Shown: positions 1-64,000 of the stretch, piece by piece
Layout: the number at the start of each line of letters is the position of its first letter
Numbering within the stretch: position 1 is the stretch's first letter
Made by a program: the position numbers and the translations under genes
From: Minisyncoccota bacterium
GTDB taxonomy: Bacteria; Patescibacteriota; Minisyncoccia; Phycocordibacterales; Phycocordibacteraceae
Assembly: GCA_018062445.1 (NCBI GenBank)
Contig: JAGOSG010000002.1
Coordinates: 60,674 to 124,673, forward strand
Direction: 5' to 3'
DNA: 64,000 nt
The notes under the pieces: generated by a model
Database searches by the model: none
Told to the model about the DNA's origin: nothing
What the model saw: only the letters and a program-made list of their open reading frames with translations

Positions 1-1301
1 CTATCAAACTCATTAGTGAACATCCCAAACGATGCAAAGGCGGGACTAAAAAGTATTAAATCTCCTTCTACGGCAGAATCCATAGCGTCTTTAAGTGCAT
101 CTTCCAATCGGTCATACACTGGAGCGTTCATGAATGTCGCAATGTTAGATGTCACAAGTCGTTCCGTTCCGCTCCCCGTAAGAAGAATTACTCTTTTCGC
201 ATAGGCAGGAACAAAGGACAATAGCTCCTGCATACTGAGCCCCTTATCTGCTCCACCCATTATTAAAATGGCACGGGATCCAGGAATAGCACGAAGAGCC
301 GCGAGTGTTGCCTCTGGAGTAGTAGAGCTGTTGTCATTATAAATACCGACTCCATGAATCTCTCGTAAAAACTCCAAGCGCCCTGGTACTCCCTTAAAGG
401 TAGCGACAGATTCTTTAATAACTTCCTCATCAATGCCAAGCGCTCGCGCAGTTTCTATGGCGCACATGGCGTTCAGGAGGTTGTGCACGCCGAGCATACT
501 TATTTCCCAACCACTCGGGAAGTACGCAGGATCAGCCACAACAAGTCTTGAGAGAATTTTCGATCCGTATTTTTTCTTAAGTACAGGCGCCACTTGAGCA
601 CCCACCACAAGTGTGTCATCAGGTTTTTGATTAAGAAAAACTTGAGCCTTATCGTTAAGATACAGATCCAAATCATCTCTGTAATAGTTCATGTGGTCAG
701 GCATGAAAGTTGTGAACACTGCAACAGTAGGACTAAGGCCTGCATCTCCAAAGCCTTGGCACTGCCACGAATCAAGCTCCATAAGTGCTATGGAGTTTTG
801 CGTTACCTCTGGCAAAAGCGCCAGCGTTGAAACTCCTCGTACATTACCGCCAAGGAGTACATGCATTTGAGCGCGCTTCATAATGTCTTCAAGTAAGTGC
901 GTAACAGTGGACTTGCCTCGTGTACCCGTCACACCCACCACAGGAATCTCTGAGAGTTCTGCAAACCACGAGGCACTCATCTTAATAGGAATCCCATTCT
1001 TCCTCGCTTCCTTTATATACAAGGAATCAATCGGCACTCCCGCTGCTTTTAAAATAAAATCTCTATCTCGAAAATCTTCAAGTTCGTGCCCACCAAGACG
1101 GTACCGTATGTTTGAAAAATGTTTCAGTTCATCGAGTGATGCACGAAGCTGTTCATCATCTTTGAGGTCAGTAATGATAAGCTCCGCCCCTGCTTCAGCT
1201 AGGAATTTTGCATCCCCCACTCCCCGACCTAAAAGCCCTAAGCCCATGAGGGTTATTCGCTTCCCATTGAAAAACTCCGCCTTCGAATCCATTCTGTGCA
1301 T
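1..1301 (-). CDS. murD: UDP-N-acetylmuramoylalanine--D-glutamate ligase (MurD); N-terminal ~430 aa in window, 3' end runs off window start
   Basis: Manual translation of the minus strand from ATG at 1301 (or 1292): MHRMDSKAEFFNGKRITLMGLGLLGRGVGDAKFLAEAGAELIITD... GVTGTRGKST (Mur-ligase P-loop) ... GDLILFSPAFASFGMFTNEF (MurD-type C-terminal region). Absent from the ORF track only because it is truncated by the window edge. Confidence 0.8.
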   Translation of the reverse strand, partial: MHRMDSKAEFFNGKRITLMGLGLLGRGVGDAKFLAEAGAELIITDLKDDEQLRASLDELKHFSNIRYRLGGHELEDFRDRDFILKAAGVPIDSLYIKEARKNGIPIKMSASWFAELSEIPVVGVTGTRGKSTVTHLLEDIMKRAQMHVLLGGNVRGVSTLALLPEVTQNSIALMELDSWQCQGFGDAGLSPTVAVFTTFMPDHMNYYRDDLDLYLNDKAQVFLNQKPDDTLVVGAQVAPVLKKKYGSKILSRLVVADPAYFPSGWEISMLGVHNLLNAMCAIETARALGIDEEVIKESVATFKGVPGRLEFLREIHGVGIYNDNSSTTPEATLAALRAIPGSRAILIMGGADKGLSMQELLSFVPAYAKRVILLTGSGTERLVTSNIATFMNAPVYDRLEDALKDAMDSAVEGDLILFSPAFASFGMFTNEFD

Positions 1302-1350
1302 TGTACTATTAATGACCGTTATTAGGTGTTAATCTTCCGATACCAGATTC

Positions 1351-1378
1351 TTGACATTCTGGTAGGTTTCTTTAAAAT
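1351..1378 (+). promoter_or_regulatory. candidate sigma70-type promoter (TTGACA-N16-TAAAAT) in the murD / decarboxylase divergent region
   Basis: TTGACA at 1351-1356 and TAAAAT at 1373-1378, about 19 nt upstream of the ATG at 1397; no SD motif in between. Confidence 0.35.
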
Positions 1379-1396
1379 AACGCCCTCTACAATCCA

Positions 1397-2776
1397 ATGC
1401 CTCGATCCAAAAAAAACTACAAACACTTCTGGAAACTCGGCCAAGAAGAGTACAATACGCAATACTTCGACATCACCCCTGATGGAGACTTGATGGTAAA
1501 GGAGGGCAACTACCAGTACAACGTTCACAACCTCATTAAGAAGTACGGCTCACCTCTTGAGATGGTGTTTCCGTTTATTCTTGAAAACCGCGTGAGAAAC
1601 CTCATCGACATTTTTGATGCGTATATCAAGCTCCACGGCTACAAAGGAAAGTTTTACTACCACTACGCAATGAAGGTGAACCAGAACAAGGAGTTCGTGC
1701 TCCCTGTTGTTTCTGAGGGTGGACACTTTGACGTCGCATCAGTAAACGAGCTCTGGATTGTAAAGCGAATGCTCGAGCAACAGCGCTTTAATCCAAAAAT
1801 CCGCGTCACCTGCAATGGCCCAAAAACAGAAGCGTACATCACTCTCATTGAACAATTAAACGCGAAAGGTCTCACTGTCATACCTATCATCGAGGACTAC
1901 AACGAGCTCGAGCGTTTGAAAAACTTTAAAGGTGAAACGGGAATCCGTTTGAATATGAGTATCCGCGTGCAGTCACACTGGGACAAACGATTTAACCGCT
2001 ACGGTTTCCGTGAAGACGAAATAGTGAAACTTGGTAAAATCCGCAACCTCAGTGTTCTTCACTACCACATCTCATCTCAGCTTGAGAAAGTAGATGGGCT
2101 TGTCGAACCTTTGAAGCGAGCGCTTGAAATCTACGAGAAGCTCCGTGTAAAAAACCCAGGACTCGACACCATCGACATGGGCGGTGGCGCAGGAGTGCCA
2201 TACGAAAAGAAAGGAAAATTTTACACAGGAAAGTCTGCAATAAATAAAATAGTCCGCACCGCAAAGAATTACTGCGACAAATCAGGTATCAAACATCCAA
2301 ACCTCATTGTTGAGTGGGGTCGTTACGTTGCTGCACCTGCACAAATTACACTCTATAAAATATTGACTGAAAAAAGCGTGAGTGAAGACGGCAAGCGCAA
2401 GTGGTACATCATTGATGGGAGCTTCATGAACGACCTCTTGGACACATGGGCTCTGAAGCAAAAGTGGCATGTTACACCAGCAAACAATATGAAGAACAGA
2501 AAGCTTCAGCGCATTTGGTTTGCAGGCTCTTCGTGTGATTCTGATGACAAATACACCGCAGGTGGTGGCAACATCTCCATGCCTCGCCTCGAAGACTTGG
2601 AGACCAACGACCACCAGTATGTTGCCTTCTACGACACAGGAGCATACCAAGACGCACTTGCCTCGCACCATTGCCTCCTCTCCTCCCCTGCAAAAATAAT
2701 CTGCCAAGACGGCGAAATTAAACTCGCACGTAGACGAGAGACCTCAGAAGACGTGGGCAAACAATTCGGTTGGTAA
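1397..2776 (+). CDS. speA: PLP-dependent Orn/DAP/Arg decarboxylase family 2, most likely biosynthetic arginine decarboxylase (short SpeA-like)
   Basis: 459 aa. HYAMKVN (PLP-lysine motif), FDVASVNEL, MGGGAGVPY (Gly-rich loop), EWGRYVAAP, AGSSCDSDD (CxSxD as in Arg decarboxylases). Sits with agmatine deiminase and N-carbamoylputrescine amidase. Confidence 0.65.
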   Translation: MPRSKKNYKHFWKLGQEEYNTQYFDITPDGDLMVKEGNYQYNVHNLIKKYGSPLEMVFPFILENRVRNLIDIFDAYIKLHGYKGKFYYHYAMKVNQNKEFVLPVVSEGGHFDVASVNELWIVKRMLEQQRFNPKIRVTCNGPKTEAYITLIEQLNAKGLTVIPIIEDYNELERLKNFKGETGIRLNMSIRVQSHWDKRFNRYGFREDEIVKLGKIRNLSVLHYHISSQLEKVDGLVEPLKRALEIYEKLRVKNPGLDTIDMGGGAGVPYEKKGKFYTGKSAINKIVRTAKNYCDKSGIKHPNLIVEWGRYVAAPAQITLYKILTEKSVSEDGKRKWYIIDGSFMNDLLDTWALKQKWHVTPANNMKNRKLQRIWFAGSSCDSDDKYTAGGGNISMPRLEDLETNDHQYVAFYDTGAYQDALASHHCLLSSPAKIICQDGEIKLARRRETSEDVGKQFGW

Positions 2777-2813
2777 GACACAGTCTTACCAGCAAAGTGC
2801 GCTCTCAGAGCTC

Positions 2814-3317
2814 ATGAAACAAATCCTTTTTCTAAATCCAGAAAATGTCTCTAAGGACGAAGCCGGAAGCTATCCTTTGCGTGAAGCGGCACGTGCAGTA
2901 GTGTCTGATGAAAATGGGATGATTGCACTTCTGCATGTTTCCAAAGAAAACTACTACAAGTTACCGGGAGGCGGACTTGAAAGCTCCGAGGATAAATTCT
3001 CAGCTCTCCAACGAGAATGCCTAGAAGAAATAGGTTGCGAAGTTGAGATAATTGCTGAAGCGGGTTCTATTTTGGAATACAGAAAAATTTTCAATATAAG
3101 GCAAATTTCATATTGCTATGTAGCAAAGACAAAAGGTGCAAAAGGAATACCTGATTTTACTCAACATGAGAAAGATAGAGGTTTTGAAATAATATGGCTG
3201 CAACCAGAAAAAGCAAAACAAGCACTTAGTGAAAGCCAAGCAACGAGCGACGAAGGTCGTTTATATATTGTGCCGCGAGATCTCGCACTGCTGGAGGCCG
3301 CTTTAATTTTAAGCTAG
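2814..3317 (+). CDS. Nudix hydrolase
   Basis: 167 aa with a Nudix box: PGGGLESSEDKFSALQRECLEEIGCEV (Gx5Ex7REUxEExGU). Confidence 0.7.
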   Translation: MKQILFLNPENVSKDEAGSYPLREAARAVVSDENGMIALLHVSKENYYKLPGGGLESSEDKFSALQRECLEEIGCEVEIIAEAGSILEYRKIFNIRQISYCYVAKTKGAKGIPDFTQHEKDRGFEIIWLQPEKAKQALSESQATSDEGRLYIVPRDLALLEAALILS

Positions 3318-4423
3318 AGATCCAAAAGGACAGCGGCGATCCAGGGGAACGCTACGGTTACATCGCTTTGAATGATGTTGTAATAGCTCGTGGTTGAAAG
3401 TTTGTCCCAGGTTATTTTCTCTTTTCCACCTGCACCCGAGTAAGAACCATACGACATTGGGGATGAACCAATTTCAACAAATCCTGCCCAGTCACGCACA
3501 CCTTTGAGCTGTAAGTCATGCTTGAGTGATGGCACAACACAAATTGGAAAGTCTGCCGCGATACCGCCACCGAGTTGCAAAAATGCTATTGGGGCATTCT
3601 TTGATTCCTTCATGTACCAGTCGTACATCAGGTGGAAGTAGTCCAAACCTGTTTTCATAACACCTGCCTCCACTTCCGTGTCTCCTTTCTTTTTGTGAGG
3701 GCCATTGTAGGTGTAGCTTGCAAAAATGTTACCCATCGTTGAATCTTCAAACCCCGGCACGACAATAGGAATGTTTTTCTCGTATGCGGCGTATGTCCAA
3801 CAATCATTGGGGTTCGCCTTTGCATCAGGTTTGATTAACTTCTCAGCGAAAAGTCTGCGGAAATATTCGTGTGGGTAGTGACTCTCACCTTTCTTTGCGG
3901 CCTCATGCCACATCTTCAAAAGGTGCGGTTCCATGATGCGAACACTCTCGTCCTCAGGAAGGAAGGTGTCGGTAATACGACGAAGTCCTGCGTCTCGAAG
4001 TTCTGCTTCTTGTGCGGGTGTGAGTTCGGTGTAGCGAGGAATGTTAGCGTAGTGTGAGTGCGCCACATAGCGGTAGTACGACTCTTCGTGGTTTGCTCCT
4101 GTTGCAGAAACCAAGTGCACTTTGTTTTGGCGAATGAGTTCCGCAAGCATGATTCCTATCTGGAATGAACTCAAGGCACCTGCCAATGTCACCACCAATT
4201 TTCCACCATTTTTCAGGTGGTCTTTGAGCCACAACGCTGCCTCCATCGTCGCTCCCCCGTTGGTGTGATTGAGTGTTCGTTCAGCGAAGCTACTGACAGG
4301 ATTCTTACTCTTTTTGATGTTTGCGGACAGAGTGCCTGAGGTGACCCGAGCATCAGGCTGAATAAACTTCTTGAGAGCTGGAGAAAGCTTATCTATCTTC
4401 TTTTTTGATGAGTTTTTTTTCAT
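3314..4423 (-). CDS. deoxyhypusine synthase-like protein (homospermidine synthase family)
   Basis: 369 aa; LVSATGANHEES and QLGGGIAADFPICVVPSLKHD resemble DHS-family NAD/spermidine-binding motifs. Diverges from the polyamine genes. Confidence 0.55.
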   Translation of the reverse strand: MKKNSSKKKIDKLSPALKKFIQPDARVTSGTLSANIKKSKNPVSSFAERTLNHTNGGATMEAALWLKDHLKNGGKLVVTLAGALSSFQIGIMLAELIRQNKVHLVSATGANHEESYYRYVAHSHYANIPRYTELTPAQEAELRDAGLRRITDTFLPEDESVRIMEPHLLKMWHEAAKKGESHYPHEYFRRLFAEKLIKPDAKANPNDCWTYAAYEKNIPIVVPGFEDSTMGNIFASYTYNGPHKKKGDTEVEAGVMKTGLDYFHLMYDWYMKESKNAPIAFLQLGGGIAADFPICVVPSLKHDLQLKGVRDWAGFVEIGSSPMSYGSYSGAGGKEKITWDKLSTTSYYNIIQSDVTVAFPWIAAVLLDL

Positions 4424-4524
4424 AGTTGAAATCGTGCTAATGGTATCTCACATGAGTGGTGTGTCAATTATGCCTTAGTGAGGCAAATCCAAAATAGTGG
4501 ACATCGGAACTCTAAAATATATAA

Positions 4525-4672
4525 TTAAAATCTAGAGTATTTTCGGAAACCCGCTTTCGAACCGAGGAGAGTGATTTTTGAAGCGAGACGCAAGCTGGAA
4601 AACGAAGAATATCAGAGATATTTTGAGTTCGAAGCGTAGTGTCGTAGCAAAAAATCACTCTTCGCAGAGCCG
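4525..4672 (+). promoter_or_regulatory. structured divergent intergenic region (long-range inverted repeat) upstream of the aguB-like gene
   Basis: cgaggagagtgattttt (about 4563-4580) pairs with aaaaatcactcttcgcag (about 4643-4660), enclosing roughly 60 nt with internal stems; lies between divergent starts at 4423(-) and 4675(+). Confidence 0.25.
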
Positions 4673-4674
4673 GA

Positions 4675-5562
4675 ATGGGGTTTCAGAAAATGCTCAAAAA
4701 AATGAAAAAAAACTCCCTCGTTACCATCGGAGCAGTGCAGAGCAAGGTCTCTGCCGATATGCACAAAAACCTTGCGCATACGCTTACGCTCGTGCGGAGT
4801 GCTGCAAAGAAAGGTGCGAAAATAATCTCTCTTCAAGAGCTCTACCGCACCGAATACTTTCCTCAATACAAGAAAAACAAATTCGACAAGTACTCAGAAA
4901 CCATTCCGGGAGAATCCACAAAGGCCTTTAGCGCACTCGCAAAAGAACTCGGCGTCGTTATCATTGTTCCCCTGTTCGAGAAAACAAAAGACGGCCACTA
5001 CTACAATTCAGCGGTTGTTATTGATCACACTGGAAAAATATTGCCGACCTACCGCAAAATCCATATCCCACAGGATGCGCTCTTTTATGAGAAGAATTAC
5101 TTCAAAGAAAGCCCCGACGGCTACAAGATATACAAAACAAAGTTTGGCACCTTTGCCGTGCTCATTTGCTACGACCAGTGGTTCCCTGAAGCTGCACGCA
5201 TGGCAACCTTGGCTGGCGCAGACATCATCTTCTACCCCACTGCTATCGGCTATGTGCAGGGCTACAAGTCGCCTGACGGTGATTGGCATGATGCGTGGGA
5301 AACAATAATGCGTGGACACGCCATCGCAAATGGTGTGCATGTCGTTGCCATCAACCGCACAGGCAAAGAAGATAAACTAAATTTCTGGGGACAATCATTT
5401 GCCTGCGACTCATTCGGCAAGATACTCAAACGCGCTAGTGCTACAAAAGAGGAGGTGCTCGTCGCAACGCTCGACCTTTCACATAACAAACGCATTCGTG
5501 AAGGATGGGGATTTTTCAGGAATCGTCGCCCTGACACCTATCAGTTCAATCCTGCCAAATAA
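4675..5562 (+). CDS. aguB: N-carbamoylputrescine amidase (carbon-nitrogen hydrolase / nitrilase superfamily)
   Basis: 295 aa; CN-hydrolase pattern ...AKIISLQELYRTEYFP... (catalytic Glu region), ...FAVLICYDQWFPE (catalytic Cys). Immediately upstream of agmatine deiminase. Start may instead be the internal Met near 4690-4700. Confidence 0.7.
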   Translation: MGFQKMLKKMKKNSLVTIGAVQSKVSADMHKNLAHTLTLVRSAAKKGAKIISLQELYRTEYFPQYKKNKFDKYSETIPGESTKAFSALAKELGVVIIVPLFEKTKDGHYYNSAVVIDHTGKILPTYRKIHIPQDALFYEKNYFKESPDGYKIYKTKFGTFAVLICYDQWFPEAARMATLAGADIIFYPTAIGYVQGYKSPDGDWHDAWETIMRGHAIANGVHVVAINRTGKEDKLNFWGQSFACDSFGKILKRASATKEEVLVATLDLSHNKRIREGWGFFRNRRPDTYQFNPAK

Positions 5563-6606
5563 ATGGATACTTCAAAAAAGCCAAGCGACTTGGGTTTCTC
5601 TATGCCCGCAGAGTGGGAAAAGCACTCCGCTGTGTGGCTCTCATGGCCCCACGACACCACTTCATTCCCCCACCTCAATGAAGCAGAAGAATCTTTTGCT
5701 GAATTCATAAAGGAAATTTCTACTTCAGAGAAAGTTGAACTGCAGGTTTTGAATGAGGTGATGCTTGATCATGTAACTGAAGCTTTGGAAGAAAAAGGTG
5801 TAGATATGGAAAGAGTCACCTTCCATCCCGCTAACTATGCTGACATTTGGTTCCGAGACTACGGCCCAATCTTTGTAACAAACAAAGAAACTAAAGAGCT
5901 CGCCATGGCGAAGTGGACTTTTAATGCGTGGGGTAACAAATACAAAATCCTTCTGAAGGACAACGAGGTTCCTTACGCTATGAACGCAGAAATGAAACTG
6001 CCTATGTTTGAACCAGGCATTGTTATGGAGGGAGGTTCCATCGAAGTGAACGGAAAAGGAACCCTAATGACCACCGAGCAATGCTTACTCAATAAAAATC
6101 GCAACCCAAACTTGAGTCGTGAACAAATTGAGAAATACCTAAGCGACTACCTTGGTATCCGCCATTTCATTTGGCTTAAAGAAGGGATTGAAGGCGATGA
6201 CACTGACGGACACATTGACGACATCGCGCGCTTTGTAAACCCCACAACGGTGCTGTGTGCATACGAAGAAGATGAATCGCACCCTGATCACGCAATCTTG
6301 AAAGAGAATTTTGAAATACTGCAACACTCTACTGACCAGGATGGTAATCCCCTCTCTGTTATCAAGCTCCCTACTCCAGGAAAAATATCGGCCCACGTTG
6401 AGCCTCTGCCTGCGAGCTATGCAAATTTTTATATTGGAAACACAAAAGTCTTAGTTCCTACCTTTGGTACTGCAAACGACCAGAAAGCCTTAGACATCAT
6501 TCAATCAGTTTTCCCTGACAGGAAAGTTATAGGAATTGATGCAACCTATCTCGTGTATGGACTCGGCACCTTCCATTGCATGAGCCAGCAACAACCTGAG
6601 ATATAA
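5563..6606 (+). CDS. aguA: agmatine deiminase
   Basis: 347 aa; [57 protein letters not shown]-terminal [11 protein letters not shown] (catalytic Cys). Confidence 0.85.
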
Positions 6607-6607
6607 G

Positions 6608-6689
6608 TGGGTGTGAGAGGATTCGAACCTCCAAGGATTGCTCCATACGCTTCTGAGGCGTACGCGTATTCCAGTTCCGCCACACACCC
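6608..6689 (-). tRNA. tRNA-Leu (anticodon CAG), long variable arm, no encoded CCA
   Basis: Reverse complement: GGGTGTG-TG-GCGGAACTGGAATACGC-G-TACGC-CTCAGAA-GCGTA-TGGAGCAATCCTTGGA-GGAGG-TTCGAAT-CCTCT-CACACCC-A. Acceptor 7 bp, anticodon loop CTCAGAA, T-loop TTCGAAT. Confidence 0.8.
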
Positions 6690-6959
6690 GTCAGGCGCAT
6701 AGTACATTCGCTATAGTTGCTCTACAAACTTTTACCACGACTGTTTCCACCAATGACCTTTGGGGCAAAGAACGACGATTGTTCGTGGCGTTGAACGCTG
6801 TGGACTCAACCTCTTCTCAAAGCGGAATGAACAAGTTGGGCAACAAAACCCTACCGTTTCTTTCTTCGCTTTTATTTTTTCATTATGTGCCATGGTGTAA
6901 ATTTTATGATTCGCTCACAAATCCTTTAGTACTTTACTCCTAAGAATTGGGAAATGCCA

Positions 6960-7145
6960 AGGGCGCTCTAGGATTCGGTCACAGCCCATGCGCACACTTG
7001 TGGTCATAGAAATTTAGCTCTAGGATTCTCGCCTTACAGGCGCAGTACGGGTTTCGCATTCACTTCGCTAGACGCTCGTTCATAAACTCAACCGCATTCG
7101 AATCCTAGACGCAAGGCAAGCAGATGCCTTGCTAGCGCGCACCAG
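6960..7145. repeat. cluster of partial copies of the tRNA-Ile 3' end (pseudo-tRNA fragments / possible integration scars)
   Basis: gcgctctaggattcgg (about 6963), agctctaggattctcg (about 7015) and, on the plus strand, ttcgaatcctag-[25-nt hairpin acgcaaggcaagcagatgccttgct]-agcgcgcacca (7093-7144). All replicate the T-arm/acceptor/CCA of the bona fide tRNA-Ile at 7182-7257, but the T-stems cannot pair. Confidence 0.4.
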
Positions 7146-7149
7146 CAAT

Positions 7150-7180
7150 AAAAACGCCCGCCTTGGGGCGGGGTTTATTA
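7150..7180 (-). terminator. bidirectional intrinsic terminator hairpin downstream of tRNA-Ile
   Basis: aaaaaCGCCCGCCttggGGCGGGGtttatta: GC stem flanked by A/T runs on both strands. Confidence 0.5.
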
Positions 7181-7181
7181 C

Positions 7182-7257
7182 TGGTGCGCGCTCTAGGATT
7201 CGAACCTAGGACCCTCCGAGTATCAGTCGAATGCTCTACCAACTGAGCTAAGCGCGC
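7182..7257 (-). tRNA. tRNA-Ile (anticodon GAU) with encoded CCA
   Basis: Reverse complement (76 nt): GCGCGCT-TA-GCTC-AGTTGGTA-GAGC-A-TTCGA-CTGATAC-TCGGA-GGGTC-CTAGG-TTCGAAT-CCTAG-AGCGCGC-A-CCA. Cloverleaf complete. Confidence 0.85.
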
Positions 7258-7717
7258 AAATGCCTACCGTGCGTACCCTTGAGCTAACTGCTCGCGAGTA
7301 TCGGAAATACTAGCAAAAATAAGGCTCTCTAACAACGCTATCAAGCCCCTTGCTCGCGCTCAAGGTGTCCTACAAATCGCCTATCTGAAGGACGCCCTTC
7401 AGATGCGGCATGTACCGCTGCACGAAGAGCTCGACCATCATCACCTTTGCGTTTTGGTTTGAATCTGTCTAAATTTTCTTTCGCCATAAACCGCATACTA
7501 TGACTTCCCCTCACTCATGTCAAAAAGCCACCCTGTTAGGGTAGCTTTTTAAAAACCAAAGCAGTCAATCAAGTTCCTCTCTTTCTTCTGTTCCGCATAT
7601 CCCCGTTTCGACAATCGGGGTGCCGGATACCATTTAGAGTTGTGTATCAATACTCTGTACCTGACAATCGACCGGATTAATTTTGAACAGAATAAATTCT
7701 GAGCAAAACATTTTCCG

Positions 7718-9175
7718 CATGGAATTGTTCCACGACCAGCTTCCGCTAGCCGTGCCTTGTTACAACTTACTCCCTGTTACCGAGCTTACCGTAGACCGTG
7801 ATAAACACGGGCGTCGGGTCCTCCCGGCTCCCTTGAGTTGATGGGCGGTGAGTACAAAATTCGAGAACGTATTCACCGTAGTATAGCTGACCTACGATTA
7901 CTAGCGATTCCAGCTTCAAGAGGTCGAGTTGCAGACCTCTATCCGTACTGAGGAGGCGTTTTGGGATTTGCTCCACCTTACGGTATTGCTTCCTTTTGTC
8001 GCCCCCATTGTATCACGTGTGCAGCCCAGGGCATCAGAGGGACATGCTGATCTGGCGTCATCCCCTCCTTCCTCTCCCGTGAGGGAGCAGTCTCGTCTGA
8101 CATATAAAACAGACAACGGGGGTTGCGTTCGTTTCCCCACTTAAGGGAACAGCTCAAGCCACGAACTGACGACGACCATGCATCACCTGCCATACACCCT
8201 CGAAGGCTCCCAATGTTTCTACTGGGATGCAGTATGGTTTCAAGCCCTGGTAAGGTTCTTCGTTTACCGACGAATTAAGCCACATGATCCACCGCTTGTG
8301 CGAATTCCCGTCTATTCCTTTGAGTTTTAGTCTTGCGACCGTACTACCCAGGCGGTTCCCTTAACGCGTTAGCTACGCCACGAAGAGGGTCGATACTCCT
8401 CATAGCTAGGGAACATGGTTTAGGGCGTGGACTACAAGGGTATCTAATCCTTTTCGCTACCCACGCTTTCGTGCCTCAGTGTCAGGAATGTCCTAGTATG
8501 CTGCCTTCGCATTCGGTGTTCCCCATGATATCAACGGATTTCACCCCTACACCATGAGTTCCACATACCTCTTACATCCTCTAGTTTTACCGTTTCCCCC
8601 CGAGCCTCGGAGTTGAGCTCCGAGAATTTAAAGGAGGACTAATAAAACCACCTACGCACCCTTTACGCCCAGTAATTCCGGATAATGCTTGGGGCCTCTG
8701 TATTACCGCTCCTGCTGGCACAGAGTTAGGAGCCCCTTATTCATGAGGTACTGTCAAAACTTCATCCCTCATAAAAGGTGTTTACGTCCCGAAGGACTTC
8801 ATCCACCACGCGGCGTCGCTCCGTCAGACTTTCGTCCATTGCGGAAGATTCTCGACTGCGGCCTCCCGTAGGAGTAAGGACCGTATCTCAGTTCCATCGG
8901 TGGGGGTCAGCCTCTCAGCTCCCCTAAACGTCATAGCCTTGGTGAGCCATTACCTCACCAACTAGCTGATATTACGCAGGCTCCTCCTAGAGCGAATTGC
9001 TCCTTTACACCTTAGTGACTATCGAGAATTGCGCCATCTTTCGATGGAATATGCTCGACTCTAGGGTAGATTCCTACGTGTTACTACCTCGTCTGCCGTG
9101 GGTCTAAACCCACTCGACTTGCATGCCTTATCCACGCCGCCAGCATTCATCCTGAGCTAGGATCAAACTCTAATT
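7718..9175 (-). rRNA. rrs: 16S rRNA (about 1.46 kb)
   Basis: 5' end AGAGTTTGATCCTAGCTCAG (revcomp of 9151-9172). 530-loop region GTGCCAGCAGGAGCGGTAATAC (revcomp of about 8700-8722). 3' end ...GTAACAAGGCACGGCTAGCGGAAGCTGGTCGTGGAACAATTCC (helix 45 with GGAA loop conserved). ORF-track ORFs 7767-8871 are spurious. Confidence 0.85.
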
Positions 9176-9607
9176 TAAGATCTCATGCCTCCAATTGAAG
9201 GGCACGAAATCAATACACGGAACAGAAGAAAAAGAAGAAAATCTTTTATCTTCGGATCTTTTGATTTCTTGGCTCTTGATTACTACTTACTTTTTTGTGT
9301 TTTACGATTGGCTCCTATGCTAGTCGTAAAACTTACTGGTCTTCGTACTTTTACGTACGTATTCAATTTTCAAAGATCTCTGTGGTATTCGGGCTTACGC
9401 CCTCACACGACTGCACTCGCTCGGAAATGAAAAATAAATTTTCCTTCCCCTCACTCGCTTGTCGATAAAAAAAGCCGAAGCTTTTTCTTTACTCCGGCAT
9501 ACGGGTGAATCGTCTTTCGTTGAATCAGTTTGTTCCCATATGACAAATATAACCGCATGCCACAGCAAGCGTTTGTCTATACTACTCCCCCGCCCCAAAG
9601 CAGTCAA

Positions 9608-9722
9608 GCTGGGCTTTTGAAGCCAGCTTTCAGGTTTCAGGTGCCAGGTTTTAGCTTTAAATTAAAGCCTAGAATCTTAAATAAAAGCTGGAAGCTGAAA
9701 GCCGACAGCTGGAAGCTTTTAG
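9608..9722 (+). repeat. intergenic repeat family A, full-length copy (CCAGCTTTCAGGTTTCAGGTGCCAGG...GCTGAAAGCCGACAGCTGGAAGCT)
   Basis: Near-identical to the minus-strand copy at 26866-26946; shorter relatives at 39006-39043, 39661-39693, 24665-24701. Confidence 0.8.
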
Positions 9723-9741
9723 GGTATAGTGGAGAAAAACA

Positions 9742-10465
9742 TATGCAAAAAAACACGAAAAAAACAGTTAAGACTCCTAAGCAAAGCAATATAACGGTCA
9801 TTTCCCTCGGTGGCTCAATGGTGGTGCCAGACCTTCCAGACCCAGCCTTCGTAAAGGCGTTTGTAAAAATGATTGCAGAGAGGACTAAAAAAGGTCGCCG
9901 ATTCATCATCGTTGTAGGAGGAGGAAAAACCTGTCGTAACTACCAAAATGCCCTTGCCGAGGTGCGTCCTGTTTCTGACAATGAAAATGACTGGATGGGT
10001 ATCTACACCACACACTTCAACGCTGAGTTCATGCGCCTCGCTTTTGCTAAGCTCGCACACAAAGAAGTTGTTACAAAGTATGGAAAAAAGATTACATTCA
10101 AGACACCCGTCTTAATTGGCGCAGGAGAGTTGCCGGGTCACTCAACCGACTTTGATGCAGTACTTCTCGCAAAAATGTTTGGTGCAAAAAATGTGGTCAA
10201 CATCTCGAACATCGATTTTGTGTACACATCAGATCCTCGAAAGAATCCTGACGCTCGGCCACTGCCAAAACTTTCATGGAATGAATACTTGGCACTTCTT
10301 CCTAAAAAATGGACACCGGGCTTCTCTTCCCCGTTCGACGTCAAAGCATCAGCAATCGCTAAGAAATCAAAATTGACTGTGTCTATTGTGAACGGAAATT
10401 CACTGACCGAAATTGCAAAAGCCCTCGATGGAAAAAACTTCCGAGGAAGCACTATTTCCACATAG
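9742..10465 (+). CDS. pyrH: uridylate (UMP) kinase, archaeal-type
   Basis: From the internal Met at 9742: ...NITVISLGGSMVVPDLPDPAFVK..., IIVVGGGKTCRNY, GHSTDFDAVLLAKMFGAKNVVNISNIDFVYTSDPRKNPDA, ...GSTIST. Matches archaeal PyrH block for block. The upstream part of the ORF-track ORF (9530-9741) lies in a repeat element and is unlikely to be coding. Confidence 0.8.
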
Positions 10466-10915
10466 CTATTTACCTTTTGGAGGTCTCGAGCTTTTGGTTT
10501 CAGTAACCTTCTCTAAATCCCTACCATTCCACACTACACCTGAACCTACACCGTCTTCGTCAATCATATAAATACCTACATAACCATCTCTCCGCAGAGC
10601 CTTTTTGTTTACATCAGCAAGCTCAGGAAACGAGACTATTTTGAGCGGACCTTTTAGTTTCCATTCGCTTATATTTTCCCCATACCCTTCAGAAAAATTC
10701 CTATTTAAAGATATGTGTACACCATCACCATCCACGGGGAGCCACGCACCAGGGCGAAGTTTTTTTATGCCAACCTTAGGTGAGCCGTGATACCACCGTC
10801 GTCCCACGAAAGCGAGCTCCGCTGGCGGTATCTCCTTTGTCTCCTCACTCTTTCTTTCATTTAAAAATCTAGGTGTACCAAACTTCATATATTCTCTCTG
10901 GCTATGAAGGTCCAC
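10466..10915 (-). CDS. hypothetical protein (149 aa; RRWYHGSP motif)
   Basis: ORF overlaps the stop of the upstream small ORF (ATGA-type coupling) at the 3' end of the secD-secF operon; no family recognised; locally higher GC and Pro/Arg/Gly-rich. Confidence 0.4.
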   Translation of the reverse strand: MDLHSQREYMKFGTPRFLNERKSEETKEIPPAELAFVGRRWYHGSPKVGIKKLRPGAWLPVDGDGVHISLNRNFSEGYGENISEWKLKGPLKIVSFPELADVNKKALRRDGYVGIYMIDEDGVGSGVVWNGRDLEKVTETKSSRPPKGK

Positions 10916-11136
10916 TAACCTTCTATTTTCTCGATGAGAGACCTCAATGGACGCAGTCCATTTCTAGGTTTCCAACCACCGCACACTCCTGTTTGGAGGG
11001 CATCTGTGGGGCACGTACCACCGTGCACCTTTCTACGGCACTTACTGTCGCCCAAATTACGCCCACAGTTTGGAGGTTCCGGTCTATAGTCACCAGGTAC
11101 CAAAGGCTTAAGAGTTATGTAATCCTCTAATGACAT
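10915..11136 (-). CDS. hypothetical small Cys-rich protein (73 aa, 4-6 Cys; possible zinc ribbon)
   Basis: CGRNLGDSKC...HGGTCP...GVCGGW; translationally coupled to the downstream 149-aa ORF. Confidence 0.3.
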   Translation of the reverse strand: MSLEDYITLKPLVPGDYRPEPPNCGRNLGDSKCRRKVHGGTCPTDALQTGVCGGWKPRNGLRPLRSLIEKIEG

Positions 11137-11145
11137 TTCTTAAAA

Positions 11146-12081
11146 TTATTTTTTCCCTTTCTTCAGCTCCTCTTCCTTTGGTTTCTGCATTTTTTCAAGC
11201 GTTACCAAGAGTGGCGAACCAATGAATACTGACGAGTAGGTTCCTGTTACCACACCTATAAGAAGTGCGATGACGAAGAAATGCACTGAGACGGGCCCAA
11301 GGAGAAGGAGTGCTACAAGCACCAAAACTACTGTAAGTGAGGTGTTGAGAGAGCGATTCAGAGTCTCTGCAATAGATTTCCCTACCGTATCTTCAAATGC
11401 TTCTTTCATATTTTTCTCCTGATTCTTCCTCAAGTTTTCACGCACACGGTCAAACACAACGATGGTGTCGTGAACGGAGAAACCTAATACCACTAAGATG
11501 GCCGTAACAAACAGCGTATCTACCTCAGCTCCAAAGAAATGCCCGAGTATTGAGAATACGCCAATAGGAATAATGACATCATGCGCCAACGCTACGAGCG
11601 CAACAAGTCCGTACTTCCAGCTTGAGACAGGTTTCGAGACTTTTCGAAATGCAAACATAATGAAAAGCGCGATAGCCAAAAGAACGAGTGCGAGTGCGTA
11701 TATCGACTTAGTCTTGAGTTCAGAGCCGATGGTAGGACCAATGGAGTCAAAACGTTTTTGATCGTACTGCCATGCCCCTCCCTTCGTGAGTCCTACCTTC
11801 AAAGAATCGTACTCTGCTGGAGTAAGAAATGGAGTACGGATAAGATACCCTGTCTCCCCTGTGGGACGAATTGATGAACCAACAACCCCAGAATCGAGTA
11901 CCGCTTGTGCAATGTCATCCGTCGAAGGCGCTGGTGTGCTGGTGTAGGAAACCTCAAGCAAGGAACCGCCATTGAAATCAATACCGAATTTCAAACCCCA
12001 AAACAACATCGAGGCAATCGAGATGACAATAATCGCCACTGAGAATGAGTAAAACAGTTTTCTATTTTTTACAATAAACAT
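11146..12081 (-). CDS. secF: protein-export membrane protein SecF
   Basis: 311 aa; GIDFNGGS signature, multiple TM helices, directly follows secD. Confidence 0.85.
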   Translation of the reverse strand: MFIVKNRKLFYSFSVAIIVISIASMLFWGLKFGIDFNGGSLLEVSYTSTPAPSTDDIAQAVLDSGVVGSSIRPTGETGYLIRTPFLTPAEYDSLKVGLTKGGAWQYDQKRFDSIGPTIGSELKTKSIYALALVLLAIALFIMFAFRKVSKPVSSWKYGLVALVALAHDVIIPIGVFSILGHFFGAEVDTLFVTAILVVLGFSVHDTIVVFDRVRENLRKNQEKNMKEAFEDTVGKSIAETLNRSLNTSLTVVLVLVALLLLGPVSVHFFVIALLIGVVTGTYSSVFIGSPLLVTLEKMQKPKEEELKKGKK

Positions 12082-12082
12082 A

Positions 12083-13456
12083 CTATTTTCCTAAGCCATT
12101 ACCGAATAAGAAATGTGCTGCCTTTGAGGTAGACTTGCCAAATCCAAGGGCAAGCAACAATGTTCTCGTTACCGTAACAGCAGTAAACATTGAAACGAGG
12201 ACACCAATGATGAACACGAGCGCGAAACCTTTAATCACCGCAGTGCCACCAAGCCAGAACAAAATAACGCCAGTGATGATTGATGAGAGGTTTGAATCGC
12301 TGATCGATGACCACGCACGCCTGAATCCTTCCCGTATTGCTTCACCGAGAACCTTCCCACTCTTCAGCTCTTCTTTCATTCTTTCAAAAATAAGAATATT
12401 GGCATCAACTGCCATACCAATAGAGAGAATGAATGCAGCGAGGCCTGCGGTTGTAAGTGTTACTGGAATGAGCTTAAAGATAGCGAGGTTCAAGGCAACA
12501 TAGAGTGACAGTGCAACGACTGCAATAACCCCAGGAAGTCGGTACCAAAGAATGAGGAAAAGCGCGACGAGCCCAAAGCCCCAGAGGCCTGCATCCACAC
12601 TTTGCGTTAGCGCCTTCTCACCGAGCGATGCGCCAATAGTCTGAGAAGACACGAGCTCAATTGGCACTGGCAGGGCTCCGAAGTTTAGATTGCGGACCAA
12701 TTCACGAGCCTCATCTGGAGTAAAGGTACCTGTAATATTTGCCTCTCCGTTTGGAATAGCTTCTTGAATGACTGGCGCTGAAATAATTACATCGTCGAGA
12801 AATATGGCGAGTACCTTACCAACATTTTCTGATGTAATGTCCTTGAAACGCTTAGCCCCTTCAGGATTGAAGGTTAATACAATAATTGGCTGATTGGAGA
12901 GTGTGCCTTCGCGACCTGACGAAAAATCAAGCGTTGCGTGATCAAGATACTGACCCGTAAGTCCCATATCTTCATAAATTTGAGCGCCTGCTTCATCGGT
13001 CTTCTGGAGGCGAAAATCGAGCGTTGGAGTTTGACCTATTGCTTTCACTGCCTCCGATAAATCAGTGACGCCCGGAAGTTCAACAATCAATCTATTGTCT
13101 CCACCACCGACAACACCCCCACGCTCTACCTGCACTAATGGTTCCGACACTCCAAAAATATTCACTCGCTTCTCAACAACATCACGCAAACTCTGCATTG
13201 CAGAATTTACATCACCAGAAACAACTTTTGATGTGTCGGCCCTATATAAAAGATGTGATCCGCCAGCCAAATCAAGACCGTAGCGAAATGGGAATTTTTG
13301 ACCCGCCTGCTCCGAGCTAACTACAAACCAACCAATACCCGCACCAATCAAAAGGAGGACAACTGCGACAATTCGTACTTTCCACATAATGCTCAGAGTA
13401 TGCCACGAGTAGCGTTTAGGGGCTAGGGGTGAGCGTTTAGAGAGGAAAACAGGCAA
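12083..13456 (-). CDS. secD: protein-export membrane protein SecD (true start probably the MWKVRIVAV Met near 13387)
   Basis: LDLAGGSHLLY signature and a periplasmic domain followed by 6 TM helices. Confidence 0.85.
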   Translation of the reverse strand: MPVFLSKRSPLAPKRYSWHTLSIMWKVRIVAVVLLLIGAGIGWFVVSSEQAGQKFPFRYGLDLAGGSHLLYRADTSKVVSGDVNSAMQSLRDVVEKRVNIFGVSEPLVQVERGGVVGGGDNRLIVELPGVTDLSEAVKAIGQTPTLDFRLQKTDEAGAQIYEDMGLTGQYLDHATLDFSSGREGTLSNQPIIVLTFNPEGAKRFKDITSENVGKVLAIFLDDVIISAPVIQEAIPNGEANITGTFTPDEARELVRNLNFGALPVPIELVSSQTIGASLGEKALTQSVDAGLWGFGLVALFLILWYRLPGVIAVVALSLYVALNLAIFKLIPVTLTTAGLAAFILSIGMAVDANILIFERMKEELKSGKVLGEAIREGFRRAWSSISDSNLSSIITGVILFWLGGTAVIKGFALVFIIGVLVSMFTAVTVTRTLLLALGFGKSTSKAAHFLFGNGLGK

Positions 13457-13501
13457 TACGTGCTAAACCCGGGTTTAGCACAAGCTGTATACATCAAAGA
13501 A

Positions 13502-14326
13502 TTAGACGACCTTTTTAAGGGCAAGGAGATTTGTGAAAATTTCAACTACTGCAATAGGGCCAACACCTCCAGGAACTGGCGTAAAGACGGAAGCTTTCTC
13601 GGCGCACGCTGGGTCAGCGTCCCCCACTACCATTCCACCTGATTCACTTGTCCCGCCATCAATAATGACGACGCCTTCTTTAATCATATCTGTCTTCAAG
13701 AGCGCGGGAACACCTGCACCAGAAATAATAATGTCGGCATTTCTCGTTGCCGACGCAACATCGTCACCTTTTATAAGAGTGCGAACATTTGCACCAAGTC
13801 TTTCAAACAACACTCCTGCTGGTTTTCCTACCAATCTCCCTCCACCTATCAAAACCATGTTCGCTCCTTTTATCTCTACATTGTTTCGCTTCATGATGTA
13901 CCACATGGCGGCAGGCACTGGAGGAATGGCTGGAAAATTATTCTGCGCAAAAAGTTCAAACGCAGGGTCACTCAAGACATCAACATCGAGCATTTTAGGA
14001 ATGGCATTTTTTGCTATATCAACATCAATACCTGAAGGTAATGGGAGCTGAAGAATAACGCCATCATGCTTCCCCGCCTGCCTTGTTGCTTCCATTATCT
14101 CCTCAAGCGTTGCAGTCTCAGGAAGACGATACTCTTCTACGTGAATACCCAAATCCGTGGCGGCACGTTTTTTAATACCAACATACGACTGAGTCACTGG
14201 ACTTGTTGTCGCAATAACGACCCCTAAAGAAAGTGCGCCAAATTTTTGGCGTTCGATTTTCAGTTCTTCTTTCCGTTCTGCTGCAAGTTTGCGACCGTCA
14301 ATTATCATGCTGGAATCATAACTCAA
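13502..14326 (-). CDS. folD: bifunctional methylenetetrahydrofolate dehydrogenase / cyclohydrolase FolD
   Basis: 274 aa; ...VILQLPLP..., GGGRLVGKP, PVPGGVGPIAV. Confidence 0.85.
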   Translation of the reverse strand: MSYDSSMIIDGRKLAAERKEELKIERQKFGALSLGVVIATTSPVTQSYVGIKKRAATDLGIHVEEYRLPETATLEEIMEATRQAGKHDGVILQLPLPSGIDVDIAKNAIPKMLDVDVLSDPAFELFAQNNFPAIPPVPAAMWYIMKRNNVEIKGANMVLIGGGRLVGKPAGVLFERLGANVRTLIKGDDVASATRNADIIISGAGVPALLKTDMIKEGVVIIDGGTSESGGMVVGDADPACAEKASVFTPVPGGVGPIAVVEIFTNLLALKKVV

Positions 14327-14399
14327 AAAGAAATAATTCTATAGCGACAAATCATACAAAATAAAGAACTGAGCACGCTCAGTTCTTTCAAATAAAAAA

Positions 14400-15311
14400 T
14401 TAAACTCCAAACAATTTCTTCAATTCAGCCACCCCCTCCTCAAGAGATACTTCGGGTGTCCAATTCAGAAACTCCTTCGCCCGAGTGATATCCGCTCTCG
14501 TGTGGCGGGGTTCTAGTCGAGGCTCAATATGTACAGTGGTTCCCCCAATTAATTCTGCAAGGGCATTCACAGACACTTCCTGTCCTCGTCCTAAGTTTAT
14601 TACTTCCCCTTTTCCTACATGCTCGCTTCTCGCGGCAAGTATCATACCGCGGACGATATCCTGCACATGGGTGAAATCCCGAGTCTGTTGCCCATCTCCG
14701 GTAATCGTGAGTGGAACCCCATCTTTCTTTTGTTTCAAAAACTTACCTATCACGAGTGCATATGCACCCTCAGGATCAAGTCGGGACCCATATACATTGA
14801 AAAACCGCAATGACACCGTGGAAAGCCCATACACTTCACTAAAAACCCGACAGTACAACTCGCCAACATATTTTTGAAGCGCATAGGGGCTCAGTGGTTG
14901 TGGTGGCACATCTTCGGAAAGCGGTAGAGTTTCTTGATTGCCGTATGCGGAACTTGAAGCTGCATATACAACACGCTTTACTCCAGCATCTTTTGAAGCT
15001 TTTAAAACTGCCAAGGTACCCCCAACATTCACTGAGTTGGTCTCTTCAGGATACTCAATTGAATACTGCACCCGTGGAAGAGCTGCGAGATGAAAGACGA
15101 ATTCACTACCTGCAATAATTGGAGCTATCGCCTTGGAATCGCGTACATCTACAACATGCAATGTTGCGTCTTTATGTACATTGTCTCGCTTTCCCCCAGA
15201 TAGGTCGTCTATGACGGACACAGCAAATCCCTCCTTAATAAGCGCATCAACCACATGGGACCCAACAAACCCAGCGCCACCAGTTACAACCGCTTTCTTT
15301 GTACTGCTCAT
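14400..15311 (-). CDS. NAD-dependent epimerase/dehydratase (UDP-glucose 4-epimerase-like SDR)
   Basis: VVTGGAGFVGSH Rossmann motif, YALQK (YxxxK) catalytic motif, 303 aa. Confidence 0.8.
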   Translation of the reverse strand: MSSTKKAVVTGGAGFVGSHVVDALIKEGFAVSVIDDLSGGKRDNVHKDATLHVVDVRDSKAIAPIIAGSEFVFHLAALPRVQYSIEYPEETNSVNVGGTLAVLKASKDAGVKRVVYAASSSAYGNQETLPLSEDVPPQPLSPYALQKYVGELYCRVFSEVYGLSTVSLRFFNVYGSRLDPEGAYALVIGKFLKQKKDGVPLTITGDGQQTRDFTHVQDIVRGMILAARSEHVGKGEVINLGRGQEVSVNALAELIGGTTVHIEPRLEPRHTRADITRAKEFLNWTPEVSLEEGVAELKKLFGV

Positions 15312-15451
15312 AGTGATTCAGTTTACCTTGTTACATACTGCTTAACAATTTACTAACTCTTTAAAATTAAGAATGGTTTCCAAGGCGTTTTATACGATAT
15401 AAAAAAATATCTAACAAAGCAGACCCTGCTCGTGTAACAGAAAAAAATCAG

Positions 15452-16921
15452 CTAGCGACTAGCCCGCGAAACGAGAATCTTAATAGTGCGCAGAACTATC
15501 TCCATATCAAGTGCAAACGAGCGATGCTTGAAATAATACAAATCGTAGGACAGTTTTTGCTTTGTTGCCTCAACATCAAGCTTAAACTTTGGCGGAGACG
15601 CGTGCTTTATTTGTGCCCACCCAGAAATACCCGGCTGTATGAGATGCCTAGTTTCATAATATGGGATTACCCGTGCATATTCAGTAACAAAATGAGGTAT
15701 CTCAGGGCGTGGTCCGATTAATGCAATATCTCCTCGAAGCACATTCCAGAATTGCGGTATCTCATCAATTTGAGTTCGTCGCAAAAACGCACCTAAGCGT
15801 GTGACACGATTATGCTTCTTTTTTTCTGGATCTTCTCCGTCGTCAAACAGCATCGTACGAAATTTAATGATTGAAATTATACGGTTACCTTTCCCAATGC
15901 GTTTCTGGAAAATAAAAGGCTTCCTTCCTTCTCCAACGGCGAGCAGGAGCGCGATAATTAACATGAGTGGCAATAAACATATGAGTGCACATAAAGCAAG
16001 AATGATGTCAGTCACTCTCTTAAGAACATCATAGAGCGCCGTTGGAGTTCGAGCACGGGCACCTAAAAACCAGCGAGTATCAAGCGATGCCAGTGCGACC
16101 GAATCAAATAAATCTTCATATAGATTCGGAAGATCAATGAAGATAGCACTTGAGAGCATGAGCGCGTCCCACTCCTTTGAAAAACTTTGGTCTCGAAGAT
16201 ACCCAAATGGCATAACGACAATAGATACACCTGTCTCTTTAAGATGTGAAAGAATAGTTTTCTGAATTTCCTCTACAGAGCGCCCCCCCATGTCGACATG
16301 CGCAACAAACCGCATGGCGTAGCGTGTGTTGCCATTTACTTCCCTCATAACATCTTCAGCCTCCTTTCCTTCGCCTACTAACAATGCTGGAGCAGGTTTC
16401 ACCACAGACAGAAATGGGAAAAGATATAAACGCCAGGCAGAAACGAATATCGTGGAAAGGATAAGGTAGATAACAAGATTCGTTTTAGGTTGAATGCCGA
16501 AATACGGCACCAAGAAAAAAAATATTGCTGCAAGCGCAATATTCGCCACTTGCGCATAAAACACCATTTCAGGAAGCTTCGATTTTACAAGGAGTGTATG
16601 TTTCTCATAGAGACCCGCGATAAGAAAAACGAGTACTGAAAAAAGAAAAAGAAACGAAAAAGGCACGAAGTGAGTATATACAGTATGCGAATCTGGAAAA
16701 GCCGAATAGCGTAAAAGAAGCGTCGCCCATAGAGAAAAAGCGAGAAAACATAGGTCTCCAATTAGAAGTATGAACGCCTCCCGACGAAGATTTAAAAACA
16801 TTTGATGAGAGAATAGTACATGAGAAATAGGGAGCCACAAAACGCTCATTCCTCTGATACCCTGTACTACAGCCATTGGTTCCAAGAGAAACATGAAAAA
16901 AAAGATACTTTTTATCATCAC
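15452..16921 (-). CDS. polyprenyl glycosylphosphotransferase (bacterial sugar transferase, WbaP/EpsB-like)
   Basis: Several N-terminal TM helices; C-terminal FIFQKRIGKGNRIISIIKFRTM...DEIPQFWNVLRGDIALIGPRPE sugar-transferase domain. Confidence 0.8.
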   Translation of the reverse strand: MMIKSIFFFMFLLEPMAVVQGIRGMSVLWLPISHVLFSHQMFLNLRREAFILLIGDLCFLAFSLWATLLLRYSAFPDSHTVYTHFVPFSFLFLFSVLVFLIAGLYEKHTLLVKSKLPEMVFYAQVANIALAAIFFFLVPYFGIQPKTNLVIYLILSTIFVSAWRLYLFPFLSVVKPAPALLVGEGKEAEDVMREVNGNTRYAMRFVAHVDMGGRSVEEIQKTILSHLKETGVSIVVMPFGYLRDQSFSKEWDALMLSSAIFIDLPNLYEDLFDSVALASLDTRWFLGARARTPTALYDVLKRVTDIILALCALICLLPLMLIIALLLAVGEGRKPFIFQKRIGKGNRIISIIKFRTMLFDDGEDPEKKKHNRVTRLGAFLRRTQIDEIPQFWNVLRGDIALIGPRPEIPHFVTEYARVIPYYETRHLIQPGISGWAQIKHASPPKFKLDVEATKQKLSYDLYYFKHRSFALDMEIVLRTIKILVSRASR

Positions 16922-18059
16922 GAAATCAAACTGGGGAGGCGCTCAGCGCTATGTGTTTGACCTTGCTGTATCACTTTCATCTTCCTATGAGTGCACCGTT
17001 GCTCTCGGGGGGAACGGTCTACTTCGCACAAAACTTGAAGCAGCAGGAATAGAAACGATCTCTATTCCGTCACTCGAGCGAGATATTTCGATACAAAAAG
17101 AATTCGCAACCTTCTTTTTTTTAATGAAGCTTTTGCAAAAAGAATCATATGCCATCGTGCATCTCAACAGCTCAAAGGCAGGGGGCTTAGGTGCGCTCGC
17201 CGCCAGACTCTCTCATGTCCCTCGAATAATTTTCACTGCCCATGGTTGGCCATTTAACGAACCGCGAGGTCTTCTCTCTCGTGGAGCAATGCATATAGCC
17301 AGCTCCATTACTGCCTTCTTGAGTGACGCGGTCATTACCGTCTCCCAAAAAGACTACGCGCAAGGAATTCGAATGCCAGGAATGCGAAAAAAGATTTTCT
17401 ATATTCCACTTGGCATCGACACCCTTCCCACCGCATACCAGTCTGAAGATGAGGCGCGAGAATTTCTTCTTCAAACTCCTGCATTTGCACAATTTCACAA
17501 CGGACAAGAAAAAAGGCTCACCATGCTCGGCGCACACCGCATCATTGGCACTATAGGCGAACTCACTAAAAACAAAGGTATTGAATATGGGATACAAGCG
17601 ATTGCGGTACTCAATAAGAAAACACAGCAAAAAAGTCACTTCTACATCCTTATCGGAGATGGGGAAGAAAAGACGAAGCTCGAGAATACTGCAAAAAATC
17701 TTGGTGTTGCCGATCAAATATTTTTTATTGGTTTTATCCCAGATGCATGGAAATACCTTCACGCCTTCGACTGTTTCTTACTCCCTTCCCTCAAAGAAGG
17801 TCTGCCCTATGTCGCCCTAGAAGCTATCCGAGCAACATGCCCGATTGTTGCAACCTCTGTTGGAGGCATCCCTGACGTTATGCGCACATACCCTAAGGGT
17901 ATGCTTGTTCCGCCAAAAAATCCTGGAGAAATCGCTCGAGCAATTCTTGCACTCAGCACTACTGAGAATACAAACGAAACATCGAGCGAAAAAAACACCC
18001 TGGTGACGATGCTTATCGAAACAAAAAAAGTTTACGAACCAATACCTACCACCTCGTAG
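16893..18059 (+). CDS. glycosyltransferase family 4 (GT-B, group 1)
   Basis: 388 aa; EGLPYVALEAIRATCPIVATSVGGIPDV (E-x7-E GT4 motif). Confidence 0.8.
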   Translation: MKKKILFIITKSNWGGAQRYVFDLAVSLSSSYECTVALGGNGLLRTKLEAAGIETISIPSLERDISIQKEFATFFFLMKLLQKESYAIVHLNSSKAGGLGALAARLSHVPRIIFTAHGWPFNEPRGLLSRGAMHIASSITAFLSDAVITVSQKDYAQGIRMPGMRKKIFYIPLGIDTLPTAYQSEDEAREFLLQTPAFAQFHNGQEKRLTMLGAHRIIGTIGELTKNKGIEYGIQAIAVLNKKTQQKSHFYILIGDGEEKTKLENTAKNLGVADQIFFIGFIPDAWKYLHAFDCFLLPSLKEGLPYVALEAIRATCPIVATSVGGIPDVMRTYPKGMLVPPKNPGEIARAILALSTTENTNETSSEKNTLVTMLIETKKVYEPIPTTS

Positions 18060-19171
18060 CGCGCATCTTCGTGCACCTCTCGCCCATACTGTCGCATGGC
18101 GTTCACAATTCCCAAAAGTGCGTAACTCGTAATAATGTGAGAACCGCCATAGCTCATAAATGGAAGAGGAACTCCCGTCACTGGCATTATTCCTACATTC
18201 ATTCCGATGTGTATTATTGCGTGTATTCCAAAGAGTGATGCCACACCCAGCATAAAAAATGTTTCAAAATTAGTCGCACCTTTCTTTGCGTTATCAATCA
18301 ACCGATAAAATAAAAGTCCGAAAAGGCCAAGTAAAATAAGCGTCCCAATCAAACCCCACTCTTCAGCAAATGCTGCAAAAATAAAGTCGGTTTGATTTTC
18401 AGGCAGGAACTGAAGCCTCGATTGTGTTCCGTAGCCGATTCCCTTTCCTAGGATGCCACCAGAACCAACTGCAACAGTCGATTGAAATGCGTTATACCCT
18501 GCACCAGAAATATCAGCCAAAGGGTGCACGAAAGTCATAATTCGTGCCTTCTGGTATGGCGCAAACGCAAAAATCCAAAGAAGCGAGACTATTGCCACAC
18601 CCCCTCCAGCCAAGAGGAGGAGATGTCGAACAGGAATACCTGCGAGCAAGACCATCGCCATCCACAAGCCTGCCACAATGACCGCTGAACCAAAATCGGG
18701 CTGTAAAAACAACAGTACAAATATAAAAAAAGTATACGCACCCGAAACGAGAATATGCCGAATCTGTGCAATTTCAATATGCCGACGAGAAAAATACTTT
18801 GCTAGAACAAGAATGAGCGCAAACTTCGCAGGATCAACTGGTTGCACCGCAAACGCTCCAAGATTGAACCAACTCTGCGCACCTTTAAACACAGAACCTA
18901 CCGCAAAGAGAAGTCCGAGAAAGAAAATAGCAATCGCATATATGAACACCACAACACCCGTACGGCGCAGAAATCGAAAATCAACTGCGCTTGCTAGGAA
19001 AAAAACTCCCACTCCAAGCAGCAACCAGATAATTTGGTGCGATGCATATTGGTTCTCCGTGCCGAACCCAAACATACTTGCAAGTCCTGCAAGCGAAATG
19101 AGTACTGCACTCCCGAGCAATAACCAATCGACACGACGAAAAAATGACATCATTATCTTTTTACCTAACAA
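18032..19171 (-). CDS. SEDS-family cell-wall polymerase (FtsW/RodA)
   Basis: 379 aa; 10 TM helices; ...VPLPFMSYGGSHII... signature. Confidence 0.8.
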   Translation of the reverse strand: MLGKKIMMSFFRRVDWLLLGSAVLISLAGLASMFGFGTENQYASHQIIWLLLGVGVFFLASAVDFRFLRRTGVVVFIYAIAIFFLGLLFAVGSVFKGAQSWFNLGAFAVQPVDPAKFALILVLAKYFSRRHIEIAQIRHILVSGAYTFFIFVLLFLQPDFGSAVIVAGLWMAMVLLAGIPVRHLLLLAGGGVAIVSLLWIFAFAPYQKARIMTFVHPLADISGAGYNAFQSTVAVGSGGILGKGIGYGTQSRLQFLPENQTDFIFAAFAEEWGLIGTLILLGLFGLLFYRLIDNAKKGATNFETFFMLGVASLFGIHAIIHIGMNVGIMPVTGVPLPFMSYGGSHIITSYALLGIVNAMRQYGREVHEDARYEVVGIGS

Positions 19172-19909
19172 TCATTTAGTGCGTGCAACAATATCGGTAC
19201 GAACAACTTGACGTGGGAAAGGCTCCTGCCACGTAAAGACGGCATCGTGTGATCCTTTCGCTGGCAATGAATCAAACTTTGTTTGTGATGCTGTAATAAT
19301 AATATCGTCCGCATCATACAGAAGCGCCGTAAGTGTGGTCCCGTACACCGGCAGAGCCGTTTTGTTTTCAACGTGTGCAGTGAGCGTTAAAGTATCCTGA
19401 TTAAGTTCACGTGAAGTTATCTGAATAGGCTCTGTAGGTCTCTCCATTTTCACCCACACAGCGTTGCCAAAAGTGATAAAAGTACGTGCAGGTATACGTT
19501 CTCCCGTTAGAATATTTGCTTCAAAGAGTGGAACCACTTCTCCAGGGTACAGAAACATAACCCCACGGCGCTCTGCAATTAAAATATTTTTTGCATCAAA
19601 AACTTGAAATGTGTATGGAAGCGCCTCAGTGCCAGCAGAAGATTCAGGATTACGGACTAGTGCAACTGCATGATACACACCTGGGGCAACAGCAACTGAA
19701 CGTGCCCAAAGAGCGGACACCCGAGGAGCTTGGCACAAGGTTGCACACACTCCACCGCAATCAATCCCCTCTTCATTTTGATTCAGAATGTTATCAGAGC
19801 ACGTAGGAAGACGAAAGAAAAATAAAAACCACACACCAGCGAGAATCAAAATAATCCCTAGAAATATACTCCCCGCATATAAAGTTTGCCGTTTTTCTGC
19901 CCAACGCAT
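19172..19909 (-). CDS. hypothetical membrane-anchored protein
   Basis: 245 aa; one N-terminal TM helix, Cys cluster CSDN...CGGVCATLCQ; immediately upstream of the SEDS gene. Confidence 0.4.
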   Translation of the reverse strand: MRWAEKRQTLYAGSIFLGIILILAGVWFLFFFRLPTCSDNILNQNEEGIDCGGVCATLCQAPRVSALWARSVAVAPGVYHAVALVRNPESSAGTEALPYTFQVFDAKNILIAERRGVMFLYPGEVVPLFEANILTGERIPARTFITFGNAVWVKMERPTEPIQITSRELNQDTLTLTAHVENKTALPVYGTTLTALLYDADDIIITASQTKFDSLPAKGSHDAVFTWQEPFPRQVVRTDIVARTK

Positions 19910-20310
19910 GAGAACAGCTTAACAGATTTAATCTATCAGGCGATGCCTCATTGGTTCCGCTAGGAAAACACCCAGCTTTTTAATCACAAAACCTGCGCTA
20001 CGGCAGGTTTTGTGATTAAAAATTTAATTTCGAGTCTCTTGTTTTTGAAATTAGTGGTCTCCCCACTCTCCTACGTGGAGATCTAATGCTCTCAACAATT
20101 TATGAGCGAGATCTCTCATCTTATCGGGATGTTCTGGAGGACGTGCAGACTCTGATCCATGCAAAAGACCCCTTATCAATGCGCCGACAGACGCTTCACT
20201 ATGTGTTGGATTGCCACCACGGGGCGCATGAATGTCTTCAAAATCCATAAAAAAAATAAAATACACCCAAATCAATGGGCTGTTAATTTGTAACGCTGTA
20301 TCAAGTCCTC

Positions 20311-20423
20311 TGTTCTGGCGATTAGCTACTCTCCCCTTTCGAGTACCATCGCTACAACCATGCTTAACTGCCGAGTTCGGAATGGGATCGGGTGTGACCA
20401 CGGCGTCAAATCACCAGAACACA
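20311..20423 (-). rRNA. rrf: 5S rRNA
   Basis: Revcomp: TGTGTTCTGGTGATTTGACGCCGTGGTCACACCCGATCCCATTCCGAACTCGGCAGTTAAGC...GATGGTACTCGAAAGGGGAGAGTAGCTAATCGCCAGAACA. Matches the 5S helix I / loop C consensus. ORF 20051-20401 is spurious. Confidence 0.75.
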
Positions 20424-20437
20424 AGATTCGATACACT

Positions 20438-20469
20438 TCACTCATCACAAAGAAAACACCGAGCACAAT
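20438..20469 (-). promoter_or_regulatory. 3' half of the 23S processing stem (pairs with 23975-24006)
   Basis: Minus-strand attgtgctcggtgttttctttgtgatgagtg downstream of 23S is the reverse complement of the sequence 60 nt upstream of the 23S 5' end (attatgctcggtgttctctttgtgatgagttg on plus at 23975-24006). Classic RNase III stem flanking 23S. Confidence 0.5.
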
Positions 20470-20489
20470 ATTTCGTTAATAGATTTTCA

Positions 20490-23920
<3,431 letters not shown>

Positions 23921-23974
23921 GAGGAAGCTTGAAAACCACATAACGATTCTGTTCAATTACGAACAGTGATTTTT

Positions 23975-24006
23975 ATTATGCTCGGTGTTCTCTTTGTGAT
24001 GAGTTG
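23975..24006 (-). promoter_or_regulatory. 5' half of the 23S processing stem
   Basis: See 20438-20469; about 32-nt complementarity flanking the 23S. Confidence 0.5.
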
Positions 24007-24197
24007 TCAATGAACTGATGAATGAGGGAACAAAAAAGGCCGCTTTTCGCGACCTCTGGTACAGGAGCTTAAAAGCTACTGTCTAGCGTCGCATTTCGCC
24101 TCTAGTGTTAGTACTCATAAACCTATGTAAGAGAATACGCCCCGAGCGAGCTTATGTCAAGGAAACGCAGGCTCGTTTGGCAAAATGAGCTCCCTAA

Positions 24198-24235
24198 AAA
24201 GGGTTCAAATAAAAAACCCTTTATTTAAAGGGTTT
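24198..24235. terminator. hairpin plus T/A runs (bidirectional terminator-like) upstream of the rrl region
   Basis: aAAGGGTTcaaataaaaAACCCTTtatttaaagggtttt. Confidence 0.35.
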
Positions 24236-24386
24236 TACAGGAGAGCCTCTTTGAGTTGATTACCCTATCCACAGGATTTCCACTCCTAATTAGGTGCTAG
24301 GTTTTAGGGACTAGGTTCTAGCTTTGGGACAAAAATACCCTAAGGTTTCACCTTAGGGTATAGATATAAGTTATCGCTACAAAAAT

Positions 24387-24590
24387 CTAAGGTTGCGGAG
24401 ATTGAGAAATACTTAACAAAGCTCCAGCTTCTGCTTCTACGCGACGCTTCTCGTCAGGTGTAAGTGGTGAAAAAATTTCCATCACCCGCTCAACAAGCGG
24501 AGCTGTTTTTAAATCTCCGCTACCAGCCATTCGTATCTTTCGTATGAGTCCTGCGACTGGCTCTGAACGTGGATGCAATCCTTCTGCCAT
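24387..24590 (-). CDS. hypothetical small protein (67 aa); may be spurious
   Basis: ORF only; Arg/Pro/Ala-rich composition atypical for this window; lies in the rRNA upstream region. Confidence 0.2.
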   Translation of the reverse strand: MAEGLHPRSEPVAGLIRKIRMAGSGDLKTAPLVERVMEIFSPLTPDEKRRVEAEAGALLSISQSPQP

Positions 24591-24633
24591 ACAACAATGC
24601 TACTTTCCCATTACAAAAGAGTCAAGAAGAATA

Positions 24634-24665
24634 AAAAAACACCCGCTCTTTCGAGCGGGTGTTTT
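24634..24665 (-). terminator. intrinsic terminator of the 24716-25423 gene
   Basis: Minus strand reads aaaACACCCGCTCgaaaGAGCGGGTGTttttttt immediately after the stop. Confidence 0.6.
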
Positions 24666-24715
24666 AAGCTGAAAGCTAGAAGCTGTAAGCTAACAGCTTT
24701 CGCACTTTGTGCGAA

Positions 24716-25423
24716 CTAGTTCTTGTGTCCAACTTCTGAGCGAATTTTTTCGATGTAGCGAGCTGCTGCATCTTGACCACCGAGACCAAACGCAAGTCCG
24801 ACTGCGAGTGATACTGCAATCACAATTCCTGTGAAGAGTGTTTGCACAAAAGGAGTTGCAACTTGAAGTTGCGAGAGAACAGCGAGGATTGTGAAAACCC
24901 AAATTGCCCACTTCGCAACATGTCCTGCAAGACTAGCTGAGCGAACGCCCGCTGCCTTTGCTGAACCAGTAACAATGTCTTTCGCAAACTGTGCGAGCAT
25001 TGCACCAACAAGTACCATGAGTGCCGCAACAATTACTTGTGGCAAGTATGCAAGAACTACTGTCTGCAAGAAGACACTCACTTGTGTAAGTCCGAGAACT
25101 TCAAGTGCTGCCATCAAGAAGACGATAACGAAAAACCACTTCACTAAAGCACCGAGGAATGCTCCGGTGTTCAATGTAAAACCAGCGCGCTCGACGAGAT
25201 CGTTCAAGCCAGTCTTTTTAAGTGCTCCGTCAATTTTGAGCGTACCCAAAACTTGTGAAATGACGCTACCGAGTGCTGCGCCCACAACCCATCCAAAAGC
25301 GAGAATAATAATCGCAACGAGTACATTTGGAACGAAGCTAACGAGCGTAAGCCAGAGATTCTGGAACGAGTGCGTTAATACTTCTGCCCATGTTTGAATA
25401 ATCATAGAGGAAACGTTATACAA
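24716..25423 (-). CDS. membrane protein built of conserved TM-helix repeats (MscS-channel N-terminal-domain-like)
   Basis: 235 aa, about 6 TM helices. Repeated LG..V..LAQFAKDIVTG / LGTLKIDGALKKTG-type amphipathic linkers typical of Pfam TM_helix repeat proteins. Confidence 0.5.
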   Translation of the reverse strand: MYNVSSMIIQTWAEVLTHSFQNLWLTLVSFVPNVLVAIIILAFGWVVGAALGSVISQVLGTLKIDGALKKTGLNDLVERAGFTLNTGAFLGALVKWFFVIVFLMAALEVLGLTQVSVFLQTVVLAYLPQVIVAALMVLVGAMLAQFAKDIVTGSAKAAGVRSASLAGHVAKWAIWVFTILAVLSQLQVATPFVQTLFTGIVIAVSLAVGLAFGLGGQDAAARYIEKIRSEVGHKN

Positions 25424-25600
25424 TAAATAAAATTAATAATGAAGGACTTTATGTCCCTCCTACCGCTCGCTTCACCTTCGGTTCAGCATTAGCGGTTTCC
25501 GCTTTGCGGAACCGGAAGAAACATGAAGCAGTTCATGTTTCTTCCTACTTAAAATGGTAGCACATTGTAGAGGTGCTGGAGGGTGGATGTGGATAGCAGA

Positions 25601-25675
25601 ATAGCCACTAGCCAATAGGGGTTAAGCCACTAGGGAACATCTGAAACTCCCTAAACCCTAGTGGCTAAACCCTCG
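25601..25675. repeat. palindromic element GCCACTAGGG...CCCTAGTGGC (family D) just downstream of a gene stop
   Basis: agccactagccaataggggttaaGCCACTAGGGaacatctgaaactccctaaaCCCTAGTGGCtaaaccctcg; second copy at 33171-33246. Confidence 0.7.
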
Positions 25676-25676
25676 T

Positions 25677-26279
25677 TCAACGGCGGCCAATGATGGTACG
25701 GTGTTTGAATTCCAAGACATCGCGAAGCATTCGGTCGCGCGCTTCAAGACGCTCAGCGTATTCCCCTCTCTCTAGTACAGCATAGCGAAGCGGTAGTGCA
25801 GACATGCGCTCAACCGCACGCACCGATGTAGCGATTCGTGGATCGTTTGGTTTTTTAGTCACAATCAAAATATCAATAAGTCCTCTCTCTTCCCCAGCAA
25901 GTATGCCTGCAACAACAAGAAGCGTAATACCAGAGACACCCCTAAATGCTGATGCAATAGAAGAATCATCAGGAAGTGTTACTGACTCAAGAAATGCACG
26001 GAAAGGAGCGGTGAGCGGATGAGACGTGTTTAAACTCCAGAGCATATTTTTGCCCTGTGTCCGTGAAGTGAGGATGCCATAATTTTTAAGCGCCCGAAGT
26101 TCATGCACCGTAATAGCTTTAGGAATGCCAGTAGTGTTTGAGGCAACGAGAGTGGATATACGGACATCTGGTTGAAATAAGAAAAACTTCAAAAGCTTCA
26201 GACGCGGAATCGAGGAACAGAGTTGAATGATATCTTTGAACATGCAGAGTATTGTACCTGCACCTTTCTGAAAAACCAA
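25677..26279 (-). CDS. hypothetical protein: N-terminal winged-helix HTH plus C-terminal possible minimal nucleotidyltransferase-like domain
   Basis: LKLLKFFLFQPDVRISTLVASNTTGIPKAITVHELRALKNYGIL (wHTH-like); C-terminal ...GITLLVVAGILAGEERGLIDILIV... (degenerate NTase G-S...D.D pattern). Confidence 0.4.
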   Translation of the reverse strand: MVFQKGAGTILCMFKDIIQLCSSIPRLKLLKFFLFQPDVRISTLVASNTTGIPKAITVHELRALKNYGILTSRTQGKNMLWSLNTSHPLTAPFRAFLESVTLPDDSSIASAFRGVSGITLLVVAGILAGEERGLIDILIVTKKPNDPRIATSVRAVERMSALPLRYAVLERGEYAERLEARDRMLRDVLEFKHRTIIGRR

Positions 26280-26488
26280 AAATTGAAAAAATCACGAAAA
26301 ACAGCAAAAATCTCTGTATAGTATAATTTAACGGTCGTTAAATTATACTATACAATCAAAAAAACCGAGGTGAGTGAGTTATGGAGAGAGTTGCAAAAAG
26401 GAATGGAACGGTGCGTAAGAGAAATTAGTGTGCGCAATAAAAAACACCCCGAGCGAGGTGTTTTTTATTTGAGAGTGACGAACAAAAA

Positions 26489-26851
26489 TTATGCGAGCTC
26501 AACCTTTCCGCCTGCTTCCTCAATTTTCTTCTTGAGAGCTTCAGCGTCTTCTTTCTTGACCCCTTCCTTCAATACTGAAGGAGCGGCATCAATAAGATCT
26601 TTTGCTTCTTTAAGTCCGAGAGCAAGAGCTTCTTTAACTACTTTGATGACGGCAATCTTAGTTGCGCCTGCATCAGTAAGTTTAATGGTGAACATTGATT
26701 TTTCTTCTGCGGCTTCACCTGCTACTGCAGGACCTGCCGATGCAACTGCGGTTGCAGAAACACCCCACTTCTCTTCTATTGCCTTGACGAGTGTATTCAA
26801 TTCAAGGACTGTCATCTTCTCTACTGCTTCAATAACTTGTTCTTGTGTCAT
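26489..26851 (-). CDS. rplL: 50S ribosomal protein L7/L12
   Basis: 120 aa; N-terminal dimerisation helix, Ala/Glu-rich hinge, C-terminal ...[23 protein letters not shown]...EAGGKVEL. Confidence 0.9.
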
Positions 26852-26865
26852 AAATTAATTTATTA

Positions 26866-26946
26866 GGTTTCAGCTGCCAGCTGTCGGCTTTCAGCTTGAG
26901 CTTCTGAATTAAAAGCTAAAAGCTGGCACCTGAAAGCTGGAAGCTT
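26866..26946 (-). repeat. intergenic repeat family A copy filling the rplJ-rplL spacer
   Basis: Minus strand: aagcttCCAGCTTTCAGGTGCCAGCTTTTAGCTTTTAATT...GCTGAAAGCCGACAGCTGGCAGCTgaaacc. Confidence 0.8.
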
Positions 26947-26948
26947 TA

Positions 26949-27479
26949 CTAGACTTTGGTTTTCCCTACCTCAGCAAGTGCTATCGCAAAACGCTGAATA
27001 GGAGAATTAATAACATTGACGAACATTCCGCGAAGTACTGCAACTGGAGGAATGGTAGCCACAGCAACAATTTCTGTTCCTGAGAGATACTTCCCTTCTA
27101 GTGCACCCCCCAGGAATACAAGCTTGCCCTTCAATTTCTTGACGAACGCTTGCAAACTTCTCGCTGGCGCTGTGATGTCGGATTCCACACCCTCTACTTC
27201 AGAGAGATAGGCAAAGGCGACTTCACCAGTTAATTCTGGCATCTCACCAGAAAAACCTTTCGCATCGAGTGCCTTCTTCAAGAGCGTCTTCTTAACGACG
27301 GTGTACTTCACACCCTCGCTTTTGAGTGCATCTCGAAGTTCGTTTACTTCATGAACTGTCACTCCTCTAAAAGAAACAAAGACAATAGACACTGCTTTCA
27401 GAAGTGCATCAGTTGTTCCCTTTAAGAGTGACTCTTTTTTTGCTCGAGTAATGGCCACGTTAGTTTTTGTTACGAACAA
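26949..27479 (-). CDS. rplJ: 50S ribosomal protein L10
   Basis: 176 aa; ...VSFRGVTVHEVNELRDALKSEGVKYTVVKKTLLKKAL... L10 family; directly upstream of rplL. Confidence 0.9.
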   Translation of the reverse strand: MFVTKTNVAITRAKKESLLKGTTDALLKAVSIVFVSFRGVTVHEVNELRDALKSEGVKYTVVKKTLLKKALDAKGFSGEMPELTGEVAFAYLSEVEGVESDITAPARSLQAFVKKLKGKLVFLGGALEGKYLSGTEIVAVATIPPVAVLRGMFVNVINSPIQRFAIALAEVGKTKV

Positions 27480-27886
27480 AGTGAGTTAGAAAATCTTACG
27501 CCCTGTTAAATCCCCGGAACGGGGACGCTTCGGAACGAAGCGTATTTAATAGGGTTAACAAAATCTAATCACTTCACTCAAGATTTTCTAAACACACGTT
27601 CTTACTAGGAGTTTCGAGGCGGATCGACCGCACCCTCGACTTCGGTAGGTGGCTAGTAGCCATTGACCCTTTCGGGACCCACTGTCTCCAGTCGTGCTAC
27701 GAGGTACAGTATCACGAACCTGCCAATATACGCAAACTCAGGCTCTCCAGATACCCAGACTTAGGCAGATTTCGCTGCAACTCCAAATACAGTCAAAAAT
27801 AGGAAGCTAATAAGAATGATGACTGAAAAAGCGAGGAGAAACCGAAAAAATCCCGGTGTAAAAAACTTTTTCATGTAATTTTTACT
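27480..27886 (-). promoter_or_regulatory. structured 5' leader of rplJ-rplL (L10-leader-like autoregulatory region); promoter somewhere within
   Basis: 400-nt untranslated leader with nested hairpins at 27501-27556: ccctgttaaat-CCCCGgaaCGGGG-a-CGCTTCGgaaCGAAGCG-tatttaataggg. rplK/rplA are not upstream, so this is an independent transcription unit. Confidence 0.4.
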
Positions 27887-28669
27887 TTATTGTGGAAGTC
27901 GTGCGATCTCTGCTCCGATCGACTCTACATGCGCAACATCATTTTGCTCTCGAGCTATTGTGAGTGCCTTCGTAAATGCATCACGAGCTTTTACGGTGTC
28001 TCCAGTATCACGGTAGTACCCACCAAGCATTACTAACGGGTCAGGGTTTGCAGGAAATTTCTTTGATGCTGATACTAGAATATCTACAGCTGAGGTTGTG
28101 TTTTGCTTGTAGAGATAGCGATAGAGTTCGTGAAGTTCGAAGTACGGTGTTATTGAGTTTGGATTTGCTTGAATGGATTGCTTAAAATAACTCTCCGACT
28201 TTGGGAAATCTTTCAAATCAAACTTATAGAGTTTGCCGAGATTGTCGTACGCTGTAGAAACTCCTGGAGCTGGAACTACCTTCAAGAGAAACTCCCATAC
28301 ACCAATTGCTCCTTCGTAGTCGTTTGCACTATGGTACAGAACGCCAAGCGTAAACCAATCATCCGCACGATTTAGATCTTTCTTTAAGCGAGCCAGTACC
28401 ACATCAGCATTCTTTTGAATTGCAGTCCGAGCTACCTCTGGCACCGATGCACCAAAGTGAATCCCCCGCTCAAGACTTGGTGCCAAGTCTTTTATTTGTA
28501 CCTCCGGCTCAAGTTCGATGGTGTAATTGGGAGTAGTAGTTGCCCCATCGAAATTTATAGCAACACTTGCTTCTGGATTTTTTTGTCTAGAGGCAAAATA
28601 AGCAATACCAACAAGAACACCAATGACAACAAGAACGCCTGTAACAAATAATACTGTTTTTGATTTCAT
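27887..28669 (-). CDS. membrane-anchored TPR-repeat protein
   Basis: 260 aa; N-terminal TM helix; repeated W/Y-LG-Y-A-G-A-P helical motifs (ADDWFTLGVLYHSANDYEGAIGVWEFLLK..., AYDNLGKLY...). Confidence 0.55.
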   Translation of the reverse strand: MKSKTVLFVTGVLVVIGVLVGIAYFASRQKNPEASVAINFDGATTTPNYTIELEPEVQIKDLAPSLERGIHFGASVPEVARTAIQKNADVVLARLKKDLNRADDWFTLGVLYHSANDYEGAIGVWEFLLKVVPAPGVSTAYDNLGKLYKFDLKDFPKSESYFKQSIQANPNSITPYFELHELYRYLYKQNTTSAVDILVSASKKFPANPDPLVMLGGYYRDTGDTVKARDAFTKALTIAREQNDVAHVESIGAEIARLPQ

Positions 28670-28754
28670 ACATTCATTCTAAACCAACGAATCTACTAAT
28701 ACAAAGAACACGGAAGTTTAGACTTTGCACCTCTTACAAATAGAAACCGCCAAT

Positions 28755-28845
28755 CATGTGGGACCTCCGAGGTCCCACATGATCTATCTTACTTCTACCC
28801 TTGGTGGGGTACGCAAAAACCCACCCCGTGAGGGGTGGGTTTTTG
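28755..28845 (-). terminator. two tandem perfect hairpins downstream of the 1164-aa surface-protein gene (terminators)
   Basis: CATGTGGGACCtccgaGGTCCCACATG (28755-28781) and aaaaACCCACCCCgtgaGGGGTGGGTttttg (28816-28845; on minus followed by a T-run). Confidence 0.6.
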
Positions 28846-28877
28846 TTGCTAACCAAATGTGTTAGCTAGAGCAAGGC

Positions 28878-31800
28878 TTAGTGCGAGCGAGTCGCAAACA
28901 AGCCACCTGCTGGAAGACCTGAGACACCGTAACCGTTTGTCCAGTCCTGATCTGCACGAACCGCTGTGGTTGTGGAGTTAGGAGACCAAACAAAAGTGTT
29001 AGTAGCTGAGTCAACACCAGTAGAACTTGTCATAAGCAATGGGTTTGCACCAACTGCAGCTGCTGTTGATGGGAACGCTGAAGATCCGAGGAGCTTCGTT
29101 GTTACCGCAGCACCTGTAGCACTACCCGAGACTGAGCCACGGACCTCGAAGTATCGAGTGCCGCCTGCAGGAATCTGGATAGATGTTGCTGTACCACCTG
29201 AATTTGTTACTCCAACTACTACATTGCCCGTACCTGGGACAGTTGCATCGTCAGTTGCCTGAAGATCACCGCTCGTGCTGATACCCGAGATTGCCTGCGA
29301 GTATCCAGAATCGGTGAATCCGTAGATTGTGACGTTTGTAACTGAAGCGGTCGTTGTTGCGAGGTTAAGCGCAAACTGTGTGATGCCAAGAGGACCCTTT
29401 GCATCAGCAGTTACCTTGAATCGCATAAGGCGACCATCGGCAAGACCTGTAGTGCCGTTGACTGTTGAGTCAAGAGCGAATACTGGGAACGACTTCATGA
29501 TACGAACTCCTGATGAAGCTGATGAACCTGTTGGGGAGATAGTGATGCCTGAAGAAGCGCCAGTACCTTCCGAGTTCAAGTAATCAACTGCCAAAAGATG
29601 ACCAGAGAATGCAACTGCTTCACCAGTACCAACATTGTTGATGTCAGCCTTGATGGTAAGAGTTACATCTGTGTTCTTTGGAAGAGAAACAATCGATGTG
29701 AGTGTTGAAGTTGCTGAAGCGTTCGAACCTGAGAAGTATGCCTCGCCTACCTTTGTTGCACCATTCCAAATCGTTGCCTTTACGAGGTCAGACGATGAAG
29801 ATGAAGCTGTGTTGGTAAGAGTAAGACCGACTTTCGTCAAGTTGACTGCTTCGTTTGAAGCGCGGAACTTAAGGGCGCCGACAACTACATCAGTTGAGCC
29901 AGCTGAAACGAGCGTGAAGCCTGGGCTTGACGCATCGAGAGCAACTGTAGCAGAACCAGCAGCGACGGTCATCGTGACTGCAGAGTCAGATGTGTCAGTG
30001 CCTGTGATTGTTGTACCTGAAGTTGCACCTGTGAAGGTGTAGGCAGAAGCTGCACCAGCATCGAATGCGAATGTTCCGTTATTCGCTGCCGAACCAGAGA
30101 CATTACATTTGATACCGATAGTCTTAACTGTGCCCTTTGCAACTGTAACAGGGTTATCAAGTGTGAATGTCTGAGTTGCACCTGATGTACCTGAAGGATT
30201 TACAACATTCGAACCTGTCGAAAGTTGAGTTGTGCCATCGTACGCTGCGCAGGCAGTGAGGTCAGTGACCGCACCAGTTGCGAAGGTAAGAACGGTAGGA
30301 ATTGAAGAGAATCGTACATCTTCACCTGATTGCGTTGCATCGTATTGGAAGTTCACAAACAAAGTTTGTGAGCCACCAGCGGTGATGTTCTGCGAAGCAG
30401 GAGATGTAGCACGACCAACTGCAACTGCACCTGCCTTCACGGTCATGGTGTTCATAGTGAACGTACCATTTGACGAAAGTGAGATTGTGTTGCCAGTTGT
30501 TTCACCCTTTACGTTGGTCCATCCAGACGAAGGAACTGTGGTGACAATGTATGTACCACCGTTTCCGATGTTTGAAGCAACCTTACCGCGGAGTGTGTAG
30601 ACACCTCTTCCAACCTTGTAGGTGATTGAATCAGTGAAGGTAGCTGTTTGAGTCGTTGCTGAAGCGTAAACGCCATCAACAGGACCTGCAACTACTGCAC
30701 CGTTCTGATCAACAATCGTAAGATTGGTAAGGAGACCAGTACCTGAACCAGTTGTTGAAGCGATAGTGAAGACAGTTGACTGAACAGTCATTGCCTCACC
30801 CTTCAAGTCAACTACGTAACCGCCGAGAGGCTGATTAGGAAGATTGATTGCGATGTTCTGCGCAGGAACTTCGTTTGCCTTGCCGATCGATGTAATCGAT
30901 GCGCCAGAGACAGTTACCTGAGTAGAGTATACGAACGGAGTTCCGCTCGTAATAGTGATCGTACCGCGAGACGTTGGAACAGAAGATGCACCTACTGCTG
31001 GCGAAACGCCGTAGCCGTAAGTCTCACCTGTTGCGTAGATATCTGTAGTCTTGTCAACATCGAAGACAACAGTGCGGTTAGCCGCACCTGCACCAACAAT
31101 GTCGTACTGGACATAGAGATCAACCTGGTTTCCCTTTGGAATAACTACACCTGAACCAAGGTTCGTGTCGTAGTATTTTCCGTCTGCAGAAACAGTAGCT
31201 GGATATGCTGTTCCGTTTACGACTGTCATTACGTTTGCAATGTCAGTAGATGATACGGAGCCAGTTTGATTCCAACGAACGCTCTTGAGACGAAGATCCT
31301 CAGCAGATCCTGCTGTAAGGCGAAGACCTGTTGACTTGTAGGCTGTTGTACCAATTTCCTTCGTTTGGTTCGAGTTTGAAGCGAACGCATTTGAAGTATT
31401 CAAGGTAATTGAACCTACAGTCAAAGTATTGTTGTTTGTGTTATGAGCACCGACGATTGGAAGTGAACCAGAAACGGTTGCTGAAGTGTTAACCGCAACA
31501 AGCGCGATACCTGGAGCTTCACCAACGTACGAAGTGAGTGACGAATTCATGTTTCCTGCAAGCAAGAATGTCTTCGTTGTTCCCTTTGCAACAGTGAAGG
31601 TACCACCGACAACTGTCTGGTGATTTGAGTTCAATGTCTTTGCGATACCAAGCTGCAACCCAGTTGACTCATCGATGAGGACGATACCAGCAAAAGCTGC
31701 ATCCTGACCGAGTCCGTCTTTCTGGACCGTAACACCGTTCACAACTACATCGCCGTCAGCGCCTGCAGTGAGTGTGAAGCGAGTAAACGGAACGCGCGAT

Positions 31801-32372
31801 GCACCTTGTGGTGAAAGCGAGTTTGCTGGTTGTGTACCTGCTGCGACAGCAAGGCCAGTACCTGTTGGTGTTGTCACTACTGGAGTGGAACCACCTGAAG
31901 TCTTGCCGAATGCTGCGCGAGAGATTGCACCGAAGTAGCCAGCTGCAGGAGAAACTCCCGCTGCCTTCTGCCATGCGATAACTGCAGTCACAGTCTGGGA
32001 ACCGAAGTAGCCAGTTGCGCCTGCTGGAACCGAGTAGCCAGCTGCAATGAGTGCCTTCTGAAGACAAGTTACATCGTCACCTTTCGAGCCAACCGTGAGG
32101 TTTCTCGTGAAGGTACAACCGCCTGTCATTGAGCCGCCAGTCGAGCCTCCTGTTGGAGCTGTCCCATTGAGAGACGCACTAACGTTCGCAATAGTCGAAG
32201 CGTCAGCACCGAATGACTGCAAGAGAGAAACGATAGCTGAGATTTGTGAACTTGTGAGCGTTGCGGCTTCTGCCTTAGACGCTGTGAAAGTGAATGCAAA
32301 TCCAGCTACCAACGAAACTGCAACGACGATCGCCGCAACTTTCGTGAGAGAACTGTTTACAATTGAAGTCAT
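28878..32372 (-). CDS. large (1164 aa) secreted/surface protein: signal peptide, peptidoglycan-binding (PG_binding_1-like) domain, roughly 1000-aa Thr/Ser/Gly/Ala/Val-rich beta-rich low-complexity region
   Basis: N-terminal hydrophobic signal; GSKGDDVTCLQKALIAAGYSV...TGYFGSQTVTAVIAWQKAAGV (PG-binding motif LQxxL...VxxFQ); remainder nearly devoid of Lys/Glu, unlike other proteins here. Confidence 0.6.
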   Translation of the reverse strand: MTSIVNSSLTKVAAIVVAVSLVAGFAFTFTASKAEAATLTSSQISAIVSLLQSFGADASTIANVSASLNGTAPTGGSTGGSMTGGCTFTRNLTVGSKGDDVTCLQKALIAAGYSVPAGATGYFGSQTVTAVIAWQKAAGVSPAAGYFGAISRAAFGKTSGGSTPVVTTPTGTGLAVAAGTQPANSLSPQGASRVPFTRFTLTAGADGDVVVNGVTVQKDGLGQDAAFAGIVLIDESTGLQLGIAKTLNSNHQTVVGGTFTVAKGTTKTFLLAGNMNSSLTSYVGEAPGIALVAVNTSATVSGSLPIVGAHNTNNNTLTVGSITLNTSNAFASNSNQTKEIGTTAYKSTGLRLTAGSAEDLRLKSVRWNQTGSVSSTDIANVMTVVNGTAYPATVSADGKYYDTNLGSGVVIPKGNQVDLYVQYDIVGAGAANRTVVFDVDKTTDIYATGETYGYGVSPAVGASSVPTSRGTITITSGTPFVYSTQVTVSGASITSIGKANEVPAQNIAINLPNQPLGGYVVDLKGEAMTVQSTVFTIASTTGSGTGLLTNLTIVDQNGAVVAGPVDGVYASATTQTATFTDSITYKVGRGVYTLRGKVASNIGNGGTYIVTTVPSSGWTNVKGETTGNTISLSSNGTFTMNTMTVKAGAVAVGRATSPASQNITAGGSQTLFVNFQYDATQSGEDVRFSSIPTVLTFATGAVTDLTACAAYDGTTQLSTGSNVVNPSGTSGATQTFTLDNPVTVAKGTVKTIGIKCNVSGSAANNGTFAFDAGAASAYTFTGATSGTTITGTDTSDSAVTMTVAAGSATVALDASSPGFTLVSAGSTDVVVGALKFRASNEAVNLTKVGLTLTNTASSSSSDLVKATIWNGATKVGEAYFSGSNASATSTLTSIVSLPKNTDVTLTIKADINNVGTGEAVAFSGHLLAVDYLNSEGTGASSGITISPTGSSASSGVRIMKSFPVFALDSTVNGTTGLADGRLMRFKVTADAKGPLGITQFALNLATTTASVTNVTIYGFTDSGYSQAISGISTSGDLQATDDATVPGTGNVVVGVTNSGGTATSIQIPAGGTRYFEVRGSVSGSATGAAVTTKLLGSSAFPSTAAAVGANPLLMTSSTGVDSATNTFVWSPNSTTTAVRADQDWTNGYGVSGLPAGGLFATRSH

Positions 32373-33257
32373 AGATACAATAATAATTTTCTAATTTTTG
32401 ACGCCACACTCATTCACGCTTGAATTAAATAAAACGCGAGAATCAGTGGTGCGGGTGCGTGGACGCAAATCATTCGTTCGACCGAATAACTCACGACCCG
32501 CCGCATACCTGTTAATAAGTACGACTAAGAGTCGTCCTTTCTACCGTCGCTCGTTCGGAAGAGAAATAAAATTTCTCTTCCCTCACTCGCTAGGTAGTAA
32601 GCATAACGAGATGTCACACTCTCTGTCATTTCTTGTTCGGGAAAGAAATAGAATTTCTTTCTACTCACTTGAATGACAGCAAAGAACAACTAATTTTCTG
32701 TCTTCCGTAATTGAATCTAGAAAAATTTTCTAAACTTTTTTCAGAAGACAGCACAACTAAATTCCATCAACCCGTTCGCATTATTTCTAATGTAAACGGG
32801 ACCAATGGTAAGAAGAAAAAATGGTCATGCAGGATATAGCCGTGGTGGGATAGTGCTTCCTTACAGTGATGTACGCATGCTTCATTTATTACAACGAAAC
32901 CAAGGCGCACGCTTGAGATGTATTCCGGATATGAAAGATGTCAAAGTTCTGTTCGACCGGAAGCGCGCCACAACAACGCGCAACCGAACACCCAGTACGG
33001 GAGTTCACTTATTATACGTGCCCGCCCCGCTCTACATATTAGAACAGAGGGTTTGTATATGTGGACAACATAGACAACAAAAAGCCCGTTTCCGGGTTTG
33101 TTGCTGTCTATAGGATCATGCCATCCACAAATGAAATACTATCTGAAATAAGGCTCAAAAGCAAGAGAGCAGGGGTTAGCCAATAGCCACTAGGGTGTAG
33201 GGTATAGGGAGCTCCCCTAATGACTAAACCCTAGTGGCTATACCCTTACAGAAAAGC
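32373..33257. other. 885-bp noncoding region with repeated hairpin modules; candidate ncRNA(s) and promoter of the surface-protein gene
   Basis: No credible ORF (32398-32676 and 32805-33113 have non-protein-like composition). Contains GGAAGAGAAATAAAATTTCTCTTCCCTCACTCGCT (about 32548-32590) and its variant GGGAAAGAAATAGAATTTCTTTCTACTCAC (about 32640-32670), both similar to 9419-9465 upstream of the 16S; plus GCCACTAGGG...CCCTAGTGGC palindrome at 33171-33246. Confidence 0.3.
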
Positions 33258-33274
33258 TTACGCTTTTCTGTAAG
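33245..33274 (-). terminator. hairpin overlapping the stop codon of the 33258-34139 gene
   Basis: CTTACAGAAAAGcttacgCTTTTCTGTAAG (12-bp stem). Confidence 0.45.
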
Positions 33275-34139
33275 TACTCCATCTGCGCTCCCCTTCCTTT
33301 ATAAGGGTGCCTGACTGAACAAGAGACAGAAGCTCCCGCTGCACTGTCTTTTCGCTACAACCAACGACTGATGCGGTGATGTCCTTTATAGAAAGTTTTT
33401 CTTTATTTTTGAAAACAGCGAGCACTAAATCCCTTCTATCGGACTGTCTTTTTTGAGGGGCGATTCTCAAAGTATTGTTTTTTATTCTGAGAGAATCTAA
33501 AGGACTTTTTGTAACATGTCCTATAGAAAAACTATTCGGAGCCTCTAGGTCAGAGAGGGCTTCCTCTATACGACCAACATGTTCAGAAATCTTCTCTTGA
33601 TTGTCTCGGACAAAAGAAGCGAGTGAGGCATATTCATCTCCTATAAGTTTTGCGTTCATTGCCGATATCAACCCGCCCGCTTTTGCGGTCTCAAGTATTG
33701 CACCTATCTCCATACAACGAGCGCCAAAAGACTCTATGCTAGCGCCGTGAAGTTTTGCCTGATCTGTCGATCGATTAAGAAGGTCAAGCGCACACGAACG
33801 GAGACGCCCTCGTGCAGGTTCATCGGGAGACAAGAAGCCAGTAATTACATATAGGGCGGAGGCCAGTCTCTCAGACTTTTTAACAACAAAAGCATGATGT
33901 CCATTAGACAAAAGGTGTCCCAAATGGAAAGAAGCGCTTACACTGAGCGTTTTCTTATTTGTCTGATTACCTTGATTGTCTTTTATACTATCGGACATGT
34001 ATGAAACGCTATCGGTCTTTAATTTCAAGGTCATTTTACCTCTAAGACCTTGTCCTTTGCAACCTCCGAGGTAAAAAACAAGAAACAAATTCCAAGTACC
34101 AAAAAGAAAGAGACTTGCGGGCAAGGCACCCAGACTCAA
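33258..34139 (-). CDS. hypothetical protein with C-terminal helix-turn-helix (winged-helix) domain; N-terminal extent uncertain
   Basis: C-terminus ...LSIKDITASVVGCSEKTVQRELLSLVQSGTLIKEGERRWSTYRK is HTH-like; first about 30 codons (MSLGALPASLFLF...) may be upstream of the real start. Confidence 0.4.
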   Translation of the reverse strand: MSLGALPASLFLFGTWNLFLVFYLGGCKGQGLRGKMTLKLKTDSVSYMSDSIKDNQGNQTNKKTLSVSASFHLGHLLSNGHHAFVVKKSERLASALYVITGFLSPDEPARGRLRSCALDLLNRSTDQAKLHGASIESFGARCMEIGAILETAKAGGLISAMNAKLIGDEYASLASFVRDNQEKISEHVGRIEEALSDLEAPNSFSIGHVTKSPLDSLRIKNNTLRIAPQKRQSDRRDLVLAVFKNKEKLSIKDITASVVGCSEKTVQRELLSLVQSGTLIKEGERRWSTYRKA

Positions 34140-34317
34140 ATCCTAAGAAACAAAGACGAATGTAAAGAGCTAAGAAGTAAGCTCCGAGTTTCAAAATTCG
34201 ATCATGCCTGACGTCCTTAGTTCTCGGAATTTGGTTCTTGGTACTTCGTACTTATTTTAGAACTTAGTGTTTGAAATTTGATAATTTCTCTTTGAGATGC
34301 CGTGCTAAAATCCATCA

Positions 34318-36504
34318 ATGGCAAAGAAAAAAAGAGAGAGGAATAGTAAGAAAAAATCTGGTATTCCTACCCCTTCTCTTTCGCTCAATCTAAAACCAGA
34401 AACCACAAAGAGTATCTACGGTATCCTTGCCATGGTTGCGGCGGCACTCTTTCTGTTAGGCCCTCTTGGTAAAGGGGGGCCTGCTGGCAATTTTATCTAC
34501 GAAGCACTGAGTTCTTTTTTCGGCATCGGATACTTCCTTATTCCTGTTTCACTACTCCTCCTCGGTATCGGATTATTTCGACAACGAGAACATCCGGGCT
34601 TTGGTGGTACGCGAGTCTTTGGTGCATCGATTCTTTTTTTATCGGGCATTGCCATACTCTCACTTATTGATAACCACGGCGGACTTGCGGGACACTGGAT
34701 CGCCCTCCCTTTCACTTCACTTTTTGATATCACTCTCGCCTCTATCATTCTTGGAGGTATCGCCGTTGTAGGGACTCTTCTTGCTCTCGATACACCACTT
34801 GGTATCCCGCACTTTGCGATGCCGCAATTTCAATTGCCTTGGTCAAAGAAAATACTTGAAGACGCCTCCGAGAAGCCCGCTGATGATGATGACGAAATAA
34901 AAATAGCAACTCCTCAAAACGAGGAAGAAGAGAAACCAATACGAAAGGAGAAAATAAAAGAAAAGAAAATAGAAGCCGAGCCAGAGGCAAGCTTTGCCTT
35001 TGCGCCAATTGGGCAAGCATACAATCCTCCCCCACTTTCATTATTGGAACGAGACAAAGGGAAGCCCGACAATGGGGATATTAAAGCGAACGCGAATCTC
35101 ATTAAGCGAACACTCCAAAACTTCGGTATCACTGTAGAAATGGACGAGGTGTCTATTGGCCCTACCGTGACCCGCTATGCACTAAAACCTGCCGAAGGAG
35201 TTCGTCTACAAAAAATACTTTCTCTTCAAAACAATCTCGAGCTTGCACTCGCTGCACACCCTGTTCGTATTGAAGCCCCAATACCTGGAAAGTCTCTCGT
35301 CGGTATTGAAGTGCCTAACACTAAAAAATCAACGGTGGGCTTGGGGTCACTTCTTGGAGACACTAAGTTTGAGAGCGATAAACGACCTCTTATGGTTGCT
35401 CTTGGGCGTGACATCGCTGGCGCATCACATTTTGCAAACATCGGTAAGATGCCACACCTCCTCATTGCCGGTGCAACAGGTGCTGGCAAGTCAGTATCTA
35501 TACATGCACTCATCACCTCCCTTCTCTACAGAAATGGCCCTTCAGCACTTCGCTTCATCATGATTGATCCAAAGCGCGTGGAACTCACTCTCTACAACCC
35601 TATCCCCCATCTTCTTACGCCAGTCATTACCGACCCAAAGAAAGCAATCCTCTCTTTGAAGTGGGCAGCGAAAGAAATGGAACGACGCTACACGATTCTT
35701 GAGACGCACGCAGTCCGCGATGTGCAGTCGTACCACGAGAACATCGCATCAAAATGGAAGCCTTCGACGACTTCACCGCAGGGAGGCGACGAAATGCCCG
35801 ACCAAATGCCCTATATCGTGATTGTTGTCGATGAGCTTGCAGACATCATGCAAACATACCCACGAGAGCTCGAAGCTGCGATTGTGCGCCTTGCCCAGAT
35901 GAGTCGTGCTGTTGGTATCCACCTGATTCTTTCAACACAACGCCCCTCAGTAAATGTCATTACTGGGCTCATTAAGGCAAACGTACCTGCGCGTATCGCC
36001 TTGCAGGTGGCATCACAAATCGACTCACGCACCATTCTTGACGCAGCAGGCGCAGAAAAACTCCTCGGGGCTGGCGACATGCTCTTCCAGTCTGCTGATA
36101 TGTCAAAGCCACACCGTATCCAAACTGCCTTCATTTCTGAAAGTGAAGTAAAGACTGTTGTGGAATACATACGGAAACACAACGAGCCGTCACTCGACTC
36201 GATTACCCTCTCGAGCAATACACCAGACTCTCCAAATGCAATATTCTCAGCATCTTTGGAGGACGATGATGTCGATGACGACCTTTTTGCTGAAGCAAAA
36301 CAAATAGTAGAAGAAGCAGGTAAGGCATCAACATCATACCTACAAAGAAAACTCCGCATCGGCTATGCCCGCGCTGCGAGACTTATGGATATTCTGGAAG
36401 ACAAGGGCATCATAGGAGCAGCAGATGGTGCGAGACCTCGCGATGTCCTCACTACATCGGAAGGAGAAACAACTATGACTGAAGAAAACAATGGCACCGC
36501 GTAA
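34318..36504 (+). CDS. ftsK: DNA translocase FtsK/SpoIIIE
   Basis: 728 aa; N-terminal TM helices; Walker A LLIAGATGAGKS, Walker B IVIVVDELAD, ...HLILSTQRPSV..., gamma domain ...TSYLQRKLRIGYARAARLMDILEDKGII. Confidence 0.9.
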   Translation: MAKKKRERNSKKKSGIPTPSLSLNLKPETTKSIYGILAMVAAALFLLGPLGKGGPAGNFIYEALSSFFGIGYFLIPVSLLLLGIGLFRQREHPGFGGTRVFGASILFLSGIAILSLIDNHGGLAGHWIALPFTSLFDITLASIILGGIAVVGTLLALDTPLGIPHFAMPQFQLPWSKKILEDASEKPADDDDEIKIATPQNEEEEKPIRKEKIKEKKIEAEPEASFAFAPIGQAYNPPPLSLLERDKGKPDNGDIKANANLIKRTLQNFGITVEMDEVSIGPTVTRYALKPAEGVRLQKILSLQNNLELALAAHPVRIEAPIPGKSLVGIEVPNTKKSTVGLGSLLGDTKFESDKRPLMVALGRDIAGASHFANIGKMPHLLIAGATGAGKSVSIHALITSLLYRNGPSALRFIMIDPKRVELTLYNPIPHLLTPVITDPKKAILSLKWAAKEMERRYTILETHAVRDVQSYHENIASKWKPSTTSPQGGDEMPDQMPYIVIVVDELADIMQTYPRELEAAIVRLAQMSRAVGIHLILSTQRPSVNVITGLIKANVPARIALQVASQIDSRTILDAAGAEKLLGAGDMLFQSADMSKPHRIQTAFISESEVKTVVEYIRKHNEPSLDSITLSSNTPDSPNAIFSASLEDDDVDDDLFAEAKQIVEEAGKASTSYLQRKLRIGYARAARLMDILEDKGIIGAADGARPRDVLTTSEGETTMTEENNGTA

Positions 36505-36883
36505 ATTTATTGCATTCACTCCTAAACGCACCGCCCTTTTTATTGGCGGGGTCGCCCTTCTAATAATTCTAGGCTATAGCGCGTACGCAGCACTTCCACT
36601 CATTCAAGGACCCTCACTCACCGCTACGGCAACTATGGATACCGCTACCGTCTTAGTAAGTGGCATGACGCGCCGTGTTGCATTTTTAGAGGTAAACGGT
36701 GCGCCAGTTCCCCTGCAGGAAAACGGGAGTTTTTTGGCAAAGCGCGCATACCCTCCGGGGTATACTGCCATCACCGTAACGGCACGAGACCGTTTCGGCA
36801 AAGGCGTTACTAAGAAACTCTCGTTGCTTAGTCCAAAGCAAGAAAAACCCTCCAATACAAAAGAAGAAGCGCCTATTAATTAA
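36491..36883 (+). CDS. hypothetical membrane-anchored protein (130 aa)
   Basis: Overlaps the ftsK stop by 14 nt; one TM helix; no family recognised. Confidence 0.4.
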
Positions 36884-36902
36884 AAGCGATAATCTGGTCA
36901 TC

Positions 36903-37961
36903 ATGGCAATAAAAAAGAAAGCAGAGAAAGTATCAAAGCCTCCCGTAACATCAAATCAAACAGGTGGTCAAACTATTTCTGATAGAAAAGCTGCAATCAG
37001 TGAAGCTATCGCGAGTATAAAAACAAAATTCGGTGATGAATCAATTACAACTCTTGGTGCGAAACCAAAAGTTGGTGTTGATGCCATCCCTACAGGCTCC
37101 ATTGGGCTCGACTGGGCGCTCGGCATCGGCGGAGTCCCCCGAGGTCGCATCATAGAAATTTTTGGACCTGAATCATCAGGAAAAACAACTCTTTCACTGC
37201 ACATCATTGCAGAGGCACAGAAAAAAGGTGGGATTTGTGCATTCATTGACGCAGAGCACGCGCTCGACCCAGAGTATGCAAAAGTTCTTGGCGTTAAGAT
37301 TGAAGACCTCCTCGTGTCGCAACCTGACACTGGTGAGCAATCACTTGAAATTACCGAGAGCTTGGTGCGCTCAGGAAAGATAGATGTAGTAGTGGTTGAC
37401 TCTGTTGCAGCACTCACACCAAAAGACGAAATCGAAGGAGAGATGGGTCAACAGCACATGGGTAAACAGGCTAGGCTTATGTCTCAAGCTCTACGTAAGC
37501 TCACTGCAATCGTTGCCAAATCAAAGACGACTGTCATTTTCATCAACCAGATACGCATGCAAATTGGCGTTATGTTTGGCAACCCAGAAACAACCCCAGG
37601 AGGAAAGGCGTTGAAATTCTACACATCGGTACGCCTCGACATTCGTCGCATTGCTCAAATTAAAAAGGGCGAGGAAATTGTTGGTGGTCGTGTACGAGTG
37701 AAAGTGGTAAAAAATAAAATTGCTGCGCCATTTAAAGTGACCGAATTTGACCTCATGTACAACGAAGGCATTTCTCGTGAAGGAGAGCTCATTGCCTTGG
37801 GTGAAAAATTTGGCTTGGTTACAAAATCTGGTGCCTCATACAAGTACGGCGAGGAGTCATTGGGTCGTGGCTATGATGCAACACGAACCTTTCTCAAAGA
37901 AAACCCAAAAATAGCAGGAGAAATTCTTAAAGCAATTCGTGCAAAGTTCTTGGAAGCATAG
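36903..37961 (+). CDS. recA: recombinase RecA
   Basis: 352 aa; [16 protein letters not shown] (Walker A), ...[19 protein letters not shown]..., ...[23 protein letters not shown].... Confidence 0.95.
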
Positions 37962-37992
37962 CCCCCCCTAAAGAGGTACGGTGAAGTGTCGA

Positions 37993-38319
37993 TTACTGCA
38001 CTGAAAGTTGTGTATTCCCTGCTCGACGCACCACATCAACTCCAATCCACGCAGTAAGCAAAACGGCAACGAGAACGCAGAGCTGGACAACAAGCGTTGT
38101 CCCAACAATTGCCCCAACAGTGAAGTTTATAAATCCAGGAATATCCTGCACATTGAGGACATTTTGTATGACATTCGGCAGTGACACCGATGCGGCAACC
38201 GCAAAAAAGACCGTAGCAAGGACGGCGAAGCGAACCATTGGACTCGTAAGTTGGCGCACGATGTACACGCCATACACACGGCGCATAATTCTATTTCTCA
38301 ACTCTTGTTCTCTATCCAT
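37993..38319 (-). CDS. small membrane protein, putative anti-sigma factor partner of the upstream ECF sigma
   Basis: 108 aa; 2-3 TM helices; directly downstream of (co-directional with) the sigma-factor gene. Confidence 0.35.
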   Translation of the reverse strand: MDREQELRNRIMRRVYGVYIVRQLTSPMVRFAVLATVFFAVAASVSLPNVIQNVLNVQDIPGFINFTVGAIVGTTLVVQLCVLVAVLLTAWIGVDVVRRAGNTQLSVQ

Positions 38320-38339
38320 ATATAAAAATAGTTACTAAA

Positions 38340-38969
38340 TTATTCTACCGAACCCATACTTTCTCTGAGTACTGCTTTTGCACGGTGCACCCTCGTTTTT
38401 ACCGCAGGAACACTTGTACCCAATTTCTCTGCTATCTCCGCATACGGCAATCCTTCAATAAAAGCGAGCTTGAGAATTTCAGCAACATGCTCTGGAACTT
38501 TGGAAAGCCCCTTCTCTATTACTTCCCTCGCGTACTCTTGGTGACCCTCTTTTGCATGAATTGATGGATCGGCAAGAGATTCATAGTGTTCGGAGGTTAA
38601 TTCTGCAAAACTTTCTCTACCACGAGCAATTTTACGATAGTGAGTTCGCGCAACATTCATAAGGATAGTAAGTGACCATGCACGAAACGAACCCGACTCT
38701 CCCTTGAAGCGCGGGGCAAAACGGTACACGCGAATGAATGCTTCTTGCACTACATCTTCAGCGGCATCCCGACTACCAACGATCCCCTGAACTCTGCTTA
38801 AAAATTGCGACTGATAGCGAGCAACAAGAATCTCAAATGCGCTCGGGTTTGATAGCGAGCGTGCAAGGAGTGCCTCATCGGGCATACTCATAAGTTCATC
38901 CATACTGCGTATACTAAACCCTACGGGAGCAGTTTGAGCAATAGCAGTTACTTTTGGTATAGTACTCAT
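38340..38969 (-). CDS. RNA polymerase sigma-70 family factor, ECF-type
   Basis: 209 aa; region 2 ...FEILVARYQSQFLSRVQGIVGSRDAAEDVVQEAFIRVY..., region 4 ...LKLAFIEGLPYAEIAEKLGTSVPAVKTRVHRAKAVL. Confidence 0.8.
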   Translation of the reverse strand: MSTIPKVTAIAQTAPVGFSIRSMDELMSMPDEALLARSLSNPSAFEILVARYQSQFLSRVQGIVGSRDAAEDVVQEAFIRVYRFAPRFKGESGSFRAWSLTILMNVARTHYRKIARGRESFAELTSEHYESLADPSIHAKEGHQEYAREVIEKGLSKVPEHVAEILKLAFIEGLPYAEIAEKLGTSVPAVKTRVHRAKAVLRESMGSVE

Positions 38970-39081
38970 TGTTAGACGCTTCGGCGCCTTTATTAATACT
39001 TATTGAGAAGCTTTCAGGTTTCAGCTGTCAGGTGCCAGCTTCGGAGTTTGAAACAAACTTAAACGCTATAATTTAACCCTC

Positions 39082-39657
39082 ATGTCTGTACTTTCATACA
39101 ACGAAATCATTCCTAAGAAAATAATTGTCCACGAAGGACAGCCTTTTGAAGTACTTTCTTCGCACGTATTTCGCAAACAACAACGAAAGCCTGTAAATCA
39201 AACAAAACTCAGAAACTTGAAAACTGGGAAAGTGCTTGAAATATCATTTCACCAAGCGGAAACCGTACTGGAAGCAGACATGGAAAAGCGCTCAGCAAAA
39301 TTCATATACAAAAATCGTGGTGAAGCGTGGTTTACCGATCCAGAAAATCCAAAAGATCGTTTTGTGGTAACCGAGGGGATTCTTGGAGAAAACGGGCAGT
39401 ATCTGAAGCCTGATTTGCTCGTGGAGCTATTGGTATGGAATGAAGAAATCATTGGCGCGAGGTTACCAATAAAAATGGAATTCAAAGTGGTTGAGGCTCC
39501 CCCATCAGTCAAAGGCAATACTGCGCAAGGTGGTACAAAACTAGTAACACTCGAAGGTGGAGCAACGGTAAATGTTCCGATGTTCATCAACGAAGGTGAT
39601 ATTGTGCGCATCAATACCGAGACTGGAGAATACAATGAAAGAGTTGAGAAAGCATAA
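39082..39657 (+). CDS. efp: elongation factor P
   Basis: 191 aa; KOW-like N-domain; C-terminal ...GGTKLVTLEGGATVNVPMFINEGDIVRINTETGEY; tip-loop region reads FRKQQRKPVNQTKLRNL. Confidence 0.85.
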   Translation: MSVLSYNEIIPKKIIVHEGQPFEVLSSHVFRKQQRKPVNQTKLRNLKTGKVLEISFHQAETVLEADMEKRSAKFIYKNRGEAWFTDPENPKDRFVVTEGILGENGQYLKPDLLVELLVWNEEIIGARLPIKMEFKVVEAPPSVKGNTAQGGTKLVTLEGGATVNVPMFINEGDIVRINTETGEYNERVEKA

Positions 39658-39700
39658 ATTAGCTTTCAGATGCCAGCTGTCAGGTTTCAGCTTTTAAATA

Positions 39701-39728
39701 AAAATCCCTCTGACGAGGGATTTTTTAG
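39701..39728. terminator. bidirectional intrinsic terminator between efp and rpsR
   Basis: aaaAATCCCTCtgacGAGGGATTtttt. Confidence 0.6.
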
Positions 39729-39782
39729 TTTGGATGCTTATTGTGCGATGTATGGCTAAACGCTTTGCGTCGCCCGATTGCT

Positions 39783-39965
39783 CTACTGAGCAATATAGGG
39801 GAGAAGTCCCATGAACCTTGCGTGTTTGATAGCTTTCTCAATCTTTCGCTGATGGCTTGCTGGCATGCTGGTTCGGCGAGCGCCTTGAATACGAGCATGT
39901 GGTGTAATAAACCCTTTAAGGTATTGGGTGTTCTTGTAATCAACGTATTTTGGAAGTGAAGACAT
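39783..39965 (-). CDS. rpsR: 30S ribosomal protein S18
   Basis: 60 aa; ...YKNTQYLKGFITPHARIQGARRTSMPASHQRKIEKAIKHARFMGLLPY. Confidence 0.85.
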   Translation of the reverse strand: MSSLPKYVDYKNTQYLKGFITPHARIQGARRTSMPASHQRKIEKAIKHARFMGLLPYIAQ

Positions 39966-39980
39966 AATTTTTATTGTTAT

Positions 39981-40433
39981 TTAAAATGGAATATCGTCAG
40001 GGCTTATTTCTTCGGCAGGATACTCGATATCGGGACCTTTGTCACTCCCTGCCTTACCAGGCTTCATTGGAGCGCCGTCACCGCGCACTTCGTCGCTTCC
40101 CCCGCCTCCGGTCTTCGAGCCAAACTGAACGCGCTCTGCAACAATTTCTGTTCGATACTGCTTTGCGCCATCTTTGTCCCAAGAACGAGTCTGAAGTCGG
40201 CCTTCAACCAAAACTTGCTGACCTTTTTTCAAGTACTGAGCACAGGTTTCTGCCTGACGACCAAACACAACAATGTTATGAAACTCTGTTGCCTCTTTCT
40301 TCTCACCATTCTGATCTTTCCATGTACGATTTGTTGCAACACCGAAGGAAGAAACATTCGCACCAGATGGGAGCGCTTTTAACTCTGGGTCGCGAGTGAG
40401 GTTTCCTGCAATGAAAACTTTATTGAGATACAT
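39981..40433 (-). CDS. ssb: single-stranded DNA-binding protein
   Basis: 150 aa; OB-fold N-terminus (VFIAGNLTRDPELK...WHNIVVFGRQAE), Gly-rich tail ending ...DDIPF. Confidence 0.9.
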   Translation of the reverse strand: MYLNKVFIAGNLTRDPELKALPSGANVSSFGVATNRTWKDQNGEKKEATEFHNIVVFGRQAETCAQYLKKGQQVLVEGRLQTRSWDKDGAKQYRTEIVAERVQFGSKTGGGGSDEVRGDGAPMKPGKAGSDKGPDIEYPAEEISPDDIPF

Positions 40434-40480
40434 GTGAGTGAGTTTCGGGTAACAGGTTTCAGTTAAACATCTAACAAGAA

Positions 40481-41050
40481 CTACTCAGCAACCTTTGCGT
40501 CTTCTGTAGCAATACTTTCAAGAGCTTGATCGAGGGCGACCTCAGACATTTCGCCTCCCACTTCAGCCTCTCGTTTTGGCTTATCAATAGAGCCTGATGG
40601 GCCTACAACTGCACCACTCAAAGCTGCTGCTACCGCCTCTCTGTCGGTTACTACGATGAGTGAGCGGAGGATTGATGGGTTTGCATCCAATGCTATTTTT
40701 ATGCGAGCAATTGCTTCACGAGGAGCCTCAAAAGCCATCCAGCCAAAGTATGCGCCGTTAAAATTCGTCAATTTACCGTTTACACGCTTTGCGATTGTGT
40801 ATGCGAGAGCAATGTTTGAAGGAAATCTGTCCCCGACAAAAGTAACACCCTCTCCCTTGAGAGTTTCCATAATCCCCTGAACCGCTACCGTAACTTCCTC
40901 CTCAGAGAGCGTTGGCAACAGGTGATAGCCTACTTCATAGACATTTGTGCGGACATCATCTCCTTCATCTGAAAGAGCTGGAACTCCAGCCAAATCTTCT
41001 TCCAATATCTTTGTTTCCATTGTCCGAAGAGCGTACCATGGCTCGCCCAT
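40481..41050 (-). CDS. rpsF: 30S ribosomal protein S6 (with N- and C-terminal extensions)
   Basis: Core ...NVYEVGYHLLPTLSEEEV...GWMAFEAPREAIARIKIALDANPSILRSLIV matches the S6 fold; gene order rpsF-ssb-rpsR. Confidence 0.7.
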   Translation of the reverse strand: MGEPWYALRTMETKILEEDLAGVPALSDEGDDVRTNVYEVGYHLLPTLSEEEVTVAVQGIMETLKGEGVTFVGDRFPSNIALAYTIAKRVNGKLTNFNGAYFGWMAFEAPREAIARIKIALDANPSILRSLIVVTDREAVAAALSGAVVGPSGSIDKPKREAEVGGEMSEVALDQALESIATEDAKVAE

Positions 41051-41092
41051 TGAGGCAAACGAGGACAGCTTCTAGGTTCAAGGTTCTAGGTG

Positions 41093-41899
41093 CTAGCTAG
41101 GAATACTGAAAAGCCGAAGGGCGTTTTGGACGGTAGCCTCTCTGGCTACCTCTTCTGAAATGCCCCGAATTGAGGCAATAGCCCCAACAATGTACTTCAC
41201 ATATAAAGGCTCATTTCTTCTCCCTCTAAAAGGGTTCGGGGTGGCATAGGGGGCATCAGTTTCAGTCATGAGCATCTCGAGTGGTGCAAACTTCACCACC
41301 TCATCGTATTCGCGAGCAAAAGTGAGAACGCCCGTGAATGATGTTGTGAAGCCAATGTTGTAAAAACGCCTCGCTATGTCAACGGTACCCACAAAAAAAT
41401 GAATGTTCCCTCGGAGTTTTTCACCTACCTCTCTCTTTTTCGATTCCAAAATGGCAAGCATGTCGAGATACGTGTCGACAGTCCCTCGCGAAGGCCTGCC
41501 ATGAATCATTAATGGTTTGTCGTATTTAATTGCAAAATCAATATGCTTCTCAAACTCACGCATCTGGCGTTTCTTGGCGACAGCGATATCGCCCGTAATC
41601 CGAAAATAGTCGAGCCCACACTCTCCTACCCCGACAACCTTTGGATTTGAAACAAGTTCTTTGTATTCGCTCTCTGAAAAAGTTTCTGACTCAGTATCGT
41701 TAGGGTGAAGTCCGATCGTCGCAAAAAATCCTTCCTTCCCTTCTCCAAATTTAACCGCATCTTCTGATGTGGCTTTATTAACACCAACAGTAATAGTCCA
41801 TACAGACTCGTCACGCATACGTTGAAGCACCTCTTCGAGGTCTTGGTCGTAGTCCTTAAAAGTTATGTGAGAGTGGATGTCGAAATACTTCGGAATCAT
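41093..41899 (-). CDS. TatD-family metal-dependent hydrolase / DNase
   Basis: 268 aa; FDIHSHI..., ...GVGECGLDYF..., ...METDAPY TatD motifs. Confidence 0.8.
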   Translation of the reverse strand: MIPKYFDIHSHITFKDYDQDLEEVLQRMRDESVWTITVGVNKATSEDAVKFGEGKEGFFATIGLHPNDTESETFSESEYKELVSNPKVVGVGECGLDYFRITGDIAVAKKRQMREFEKHIDFAIKYDKPLMIHGRPSRGTVDTYLDMLAILESKKREVGEKLRGNIHFFVGTVDIARRFYNIGFTTSFTGVLTFAREYDEVVKFAPLEMLMTETDAPYATPNPFRGRRNEPLYVKYIVGAIASIRGISEEVAREATVQNALRLFSIPS

Positions 41900-43353
41900 G
41901 TAAGTCGTGGAAATAGATTTTCTGGTTTTTTGTTACTGACAATTGCACTCAATATAATTTTTGCAGTATTAGGCATTATGGGAGCTAAGTGAACAGCAAT
42001 CACCGCAAGCCGGTGCACGAGCTCAAAAATATCTTCCTTTGCTGCCTGCCTCCATGGACCCTCTTCTATTTTTATCTTTTTGTACGGCTCTTGTGTTGTC
42101 ATAAATTCATCGCTCGCAGCAACAAGACTGAAAATGAATTCTAAGCCGCCATTGAAATCGAAGGCATTAATTTTTTCACCAAAAACCTTCTCGAATACAA
42201 ACTCCTCTTTCGTTGGTGACACAGGAGACAGATGCTCCTCTGAGAGCTTCATTATTCTTGCAACAAGGTTTCCAATTCCATTTACTAACCCTGCCGTATA
42301 CCACTCATCAAGCTTCTCCCATGTAACATCCGTGTCTTCAGTTGAATGTACGTGACGGAGTAAAAGATACCGCGTTGCTTCAGTTCCGTATTTTTGAACG
42401 AGTTCATATGGACTAATGACATTGCCGATAGATTTGGACATCTTTTGTCCACCAGAATTTATAAAACCGTGGTAGAAAACTTGGTCAGTATTTTTAATGT
42501 CGGCAGACATGAGCATCGCTTGCCACATGAGCGATTGAAAACGCACTTGATCTTTTCCTGCCATCTGAAGCGTGTGCCCTTCTTCCCAGAATTTTTTGAA
42601 ATTCCCTTCTCCGTCGTCGGGCCAGCCAAGTGTCGAAATGTAATTGATGAGTGCTTCAAACCAGACATACATCACTTGAGTGTCATCGTTAGGAACAGGA
42701 ACACCCCACGTGAGCTTGCTCTTCTCTCGAGAAATACTAAAATCCTCCAGCCCTTCCGTGGCAAAATTTATGGCTTCAATCCTACGCCATTCGGGAATTA
42801 TGACATTGGAGCGATTCAAATATTCAAGTAATTTCTCTTGGTATTTCGAAAATTTGAAGAAATAATTTTCTTCTTTTAAAAGTTGCGGAGCTGTTTTATG
42901 AATGTGGCAAAGATCATCAATTATTTCTTTTTTGGTTAAAAACTTTTCACACCCTACGCAGTACAAACCCTCAAACAGCTTCTTATAAATGTCACCCTTT
43001 GCCATACATCGCTTCCACATCTCCTCAGCTGCGAGCTTATGCTGTGGGCTCGTAGTGCGAATAAAATGCAAATCATCAGAGAGACCTAAGGTTCCTTTCA
43101 ATCTTTGAAATTCGTTCGCATAGTAATTAACATACTCCTCTGTACTCTTCCCTGCCTTCTGTGCGGCTTCGTATATTTTTTGTCCGTGCTCATCCGTACC
43201 AGTGTTAAAAAATACTTCTTCACCCACAGAGCGTCTAAAGCGAACGAGCGCATCAGCTTGCACAAGCTCTAACGCAAACCCGATGTGTGGGTCGGAATTC
43301 ACATAAGGAAGCGTAGTGGTGAGATAAAAGGTGCGCATCGAACTATCAATCAT
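41896..43353 (-). CDS. metG: methionyl-tRNA synthetase (short form)
   Basis: 485 aa; PYVNSDPHIGFA (HIGH), zinc knuckle CVGCEKF, KMSKSIGN (KMSKS). Confidence 0.9.
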   Translation of the reverse strand: MIDSSMRTFYLTTTLPYVNSDPHIGFALELVQADALVRFRRSVGEEVFFNTGTDEHGQKIYEAAQKAGKSTEEYVNYYANEFQRLKGTLGLSDDLHFIRTTSPQHKLAAEEMWKRCMAKGDIYKKLFEGLYCVGCEKFLTKKEIIDDLCHIHKTAPQLLKEENYFFKFSKYQEKLLEYLNRSNVIIPEWRRIEAINFATEGLEDFSISREKSKLTWGVPVPNDDTQVMYVWFEALINYISTLGWPDDGEGNFKKFWEEGHTLQMAGKDQVRFQSLMWQAMLMSADIKNTDQVFYHGFINSGGQKMSKSIGNVISPYELVQKYGTEATRYLLLRHVHSTEDTDVTWEKLDEWYTAGLVNGIGNLVARIMKLSEEHLSPVSPTKEEFVFEKVFGEKINAFDFNGGLEFIFSLVAASDEFMTTQEPYKKIKIEEGPWRQAAKEDIFELVHRLAVIAVHLAPIMPNTAKIILSAIVSNKKPENLFPRLT

Positions 43354-44408
43354 TTCAATTCAGCGAGTTCACGGGTTTTTGATTTTTCTATATCGGTCAC
43401 AAACTCTTGAAGTGCGGCCGCTAGAGGAACGGCAAGAAGTATGCCGTAGAAGCCTGCAAGCTGTCCTCCTGCAATCATTGCCAAAATAACCATGAGCGGA
43501 GGTACTCCCACTACTCGCTTCACCACCAAAGGATAAATAAGGTTTGATTGAAGGAGGTTAATAACAAGAAAGCCTCCTGCAACAAAGAGTGCAAGCTGGG
43601 TTCCTCCTGTCGTTGCCCCTATGATAACCGCAAGCGTTCCTGAGACGAGCGAACCAAACATAGGAATAATTTCTACACAGGCTGCAAAAATAGCAATAAG
43701 AAATGCGTACGGAACTTGAAGAATAGAAAGCCAGAGGTAGCCTAGTACACCAATGATGAGGGAAAGAATGAGTTGTCCTTGCATCCAAAGACCAATCTTA
43801 TGACGGGATCGCTTCCATAAATCAAGTGCGTAGTGCTGATGCTTCACTGGTATAACAACCTTGAGAAAATCGTCCACACCTGTTTCTTGAAATGCAAAGT
43901 AGATCGATAAAATGATTATCAAAATAAAAGAGATGATACCGCCAAAGATACTGTACACAGCTTGGAGGGCTCCTTGTCCGGTCGGGATAATGAAACTTTG
44001 CAATTGTGTCAGGAGTGCTGCAGAAAATTCGTGAGGAATAAATGGTTGGAGTGCACTCACCGTAGAGCCTCCGAAAATACTATCGATACGGAGGGAGCTC
44101 AAGAATTGCGGAAGATCAACAATAAACCCTCGTGCTTCTTCAACAAGAGGTGGTAACAAAAGATAAATGATTCCCAAAAATACACCGACAATAAGGGCGT
44201 AAATCGAGAGCACTGCAACGGCGCGAGGGAAACGCTTCTTCACAAACCAATGCACACCTGGTTCTACTGCCGAGGAGAGGACAATAGCAGTGAGGACAAT
44301 AAGAACAAGGTCTCTGAGAAAGAAGAGCAACCATAAGAGTAGACCAATCCACACCACTGTCCAAAAAGAACCGGGCGTGATGTTAATAGTGAGAGGCCGA
44401 GTGTCCAT
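43350..44408 (-). CDS. AI-2E family transporter (UPF0118 / PerM-like permease)
   Basis: 352 aa, about 8 TM helices, typical length and topology; overlaps metG start by 4 nt. Confidence 0.55.
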   Translation of the reverse strand: MDTRPLTINITPGSFWTVVWIGLLLWLLFFLRDLVLIVLTAIVLSSAVEPGVHWFVKKRFPRAVAVLSIYALIVGVFLGIIYLLLPPLVEEARGFIVDLPQFLSSLRIDSIFGGSTVSALQPFIPHEFSAALLTQLQSFIIPTGQGALQAVYSIFGGIISFILIIILSIYFAFQETGVDDFLKVVIPVKHQHYALDLWKRSRHKIGLWMQGQLILSLIIGVLGYLWLSILQVPYAFLIAIFAACVEIIPMFGSLVSGTLAVIIGATTGGTQLALFVAGGFLVINLLQSNLIYPLVVKRVVGVPPLMVILAMIAGGQLAGFYGILLAVPLAAALQEFVTDIEKSKTRELAELK

Positions 44409-44428
44409 GTGGCTATTCTAGCACCACT

Positions 44429-45763
44429 CTATTGTAGATACAGAGATACACCTCCTGCCACCATTTCTATTGCCGTATCGATAGGCATTCGCTCTTGTGA
44501 GCCAGTGTCTCTGTTTCGCACCGTAACGGTATCTTTTTGTTCAGGGTTTTCGCCGAGAGTATCGAAATCAATAGTAATGCACCACGGTGTACCTATCTCA
44601 TCTTGTCTACGATACCGCTTGCCAATGTTGCCATTATCGTCCCACATAACCTGAGGCACCTTCTTTTTAAGTGCCGTGTATACTTCTCGCGCTTTCTCTA
44701 CAAGCTCTGGCTTATTCTTCAAAAGAGGAAATACCGCGGCTTTGATGGGAGCTATGTGAGATGGAAATGCAAGGTAAACACGCGTATCATCCCCCGTCAC
44801 ATCTTCCTTATACGCACTCGCGAGAATTGCGAGCACGGTACGGTCAACACCAAGCGATGGCTCAATTACATGGGGAGTAATTTTTGCGCCTTCTCCATCA
44901 GAATATTTCAACTCAACAGTTGAACCTTTCTCGTGCGCAGAAAGATCAAAATCACCTCGGTACGCTAACCCCCAGAGTTCACCTCGTCCGAAAGGAAAAT
45001 CGAATTCAAAATCGATAGTCTTTTTACTGTAGTGCGCCAAGTCCCCTGCCTCTATATCTTTAGAGTGAAAAGAATCCATTGATAAACCACACGCTTCTGC
45101 AAAGTGCACCATACCTTTTCTCCATTCCTCAAAAGCACCCTCCCATGAATTTTCATTAACAAAGTATTCAAGTTCCATCTGCTCAAACTCACGTGAACGA
45201 AATACAAAGTCACGAGGTGCAATTTCATTTCTGAATGCTTTGCCAATTTGCGCTATACCAAACGGTAGCTTTGGATGAAAGGTATCAATAATATTCTTAA
45301 AGTTCACAAAAATGCCTCCAGCGGTTTCAGGTCGAAGATATACGACTGAAGACTCATCTTCAGTAGCGCCCGCATGTGTCTTAAACATCATGTTGAACTG
45401 GCGCGCTTCGCCGAGCTCACCCTCACACTCAGGACACCTCTTCCCACTTTCAAGATGATCGGCACGAAAACGTCGTTTACATTTTTTACATTCAACCAAC
45501 GGATCAGAGAAACCAGAAACATGCCCGGACGCTTCCCACGCTTTTGAATTCATTAAAATTGCAGCATCAACGCCGTATACATCATCACGGCTATCAACGA
45601 ACATCCGCCACCAGAGATTCTTTACATTATTCTTCAGCGCAACACCTAACGGGCCATAGTCATAGGTGCCTGAAAGACCTCCATATATCTCCGAGCCTGG
45701 AAAAATAAAACCTCGTCGCTTTGCAAGCGATGTAATCTTCTCCATCAGTCCTTCTTCTTTTTG
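44429..45763 (-). CDS. glyQS: glycyl-tRNA synthetase, class II dimeric (eukaryote/archaeal-like)
   Basis: ...MEKITSLAKRRGFIFPGSEIYGGLSGTYDYGPLGVALKNN... N-terminus; class II motifs; ORF-track start at 45841 overlaps the upstream gene, so the Met at about 45763/45742 is preferred. Confidence 0.85.
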   Translation of the reverse strand, partial: QKEEGLMEKITSLAKRRGFIFPGSEIYGGLSGTYDYGPLGVALKNNVKNLWWRMFVDSRDDVYGVDAAILMNSKAWEASGHVSGFSDPLVECKKCKRRFRADHLESGKRCPECEGELGEARQFNMMFKTHAGATEDESSVVYLRPETAGGIFVNFKNIIDTFHPKLPFGIAQIGKAFRNEIAPRDFVFRSREFEQMELEYFVNENSWEGAFEEWRKGMVHFAEACGLSMDSFHSKDIEAGDLAHYSKKTIDFEFDFPFGRGELWGLAYRGDFDLSAHEKGSTVELKYSDGEGAKITPHVIEPSLGVDRTVLAILASAYKEDVTGDDTRVYLAFPSHIAPIKAAVFPLLKNKPELVEKAREVYTALKKKVPQVMWDDNGNIGKRYRRQDEIGTPWCITIDFDTLGENPEQKDTVTVRNRDTGSQERMPIDTAIEMVAGGVSLYLQ

Positions 45764-45809
45764 CATTGAATGATTGTATCCTCCCCAAAAACTAAAAGCT
45801 ATGCCCAGT

Positions 45810-47663
45810 TTATGGCACCACAACACCTCCGCTCGGTACACCTGAAGCTGAGCCAGTTGTTAATGGTCCTGCCGTAGCTTCAATCTGACCTCTCACAAAT
45901 CGGTCATAGGCAGACACTCGCTGACTACCGACTATCGTTGGTACATTTCCTACTTGAGTAAGAGACGGGGTCATTCCTACTTTGAATGAAGCATTTTTTG
46001 TTTGCCCCCCTGCCACATCTCCAATAGTCCAAGTGACAATACGGCCAGAGGCATTGAAAGAAATATTTGACCCAGCTTCGGGCGCAATGAAGCGCACATA
46101 ACTTGGCAATATCGCACTCACAGAAGTATTGGCTAATGCATTTGCCGAATTCAAAACGATCCAGGTAACGGTGTAGGTTGTTTCCTTATCGGCCTTTGGT
46201 GATACAGGTCCCGCCATATTCGTTATCGATGGAGAAAGCGTTACATCTGTTGCAACAACGGCATTTGTTGTAGCGGATGACTTAACGATAACAGGAACGT
46301 TTGATTCACTTTGTCTCTCTGCCTCCACATTAACCGACAGGCGCACAGTCGAATTTTTAAAGTCGCCCTTATTTAAAGGAAGTGTCTTGAATGAAAATGA
46401 AAGTGTCTCCGAGTCCCCTGGGGCAACATTTGAAAGATTTGAATTAGTTGCCTTACTCCAAAGTATTGAGGAATTATTTGAACTATAGAATCCTTTTTCT
46501 GCTTGTACCGTACTTCGATCTAAAATAGCCCCGTCTAAGGTAAGTGTGATGGCAACATTTTGAACCTTCACTGGAAGATTGTTTGTCCATGTCACCTGTC
46601 CTTGCACTTCTCGTCCACGAATAATTGTGTGTGTGTCAGAAGTAGAACCTTCAAGCGAGAGTGCGACGGAAACGAAAGGCTTTGTTACGGTAAGTGAAAG
46701 TTCAGACGCCGCGAGCGGAGCTATGATTGCATCACTATTATCTATCTTCTGAGTTCCCGTGTTAAAACGAAGCACTCTGCTCTCGCCATCTTCACCAACA
46801 AAAACACCTTTCACTTCCACGGTGCGTGTACCGCCTGCTTCTATGTCTCCAAGTGCCCACGATGCAGTGCCTACCGTAGGCGCTGGTTTTGAAGATTCAA
46901 AAGAAAATCCTGGAGGATAATTTGCGACAAGAAGCATATCTTTCAAAACCCCCGGAGCGTTCGATACTACCGACACGGAGAATGTCACAGGTTGTCCTGA
47001 CACTGCCTCCTTGAGGGCATCAATAGTAATAGATGCTGGCGACTGATTAACTTTTGTGACATACGTAGTTTCGCTCACAAAAATAGCATTCGAAGAAGGT
47101 ACACGATATTCCGCCGAAGCTTTAATAGAGAGATCCTGCCCTGACTCACCGAAAACAACAGCACGGATTGTACGATTAATACTCTCACCAGATTTAATAG
47201 TCCCTAGCGACTCTCGAATGCGTGGAAGTTCACGAGAAATATCTGTATCTGACCGCGTACCTGCGGGGAATTCTATAATTAAGTCAGTGAGTTCCATCGG
47301 CACAGCATTTCTGTTTGTTATAACAACCTGCAAAGAAAGCGTGCTTCCGGCACCAATTTCTGTCGGGCCAGTCACCTGAACATCGACGTTCTTAGTTGAG
47401 ATTGTGTTATTGCCAGCAAACAAAATTACCCCCGCGACTGCAACAGCGAGAAAGAAAAAAATAACCGAGCCACCAAAGAGTATTTCAGGGATCTTCATAC
47501 GTCGCCCCTTTGGCCTAGCCGACACATCACCTCCTTCCTGTTTCTGCCATCCCTTAGGAGCGCGCGAACTGCGTGAGAAAAGGGTTGAGCGATGAATGCT
47601 TCCATCAACTAACCCGCTGTCTAGTTTTTTTGAAAGATTTTCGAGCGCACCGTTGTCAGACAT
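45810..47663 (-). CDS. hypothetical membrane-anchored extracellular protein (617 aa, beta-rich, Thr/Ser/Val-rich repeats)
   Basis: Cytoplasmic N-tail, single TM (IPEILFGGSVIFFFLAVAVAGVILF), then repeated roughly 100-aa segments (..TV.V.GVFVGE..) suggestive of tandem Ig-like/DUF11-like domains. Confidence 0.45.
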   Translation of the reverse strand: MSDNGALENLSKKLDSGLVDGSIHRSTLFSRSSRAPKGWQKQEGGDVSARPKGRRMKIPEILFGGSVIFFFLAVAVAGVILFAGNNTISTKNVDVQVTGPTEIGAGSTLSLQVVITNRNAVPMELTDLIIEFPAGTRSDTDISRELPRIRESLGTIKSGESINRTIRAVVFGESGQDLSIKASAEYRVPSSNAIFVSETTYVTKVNQSPASITIDALKEAVSGQPVTFSVSVVSNAPGVLKDMLLVANYPPGFSFESSKPAPTVGTASWALGDIEAGGTRTVEVKGVFVGEDGESRVLRFNTGTQKIDNSDAIIAPLAASELSLTVTKPFVSVALSLEGSTSDTHTIIRGREVQGQVTWTNNLPVKVQNVAITLTLDGAILDRSTVQAEKGFYSSNNSSILWSKATNSNLSNVAPGDSETLSFSFKTLPLNKGDFKNSTVRLSVNVEAERQSESNVPVIVKSSATTNAVVATDVTLSPSITNMAGPVSPKADKETTYTVTWIVLNSANALANTSVSAILPSYVRFIAPEAGSNISFNASGRIVTWTIGDVAGGQTKNASFKVGMTPSLTQVGNVPTIVGSQRVSAYDRFVRGQIEATAGPLTTGSASGVPSGGVVVP

Positions 47664-47821
47664 CTAATCAGGGTATAGCGTTTAGTGCTCAGCGTCTAGG
47701 GTTTTAAAGAAAAGAAAAAGGAACTTTCTTGTCATATGATCCCTGCGGATCCGACGAAGCTGGTCCCTTCGGACACGACGAAGCGTCGCCTATACGCTAA
47801 ACGCTACCCACTAACCACTGC

Positions 47822-48406
47822 TCACAGTCCACTTTCAGAAATAGCCTCGTTAATAAGGCGAACAAGTGTGCCCCGTGATTCACGCACCGCTTTCAAAGTT
47901 GGCATATCGTACGAAATATCTAAAAACAACTTCATTATAGGATCCTCTCGCACATACCCTAATGCTGCGAGTACCCGAAGTACCACAATGCATTCCGCTT
48001 CAAGCACATACTCCTCATCGATGCTTGGGATGATGCGAAAGAATCCAAACAGCGCACTAAAAAGATACGGATCACTGCCTTCTCCCCGAATAAACTGCCT
48101 AACTATTGTGATAACCCGGGCCGTAACTTCTTGAGCTTTTGTATTACCTGAAAGTGCAAAATGCGAATTCTCAGTTTTTGTAGCACCAATAACACGCCAC
48201 ACATCACGACCTTTCACCAAAACAAAAACGCCCGTTGTCCCAACCTGTAGGTGCGGGCGAAGCTTTGAGCGTTCTTCACGGGCACTTTTAGCGAGAGCGG
48301 AAACAAGTCCTAACGAGTCCGTATATATAGAAATACGCACACTGCCCTCTCCGGCTGAGCGCCTAGCAACTATAATTCCTCGAGCTGTTACTTCACGAAC
48401 GGACAT
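47822..48406 (-). CDS. recO: DNA repair protein RecO-like
   Basis: 194 aa; N-terminal OB-fold pattern GIIVARRSAGEGSVRISIYTDSLGLVSALAKSAR...SKLRPHLQ; short relative to canonical RecO. Confidence 0.45.
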   Translation of the reverse strand: MSVREVTARGIIVARRSAGEGSVRISIYTDSLGLVSALAKSAREERSKLRPHLQVGTTGVFVLVKGRDVWRVIGATKTENSHFALSGNTKAQEVTARVITIVRQFIRGEGSDPYLFSALFGFFRIIPSIDEEYVLEAECIVVLRVLAALGYVREDPIMKLFLDISYDMPTLKAVRESRGTLVRLINEAISESGL

Positions 48407-51400
48407 TGAACCTAAATGTCATCCCATCAAACACCAATTCATTCGTACCATTACCTGATTCTCTTGATGAGAGTCTGGTGGCAGTACTGAGAGTATGCCA
48501 ATGCTTTTCTAAAAACTTCTCTATGTCATCACTCTGAACAAACACCAATGTTGCCGCCTCTTTTGGTGTAAGTCCTGCCTCTTTGCGAAGTTCTTGAATG
48601 AAGCGAATTACTTCGCGCACATTACCTTCCTCTTTCAACTCATCTGAAATATCAGTATCAAGTATCACTTCATCTTTCGATAGCGCTCCGTCGATGACAA
48701 CCTCCTTCACATTGAGCTCATCTTTTATTAATTGCAGAAGCTCTACTCTTCCTGCTAACAGTTCACTATTCACTGTTATTTTTGCAAGTGGTTGTCTCAC
48801 TTTTATATCCACCTTCTGCCTCGCTTCGAGCCCTCGCGATGCAATGCGCCTGACTTCCACCATTGCTTCTTGAAGTGGTGCGTCAGTAGAACCCGTGCGT
48901 GGCCACTCACACAAATGCACGCTCTCTGGCATGTCTTTAATTTTCACTCTCTGGTAGGCGCTTTCGGCGACAAACGGCATGAAAGGTGCTGATATTTTTG
49001 CAAAAATTTCTATAACGCTACGAAGTGTTTGAAGTGCGTCTCTTGCGTCAGCCTCTTCCTCTTTAAAGCGATCGCGAGAACGCCTGAGATACCATGTCGA
49101 CAAATCGTCCACAAAAAGAGTAAGTGGGCGCGTTGCCTTATCCAACTCATAGGATTCCATTCCCCTCTCAACTTCTCCAATAACTTGATTCAATCGTGAA
49201 AAAATCCATCTATCGAGAGGGTGAGAACTTGGAGACACTCCGTGCTCCAAGTCTTTATAGAGCTCATAGAAAGAGACGACATTCAAAAATCGTCCGATGA
49301 GTTTCGACGCGACTTCTCCCACTCCCTTCTCTGAAAAATTTAAATCTTCTGCCTTCATTAAAGGTGACGCGAGGAGGTAGTACCGAATAGCATCTGCGCC
49401 ATATTTCTCGAGCACGGTGAGTGGGTCAGGGTAATTTTTCAAACGCTTCGACATTTTTTGCCCATCTTCTGCCAAAACAATGCCGTTCACGATCACATTC
49501 TTATAGGTTGCTTTGCCGAAAAGCCCCACCCCCAAGACAAGGAGCGAATAAAACCAACCTCTTGTTTGATCCAATCCTTCTGCAATAAAATCTGCGGGGT
49601 AGCCACGAGATTTTTTGAGCCAGCCTGGTTTTGGGTTAAAGGTGGAAAGATTCTCAAAGGGGTAATGATTCTGAGCATACGACATTGAGCCTGACTCAAA
49701 CCAGCAATCAAAAACATCGTGTACACGCTCAAGCCTCGTGCCATCGGAGTCTATAAGCACTACCTCATCGATATATGGGCGATGGTAATCAAGTTCGTAA
49801 TTTTCGTTGTGAGGGATAGGAGTGAAAGGAAGGCTCACTATTTCTGCAGGTGCAAGCATGGCGTGATCGGCAAGAATAGATACCGCCTCCTTTGCAGTGC
49901 TTCCTTTTGAAACCGCAGTGAGCGCGGCTACTGGCCAACCATGCGAAACAAACAATATATTCTTCCCTGCATATTTGTGCTCACATTCATATAAAAGTGC
50001 ACCCACACGACGACGCATGTCATTGATACTTTCCCCTTCTTCGGGACCTTTTTCAAAAAGCGGCGCAATGTCTTTAAAGTGCTCTGCCCACTCGCGGTCA
50101 AGTCGACCATTAAAAACACCGTGGTTGTATTCGTTCAAACGCGAATCAGTCGACATGGCCGACACATCGAGACCAAGAACTTCGCGTGCTATTTCAGCAG
50201 TTTGAGTCGCACGCAAAAGTTCCGAATGAATGATGATATCTATGTGTGTCCCTAAATTTTGGGCAGATTTTTTTGCCTCCGCCTTTCCATACTCGGTGAG
50301 AGAAATACCGTCGTCAGGTTTATAACTTATGATTTTCTTAACATTCTTTTCCGATTCTCCATGACGCATCGCAAAATATCTGTTACCAGATTTTTTCGTA
50401 TGAGATTTCAATTCATCAAGTGAACCGATGAAAATGTTTTCTTTCGTTTTGTGATTGCGCCATACAGGAATTGGTGCACCCCAGTACCGAGCGCGTGAAA
50501 TTGCCCAATCCCTAGCGTTTAAAAGCCAGTTTCCAAACCTCTTATCCCCCACTTCTTTTGGTACCCAGTTTATTTTTTTATTTTCGGCAACAAGCTTGTC
50601 TTTAAATTTCGTTACCTCTACAAACCACGATGATGATGCGTAATTTAAAAGCGGCGTATCACATCGCCAACAATGCGGATACGAGTGTATAATTTTTTCC
50701 TTTGCAAAGAGCAATCCCTTCCCTGCAAGGTATTTAATAACCGCAACATCAGTTGATTGTGGGTCGTCTTTTGGCTTTGCCTGAAGTCCTTTGAAATCCA
50801 AAACAGCATCAACAAAAAAACCGTCCTTGTCGACGTGGTGCACTATCGGGATTCCCTCTTTTTGCGCGAGCTCCAAATCTTCGGCACCAAATGCAGGAGC
50901 AAGATGTACTAAGCCTGTTCCACTATCCATCGTCACATATGGAGCGTGATACACCTTCCACGCTTTTTCTTTTCCTTTGATGTTGTGATCAGCGAAATAC
51001 GAGAACGGAGGCTTGTATGATTTACCAACAAGTTCACTACCAAGAAATTCTTTCTCTATTTTGTAGTCAACTTTAATTACTTCCAACCTTTCTTTAGCGA
51101 GAATATATTTTTCATTCCCCGCTGAAATTTTTACATACGTAAATTCAGCGTTCACCGCAGCCGCCATGTTTCCAGGCAAAGTCCATGGCGTAGTTGTCCA
51201 TGCAAGTAGAAATGTTCCAGGTTCATCAACAAGCTCAAGTTTTACGGTGACAGAAATATCAGTGATGTCTTTGTACCCTTGCGCTACTTCAAAGTTAGAG
51301 AGCGTGGTGCCACAGCGAGGACAAAGGTGCATTGCTTTAAATCCTTCATACACCAATCCCTTTTTATGAAGATCATTAAATGCCCACCATACGCTTTCGG

Positions 51401-51872
51401 TGTAGGTGGCATCCATCGTCCTATAGTCATTCTCCATATCTACCCATCTACCGAAACGAGGAATAATGGCTTTCCAATCATCCGAATACCGGAGCACGGC
51501 TTTACGGGCAGCTTCGTTGAATGTGGCGACACCTAAAGTTTCAATATCCCGCTTCGTAGCAAGACCGAGCTCCTTCTCTATCTGATTCTCCAACGGCAAT
51601 CCATGGCAATCCCAACCCCACCGCCTTGGCACATGGTAGCCCTGCATTGTTTTGTAGCGAGGAATAGCATCTTTAATGGTGCCTGCGAGGATGTGGCCGT
51701 AATGTGGCAAGCCAGTGGCAAATGGTGGTCCATCATAAAAAACAAACTCCCCTTTTGGAGCCTCCCTAGAAAGGGTTTTTTCAAAAATCTCATTCTTTTG
51801 CCAAAAAGCTAGAATTTCTTCCTCACGCTTGGCGGGTTCGCTTTTAGTATCTCCATCCATAAACTTCATCAC
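48393..51872 (-). CDS. ileS: isoleucyl-tRNA synthetase with an internal histidine-phosphatase-family (PGAM-like) domain insertion
   Basis: 1159 aa; PFATGLPHYGH (HIGH), WISRxRYWG-type AISRARYWGAPIPVW, KMSKRLKNYPDP (KMSKS), C-terminal anticodon-binding region. Residues about 497-685 (nt 49818-50384) carry RYFAMRHGESEKN ... LFVSHGWP, the two catalytic-His motifs of histidine phosphatases. Confidence 0.9.
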   Translation of the reverse strand: MMKFMDGDTKSEPAKREEEILAFWQKNEIFEKTLSREAPKGEFVFYDGPPFATGLPHYGHILAGTIKDAIPRYKTMQGYHVPRRWGWDCHGLPLENQIEKELGLATKRDIETLGVATFNEAARKAVLRYSDDWKAIIPRFGRWVDMENDYRTMDATYTESVWWAFNDLHKKGLVYEGFKAMHLCPRCGTTLSNFEVAQGYKDITDISVTVKLELVDEPGTFLLAWTTTPWTLPGNMAAAVNAEFTYVKISAGNEKYILAKERLEVIKVDYKIEKEFLGSELVGKSYKPPFSYFADHNIKGKEKAWKVYHAPYVTMDSGTGLVHLAPAFGAEDLELAQKEGIPIVHHVDKDGFFVDAVLDFKGLQAKPKDDPQSTDVAVIKYLAGKGLLFAKEKIIHSYPHCWRCDTPLLNYASSSWFVEVTKFKDKLVAENKKINWVPKEVGDKRFGNWLLNARDWAISRARYWGAPIPVWRNHKTKENIFIGSLDELKSHTKKSGNRYFAMRHGESEKNVKKIISYKPDDGISLTEYGKAEAKKSAQNLGTHIDIIIHSELLRATQTAEIAREVLGLDVSAMSTDSRLNEYNHGVFNGRLDREWAEHFKDIAPLFEKGPEEGESINDMRRRVGALLYECEHKYAGKNILFVSHGWPVAALTAVSKGSTAKEAVSILADHAMLAPAEIVSLPFTPIPHNENYELDYHRPYIDEVVLIDSDGTRLERVHDVFDCWFESGSMSYAQNHYPFENLSTFNPKPGWLKKSRGYPADFIAEGLDQTRGWFYSLLVLGVGLFGKATYKNVIVNGIVLAEDGQKMSKRLKNYPDPLTVLEKYGADAIRYYLLASPLMKAEDLNFSEKGVGEVASKLIGRFLNVVSFYELYKDLEHGVSPSSHPLDRWIFSRLNQVIGEVERGMESYELDKATRPLTLFVDDLSTWYLRRSRDRFKEEEADARDALQTLRSVIEIFAKISAPFMPFVAESAYQRVKIKDMPESVHLCEWPRTGSTDAPLQEAMVEVRRIASRGLEARQKVDIKVRQPLAKITVNSELLAGRVELLQLIKDELNVKEVVIDGALSKDEVILDTDISDELKEEGNVREVIRFIQELRKEAGLTPKEAATLVFVQSDDIEKFLEKHWHTLSTATRLSSRESGNGTNELVFDGMTFRFNVRS

Positions 51873-51906
51873 ATACTAACATTTACACTACGAGCTCCTA
51901 CCTAAA

Positions 51907-52089
51907 TTACCGAGGAAGATAACCAGTGCCGTTACATTTTTCACAATACACCTCCCTAAATGCATTAGGGAGGCCGAGTAACCCTCCCTGAAGACATTTC
52001 CCGCGTCCATTACATGCGCCACAAACACGAGTAGTTTCAGTGTGGCGCCGAAAATCAAACCCTCCTGTTTCTTGTCTTCCTTCTGACAT
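51907..52089 (-). CDS. small protein with two DnaJ-type CxxCxGxG zinc-finger motifs (60 aa)
   Basis: CGACNGRGKC and CEKCNGTGY; 35 nt upstream of ileS on the same strand. Confidence 0.35.
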   Translation of the reverse strand: MSEGRQETGGFDFRRHTETTRVCGACNGRGKCLQGGLLGLPNAFREVYCEKCNGTGYLPR

Positions 52090-52108
52090 AACTATCTATA
52101 TAATTAAA

Positions 52109-52134
52109 GAAAACCCCTTCTTTCGAAGGGGTTT
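52109..52134. terminator. bidirectional terminator hairpin
   Basis: aAAAACCCCTTctttcgAAGGGGTTTTgt. Confidence 0.55.
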
Positions 52135-52262
52135 TGTATGTTTTTGTAATTTTTCTTTATGAGTGCACTACAAAACCCCTTCGCTTGGAAAAGCGCTTTG
52201 TAATCTTAATGATGGTCGTGCCTCGTGCCATGTGTTTAAGAATATTCTAAAAACGAACGCTG

Positions 52263-52436
52263 TCAAGCCGAAAATGGAATCTCTATACCCCACTCTTTTA
52301 GTCGAGCTTTTGCGTCAGCTATTTTTTCCGCCAAACTTTTTTTAATATCTTCAGAAGAACGACTAACATTTATCCTTATATCTGGATAACCACGCCTTCC
52401 CAGTCCATCTTCTCTTAATCCTTCATTGTATGTCAT
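52263..52436 (-). CDS. candidate small protein (57 aa), unannotated in the ORF track (<60 aa)
   Basis: Manual translation: MTYNEGLREDGLGRRGYPDIRINVSRSSEDIKKSLAEKIADAKARLKEWGIEIPFSA*; 37 nt downstream of the argS stop, same strand. Confidence 0.2.
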   Translation of the reverse strand: MTYNEGLREDGLGRRGYPDIRINVSRSSEDIKKSLAEKIADAKARLKEWGIEIPFSA

Positions 52437-52472
52437 ACCAATACATACTACTGAGATTATAAAAAAGTTTCA

Positions 52473-54173
52473 CTACATCGCCTCAGGGGCACGGATACCT
52501 AGAATAGTGAGACCATTTTTCATCGTCAACGCAAATGCCTGCGTTAATGCGACCTTGTAAGGAGACAGGGTATCTGTAGAATCAACAATTTTTCCTGCTG
52601 CATACCAACTATTGAATGCGGAAGCGAGCTCTGTCAAAAATGTAGTTATGTGATGCGGTTCACGCTCCATTTGTGCTCGCTCTACTATTTCAGGAAACCG
52701 GTAGAGTACTCGCTCCAACTCGCTAACCTCAGGAATGAGTTCACTGATTTGATATATCAAATCACTTGCAAGCGCGGGTATTTTTTCTGCCCTCGCTTTT
52801 CGAAGAACTGCTTGCGCTCGCACATAGGAGTACTGTAAATACGGGCCTGAATCACCTTCAAATGAAAGCGATGCCTCAGGGTCGAAAATAATATTTTTTC
52901 CTGTCGACTGCTTCAAAATGGAATATTTAATCGCAGAAACAGCAACGGCATCCGCGACATCGCGTTTTATTTCTTCAGACTCAAACGCACGCCCCTCCAT
53001 TTTTGCTAACGCCTTGGCGCGCATATCTTCTATCAATGATTCGCCTGTTATGATGTTGCCCTTTCTTGATGACATCTTTCCGCTCGTTAGCTGCATCATG
53101 CCAAACGCCGTGTGCGTGTACTTCCCTGCCATATCAGGCCACAATTCTGCCATAGCAGCTTCTACCACTTTGAAATAACCATCCTGCTCCACTGCGATTG
53201 TCGTCACATTAAGATCAAATGGGAACGACTGTTGTTTCATCTGAGCCAATCCCAGCTCTTTTGCTTCATAGGTTGGTGTTCCTTTTGAGGTGACAAACAC
53301 ACGGGTATGAAGTCCTACTTTTTCTCCCTTAAACACTATTGCTCCATCACTCTCTTCAAAAATTCCACGGACTTTCCCTTCTTCTACAATCTTAAGACCG
53401 ATACGCCACGCATCGCTTTCAAAAAAATACTTGTCGAATTTTGTTCCAAGAACCAGATATAAGTCCTCAAAGTGTGCGAGTGATGCTTTGCGACCTTTGT
53501 CATATACATCCTGAAGTGATACATCGCCTTCGTAGAGTCTTTTATTAATTGAATCAATCTCGGCTTTCGAGGCAGGGTCGTCTTCATAGGCGGTATTTCC
53601 AATAACATATGCGTCACCGAGGTCTTGAATACTTGAAGGATCAAGGTTATTTTTCTGCAATCCCCAAATTCCTTTTGCCACATGAGGCCCAATGTCTCCT
53701 TGATAGTTAGCGCGATATATATCAGCGCCCGACCACTCAACAAGACGGGAAATAGCTTCGCCAACGGTAGTCGACATCAGGTGCCCAATGTGGAAAGGTT
53801 TAAAGGGATTTGGCTGTGAGTACTCAACAATTATCTTCTTTCCTTTCAAGGTTGCATTACTACCCCACGACTCCCCGCTCTCAGTAATTACTGAGACACT
53901 TTCAGAAAAGAACGGGCGTGTGAGATGAAAGTTAATGAATCCAGCTCCTGCCGTCTCTATCTTCTTAACTCCCTCTATTACCCCAAGGCTTTTCACAATC
54001 TCATCCGCAAGCGCGCGAGGATTCTTCCCAGCTTTTTTTGCAACAGCGAGTGCAATGTTCGTTGAATAATCCCCGTGAGACAAATCCCCTGGGTGCTCCA
54101 ACGCAACCACACCCTCAAGTCCGAGAATCTTTAATGCCCGTTGCAGTGCTTCAATAATTCGCTCAGAAATCAT
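52473..54173 (-). CDS. argS: arginyl-tRNA synthetase
   Basis: N-terminus MISERIIEALQRALKILGLEGV... (ORF-track start at 54248 probably 25 codons too long); PFHIGHLMSTTVG (HIGH); C-terminal DALR anticodon-binding domain (...DALAVSAIKYSILK...). Confidence 0.9.
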   Translation of the reverse strand: MISERIIEALQRALKILGLEGVVALEHPGDLSHGDYSTNIALAVAKKAGKNPRALADEIVKSLGVIEGVKKIETAGAGFINFHLTRPFFSESVSVITESGESWGSNATLKGKKIIVEYSQPNPFKPFHIGHLMSTTVGEAISRLVEWSGADIYRANYQGDIGPHVAKGIWGLQKNNLDPSSIQDLGDAYVIGNTAYEDDPASKAEIDSINKRLYEGDVSLQDVYDKGRKASLAHFEDLYLVLGTKFDKYFFESDAWRIGLKIVEEGKVRGIFEESDGAIVFKGEKVGLHTRVFVTSKGTPTYEAKELGLAQMKQQSFPFDLNVTTIAVEQDGYFKVVEAAMAELWPDMAGKYTHTAFGMMQLTSGKMSSRKGNIITGESLIEDMRAKALAKMEGRAFESEEIKRDVADAVAVSAIKYSILKQSTGKNIIFDPEASLSFEGDSGPYLQYSYVRAQAVLRKARAEKIPALASDLIYQISELIPEVSELERVLYRFPEIVERAQMEREPHHITTFLTELASAFNSWYAAGKIVDSTDTLSPYKVALTQAFALTMKNGLTILGIRAPEAM

Positions 54174-54856
54174 ACTTTCGCCATCATACCTCGCTAAAGC
54201 ATGCCACAAAAAGACTGCACTCTCACCTCTGGAACCAACCAAGAACACAGGAGGGTTTATCGTGACTTACGACCCCAGCTATATTTATTTTTGATTCGCC
54301 AGGCAATATCGATTTTCCGCATCCCCTGCATACTGGGCAATGCTCGACACGAATACCTGTTGATTTTTCTTCTGAGGACCCAATCATTCCTAGAAGCATA
54401 CTGAAATTCAACTTGGTAAGTGGCCACTCTACAATGACAGGGAGTTGCCCATGATTTTTTTCTTTCATATTTTTTTTTTACTCTTGTACATAATAAGTTT
54501 GGAGATCTTTTATCTCACATCGAATTTCTCAACAGTTTCTTTGACCATCTCCTGTAGCTTCTTAATCACCCCTTCTTTACCTATTTCCCTAATAAGCTTA
54601 GCTATTTCAACAGCATAGAAGGTGATTTCAAGTGGAGGATTTTCTTTGTTTTGTTGTTCCATAGTTTTAGATTGAATGTGTAAATAAGAAAAAACAGCCT
54701 CGTTTGAGACTGTTTGGGAAATTTCGTTATGTACAAAAACTCGCAGACAATCTCAAACAGAATGTCTACGGCGACGCACCTGAATTAATACAACATGTGT
54801 ATTCATAGAATTAATACTAACAACCATTTTAGTTAAGTCAATAGCCGTAGATACCA

Positions 54857-54900
54857 CCCATACACATCCCTAATTCGTGCGAATTAGGGATGTGTATGGG
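54857..54900. repeat. perfect 21-bp-arm palindrome immediately downstream of the GNAT gene
   Basis: CCCATACACATCCCTAATTCG-tg-CGAATTAGGGATGTGTATGGG; no flanking T-run. Confidence 0.5.
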
Positions 54901-54910
54901 TGAGAAAAAA

Positions 54911-55297
54911 TTAAAGTATTTTTAGGAGGGCAAACTTTTCATTGTTGAATGTTCCGAAGCCGTGCTTATCAAACAAAGCTGGTACACCTGTAACACTCAG
55001 AAGTTCATAAATATCTTTTTTCTTCGCGAATGCTATGCATGCATCAATCAACGCTGTTGCAATTCCTTTCCGCTGAAAATCTTTGGAAACCGCAAGACTT
55101 CTAATTTCACCGAGGCGCTTTGAATAAATCACCAGTGCACAACACCCAACTATCTTCCCGTCCTCTATGGCAACAAAAAATTCGCTCGCTTTCGGCAAAT
55201 GCTTTTGCAAAAGTGTATCGGGATATTCTTTGATGAGTTTCTTGATGCCTAGAAAATCCTTGAGCGACGCCCTTCTTATTTTCACGATGGTACTCAA
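54911..55297 (-). CDS. GNAT family N-acetyltransferase
   Basis: 128 aa; ...IVGCCALVIYSKRLGEIRSLAVSKDFQRKGIATALIDA... (acetyl-CoA binding Q/RxxGxG/A motif). Confidence 0.75.
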   Translation of the reverse strand: MSTIVKIRRASLKDFLGIKKLIKEYPDTLLQKHLPKASEFFVAIEDGKIVGCCALVIYSKRLGEIRSLAVSKDFQRKGIATALIDACIAFAKKKDIYELLSVTGVPALFDKHGFGTFNNEKFALLKIL

Positions 55298-55300
55298 CGC

Positions 55301-56560
55301 TTATACAAAGGACTCAGGAATAGGAAACTGCCCCGCAAGCTCTTTTACTTCTTCATGCACCGCACGCTTTGTATCCGCACTATCTTTATTTTTCAGCGTT
55401 TGAATCATGAGCTCAGCAACGCGCGCGCACTCCACCTCTTTAAATCCACGAGTCGTTATTGCGGGAGAACCAAAGCGTATACCAGATGGGTCGAGAGGCT
55501 TCCTCGTATCCCCTGCAATTGAGTTCATGTTGAGTGTGATACCAACTTCATCCAAGACCGTCTGTGATTCTTTCCCTGTCACTCCCAAAGAGCCAAATAC
55601 ATCCGCAAGAATTAAATGATTGTCTGTACCTCCTCCAATCATACGCACACCTTCACGCCTAAGCACATGCTCCATTGCTTTAGCATTTTTCAAAATTTGC
55701 TCTGCATACTCTTGAAATGCCGCTGTTCCCGCCTCACCAAACGCAACCGCCTTCGCGGCAATCGTGTGCATGTGAGGTCCCCCTTGAATGCCTGGGAAAA
55801 TTGCTTTATCTATTTTGGTTGCGATTTCCTCGCTTTCACGCGTGAGAATAATGCCACCACGAGGCCCTCTGAGTGTTTTGTGTGTCGTTGAAGTAATAAT
55901 GTCGAAGCCGTCATCAAAGGGATTGCGGAGTGCCTTGCCAGCAATAAGGCCGGCAATATGTGCCATGTCTGCCATCGTTATTGCCCCCACTTCATGCGCA
56001 ATATCAACAAACTTTTTGTAATCGAGTGTGCGTGAATATGCACTGAATCCTGCAAGAATAATTTTAGGTTTCGTTTCAATTGCAACACGGCGGAGCTCAT
56101 CATAATCTATCTCCCCTGTTTCGGGATCTTTCATTTTGTAGGTAACAAACTTGTACACTTTCGCAGGCAATGTCATTGGGTGTCCATGCGTAAGATGTCC
56201 GCCGTGTGACAAGTCCATACCAAGAACTGTGTCACCAGGATTCAAAAGTGCAGCGTATACCGCTAAGTTTGCAGGTGCCCCCGAGTGAGGTTGTACGTTC
56301 GCAAATTTACAATTAAAAAGCGCCTTCACGCGTTCAATAGCGAGACGTTCCACAATATCCGTATACATCTGCCCTCCGTAGTAACGCTTTCCTGGGTATC
56401 CTTCTGAATATTTGTTTGTAAATACTGAACCATTCGCTTCAAGAACCGCACGGGATACATAATTTTCAGAAGGAATAAGCTCTAAGCCCTCTTCCTCTCG
56501 CTTTTGTTCGCCCGCTATCGCTGCTGCTACTTCTACGTCCTGTTTTTCTATGTATGCCAT
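55301..56560 (-). CDS. glyA: serine hydroxymethyltransferase
   Basis: 419 aa; ...GYPGKRYYGG..., ...TTHKTLRGPRGG (PLP-Lys), ...ANVQPHSGAPAN.... Confidence 0.95.
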   Translation of the reverse strand: MAYIEKQDVEVAAAIAGEQKREEEGLELIPSENYVSRAVLEANGSVFTNKYSEGYPGKRYYGGQMYTDIVERLAIERVKALFNCKFANVQPHSGAPANLAVYAALLNPGDTVLGMDLSHGGHLTHGHPMTLPAKVYKFVTYKMKDPETGEIDYDELRRVAIETKPKIILAGFSAYSRTLDYKKFVDIAHEVGAITMADMAHIAGLIAGKALRNPFDDGFDIITSTTHKTLRGPRGGIILTRESEEIATKIDKAIFPGIQGGPHMHTIAAKAVAFGEAGTAAFQEYAEQILKNAKAMEHVLRREGVRMIGGGTDNHLILADVFGSLGVTGKESQTVLDEVGITLNMNSIAGDTRKPLDPSGIRFGSPAITTRGFKEVECARVAELMIQTLKNKDSADTKRAVHEEVKELAGQFPIPESFV

Positions 56561-56564
56561 TGTG

Positions 56565-57296
56565 TTATTTCTTACCCTTAATAACTTTTAAAACAGTGTC
56601 ATAAATTTGCTCATGTATCTCTTCTCTCGGAAGAATACCATTTTTGTTTCCGCACTCAATCTTCTTCCAATTTCCTTTTTGGCTAATAAGTTTTAAGGCG
56701 CTTTTCTGCGCTGCCTCAAGATACTCTGCATCCCCTTCTACAATATCCTTTCCTCTGTGGGCATAGCGTTTTTTATCCTCTCGATCCTTATTCTTCAAAA
56801 GCTTCAATACCTCTTTCATGGGGAGATGGAGGTACACAATCAAATCAGGTCGCGGGAGCCCAAATACTCCATGCTCCATGGTGTCGAGCCACTTTAAAAA
56901 TGCGCGACGCTTCTTCGCGTCATTTATTTTTCCTCCCTGATGGAGCTGATTCGCCGACACATAACGATCAAGAACAACGGTTTTCCCTTCTTTGAGCCAC
57001 TTTTCCAATTTTTCTTTGGACTCAAAGCGGTCAGCTGCATACATAACTGAGGCAATGTATGGATCAATATGCAAAAAATCACCGTACTCTCCTGTGAGCA
57101 TTGCGCCTATAAAGTGCCCAAAGAAATTCTTGTAGTACTGAGGGAAATCGAGAGTCTCTATCTTCATTCCTTCTCGCTTTAACCGCGCAACCAAGAGCTT
57201 TGTTTGTGTTGCCTTACCTACCCCGTCGGTACCATCTATGACTATAAGTCTGCCCTTTTTACTCTTCATTATCCCCAGTATATCGTGAGCTTTCAT
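56565..57296 (-). CDS. tmk: thymidylate kinase
   Basis: 243 aa; P-loop LIVIDGTDGVGKATQ, DRY-like ...VLDRYVSANQL.... Confidence 0.85.
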   Translation of the reverse strand: MKAHDILGIMKSKKGRLIVIDGTDGVGKATQTKLLVARLKREGMKIETLDFPQYYKNFFGHFIGAMLTGEYGDFLHIDPYIASVMYAADRFESKEKLEKWLKEGKTVVLDRYVSANQLHQGGKINDAKKRRAFLKWLDTMEHGVFGLPRPDLIVYLHLPMKEVLKLLKNKDREDKKRYAHRGKDIVEGDAEYLEAAQKSALKLISQKGNWKKIECGNKNGILPREEIHEQIYDTVLKVIKGKK

Positions 57297-57302
57297 TTTT
57301 CC

Positions 57303-57336
57303 CCTAAACGCTATACGCTATACGCTATACGCTCTC
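57303..57336. repeat. tandem octamer (ACGCTATA) x 3 forming the entire 42-bp tmk/thyA divergent intergenic region
   Basis: cccctaaACGCTATACGCTATACGCTATACGCTctcatATG. Related AACGCTA motifs at 13410-13440, 47671-47700, 47789-47808, 60677-60708, 62529-62540. Confidence 0.85.
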
Positions 57337-57338
57337 AT

Positions 57339-58166
57339 ATGAAGCAATACAATAACCTCCTCAAAAAAGTTTTAGAAGAAGGTGCCGACCGTGAGACTCG
57401 AAATGGTAAAACGCGCGCACTCTTCGGTCTTCAGATGCGCTTCAACATGGCGGATGGATTCCCTGCAGTCACTACTAAAAAACTTGCATTCAAAGCAGTG
57501 AAGAGCGAACTTTTATGGTTCATCGAAGGCTCGAATGATGATAACCGTTTGAAAGAATTAAATAGTAGCGAACGCACCATCTGGACTGACAATGCCGAAG
57601 CTCCGTACTGGGCACCAAAAGCAAAATTTCCCGGCGACCTAGGCCGGGTTTATGGAGTGCAGTGGAGAAAATGGCAAGGGCCAAACGGTAAGGTCGTCGA
57701 CCAACTTGCAGAAGTCATCGAGAAAATAAAGACGAACCCGACTGACCGCAGACTTATTGTGTCTGCATGGAACCCAGGCGAACTCGACCAAATGGCATTG
57801 CCACCGTGCCATATGTTCTTCCAGTTTTTCGTAGCCAACGGGAAGTTGTCGCTTCTTATGCACCAACGCTCATGCGATATGTTTCTTGGTGTTCCATTCA
57901 ACATCGCTTCCTACTCACTCCTTTTGGCAATGGTGGCACAGGTTACAAATCTTGTCCCTCACGAATTCGTACACTCGCTCGGCGACGCACACATCTATCA
58001 CGATCACTTGGATGCAGTGAAAGAACAGCTCTCCCGTGAACCCCTCGCTCTCCCAACACTTAAATTAAATCCGGTCGTAAAAAACATCAACGATTTCAAG
58101 ATGGAGGATATAGAATTAGAAAATTATCAGTCACACCCTCCGATTAAAGCTAAAATGGCGGTATAA
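57339..58166 (+). CDS. thyA: thymidylate synthase (ThyA)
   Basis: From the internal Met at 57339: MKQYNNLLKKVLEEGADRETRNGKTRALFGLQMRFNMADGFPAVTTKKLAFKAVKSELLWFIEGS..., ...ALPPCHMFFQFFV (catalytic Cys), ...SCDMFLGVPFNIASY.... The ORF-track start at 57204 would overlap tmk. Confidence 0.9.
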   Translation: MKQYNNLLKKVLEEGADRETRNGKTRALFGLQMRFNMADGFPAVTTKKLAFKAVKSELLWFIEGSNDDNRLKELNSSERTIWTDNAEAPYWAPKAKFPGDLGRVYGVQWRKWQGPNGKVVDQLAEVIEKIKTNPTDRRLIVSAWNPGELDQMALPPCHMFFQFFVANGKLSLLMHQRSCDMFLGVPFNIASYSLLLAMVAQVTNLVPHEFVHSLGDAHIYHDHLDAVKEQLSREPLALPTLKLNPVVKNINDFKMEDIELENYQSHPPIKAKMAV

Positions 58167-58170
58167 AAAT

Positions 58171-58866
58171 ATGGCACTTTCTGACAAAAAAATCCTCGAG
58201 CACATGAAAGCGGGCACGGTCGTTATTGAACCGTTCCAGCGTGAAAACCTCGCAACATCAAGCTACGATGTAACTTTGGGCGAATGGTATTTTAAAGAAC
58301 AACCACCTCAAGGCCACAAGAAAATCTACAACGTATATAGCAAATCAGATACTGAAATAGTTTGGGATACGAAGCCTCGTCGTGCCAAAACAGCCAAAGA
58401 AGAACTCAAGAATTTCAACTTCTCATTTGATGGTATCCGCCCTGACGACAAAGTCATTTTAATGGAGCCAGGCGAAACAATTCTTGCTCACACACAAGAG
58501 TTCATTGGTGGGAAAGACACTGTCACCACAATGATGAAAGCTCGCTCTTCAATGGGTCGTAACTTCATCAATGTGTGCAAATGCGCAGGCTGGGGAGATG
58601 TGGGATACACCAATCGTTGGGTCATGGAAATTTCAAACGCATCACAGCACTACATAATTCCTCTTGTCGTTGGTCGCAGAATCGCACAGATAGTATTTTT
58701 TGAAACTGGACCTATTCTTGCAGGTGACTATACAAAAACTGGTAAATACCAAACAACTACCGATGTCGCGAAGCTAAAGAAAACATGGAAACCTGAAACA
58801 ATGTTGCCAAAACTCTGGGCAGACCGTGACATCAAAAAGCACCACCCATGGCACAAGCAAAAATAA
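58171..58866 (+). CDS. dcd: dCTP deaminase (dUTPase superfamily; possibly bifunctional dCTP deaminase-dUTPase)
   Basis: 231 aa; ...LMEPGETILAHTQEFIG..., ...ARSSMGRNFINV...AGWGDVGY...RWVMEISNAS...GRRIAQIVFFE. Confidence 0.75.
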   Translation: MALSDKKILEHMKAGTVVIEPFQRENLATSSYDVTLGEWYFKEQPPQGHKKIYNVYSKSDTEIVWDTKPRRAKTAKEELKNFNFSFDGIRPDDKVILMEPGETILAHTQEFIGGKDTVTTMMKARSSMGRNFINVCKCAGWGDVGYTNRWVMEISNASQHYIIPLVVGRRIAQIVFFETGPILAGDYTKTGKYQTTTDVAKLKKTWKPETMLPKLWADRDIKKHHPWHKQK

Positions 58867-59336
58867 TTGCCATTGCTGCGATCGGCAAGAATCGGGGTTT
58901 GGGTAAGGATAATAATCTTATCTATAAGATCCCTGAGGACATGAAACATTTTCGCGATGCAACACTCGGACATCCAATTATTAGCGGGCGAAAGAATTTT
59001 GAATCAATGGGTAGAGCGCTCCCTGGACGACCAACTATTGTAGTAACGCGGGATACTTCCTATGCATACGGAGGTGTCACTGTAGTGCACACAATCGAAG
59101 ATGCTATAGCTAAGGCGCGAGAGCTAGATCAAGAAAAAATTTTTATTATTGGAGGAGGAGAAATATACAAAGCGGCACTCCCCTACACTGACACTCTCGA
59201 CCTCACACTTATCGATGACGAGAAACCAGCTGATGTTTTTTTTCCAGACTATTCAGAATTCACCAAAGTGATTTCTGAAGAAAAAAAAGAGCACGAAGGA
59301 ATTTCGTACTCTTTTGTGATTTTGGAGAGAAATTAA
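58848..59336 (+). CDS. folA: dihydrofolate reductase
   Basis: 162 aa; IIAIAAIGKNRGLGKDNNLIYKIPEDMKHFRDATLGHPIISGRKNFESMG..., ...IFIIGGGEIYKAALP.... Confidence 0.85.
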   Translation: MAQAKIIAIAAIGKNRGLGKDNNLIYKIPEDMKHFRDATLGHPIISGRKNFESMGRALPGRPTIVVTRDTSYAYGGVTVVHTIEDAIAKARELDQEKIFIIGGGEIYKAALPYTDTLDLTLIDDEKPADVFFPDYSEFTKVISEEKKEHEGISYSFVILERN

Positions 59337-59345
59337 AAAAACTCT

Positions 59346-59573
59346 CTAGACAGTCAACGCCAAATGAATCACTTTGTGGCAGTGTCCGCACTCGAGAATA
59401 GAAACATGCCCTCCACTGCCCTCACCACCCTGAAACTCTTCAACCGCATTTGCAGTACCCCAATCGTGTCTTTCCCCTCTCCGGGCAGAACACATGGCGG
59501 TATATTCAGTGCGCCCCCTTTCTAAAGCCTTGAGAGAAATCTTCTGAGGAAAACGTTTTGGTTTTTCTGGCAT
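59346..59573 (-). CDS. hypothetical small protein (75 aa, His/Cys cluster CGHCHK); doubtful
   Basis: ORF only. Confidence 0.2.
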   Translation of the reverse strand: MPEKPKRFPQKISLKALERGRTEYTAMCSARRGERHDWGTANAVEEFQGGEGSGGHVSILECGHCHKVIHLALTV

Positions 59574-59921
59574 CTTTATATACTACAGCACAAAAATATG
59601 TAAGTCAATAACACTATTTAAAATCAGCTGGGAACGAGATTAATTCCTATCTACAAGTGACAAATTGCAGTTAATGCACTCCTTCCGTGCCTTAAGACTC
59701 AATGCGGGATGCGCACCAAAGTACCTCCACACATGTTTACCGTTCTCTGACCGTTTGCTTAGACATCTTGATTCAGATTCTTCACTTCGACCCCTTCGAA
59801 CACCTACCCCCGAGGCCTCATGTGCTGATAGATTCATATACTTAGCAGTAAATAATAAAGCTGACTAATCACTCTAATAACTACCCTACGTATATATAAG
59901 TACTCCCCAAAAGATGGCTCG

Positions 59922-60662
59922 TCAACTTCTCTCCCCTTCACCTTTCTGCCACCCTACATTTTTCAAAAACGGCTCAAAGAGGTCTTCCTCTATAGTGGAA
60001 GAAAAGGAATCAGTACTTACATACTTAGAGTCCCCAATGAAAGGAGCGTTCCGAATACGAACAATCGGGGTCTGCTCATTCGCCTCCCCCATTACAAATG
60101 ACGCAGTTGCAGCGAGTGAGTCCGGAATATTTGTCTGACTTCCTCCTGACGGAGTACCAAGAATATCAATGCGATTTTTGTTGCTGAATAGTGGTTCAAA
60201 TCCCGCCCAAGCGAGCGCAATACCTACAACACCTTTTCGAAGAAACACACTCCGAGAGTCCGTCATGATGAGATATAAATTTTTGATGTTGTATGTCCTT
60301 TTGAACCATTGCAAAAGCTCCTCGGCAGACTTCTGCGGATTTTCTGGCCAGAGAACATAGTATTGCCCTAATGGGTCAATCCCCGCTGAGGGTATAAGAA
60401 TACCGTTCGTGATGGTATGCACCACTGCACCATCCCGCATGTCTTCACGTGGGATATACCATTCGGCCTCTTTTTTAACGAGTTCGTCTTTCTTGGAAAA
60501 ATTACGCTCCACACACCTGCCTTCAGAAATTGAAACAACCTTTGAAGAAATTGCCACGACATCGCCCTCCTCGAGCGTGAGTGTCGAAGCTTTTATTTTT
60601 GAAAACAAATCGTCCTTTGGTGGCTTGAGGATATCAATAGAAAATGCGGTGACTTCCATCAC
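59922..60662 (-). CDS. CofE-like protein (F420-0:gamma-glutamyl ligase family, PF01996)
   Basis: 246 aa; GDVVAISSKVVSISEGR, ...IPSAGID..., ...IMTDSRSVFLRKGVVGIALAWAGF..., ...ATASFVMGEANEQTPIVRIR align block-for-block with archaeal CofE. Occupies the slot immediately after rplK. Confidence 0.65.
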   Translation of the reverse strand: MMEVTAFSIDILKPPKDDLFSKIKASTLTLEEGDVVAISSKVVSISEGRCVERNFSKKDELVKKEAEWYIPREDMRDGAVVHTITNGILIPSAGIDPLGQYYVLWPENPQKSAEELLQWFKRTYNIKNLYLIMTDSRSVFLRKGVVGIALAWAGFEPLFSNKNRIDILGTPSGGSQTNIPDSLAATASFVMGEANEQTPIVRIRNAPFIGDSKYVSTDSFSSTIEEDLFEPFLKNVGWQKGEGERS

Positions 60663-60712
60663 CGCATTGTGCCAAAGCTAAACGCTAAACGCTAACCCCT
60701 ATACGCTCATCA

Positions 60713-61132
60713 TTACTTCACGTCAATGCCCATCGAGCGAGCGGTACCAGCAATAATCTTCATTGCTTGCTCAGTATCTTTTGTATTGAGGTCTGGCATC
60801 TTCTTCTCAGCAATTTCCTTGAGTTGTGCCTTTGTTATTGAACCTGCTTTTACTGTTGGAACCTTTCCAGAGCCCTTCTCCAAACCTGCCCATTTCAAAA
60901 GAAGTCGTGATGCTGGAGAAACCTTAACGATGAAAGTGAACGAGCGATCGTCCATGACTGAGATCTCAACAGGGAGAATGTCGCCCATTTGGTCTTGTGT
61001 TGCAGCATTGAACTGCTGAACAAACTGACCGATGTTAACGCCAGCAGGACCGAGTGCCGTTCCTACTGGAGGTGCAGGCGTTGCCTTACCACCTGGAACC
61101 TGAAGCTTAATTTTCTTTACTACTTTTGCCAT
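60713..61132 (-). CDS. rplK: 50S ribosomal protein L11
   Basis: 139 aa; [37 protein letters not shown]... canonical L11. Confidence 0.9.
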
Positions 61133-61147
61133 ATGTGTTGATGATAC

Positions 61148-61690
61148 TTATATTTTCTTAACTTGCAAAAAATCGAGCTCAACTGGCGTCTCGCGACCAA
61201 ACATAGACACCAACACCTTCACCTTACCCTTCTCCTCATCAATTTCGCCAATGCGACCCTCCAAATCTTTGAAAGGACCATCTGCAACAATAACAGGCTC
61301 GCCAACAGCAAAATCAATCTTATGTTTTGCAATATCGGTGGACATGCGCTTAAAGAGAATATTCATTTCCTCTTCTGTCAAAGGCACGGGAGTCACACCG
61401 GAACCCACGAAGCCTGTCACACGAGGAGTATTGCGAACAATGTACCAACTTTCATCGTCAACAATCATGTCGACCAAGATGTATCCAGGGTAAATTTTTT
61501 CTTCAACGGTATTTCTTTTGCCACCCACCACTTTAATTTTCTTCTCGGTAGGAATGACCACATTGAAAATCTTGTCCTGCATGTTCAAGGAATCAATGCG
61601 TTGCTTTAAGTTACGGAGAACAGCATTCTCATATCCTGAGTATGTGTGCACCGCGTACCAACCTCGTGTTCCTTCTGTTTGTTTTGCCAT
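61148..61690 (-). CDS. nusG: transcription termination/antitermination factor NusG
   Basis: 180 aa; NGN domain [14 protein letters not shown]..., KOW ...[45 protein letters not shown]. Confidence 0.9.
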
Positions 61691-61695
61691 ACAGA

Positions 61696-61887
61696 TTATT
61701 TCTTAAGAAGGATAAGTTGTTCTAGTCCTAATGTGAAAATGAAATCAAAAGCCCCAAGCATAAGGGCGACCGCGATAGAAATAACGATGACGAGCAAGGT
61801 ATAGAGAATTGCTTGATTTCGAGTTGGCCACGACACATGCGTGAGCTCATTTCGTACTGCCTTGATGTATTCAATGAATTTTTTCAT
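61696..61887 (-). CDS. secE: preprotein translocase subunit SecE
   Basis: 63 aa; ...[37 protein letters not shown]... single TM; upstream of nusG. Confidence 0.8.
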
Positions 61888-61912
61888 AAAAAAAGCCCTG
61901 CGAGGGCTTTGA
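61888..61912 (-). terminator. intrinsic terminator between the 161-aa gene and secE
   Basis: Minus strand: aAAGCCCTCgcaGGGCTTttttttt then the secE ATG. Confidence 0.55.
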
Positions 61913-61958
61913 TTAAGGTATCAAATTGAGACTATTAGGTCAAGAGCGACCAAAAAAC

Positions 61959-62444
61959 CTACCATTGTCGAGGCCTACAACTCTGCACTCGCTCATCAGC
62001 AATACGACGGGCTGTAGCAAAACGAGATTGAGCGGAGGACAAAGAGCGAGTTCTATTTGTTTCTATTCTGCGTCGTTCAATGTCTCGGGCTGCAGGGGTA
62101 AGGTCAGTGCGACGACTAAGCGACTCGAGGGCACTGTCAGCATCCTCGTTTGCTCTCTCAGTGTCATAACGAAAATCATCCCTAGCGTTGATTAGAAGCT
62201 CATTAGCCGAGTCTATTTGTACCCGAAGACATCGCTGCTCATCTTCCTGTCTTCGTCTCGCATCGACATACCCATTCACCGCACCTTGAGCAAATTGACC
62301 CCAGTTAAAATCCTGTCCTGCCTCTGCAGGAGCAGGCGCTGTTCCCGCCAACGCACCAGCAAGACCTAATGTAGCCCAAATAGACGCTTTCTTTGAAGGT
62401 TTTCTTGAAACAAACCCTGCCTCAGAAGATATTCTTTCTCCCAT
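61959..62444 (-). CDS. hypothetical secreted protein (161 aa; signal peptide, Arg/Asp/Glu-rich helical)
   Basis: ...KKASIWATLGLAGALAGTAPAPAEA signal-like segment; composition (Arg-rich, few Lys) and higher GC differ from neighbours. Confidence 0.4.
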   Translation of the reverse strand: MGERISSEAGFVSRKPSKKASIWATLGLAGALAGTAPAPAEAGQDFNWGQFAQGAVNGYVDARRRQEDEQRCLRVQIDSANELLINARDDFRYDTERANEDADSALESLSRRTDLTPAARDIERRRIETNRTRSLSSAQSRFATARRIADERVQSCRPRQW

Positions 62445-62544
62445 GATGCCTACATGATAACACTCCTAAGCTATCCTGTCAATAGCACATTCTGCCAACA
62501 AAAAACCCCGGCAAATGCCGGGGTTTTCCCTAAACGCTTTTTTC

Positions 62545-62576
62545 CTAGAACCTAGAACCTAGAACCTAGAACCTAA
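62545..62576. repeat. tandem heptamer repeat (CCTAGAA) x 4.6
   Basis: cctagaacctagaacctagaacctagaaccta directly after the stop of the SIMPL gene; preceded by a ccctaaacgct motif (62529-62540). Confidence 0.9.
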
Positions 62577-62578
62577 TC

Positions 62579-63439
62579 CTACCGTATCTCGTACGTCACC
62601 GAGACATTCACGATGATTTCATTCTCCCCTGTTGGGACAGATACTTCTGGACGTGGTGCAGTAGCGCCCGCGCTCACCGCCATGTCTTTAGCGTAGTAGA
62701 TAGGGTATCCGCCACCTTCGGAATAATTTACTATTCGTACCAAACGAACACCAAGATCTTTGGCGAGCTCCTTTGCCTGCGCGCGAGCCTTGTCTATCGC
62801 CTCTTTGCGAGCCTCGGCTTTCAAGCCGTCCGGATCCTCAACTGAGAAATTTGGTCCGTAGAGGTTTGTAACTCCCGCTTCACCGAGAGCCGAGAGGACT
62901 TTCCCCGTGTCATCGATCTTGCGAACCTTCACCTCAACGGTTTCTGAGACTGTAAAGCCGATAATCTTTTGCTCCTGATTATAGACACAAGGAACCGCCC
63001 CATAGCACGGCGTTGGTTGCGAATAACGAGGTGAAATGTTGTATGAACTAGTCTTGATGTCCTTCTCGTTAATTTTGAGATCTTTCAACAATGCAAGGGC
63101 AACATTAATCTTCTTTGCGGCCGCATCTTGCGCCTGTGCAGAAGTATCAGCATCTTCAGAGATACTGAAAGAAATTGTGGCAATGTCTGGCGATGCAGAA
63201 ACTTTTCCTTCCCCTGTAACAGAGATGACATTGGTCGGAGGCTCTGTCAGAGTGTCAAAGTTAACAATGGCATTAATTGCCTTTGCTCCAACAAAGATTG
63301 TCGCAACAACAAGGAAGGCTGCAAATAATTTCATAACGAGCCGACTTTTCAAAAGTCCGTGGTGATGTGAATGGTCGTGAGTATCTTTAAGTTCATCCAT
63401 AGAGAAGAATATATTACTGCTATGCGCCCAGTATATCAC
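62579..63439 (-). CDS. SIMPL-domain protein (DUF541 family), membrane-anchored/secreted; real start probably MKLFAAFLVV (about 63331)
   Basis: ...ISVTGEGKVSASPDIATISFSI..., ...KIIGFTVSETVEVKV..., ...IIVNVSVTYEI pattern typical of SIMPL/26-kDa periplasmic proteins. Confidence 0.6.
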   Translation of the reverse strand: MIYWAHSSNIFFSMDELKDTHDHSHHHGLLKSRLVMKLFAAFLVVATIFVGAKAINAIVNFDTLTEPPTNVISVTGEGKVSASPDIATISFSISEDADTSAQAQDAAAKKINVALALLKDLKINEKDIKTSSYNISPRYSQPTPCYGAVPCVYNQEQKIIGFTVSETVEVKVRKIDDTGKVLSALGEAGVTNLYGPNFSVEDPDGLKAEARKEAIDKARAQAKELAKDLGVRLVRIVNYSEGGGYPIYYAKDMAVSAGATAPRPEVSVPTGENEIIVNVSVTYEIR

Positions 63440-63538
63440 TAGGCATATTTAATAAGATTGATGTGGATCTCTCACTAAGACGAAGCTCAGACCTCATCCT
63501 TACGAGCCTTGTTGATGCGTAAAGGTGCTCTGCGCCAT

Positions 63539-63575
63539 ATTCTACTTGCAATTTATTTGCAAATAGAATAGTATC
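63539..63575 (+). promoter_or_regulatory. candidate fur promoter/operator (AT-rich repeat ATTCTAC-TTGCAA-tttat-TTGCAAA-TAGAAT)
   Basis: attctacTTGCAAtttatTTGCAAatagaatagtat ends 1 nt before the fur ATG; TTGCAA / TAGTAT spaced 17 nt; inverted outer arms attcta...tagaat. Confidence 0.35.
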
Positions 63576-63995
63576 ATGCCTATGACTGTCGTCGCAGACG
63601 CCCTCAAAAAAAGAGGTTTCCGAGTAACCACACCACGCATTCGCATCTTCAACGTCTTGCAGAAAGCGTCATATCCTATGAGCGTGCAGGAGGTAAAAAT
63701 GGGAACGAAAGGTGTTGATACAGTAACCGTGTACCGTACACTCGAGGCGTTCAAGCGTGTAGGGCTGGTTGCACAAGTTGACCTCCAACTAGGGCGTGCC
63801 CTCTACGAACTTAAAGAGGGCAAAAGTGACCATCACCACATTGTGTGCGTGAGTTGCAAAAAAATAGAAGATTTCACTGGATGCGACTACCAACCAATCG
63901 CACAGCAAGCCCTAAAACAGTCAAAGGGGTTCACCAAGATTATCAACCATTCGCTAGAACTTTTTGGTCTCTGCACACTCTGCGCGACTAAATAA
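63576..63995 (+). CDS. fur: Fur-family metalloregulator (Fur/Zur/PerR)
   Basis: 139 aa; winged-helix N-domain, HHH (SDHHHIVC), CxxC...CxxC (CVSCKK...CTLCATK). Confidence 0.85.
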   Translation: MPMTVVADALKKRGFRVTTPRIRIFNVLQKASYPMSVQEVKMGTKGVDTVTVYRTLEAFKRVGLVAQVDLQLGRALYELKEGKSDHHHIVCVSCKKIEDFTGCDYQPIAQQALKQSKGFTKIINHSLELFGLCTLCATK

Positions 63996-64000
63996 ATAAC

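Follow-up and report, generated by a model that had tools for sequence, protein, structure and literature searches.

The stretch of DNA analysed here (64 kb, referred to as the window) carries secE, nusG and rplK on its minus strand, next to the gene of a ligase-family protein and a set of folate and thymidylate genes. Gene identities derive from Pfam and NCBIfam profile scans, and the sequence covered consists of the window together with flanks at homologous genes, of up to 10 kb for the genome loci and for locus L154, and of 3 kb for the rplJ loci. The features of this region are the following:

61696..61887, minus strand: secE (PF00584, E=8e-17; TIGR00964, 52 bits for a cutoff of 27.55)
61148..61690, minus strand: nusG (TIGR00922, 204 bits for a cutoff of 135.7)
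60713..61132, minus strand: rplK, encoding uL11 (TIGR01632, 179.5 bits for a cutoff of 141.85; both Pfam L11 domains)
60643..60668, minus strand: 11-bp hairpin, then UUUUCUAUU, a terminator-like site in which the ATG of the ligase gene is buried
59922..60659, minus strand: predicted CofE-fold gamma-glutamyl ligase, FolC2-like, 245 aa (PF01996, E=3e-30; TIGR04132, 184.4 bits)
58848..59336, plus strand: folA, dihydrofolate reductase, convergent with the ligase gene (PF00186, E=4e-48)
58171..58866, plus strand: dcd, dCTP deaminase-like (PF22769, E=1e-31)
57339..58166, plus strand: thyA, thymidylate synthase (PF00303, E=5e-108; a called gene of 275 aa in L001)
56565..57296, minus strand: tmk, thymidylate kinase (PF02223, E=1e-19)
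55301..56560, minus strand: glyA, serine hydroxymethyltransferase (PF00464, E=7e-151)
13502..14326, minus strand: folD, methylene-THF dehydrogenase/cyclohydrolase, a further folate-dependent enzyme (PF02882 and PF00763)

Two small ORFs are also found between the ligase gene and folA. The ligase ORF was initially listed as 59922-60662 (246 aa, GTG start), and the ATG at 60659 gives a protein of 245 aa. This ATG is almost certainly the true start, because the 245-aa form alone is called as a protein in public assemblies: an exact-sequence look-up matched it and returned no match for the 246-aa form.

The canonical secE-nusG-rplK-rplA-rplJ-rplL block is broken in the window, as stated in a preliminary description of this DNA, the same-strand gene after rplK being an ORF of the PF01996 F420_ligase family and rplJ-rplL lying 33 kb away. 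About 26 species-level genomes of Parcubacteria repeat this layout, in which secE-nusG-rplK-ligase converges on folA-dcd-thyA, with tmk-glyA beyond, and the relatives carry the names Parcubacteria, Paceibacterota or Kaiserbacteria. Among 30 loci of the ligase clade, rplK lies upstream of the ligase gene in 26 and folA just 3' of it in 27, usually with dcd, thyA, tmk and glyA. In at least one relative, L154, the ligase gene is detached from folA and stands beside a gene for a vitamin-uptake-type transporter (Vut_1).

By its sequence, the hairpin at 60643..60668 resembles a terminator or attenuator of the rplK unit. It is kept in the close relatives L005 and L007-L011, and canonical terminators occupy the gap between rplK and the ligase gene in the more distant relatives L027, L028 and L034. 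The hairpin may also serve for co-regulation. The preliminary description had placed a CofE-like gene in the slot of rplA, which is right as regards position; the conserved membership of the ligase gene in the folate/thymidylate cluster, the terminator or hairpin separating it from rplK and its other location in L154 indicate that it is not a functional occupant of that slot.

A CofE-fold ligase among folate genes

The best NCBIfam model for the ligase is TIGR04132 (“putative folate metabolism gamma-glutamate ligase”), whose score of 184.4 bits is below the cutoff of 350 and is twice that obtained with CofE models. The relatives behave likewise, with TIGR04132 scores of 173-295 bits among CPR and non-CPR members, none of which passes the cutoff. 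Identity to the nearest TIGR04132-like proteins is only about 35-40%, and a neighbour-joining tree recovers the ligase clade as monophyletic and sister to TIGR04132-like bacterial proteins, apart from archaeal CofE. A PDB profile search led to AfCofE (E=4e-19), the structures 2G9I, 7ULD and 2PHN being matched at E of about 4e-19, and the AF2 model of the ligase (pLDDT 84.9) reaches a TM score of 0.74 to 2PHN/7ULD.

Conservation reaches 90% or more over all 67 family members at G47, AGxD95, D134, RxG143, D165, D180 and MGExNExTP198. The metal- and nucleotide-site residues of AfCofE, reportedly D109, D150, T151 and E208 (Nocek et al. 2007), align with D95, D134, S135 and E192 of the window ligase, positions that do not vary among 21 clade members and are conserved to 90% or more among the 67; the replacement of T151 by S135 is conservative. 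The resemblance to CofE noticed at first thus extends to the active site, where the conservation of the catalytic-core positions favours an active enzyme. Throughout the clade, the family-wide motif GIDESN is replaced by GIDP(L/F)G and a proper GGSQTN motif is present, so that the use of substrate or nucleotide may differ from that of the rest of the family. In L018, L022, L023 and L027, the ligase gene has beside it a second paralog, which keeps the canonical motif and could be the real FolC2.

The folate-related enzymes encoded in the window are not accompanied by any FolC-like ORF of the Mur-ligase type within its 64 kb. Within the FolC2 family, FolC activity is known for Chlamydia CT611 only, from its ability to complement a folC mutant of E. 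coli (PMC1971073). Some Parcubacteria members of the ligase family are already annotated publicly under the FolC2-family name. The ligase is most likely a folylpolyglutamate synthase (FPGS) of FolC2 type belonging to a divergent subclade, and we infer folate to be its substrate. As a nucleotide- and metal-dependent gamma-glutamyl ligase, it would most likely add gamma-linked glutamates to (salvaged) tetrahydrofolate, which would keep the cofactor in the cell and in a form that ThyA, SHMT and FolD use well, and it would replace the unrelated FolC of the Mur-ligase type. An FPGS role, in retention of the cofactor, is likelier than a DHFS role because the window cluster is folate-using and not devoted to folate synthesis. 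The “different gamma-glutamyl/nucleotide-ligase role” suggested by the preliminary description is therefore retained in so far as it is not that of F420 synthesis; the role had already been named, as FolC2/TIGR04132. The cluster points to a folate-using, probably folate-salvaging metabolism with a non-canonical FPGS, and its location beside rplK constitutes a deeply conserved landmark of the lineage.

The competing explanation that survives best is that the ligase acts on a non-folate substrate, such as another pterin or deazaflavin-like cofactor, a small metabolite, a peptide or a ribosomal component, the folate link being one of neighbourhood only. The motif changes peculiar to the clade (GIDPxG for the otherwise universal GIDESN; GGSQTN), the TIGR04132 score below cutoff and the canonical-motif paralog adjoining in four loci would suit it, as would the location of the gene on the strand of rplK and not of folA, and, in L154, away from folA and next to the Vut_1 transporter. 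We nevertheless regard it as unlikely, since the convergent and nearly abutting pairing with folA persists in 27/30 loci over about 45% protein divergence, the closest family is the folate-linked one, terminators separate rplK from the ligase gene, and a vitamin-type transporter as neighbour equally suits the salvage of a cofactor.

Ribosomal protein uL1 and the L1 stalk

That the window holds no L1-like ORF, as first described, was borne out by tblastn with E. coli L1, for which the best E value was only 0.24 (the query scores 226 bits against PF00687), and by Pfam scans, which found no Ribosomal_L1 among essentially all the non-overlapping ORFs of at least 100 aa of the window. L1 was likewise absent from all 154 loci checked, 153 related or comparison loci by tblastn and L154 among its Pfam-annotated genes, and rplA does not adjoin rplK in the window and 26 related genomes. 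No member of OD1-L1, a large subgroup of the Parcubacteria, is reported to carry the protein uL1, complete genomes included (Brown et al. 2015, as cited in PMC5220378; Tsurumaki et al. 2022, PMC9297842), and most of this uL1-less group was reported to have a 16S rRNA devoid of the anti-Shine-Dalgarno motif (PMC9297842). The lineage of the window fits this subgroup, in agreement with the literature-based suggestion made at first. Two rRNA features bear on the comparison:

7718..7745, minus strand: 3' end of the 16S rRNA, read as ...GGAACAAUUCC, without the CCUCC anti-Shine-Dalgarno motif
21553..21656, minus strand: L1 stalk (H76-H78) of the 23S rRNA, from a MAFFT alignment to E. coli rrlH

The lack of a CCUCCU anti-Shine-Dalgarno sequence in the 16S rRNA of the window is a trait correlated with the uL1-less group. 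The window probably belongs to OD1-L1, and rplA would then be absent from the remainder of the genome as well; a literature search for a link between Kaiserbacteria and OD1-L1 returned nothing. The best explanation for the window is a tiny uncultured Parcubacteria (Paceibacterota, CPR) genome, from a lineage that lost uL1.

A deletion or decay of the L1 stalk mirroring the loss of L1 was considered and rejected: H76-H78 are of full length in the alignment, with compensatory changes in H77 and H78. Such a retained stalk fits a protein-free structure and, equally, an rplA gene located somewhere else. According to published work, the loss of uL1 and that of H78 do not coincide. Neither the folate cluster after rplK nor the retained L1 stalk was found in PMC5220378 or PMC9297842.

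It could be argued that rplA has been relocated elsewhere in the genome, and not lost, as rplJ-rplL themselves did move, the stalk is intact, H77 and H78 included, with compensatory changes maintaining it, and the inspected sequence is part of a genome. This relocation appears improbable in view of the loss of uL1 described by two papers in a large subgroup with complete genomes, of the 16S rRNA without anti-Shine-Dalgarno motif common to the window and this subgroup, of the absence of L1 from the related and comparison loci examined, and of the published lack of coincidence between the losses of uL1 and H78.

The rplJ-rplL unit and its leader

The genes rplJ and rplL, displaced by 33 kb from rplK as initially reported, form a unit of their own on the minus strand (27458-26489), preceded by a conserved small ORF and a structured RNA:

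27761..27874, minus strand: conserved hydrophobic ORF of 37 aa, between a TPR gene and the leader RNA, with tblastn matches upstream of rplJ
27591..27700, minus strand: structured core of the rplJ leader, about 110 nt, with P1 (27697-27693 with 27598-27594), GGAGACAG, P2 (27681-27677 with 27650-27646), CCGAAG and a P3 hairpin (27639-27614)
26949..27458, minus strand: rplJ, encoding uL10 (PF00466, E=1e-16; GTG start at 27458 in an ORF spanning 26949-27479)
26489..26851, minus strand: rplL, encoding bL12 (PF00542 and PF16320)

The order rplJ-rplL-orf200-mscS is shared by about 80 metagenome loci, and the 37-aa ORF has tblastn matches upstream of rplJ in L074, L097, L077, L079, L125, L134 and others. 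The structured leader of 400 nt announced in the preliminary description was recovered in part, as the conserved core of about 110 nt; the 428-nt gap (27459-27886) also holds the 37-aa ORF and two GC hairpins, and its folding is only modestly better than that of shuffled sequences (z = -2.1). The proposed comparison with the Rfam L10_leader model (RF00557) gave no match at the Rfam gathering threshold, nor in positions 26300-28000 of the window at E values up to 10, and neither this model nor any other of Rfam matched in the window at that threshold or in 15 relatives at E up to 0.01.

The sequence core common to the window and its relatives is AGACAG...CCGAGG with P1 and P2, which is invariant in 24 aligned leaders and accompanied by covariation in P2. 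The window leader, GGAGACAG-P2-CCGAAG, can be set against AAGACAGUGAGG...CUCACUCAUCGAG in the window's own 23S rRNA, and the core mimics helix 42 of the 23S rRNA, a kink-turn-like L10 site. A covariance model (R1) built on the commoner leader subtype places the motif immediately ahead of rplJ in about 52 of the 80 loci; in its alignment, which was fitted to the model, 94% of the cells are paired, and compensatory changes are seen at 33 of the 34 pairs. R1 did not detect the window leader (5.4 bits), which represents a divergent subtype, and homology of the latter consequently rests on the shared core, on P1 and P2 and on the intermediates L074-L079 and L097. When all leader subtypes are aligned together (MAFFT and RNAalifold), only P2 is recovered. 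The known target of L10(L12)4 combines a kink-turn with UAA (PMC4538822). Most clade members carry this triplet in their P2 loop, as do L074 and L077, whereas UACUA and UCAAU take its place in the window.

The RNA offers a mimic of the L10(L12)4 site of helix 42, by its kink-turn and P2 loop, to which L10 may bind; the operon is probably repressed in this way by its own product, the L10(L12)4 complex. This conserved rRNA-mimic leader, missed by the current Rfam, is the freshest item of the analysis.

Overall reading and comparison with known systems

Taken together, gene identities, fold, conserved core residues, synteny, and RNA conservation and covariation, as established here, suggest that the rplKAJL-rpoBC block was broken up long ago in a uL1-less lineage. 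The secE-nusG-rplK unit would end at a hairpin or terminator, and the gene after rplK would be no ribosomal substitute but the outermost member of a ligase, folA, dcd, thyA, tmk and glyA cluster. To this reading as a whole, with a FolC2-type ligase in the folate cluster and an L10-mimic leader on rplJ-rplL, we assign a probability of about 0.65. A more far-reaching proposal is possible but rather doubtful: the rplK-adjacent ligases (GIDPxG, GGSQTN) could constitute a third, functionally distinct CofE/FolC2 branch with a substrate or nucleotide specificity unlike those of CofE and Chlamydia FolC2, for example a folate trapping coupled to vitamin uptake, together with an undescribed class of L10-site-mimic RNA located on rplJL after a conserved 37-aa membrane peptide. 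The broken operon is a real observation but is already largely explained, a missing L1 with an odd enzyme in its slot being mostly known CPR biology described anew.

[quoted passage not shown] These features, the conserved catalytic core and several public annotations as coenzyme F420-0:L-glutamate ligase would be in line with a genuine CofE making F420 polyglutamate. Such an activity is very improbable, as the preliminary description had anticipated: the ligase is 26% identical to CofE, fails all three CofE equivalog models (TIGR01916, 90.1 bits for a cutoff of 180.65; NF009809 and NF009810, 89.7 and 66.2 bits for cutoffs of 274 and 304), groups apart from archaeal CofE in the tree and has no F420 biosynthesis gene (cofC, cofD, cofGH/fbiC) among the Pfam-annotated genes of the window and of the L001 and L005 flanks, and an equivalent argument was made and tested for Chlamydia. 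A chimera of assembly or binning, conceivable for a metagenome-assembled genome, is practically dismissed by the base-for-base identity of the secE-nusG-rplK-ligase arrangement in four independent assemblies (NCBI GCA_020049755.1 and GCA_017992865.1, and two Logan runs), its presence in a relative (47-kb JGI contig, ligase at 89% protein identity), its repetition in about 26 species-level genomes and the even GC content along the window (0.43-0.49).

The window resembles the uL1-less Parcubacteria (OD1-L1) by an rplK without rplA after it, the absence of uL1 from the 64 kb and from related loci, a 16S rRNA without anti-Shine-Dalgarno motif and unlinked rRNA genes with insertions, and no feature of the window contradicts this likeness. 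For this subgroup, the loss of uL1 has been documented since 2015; what is added here is that the L1-stalk rRNA stays intact, probably without its protein.

CofE-like FolC2 enzymes have been on record since 2007, and a literature search for the gamma-glutamyl ligase in CPR papers returned nothing. With FolC2 (Chlamydia trachomatis CT611; COG1478; TIGR04132), the window ligase has in common to be a CofE-family protein with clustered folate genes and no sign of F420 synthesis, to have TIGR04132 as its best-scoring curated model and sister group in the tree, and to conserve the catalytic core. It differs by a score of about half the equivalog cutoff (184 versus 350), an identity of about 35-40%, GIDP(L/F)G in place of GIDESN, and a folate-using cluster (folA/thyA/glyA) where that of Chlamydia is for folate synthesis (folP/folK).

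Compared with the L10(L12)4 leader (RF00557; B. subtilis, E. coli; PMC4538822), the clade RNA escapes Rfam, has another overall architecture (P1-P4) and a small hydrophobic ORF ahead of it, the window copy being a further divergent subtype whose P2 loop lacks an exact UAA. Both are located directly upstream of rplJ, and the clade core, AGACAG-stem...stem-CGAG, parallels helix 42 of the 23S rRNA (AGACAGCCAGG...CUGGUCGAG); most clade members have a UAA in their P2 loop, and further hairpins follow downstream, possibly for attenuation. The rplJL leader could thus become a new RNA family beside the known one, which would improve the annotation of CPR genomes.

Gene order at rplK and at rplJ-rplL

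Pfam and NCBIfam identities confirmed the claim of the preliminary description that secE-nusG-rplK is followed on the minus strand by a CofE-like gene instead of rplA, and the relocation of rplJ-rplL, 33 kb from this block, was likewise confirmed.

Genes of the two blocks in the window
61696-61887, minus strand, secE
61148-61690, minus strand, nusG
60713-61132, minus strand, rplK
59922-60659, minus strand, CofE-like ligase of 245 aa, 53 nt after rplK (PF01996 F420_ligase domain, E=3e-30)
26949-27479, minus strand, ORF of rplJ, true GTG start at 27458
26489-26851, minus strand, rplL

The ORF finder places the ligase start one codon further upstream, on a GTG (60662); publicly called proteins show only the ATG form. 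An assembly artefact is excluded by the identical locus in GCA_020049755.1 (contig JAHZTO010000105.1, 144 kb), GCA_017992865.1 and two Logan assemblies, by the unchanged order in a JGI contig of a relative (89% ligase protein identity) and by the even GC content along the window.

A ligase profile scan of one genome per species retrieved 66 loci, annotated by tblastn with the window proteins, 30 of which constitute the window's clade (ligase identity 55-94%), under the names Parcubacteria, Paceibacterota, Kaiserbacteria and Patescibacteria. Within this clade, secE-nusG-rplK lies upstream of the ligase at 26 of 30 loci and a convergent folA downstream at 27 of 30, usually with dcd, thyA, tmk and glyA next. 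Departures from this order are mostly contig ends; the true exception (L020/L154) has its ligase between infC-rpmI-rplT and a vitamin-uptake-type transporter gene, Vut_1. In L154 (10001-11375; the relative's contig is 647 kb long), the ligase stands apart from rplK and folA and in convergent overlap with this PF02592 gene, which fits a cofactor uptake-and-trapping role. The order rplJ-rplL-orf200-mscS is kept down to 43% uL10 identity among 80 loci from a uL10 scan of metagenomes, followed by the 23S rRNA gene in L090 and L112 as in the window, and at none of these 80 loci was L11 or L1 found upstream of rplJ. The gene arrangement is ancient within the lineage. Between dcd and thyA, a locus with an 89% identical ligase protein (L005) carries an 89-aa GIY-YIG ORF (12605-12874, minus strand), which resembles a homing endonuclease of the free-standing kind, here placed within the thymidylate cluster.

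The statement that the CofE-like gene occupies the rplA slot holds for its position and not for its function. An 11-bp hairpin (60668-60643), then UUUUCUAUU, lies between rplK and the ligase, whose AUG is buried in the hairpin; it is kept in the closest relatives, and textbook terminators are found in the same gap of more distant ones. Alignments of ligase and folA end at most about 25 nt apart or overlap at the clade loci, and the ligase is tied more tightly to folA than to rplK. The hairpin could be a terminator or attenuator, with little ligase made relative to uL11. In the simplest reading, rplA would have been lost, rplJ-rplL moved, and the folate cluster become the next neighbour of rplK.

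Two small ORFs lie between ligase and folA.

Small ORFs of the ligase-folA gap
59640-59837, minus strand, 65 aa
59346-59573, minus strand, 75 aa

Common to both are a stretch G-x-(K/R)-H-x-W and, at the C-terminus, CxxC, so that a paralogous origin is possible. In L007 and L008 neither reading frame is interrupted, with substitutions showing no third-position bias; in the slightly more distant L010, L012 and L013 the region is missing or cannot be recognised, the gap being shorter or lacking recognisable similarity.

Identity of the CofE-like ligase

Among NCBIfam models, TIGR04132 ("putative folate metabolism gamma-glutamate ligase") gives the ligase its highest score (184 bits, below the cutoff of 350), the three CofE equivalog models giving 66-90 bits, all far under their cutoffs. 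Neighbour joining of 67 family members, without bootstrap support, placed the window clade as monophyletic and sister to TIGR04132-like proteins of Alpha- and Gammaproteobacteria, Clostridia and other CPR, apart from archaeal CofE. The clade profile matched only Archaeoglobus fulgidus CofE in the PDB (E=4e-19), and the AlphaFold model (pLDDT 84.9) matched only 2PHN/7ULD (TM 0.74). The positions taken as Mn2+ ligands of the A. fulgidus enzyme, D109, D150, T151 and E208, align to D95, D134, S135 and E192 of the ligase, positions conserved family-wide together with an MGExNExTP motif. The active-site residues, whose loss the preliminary description had envisaged, are therefore kept, and since these core positions are conserved, the ligase looks catalytically competent.

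The window also contains folA, thyA, glyA and folD, and this gene context supports a link to folate; no F420 genes were found among the Pfam-annotated genes of the window and of the homologous-locus flanks. A gamma-glutamyl role outside F420 synthesis, as proposed earlier, agrees with this absence and with the TIGR04132 score exceeding those of the CofE models; the role is not new, FolC2, to which TIGR04132 corresponds, being already named. According to a prediction by De Crécy-Lagard et al. (2007), a folate-clustered COG1478/CofE homolog substitutes for the absent FolC in Chlamydia (PMC1971073). Public annotations already give folate names to some Parcubacteria members ("putative folate metabolism gamma-glutamate ligase" and "dihydrofolate synthase / folylpolyglutamate synthase") and the name CofE to others.

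We consider the ligase to be a FolC2-type folylpolyglutamate synthase, with a probability of roughly 0.6-0.65. That it acts on a substrate other than folate is unlikely, and would accord with the clade's GIDP(L/F)G in place of the family-wide GID-E-S-N, with its own GGSQTN motif, with an identity of only 35-40% to TIGR04132-like proteins, and with a second CofE-family paralog (35-36% identical, canonical GIDESN-type motif) beside the rplK-adjacent gene in four relatives.

Second CofE-family paralogs
L018 1342-2070, minus strand
L022 8609-9331, minus strand
L023 8478-9371, minus strand
L027 11249-12043, minus strand

These paralogs score 200 bits with TIGR04132 and 140-159 with CofE models, and their neighbourhood suggests a division of labour, e.g. 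DHFS versus FPGS, or different substrates. FolC2-type CofE homologs are known biology, of which the ligase is a divergent new member.

Absence of uL1 from the loci read, and the rRNA genes of the window

The earlier observation that the window holds no L1-like ORF was borne out: tblastn with E. coli L1 (226 bits against PF00687) gave a best E of 0.24 across the window, and Ribosomal_L1 had no Pfam match among essentially all its non-overlapping ORFs of at least 100 aa. The same query matched none of 153 related and comparison loci, and Ribosomal_L1 is absent from the Pfam-annotated genes of L154. Loss of L1 in one Parcubacteria subgroup had indeed been reported: OD1-L1 owes its name to the absence of rpL1 from all members (PMC5220378), and Tsurumaki et al. 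(2022) confirmed the absence on 69 complete CPR genomes (PMC9297842). Because of this literature and of the synteny read in the window and homologous loci, we regard rplA as probably lost, and its relocation elsewhere in the genome as very improbable. Parcubacteria without uL1 are already known biology.

Most of the uL1-less group overlaps with lineages lacking the 16S anti-SD motif, and the lineages that lost uL1 are not the same as those that lost 23S helix 78 (PMC9297842). The window fits both trends: its 16S 3' end (...GGAACAAUUCC) misses CCUCC, and alignment to E. coli 23S reveals an entire L1 stalk, with H77 changed from GGUGG/CCACC to GACGG/CCGUU and compensatory changes at the base of H78.

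The rRNA genes are unlinked, a CPR hallmark, with 11 kb of protein genes between 16S (7718-9178) and 23S (20496-23921), including those for SecDF, FolD, a glycosyltransferase and FtsW/RodA; 23S adjoins 5S (20313-20418). Another hallmark is the 23S length, 3426 nt versus a 2925-nt model, with about 130 extra nt near E. coli 292-399 (window about 23346-23585, minus strand) and an insertion of about 370 nt (20784-21156, minus strand) at E. coli position 2593/2594, the well-known insertion site of the Chlamydomonas group I intron Cr.LSU. This larger insertion contains no ORF of at least 100 aa and no Rfam group I match at the gathering threshold.

Elsewhere in the window, the bS6 ORF (40481-41050, minus strand) is long, 189 aa with the Pfam S6 domain only at residues 38-133, and ssb (39981-40433) follows, no rpsR being noticed alongside. 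A cluster of polyamine type, by its predicted products, spans 1397-6606, with genes for an Orn/Arg decarboxylase at 1397-2776, a member of the deoxyhypusine synthase family at 3314-4423 (minus strand), a carbon-nitrogen hydrolase at 4675-5562 and a PAD_porph protein of agmatine deiminase type at 5563-6606; EF-P is at 39082-39657. That a CPR bacterium has a homolog of deoxyhypusine synthase may merit a look.

The leader region of rplJ

The gap of 428 nt upstream of rplJ (27459-27886) comprises three elements and not one RNA.

Elements of the rplJ leader gap
27761-27874, minus strand, 37-aa hydrophobic ORF, conserved protein upstream of rplJ (peptide MKKFFTPGFFRFLLAFS... / MKKFFTPGFFRFLLAFSVIILISFLFL...)
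27591-27700, minus strand, structured core of about 110 nt
27543-27512, minus strand, two GC hairpins

The description of a 400-nt structured leader was right in substance, rplJ-rplL having their own leader, and overstated its structured extent (z = -2.1 for the whole gap against shuffles). The 37-aa ORF, with a motif FFxFLxGF, occurs in many relatives (L074 348-440, L097 2652-2762, L077 2765-2845, L079 2624-2707) and could encode a small membrane protein or an rplJ-rplL leader peptide. In L074, which among the metagenome loci is the closest relative, with 97% uL10 identity, an insertion of about 1.9 kb (478-2407) separates small ORF and leader core, which shows the region to be a rearrangement hotspot.

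The core consists, in order, of P1 (GCACG/CGUGU), GGAGACAG, P2 (GUGGG(U)/(A)CCUAC) enclosing two small hairpins, CCGAAG and a P3 hairpin. The clade-wide motif is GAAGACAG-GCAGGC..UAAG..CCUGC-CGAGG, closed by P1, and RNAalifold supports P2 by covariation (CG 13, UG 6, AU 3 and UA 2 at one pair) and, for the subtype that is more common, yields a structure of four helices. A covariance model from 12 sequences found the motif on the correct strand directly upstream of rplJ at about 52 of 80 loci (E<0.01); in the alignment fitted to this model, 94% of cells are paired versus 77.5% in shuffles and 41-51% with slid partners, and 33 of 34 pairs have compensatory changes. The four-helix motif (P1, AGACAG/CCGAGG core, UAA-bearing P2 loop, P3, P4) occurs at L085 2856-2985, L140 355-483, L112 2856-2986 and about 50 others of L074-L153, with strong covariation, and no Rfam family matches it. 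The window copy belongs, with L074-L077, L079 and L097, to a divergent subtype that the 12-sequence model does not detect. The match to Rfam L10_leader (RF00557) considered earlier was found neither in the window leader (E up to 10) nor in those of 15 relatives (E up to 0.01).

The leader RNA is the item most worth further study. Its core resembles helix 42 of the window's own 23S rRNA (AAGACAGUGAGG...CUCACUCAUCGAG), the L10(L12)4 site. The published L10(L12)4 target in rplJ-rplL leaders, a kink-turn with an unpaired UAA, mimics 23S rRNA (PMC4538822); the window core shares this likeness to helix 42 but has no exact UAA, and judged from sequence and predicted folding, the leader RNA is plausibly a new variant of this known regulatory class.
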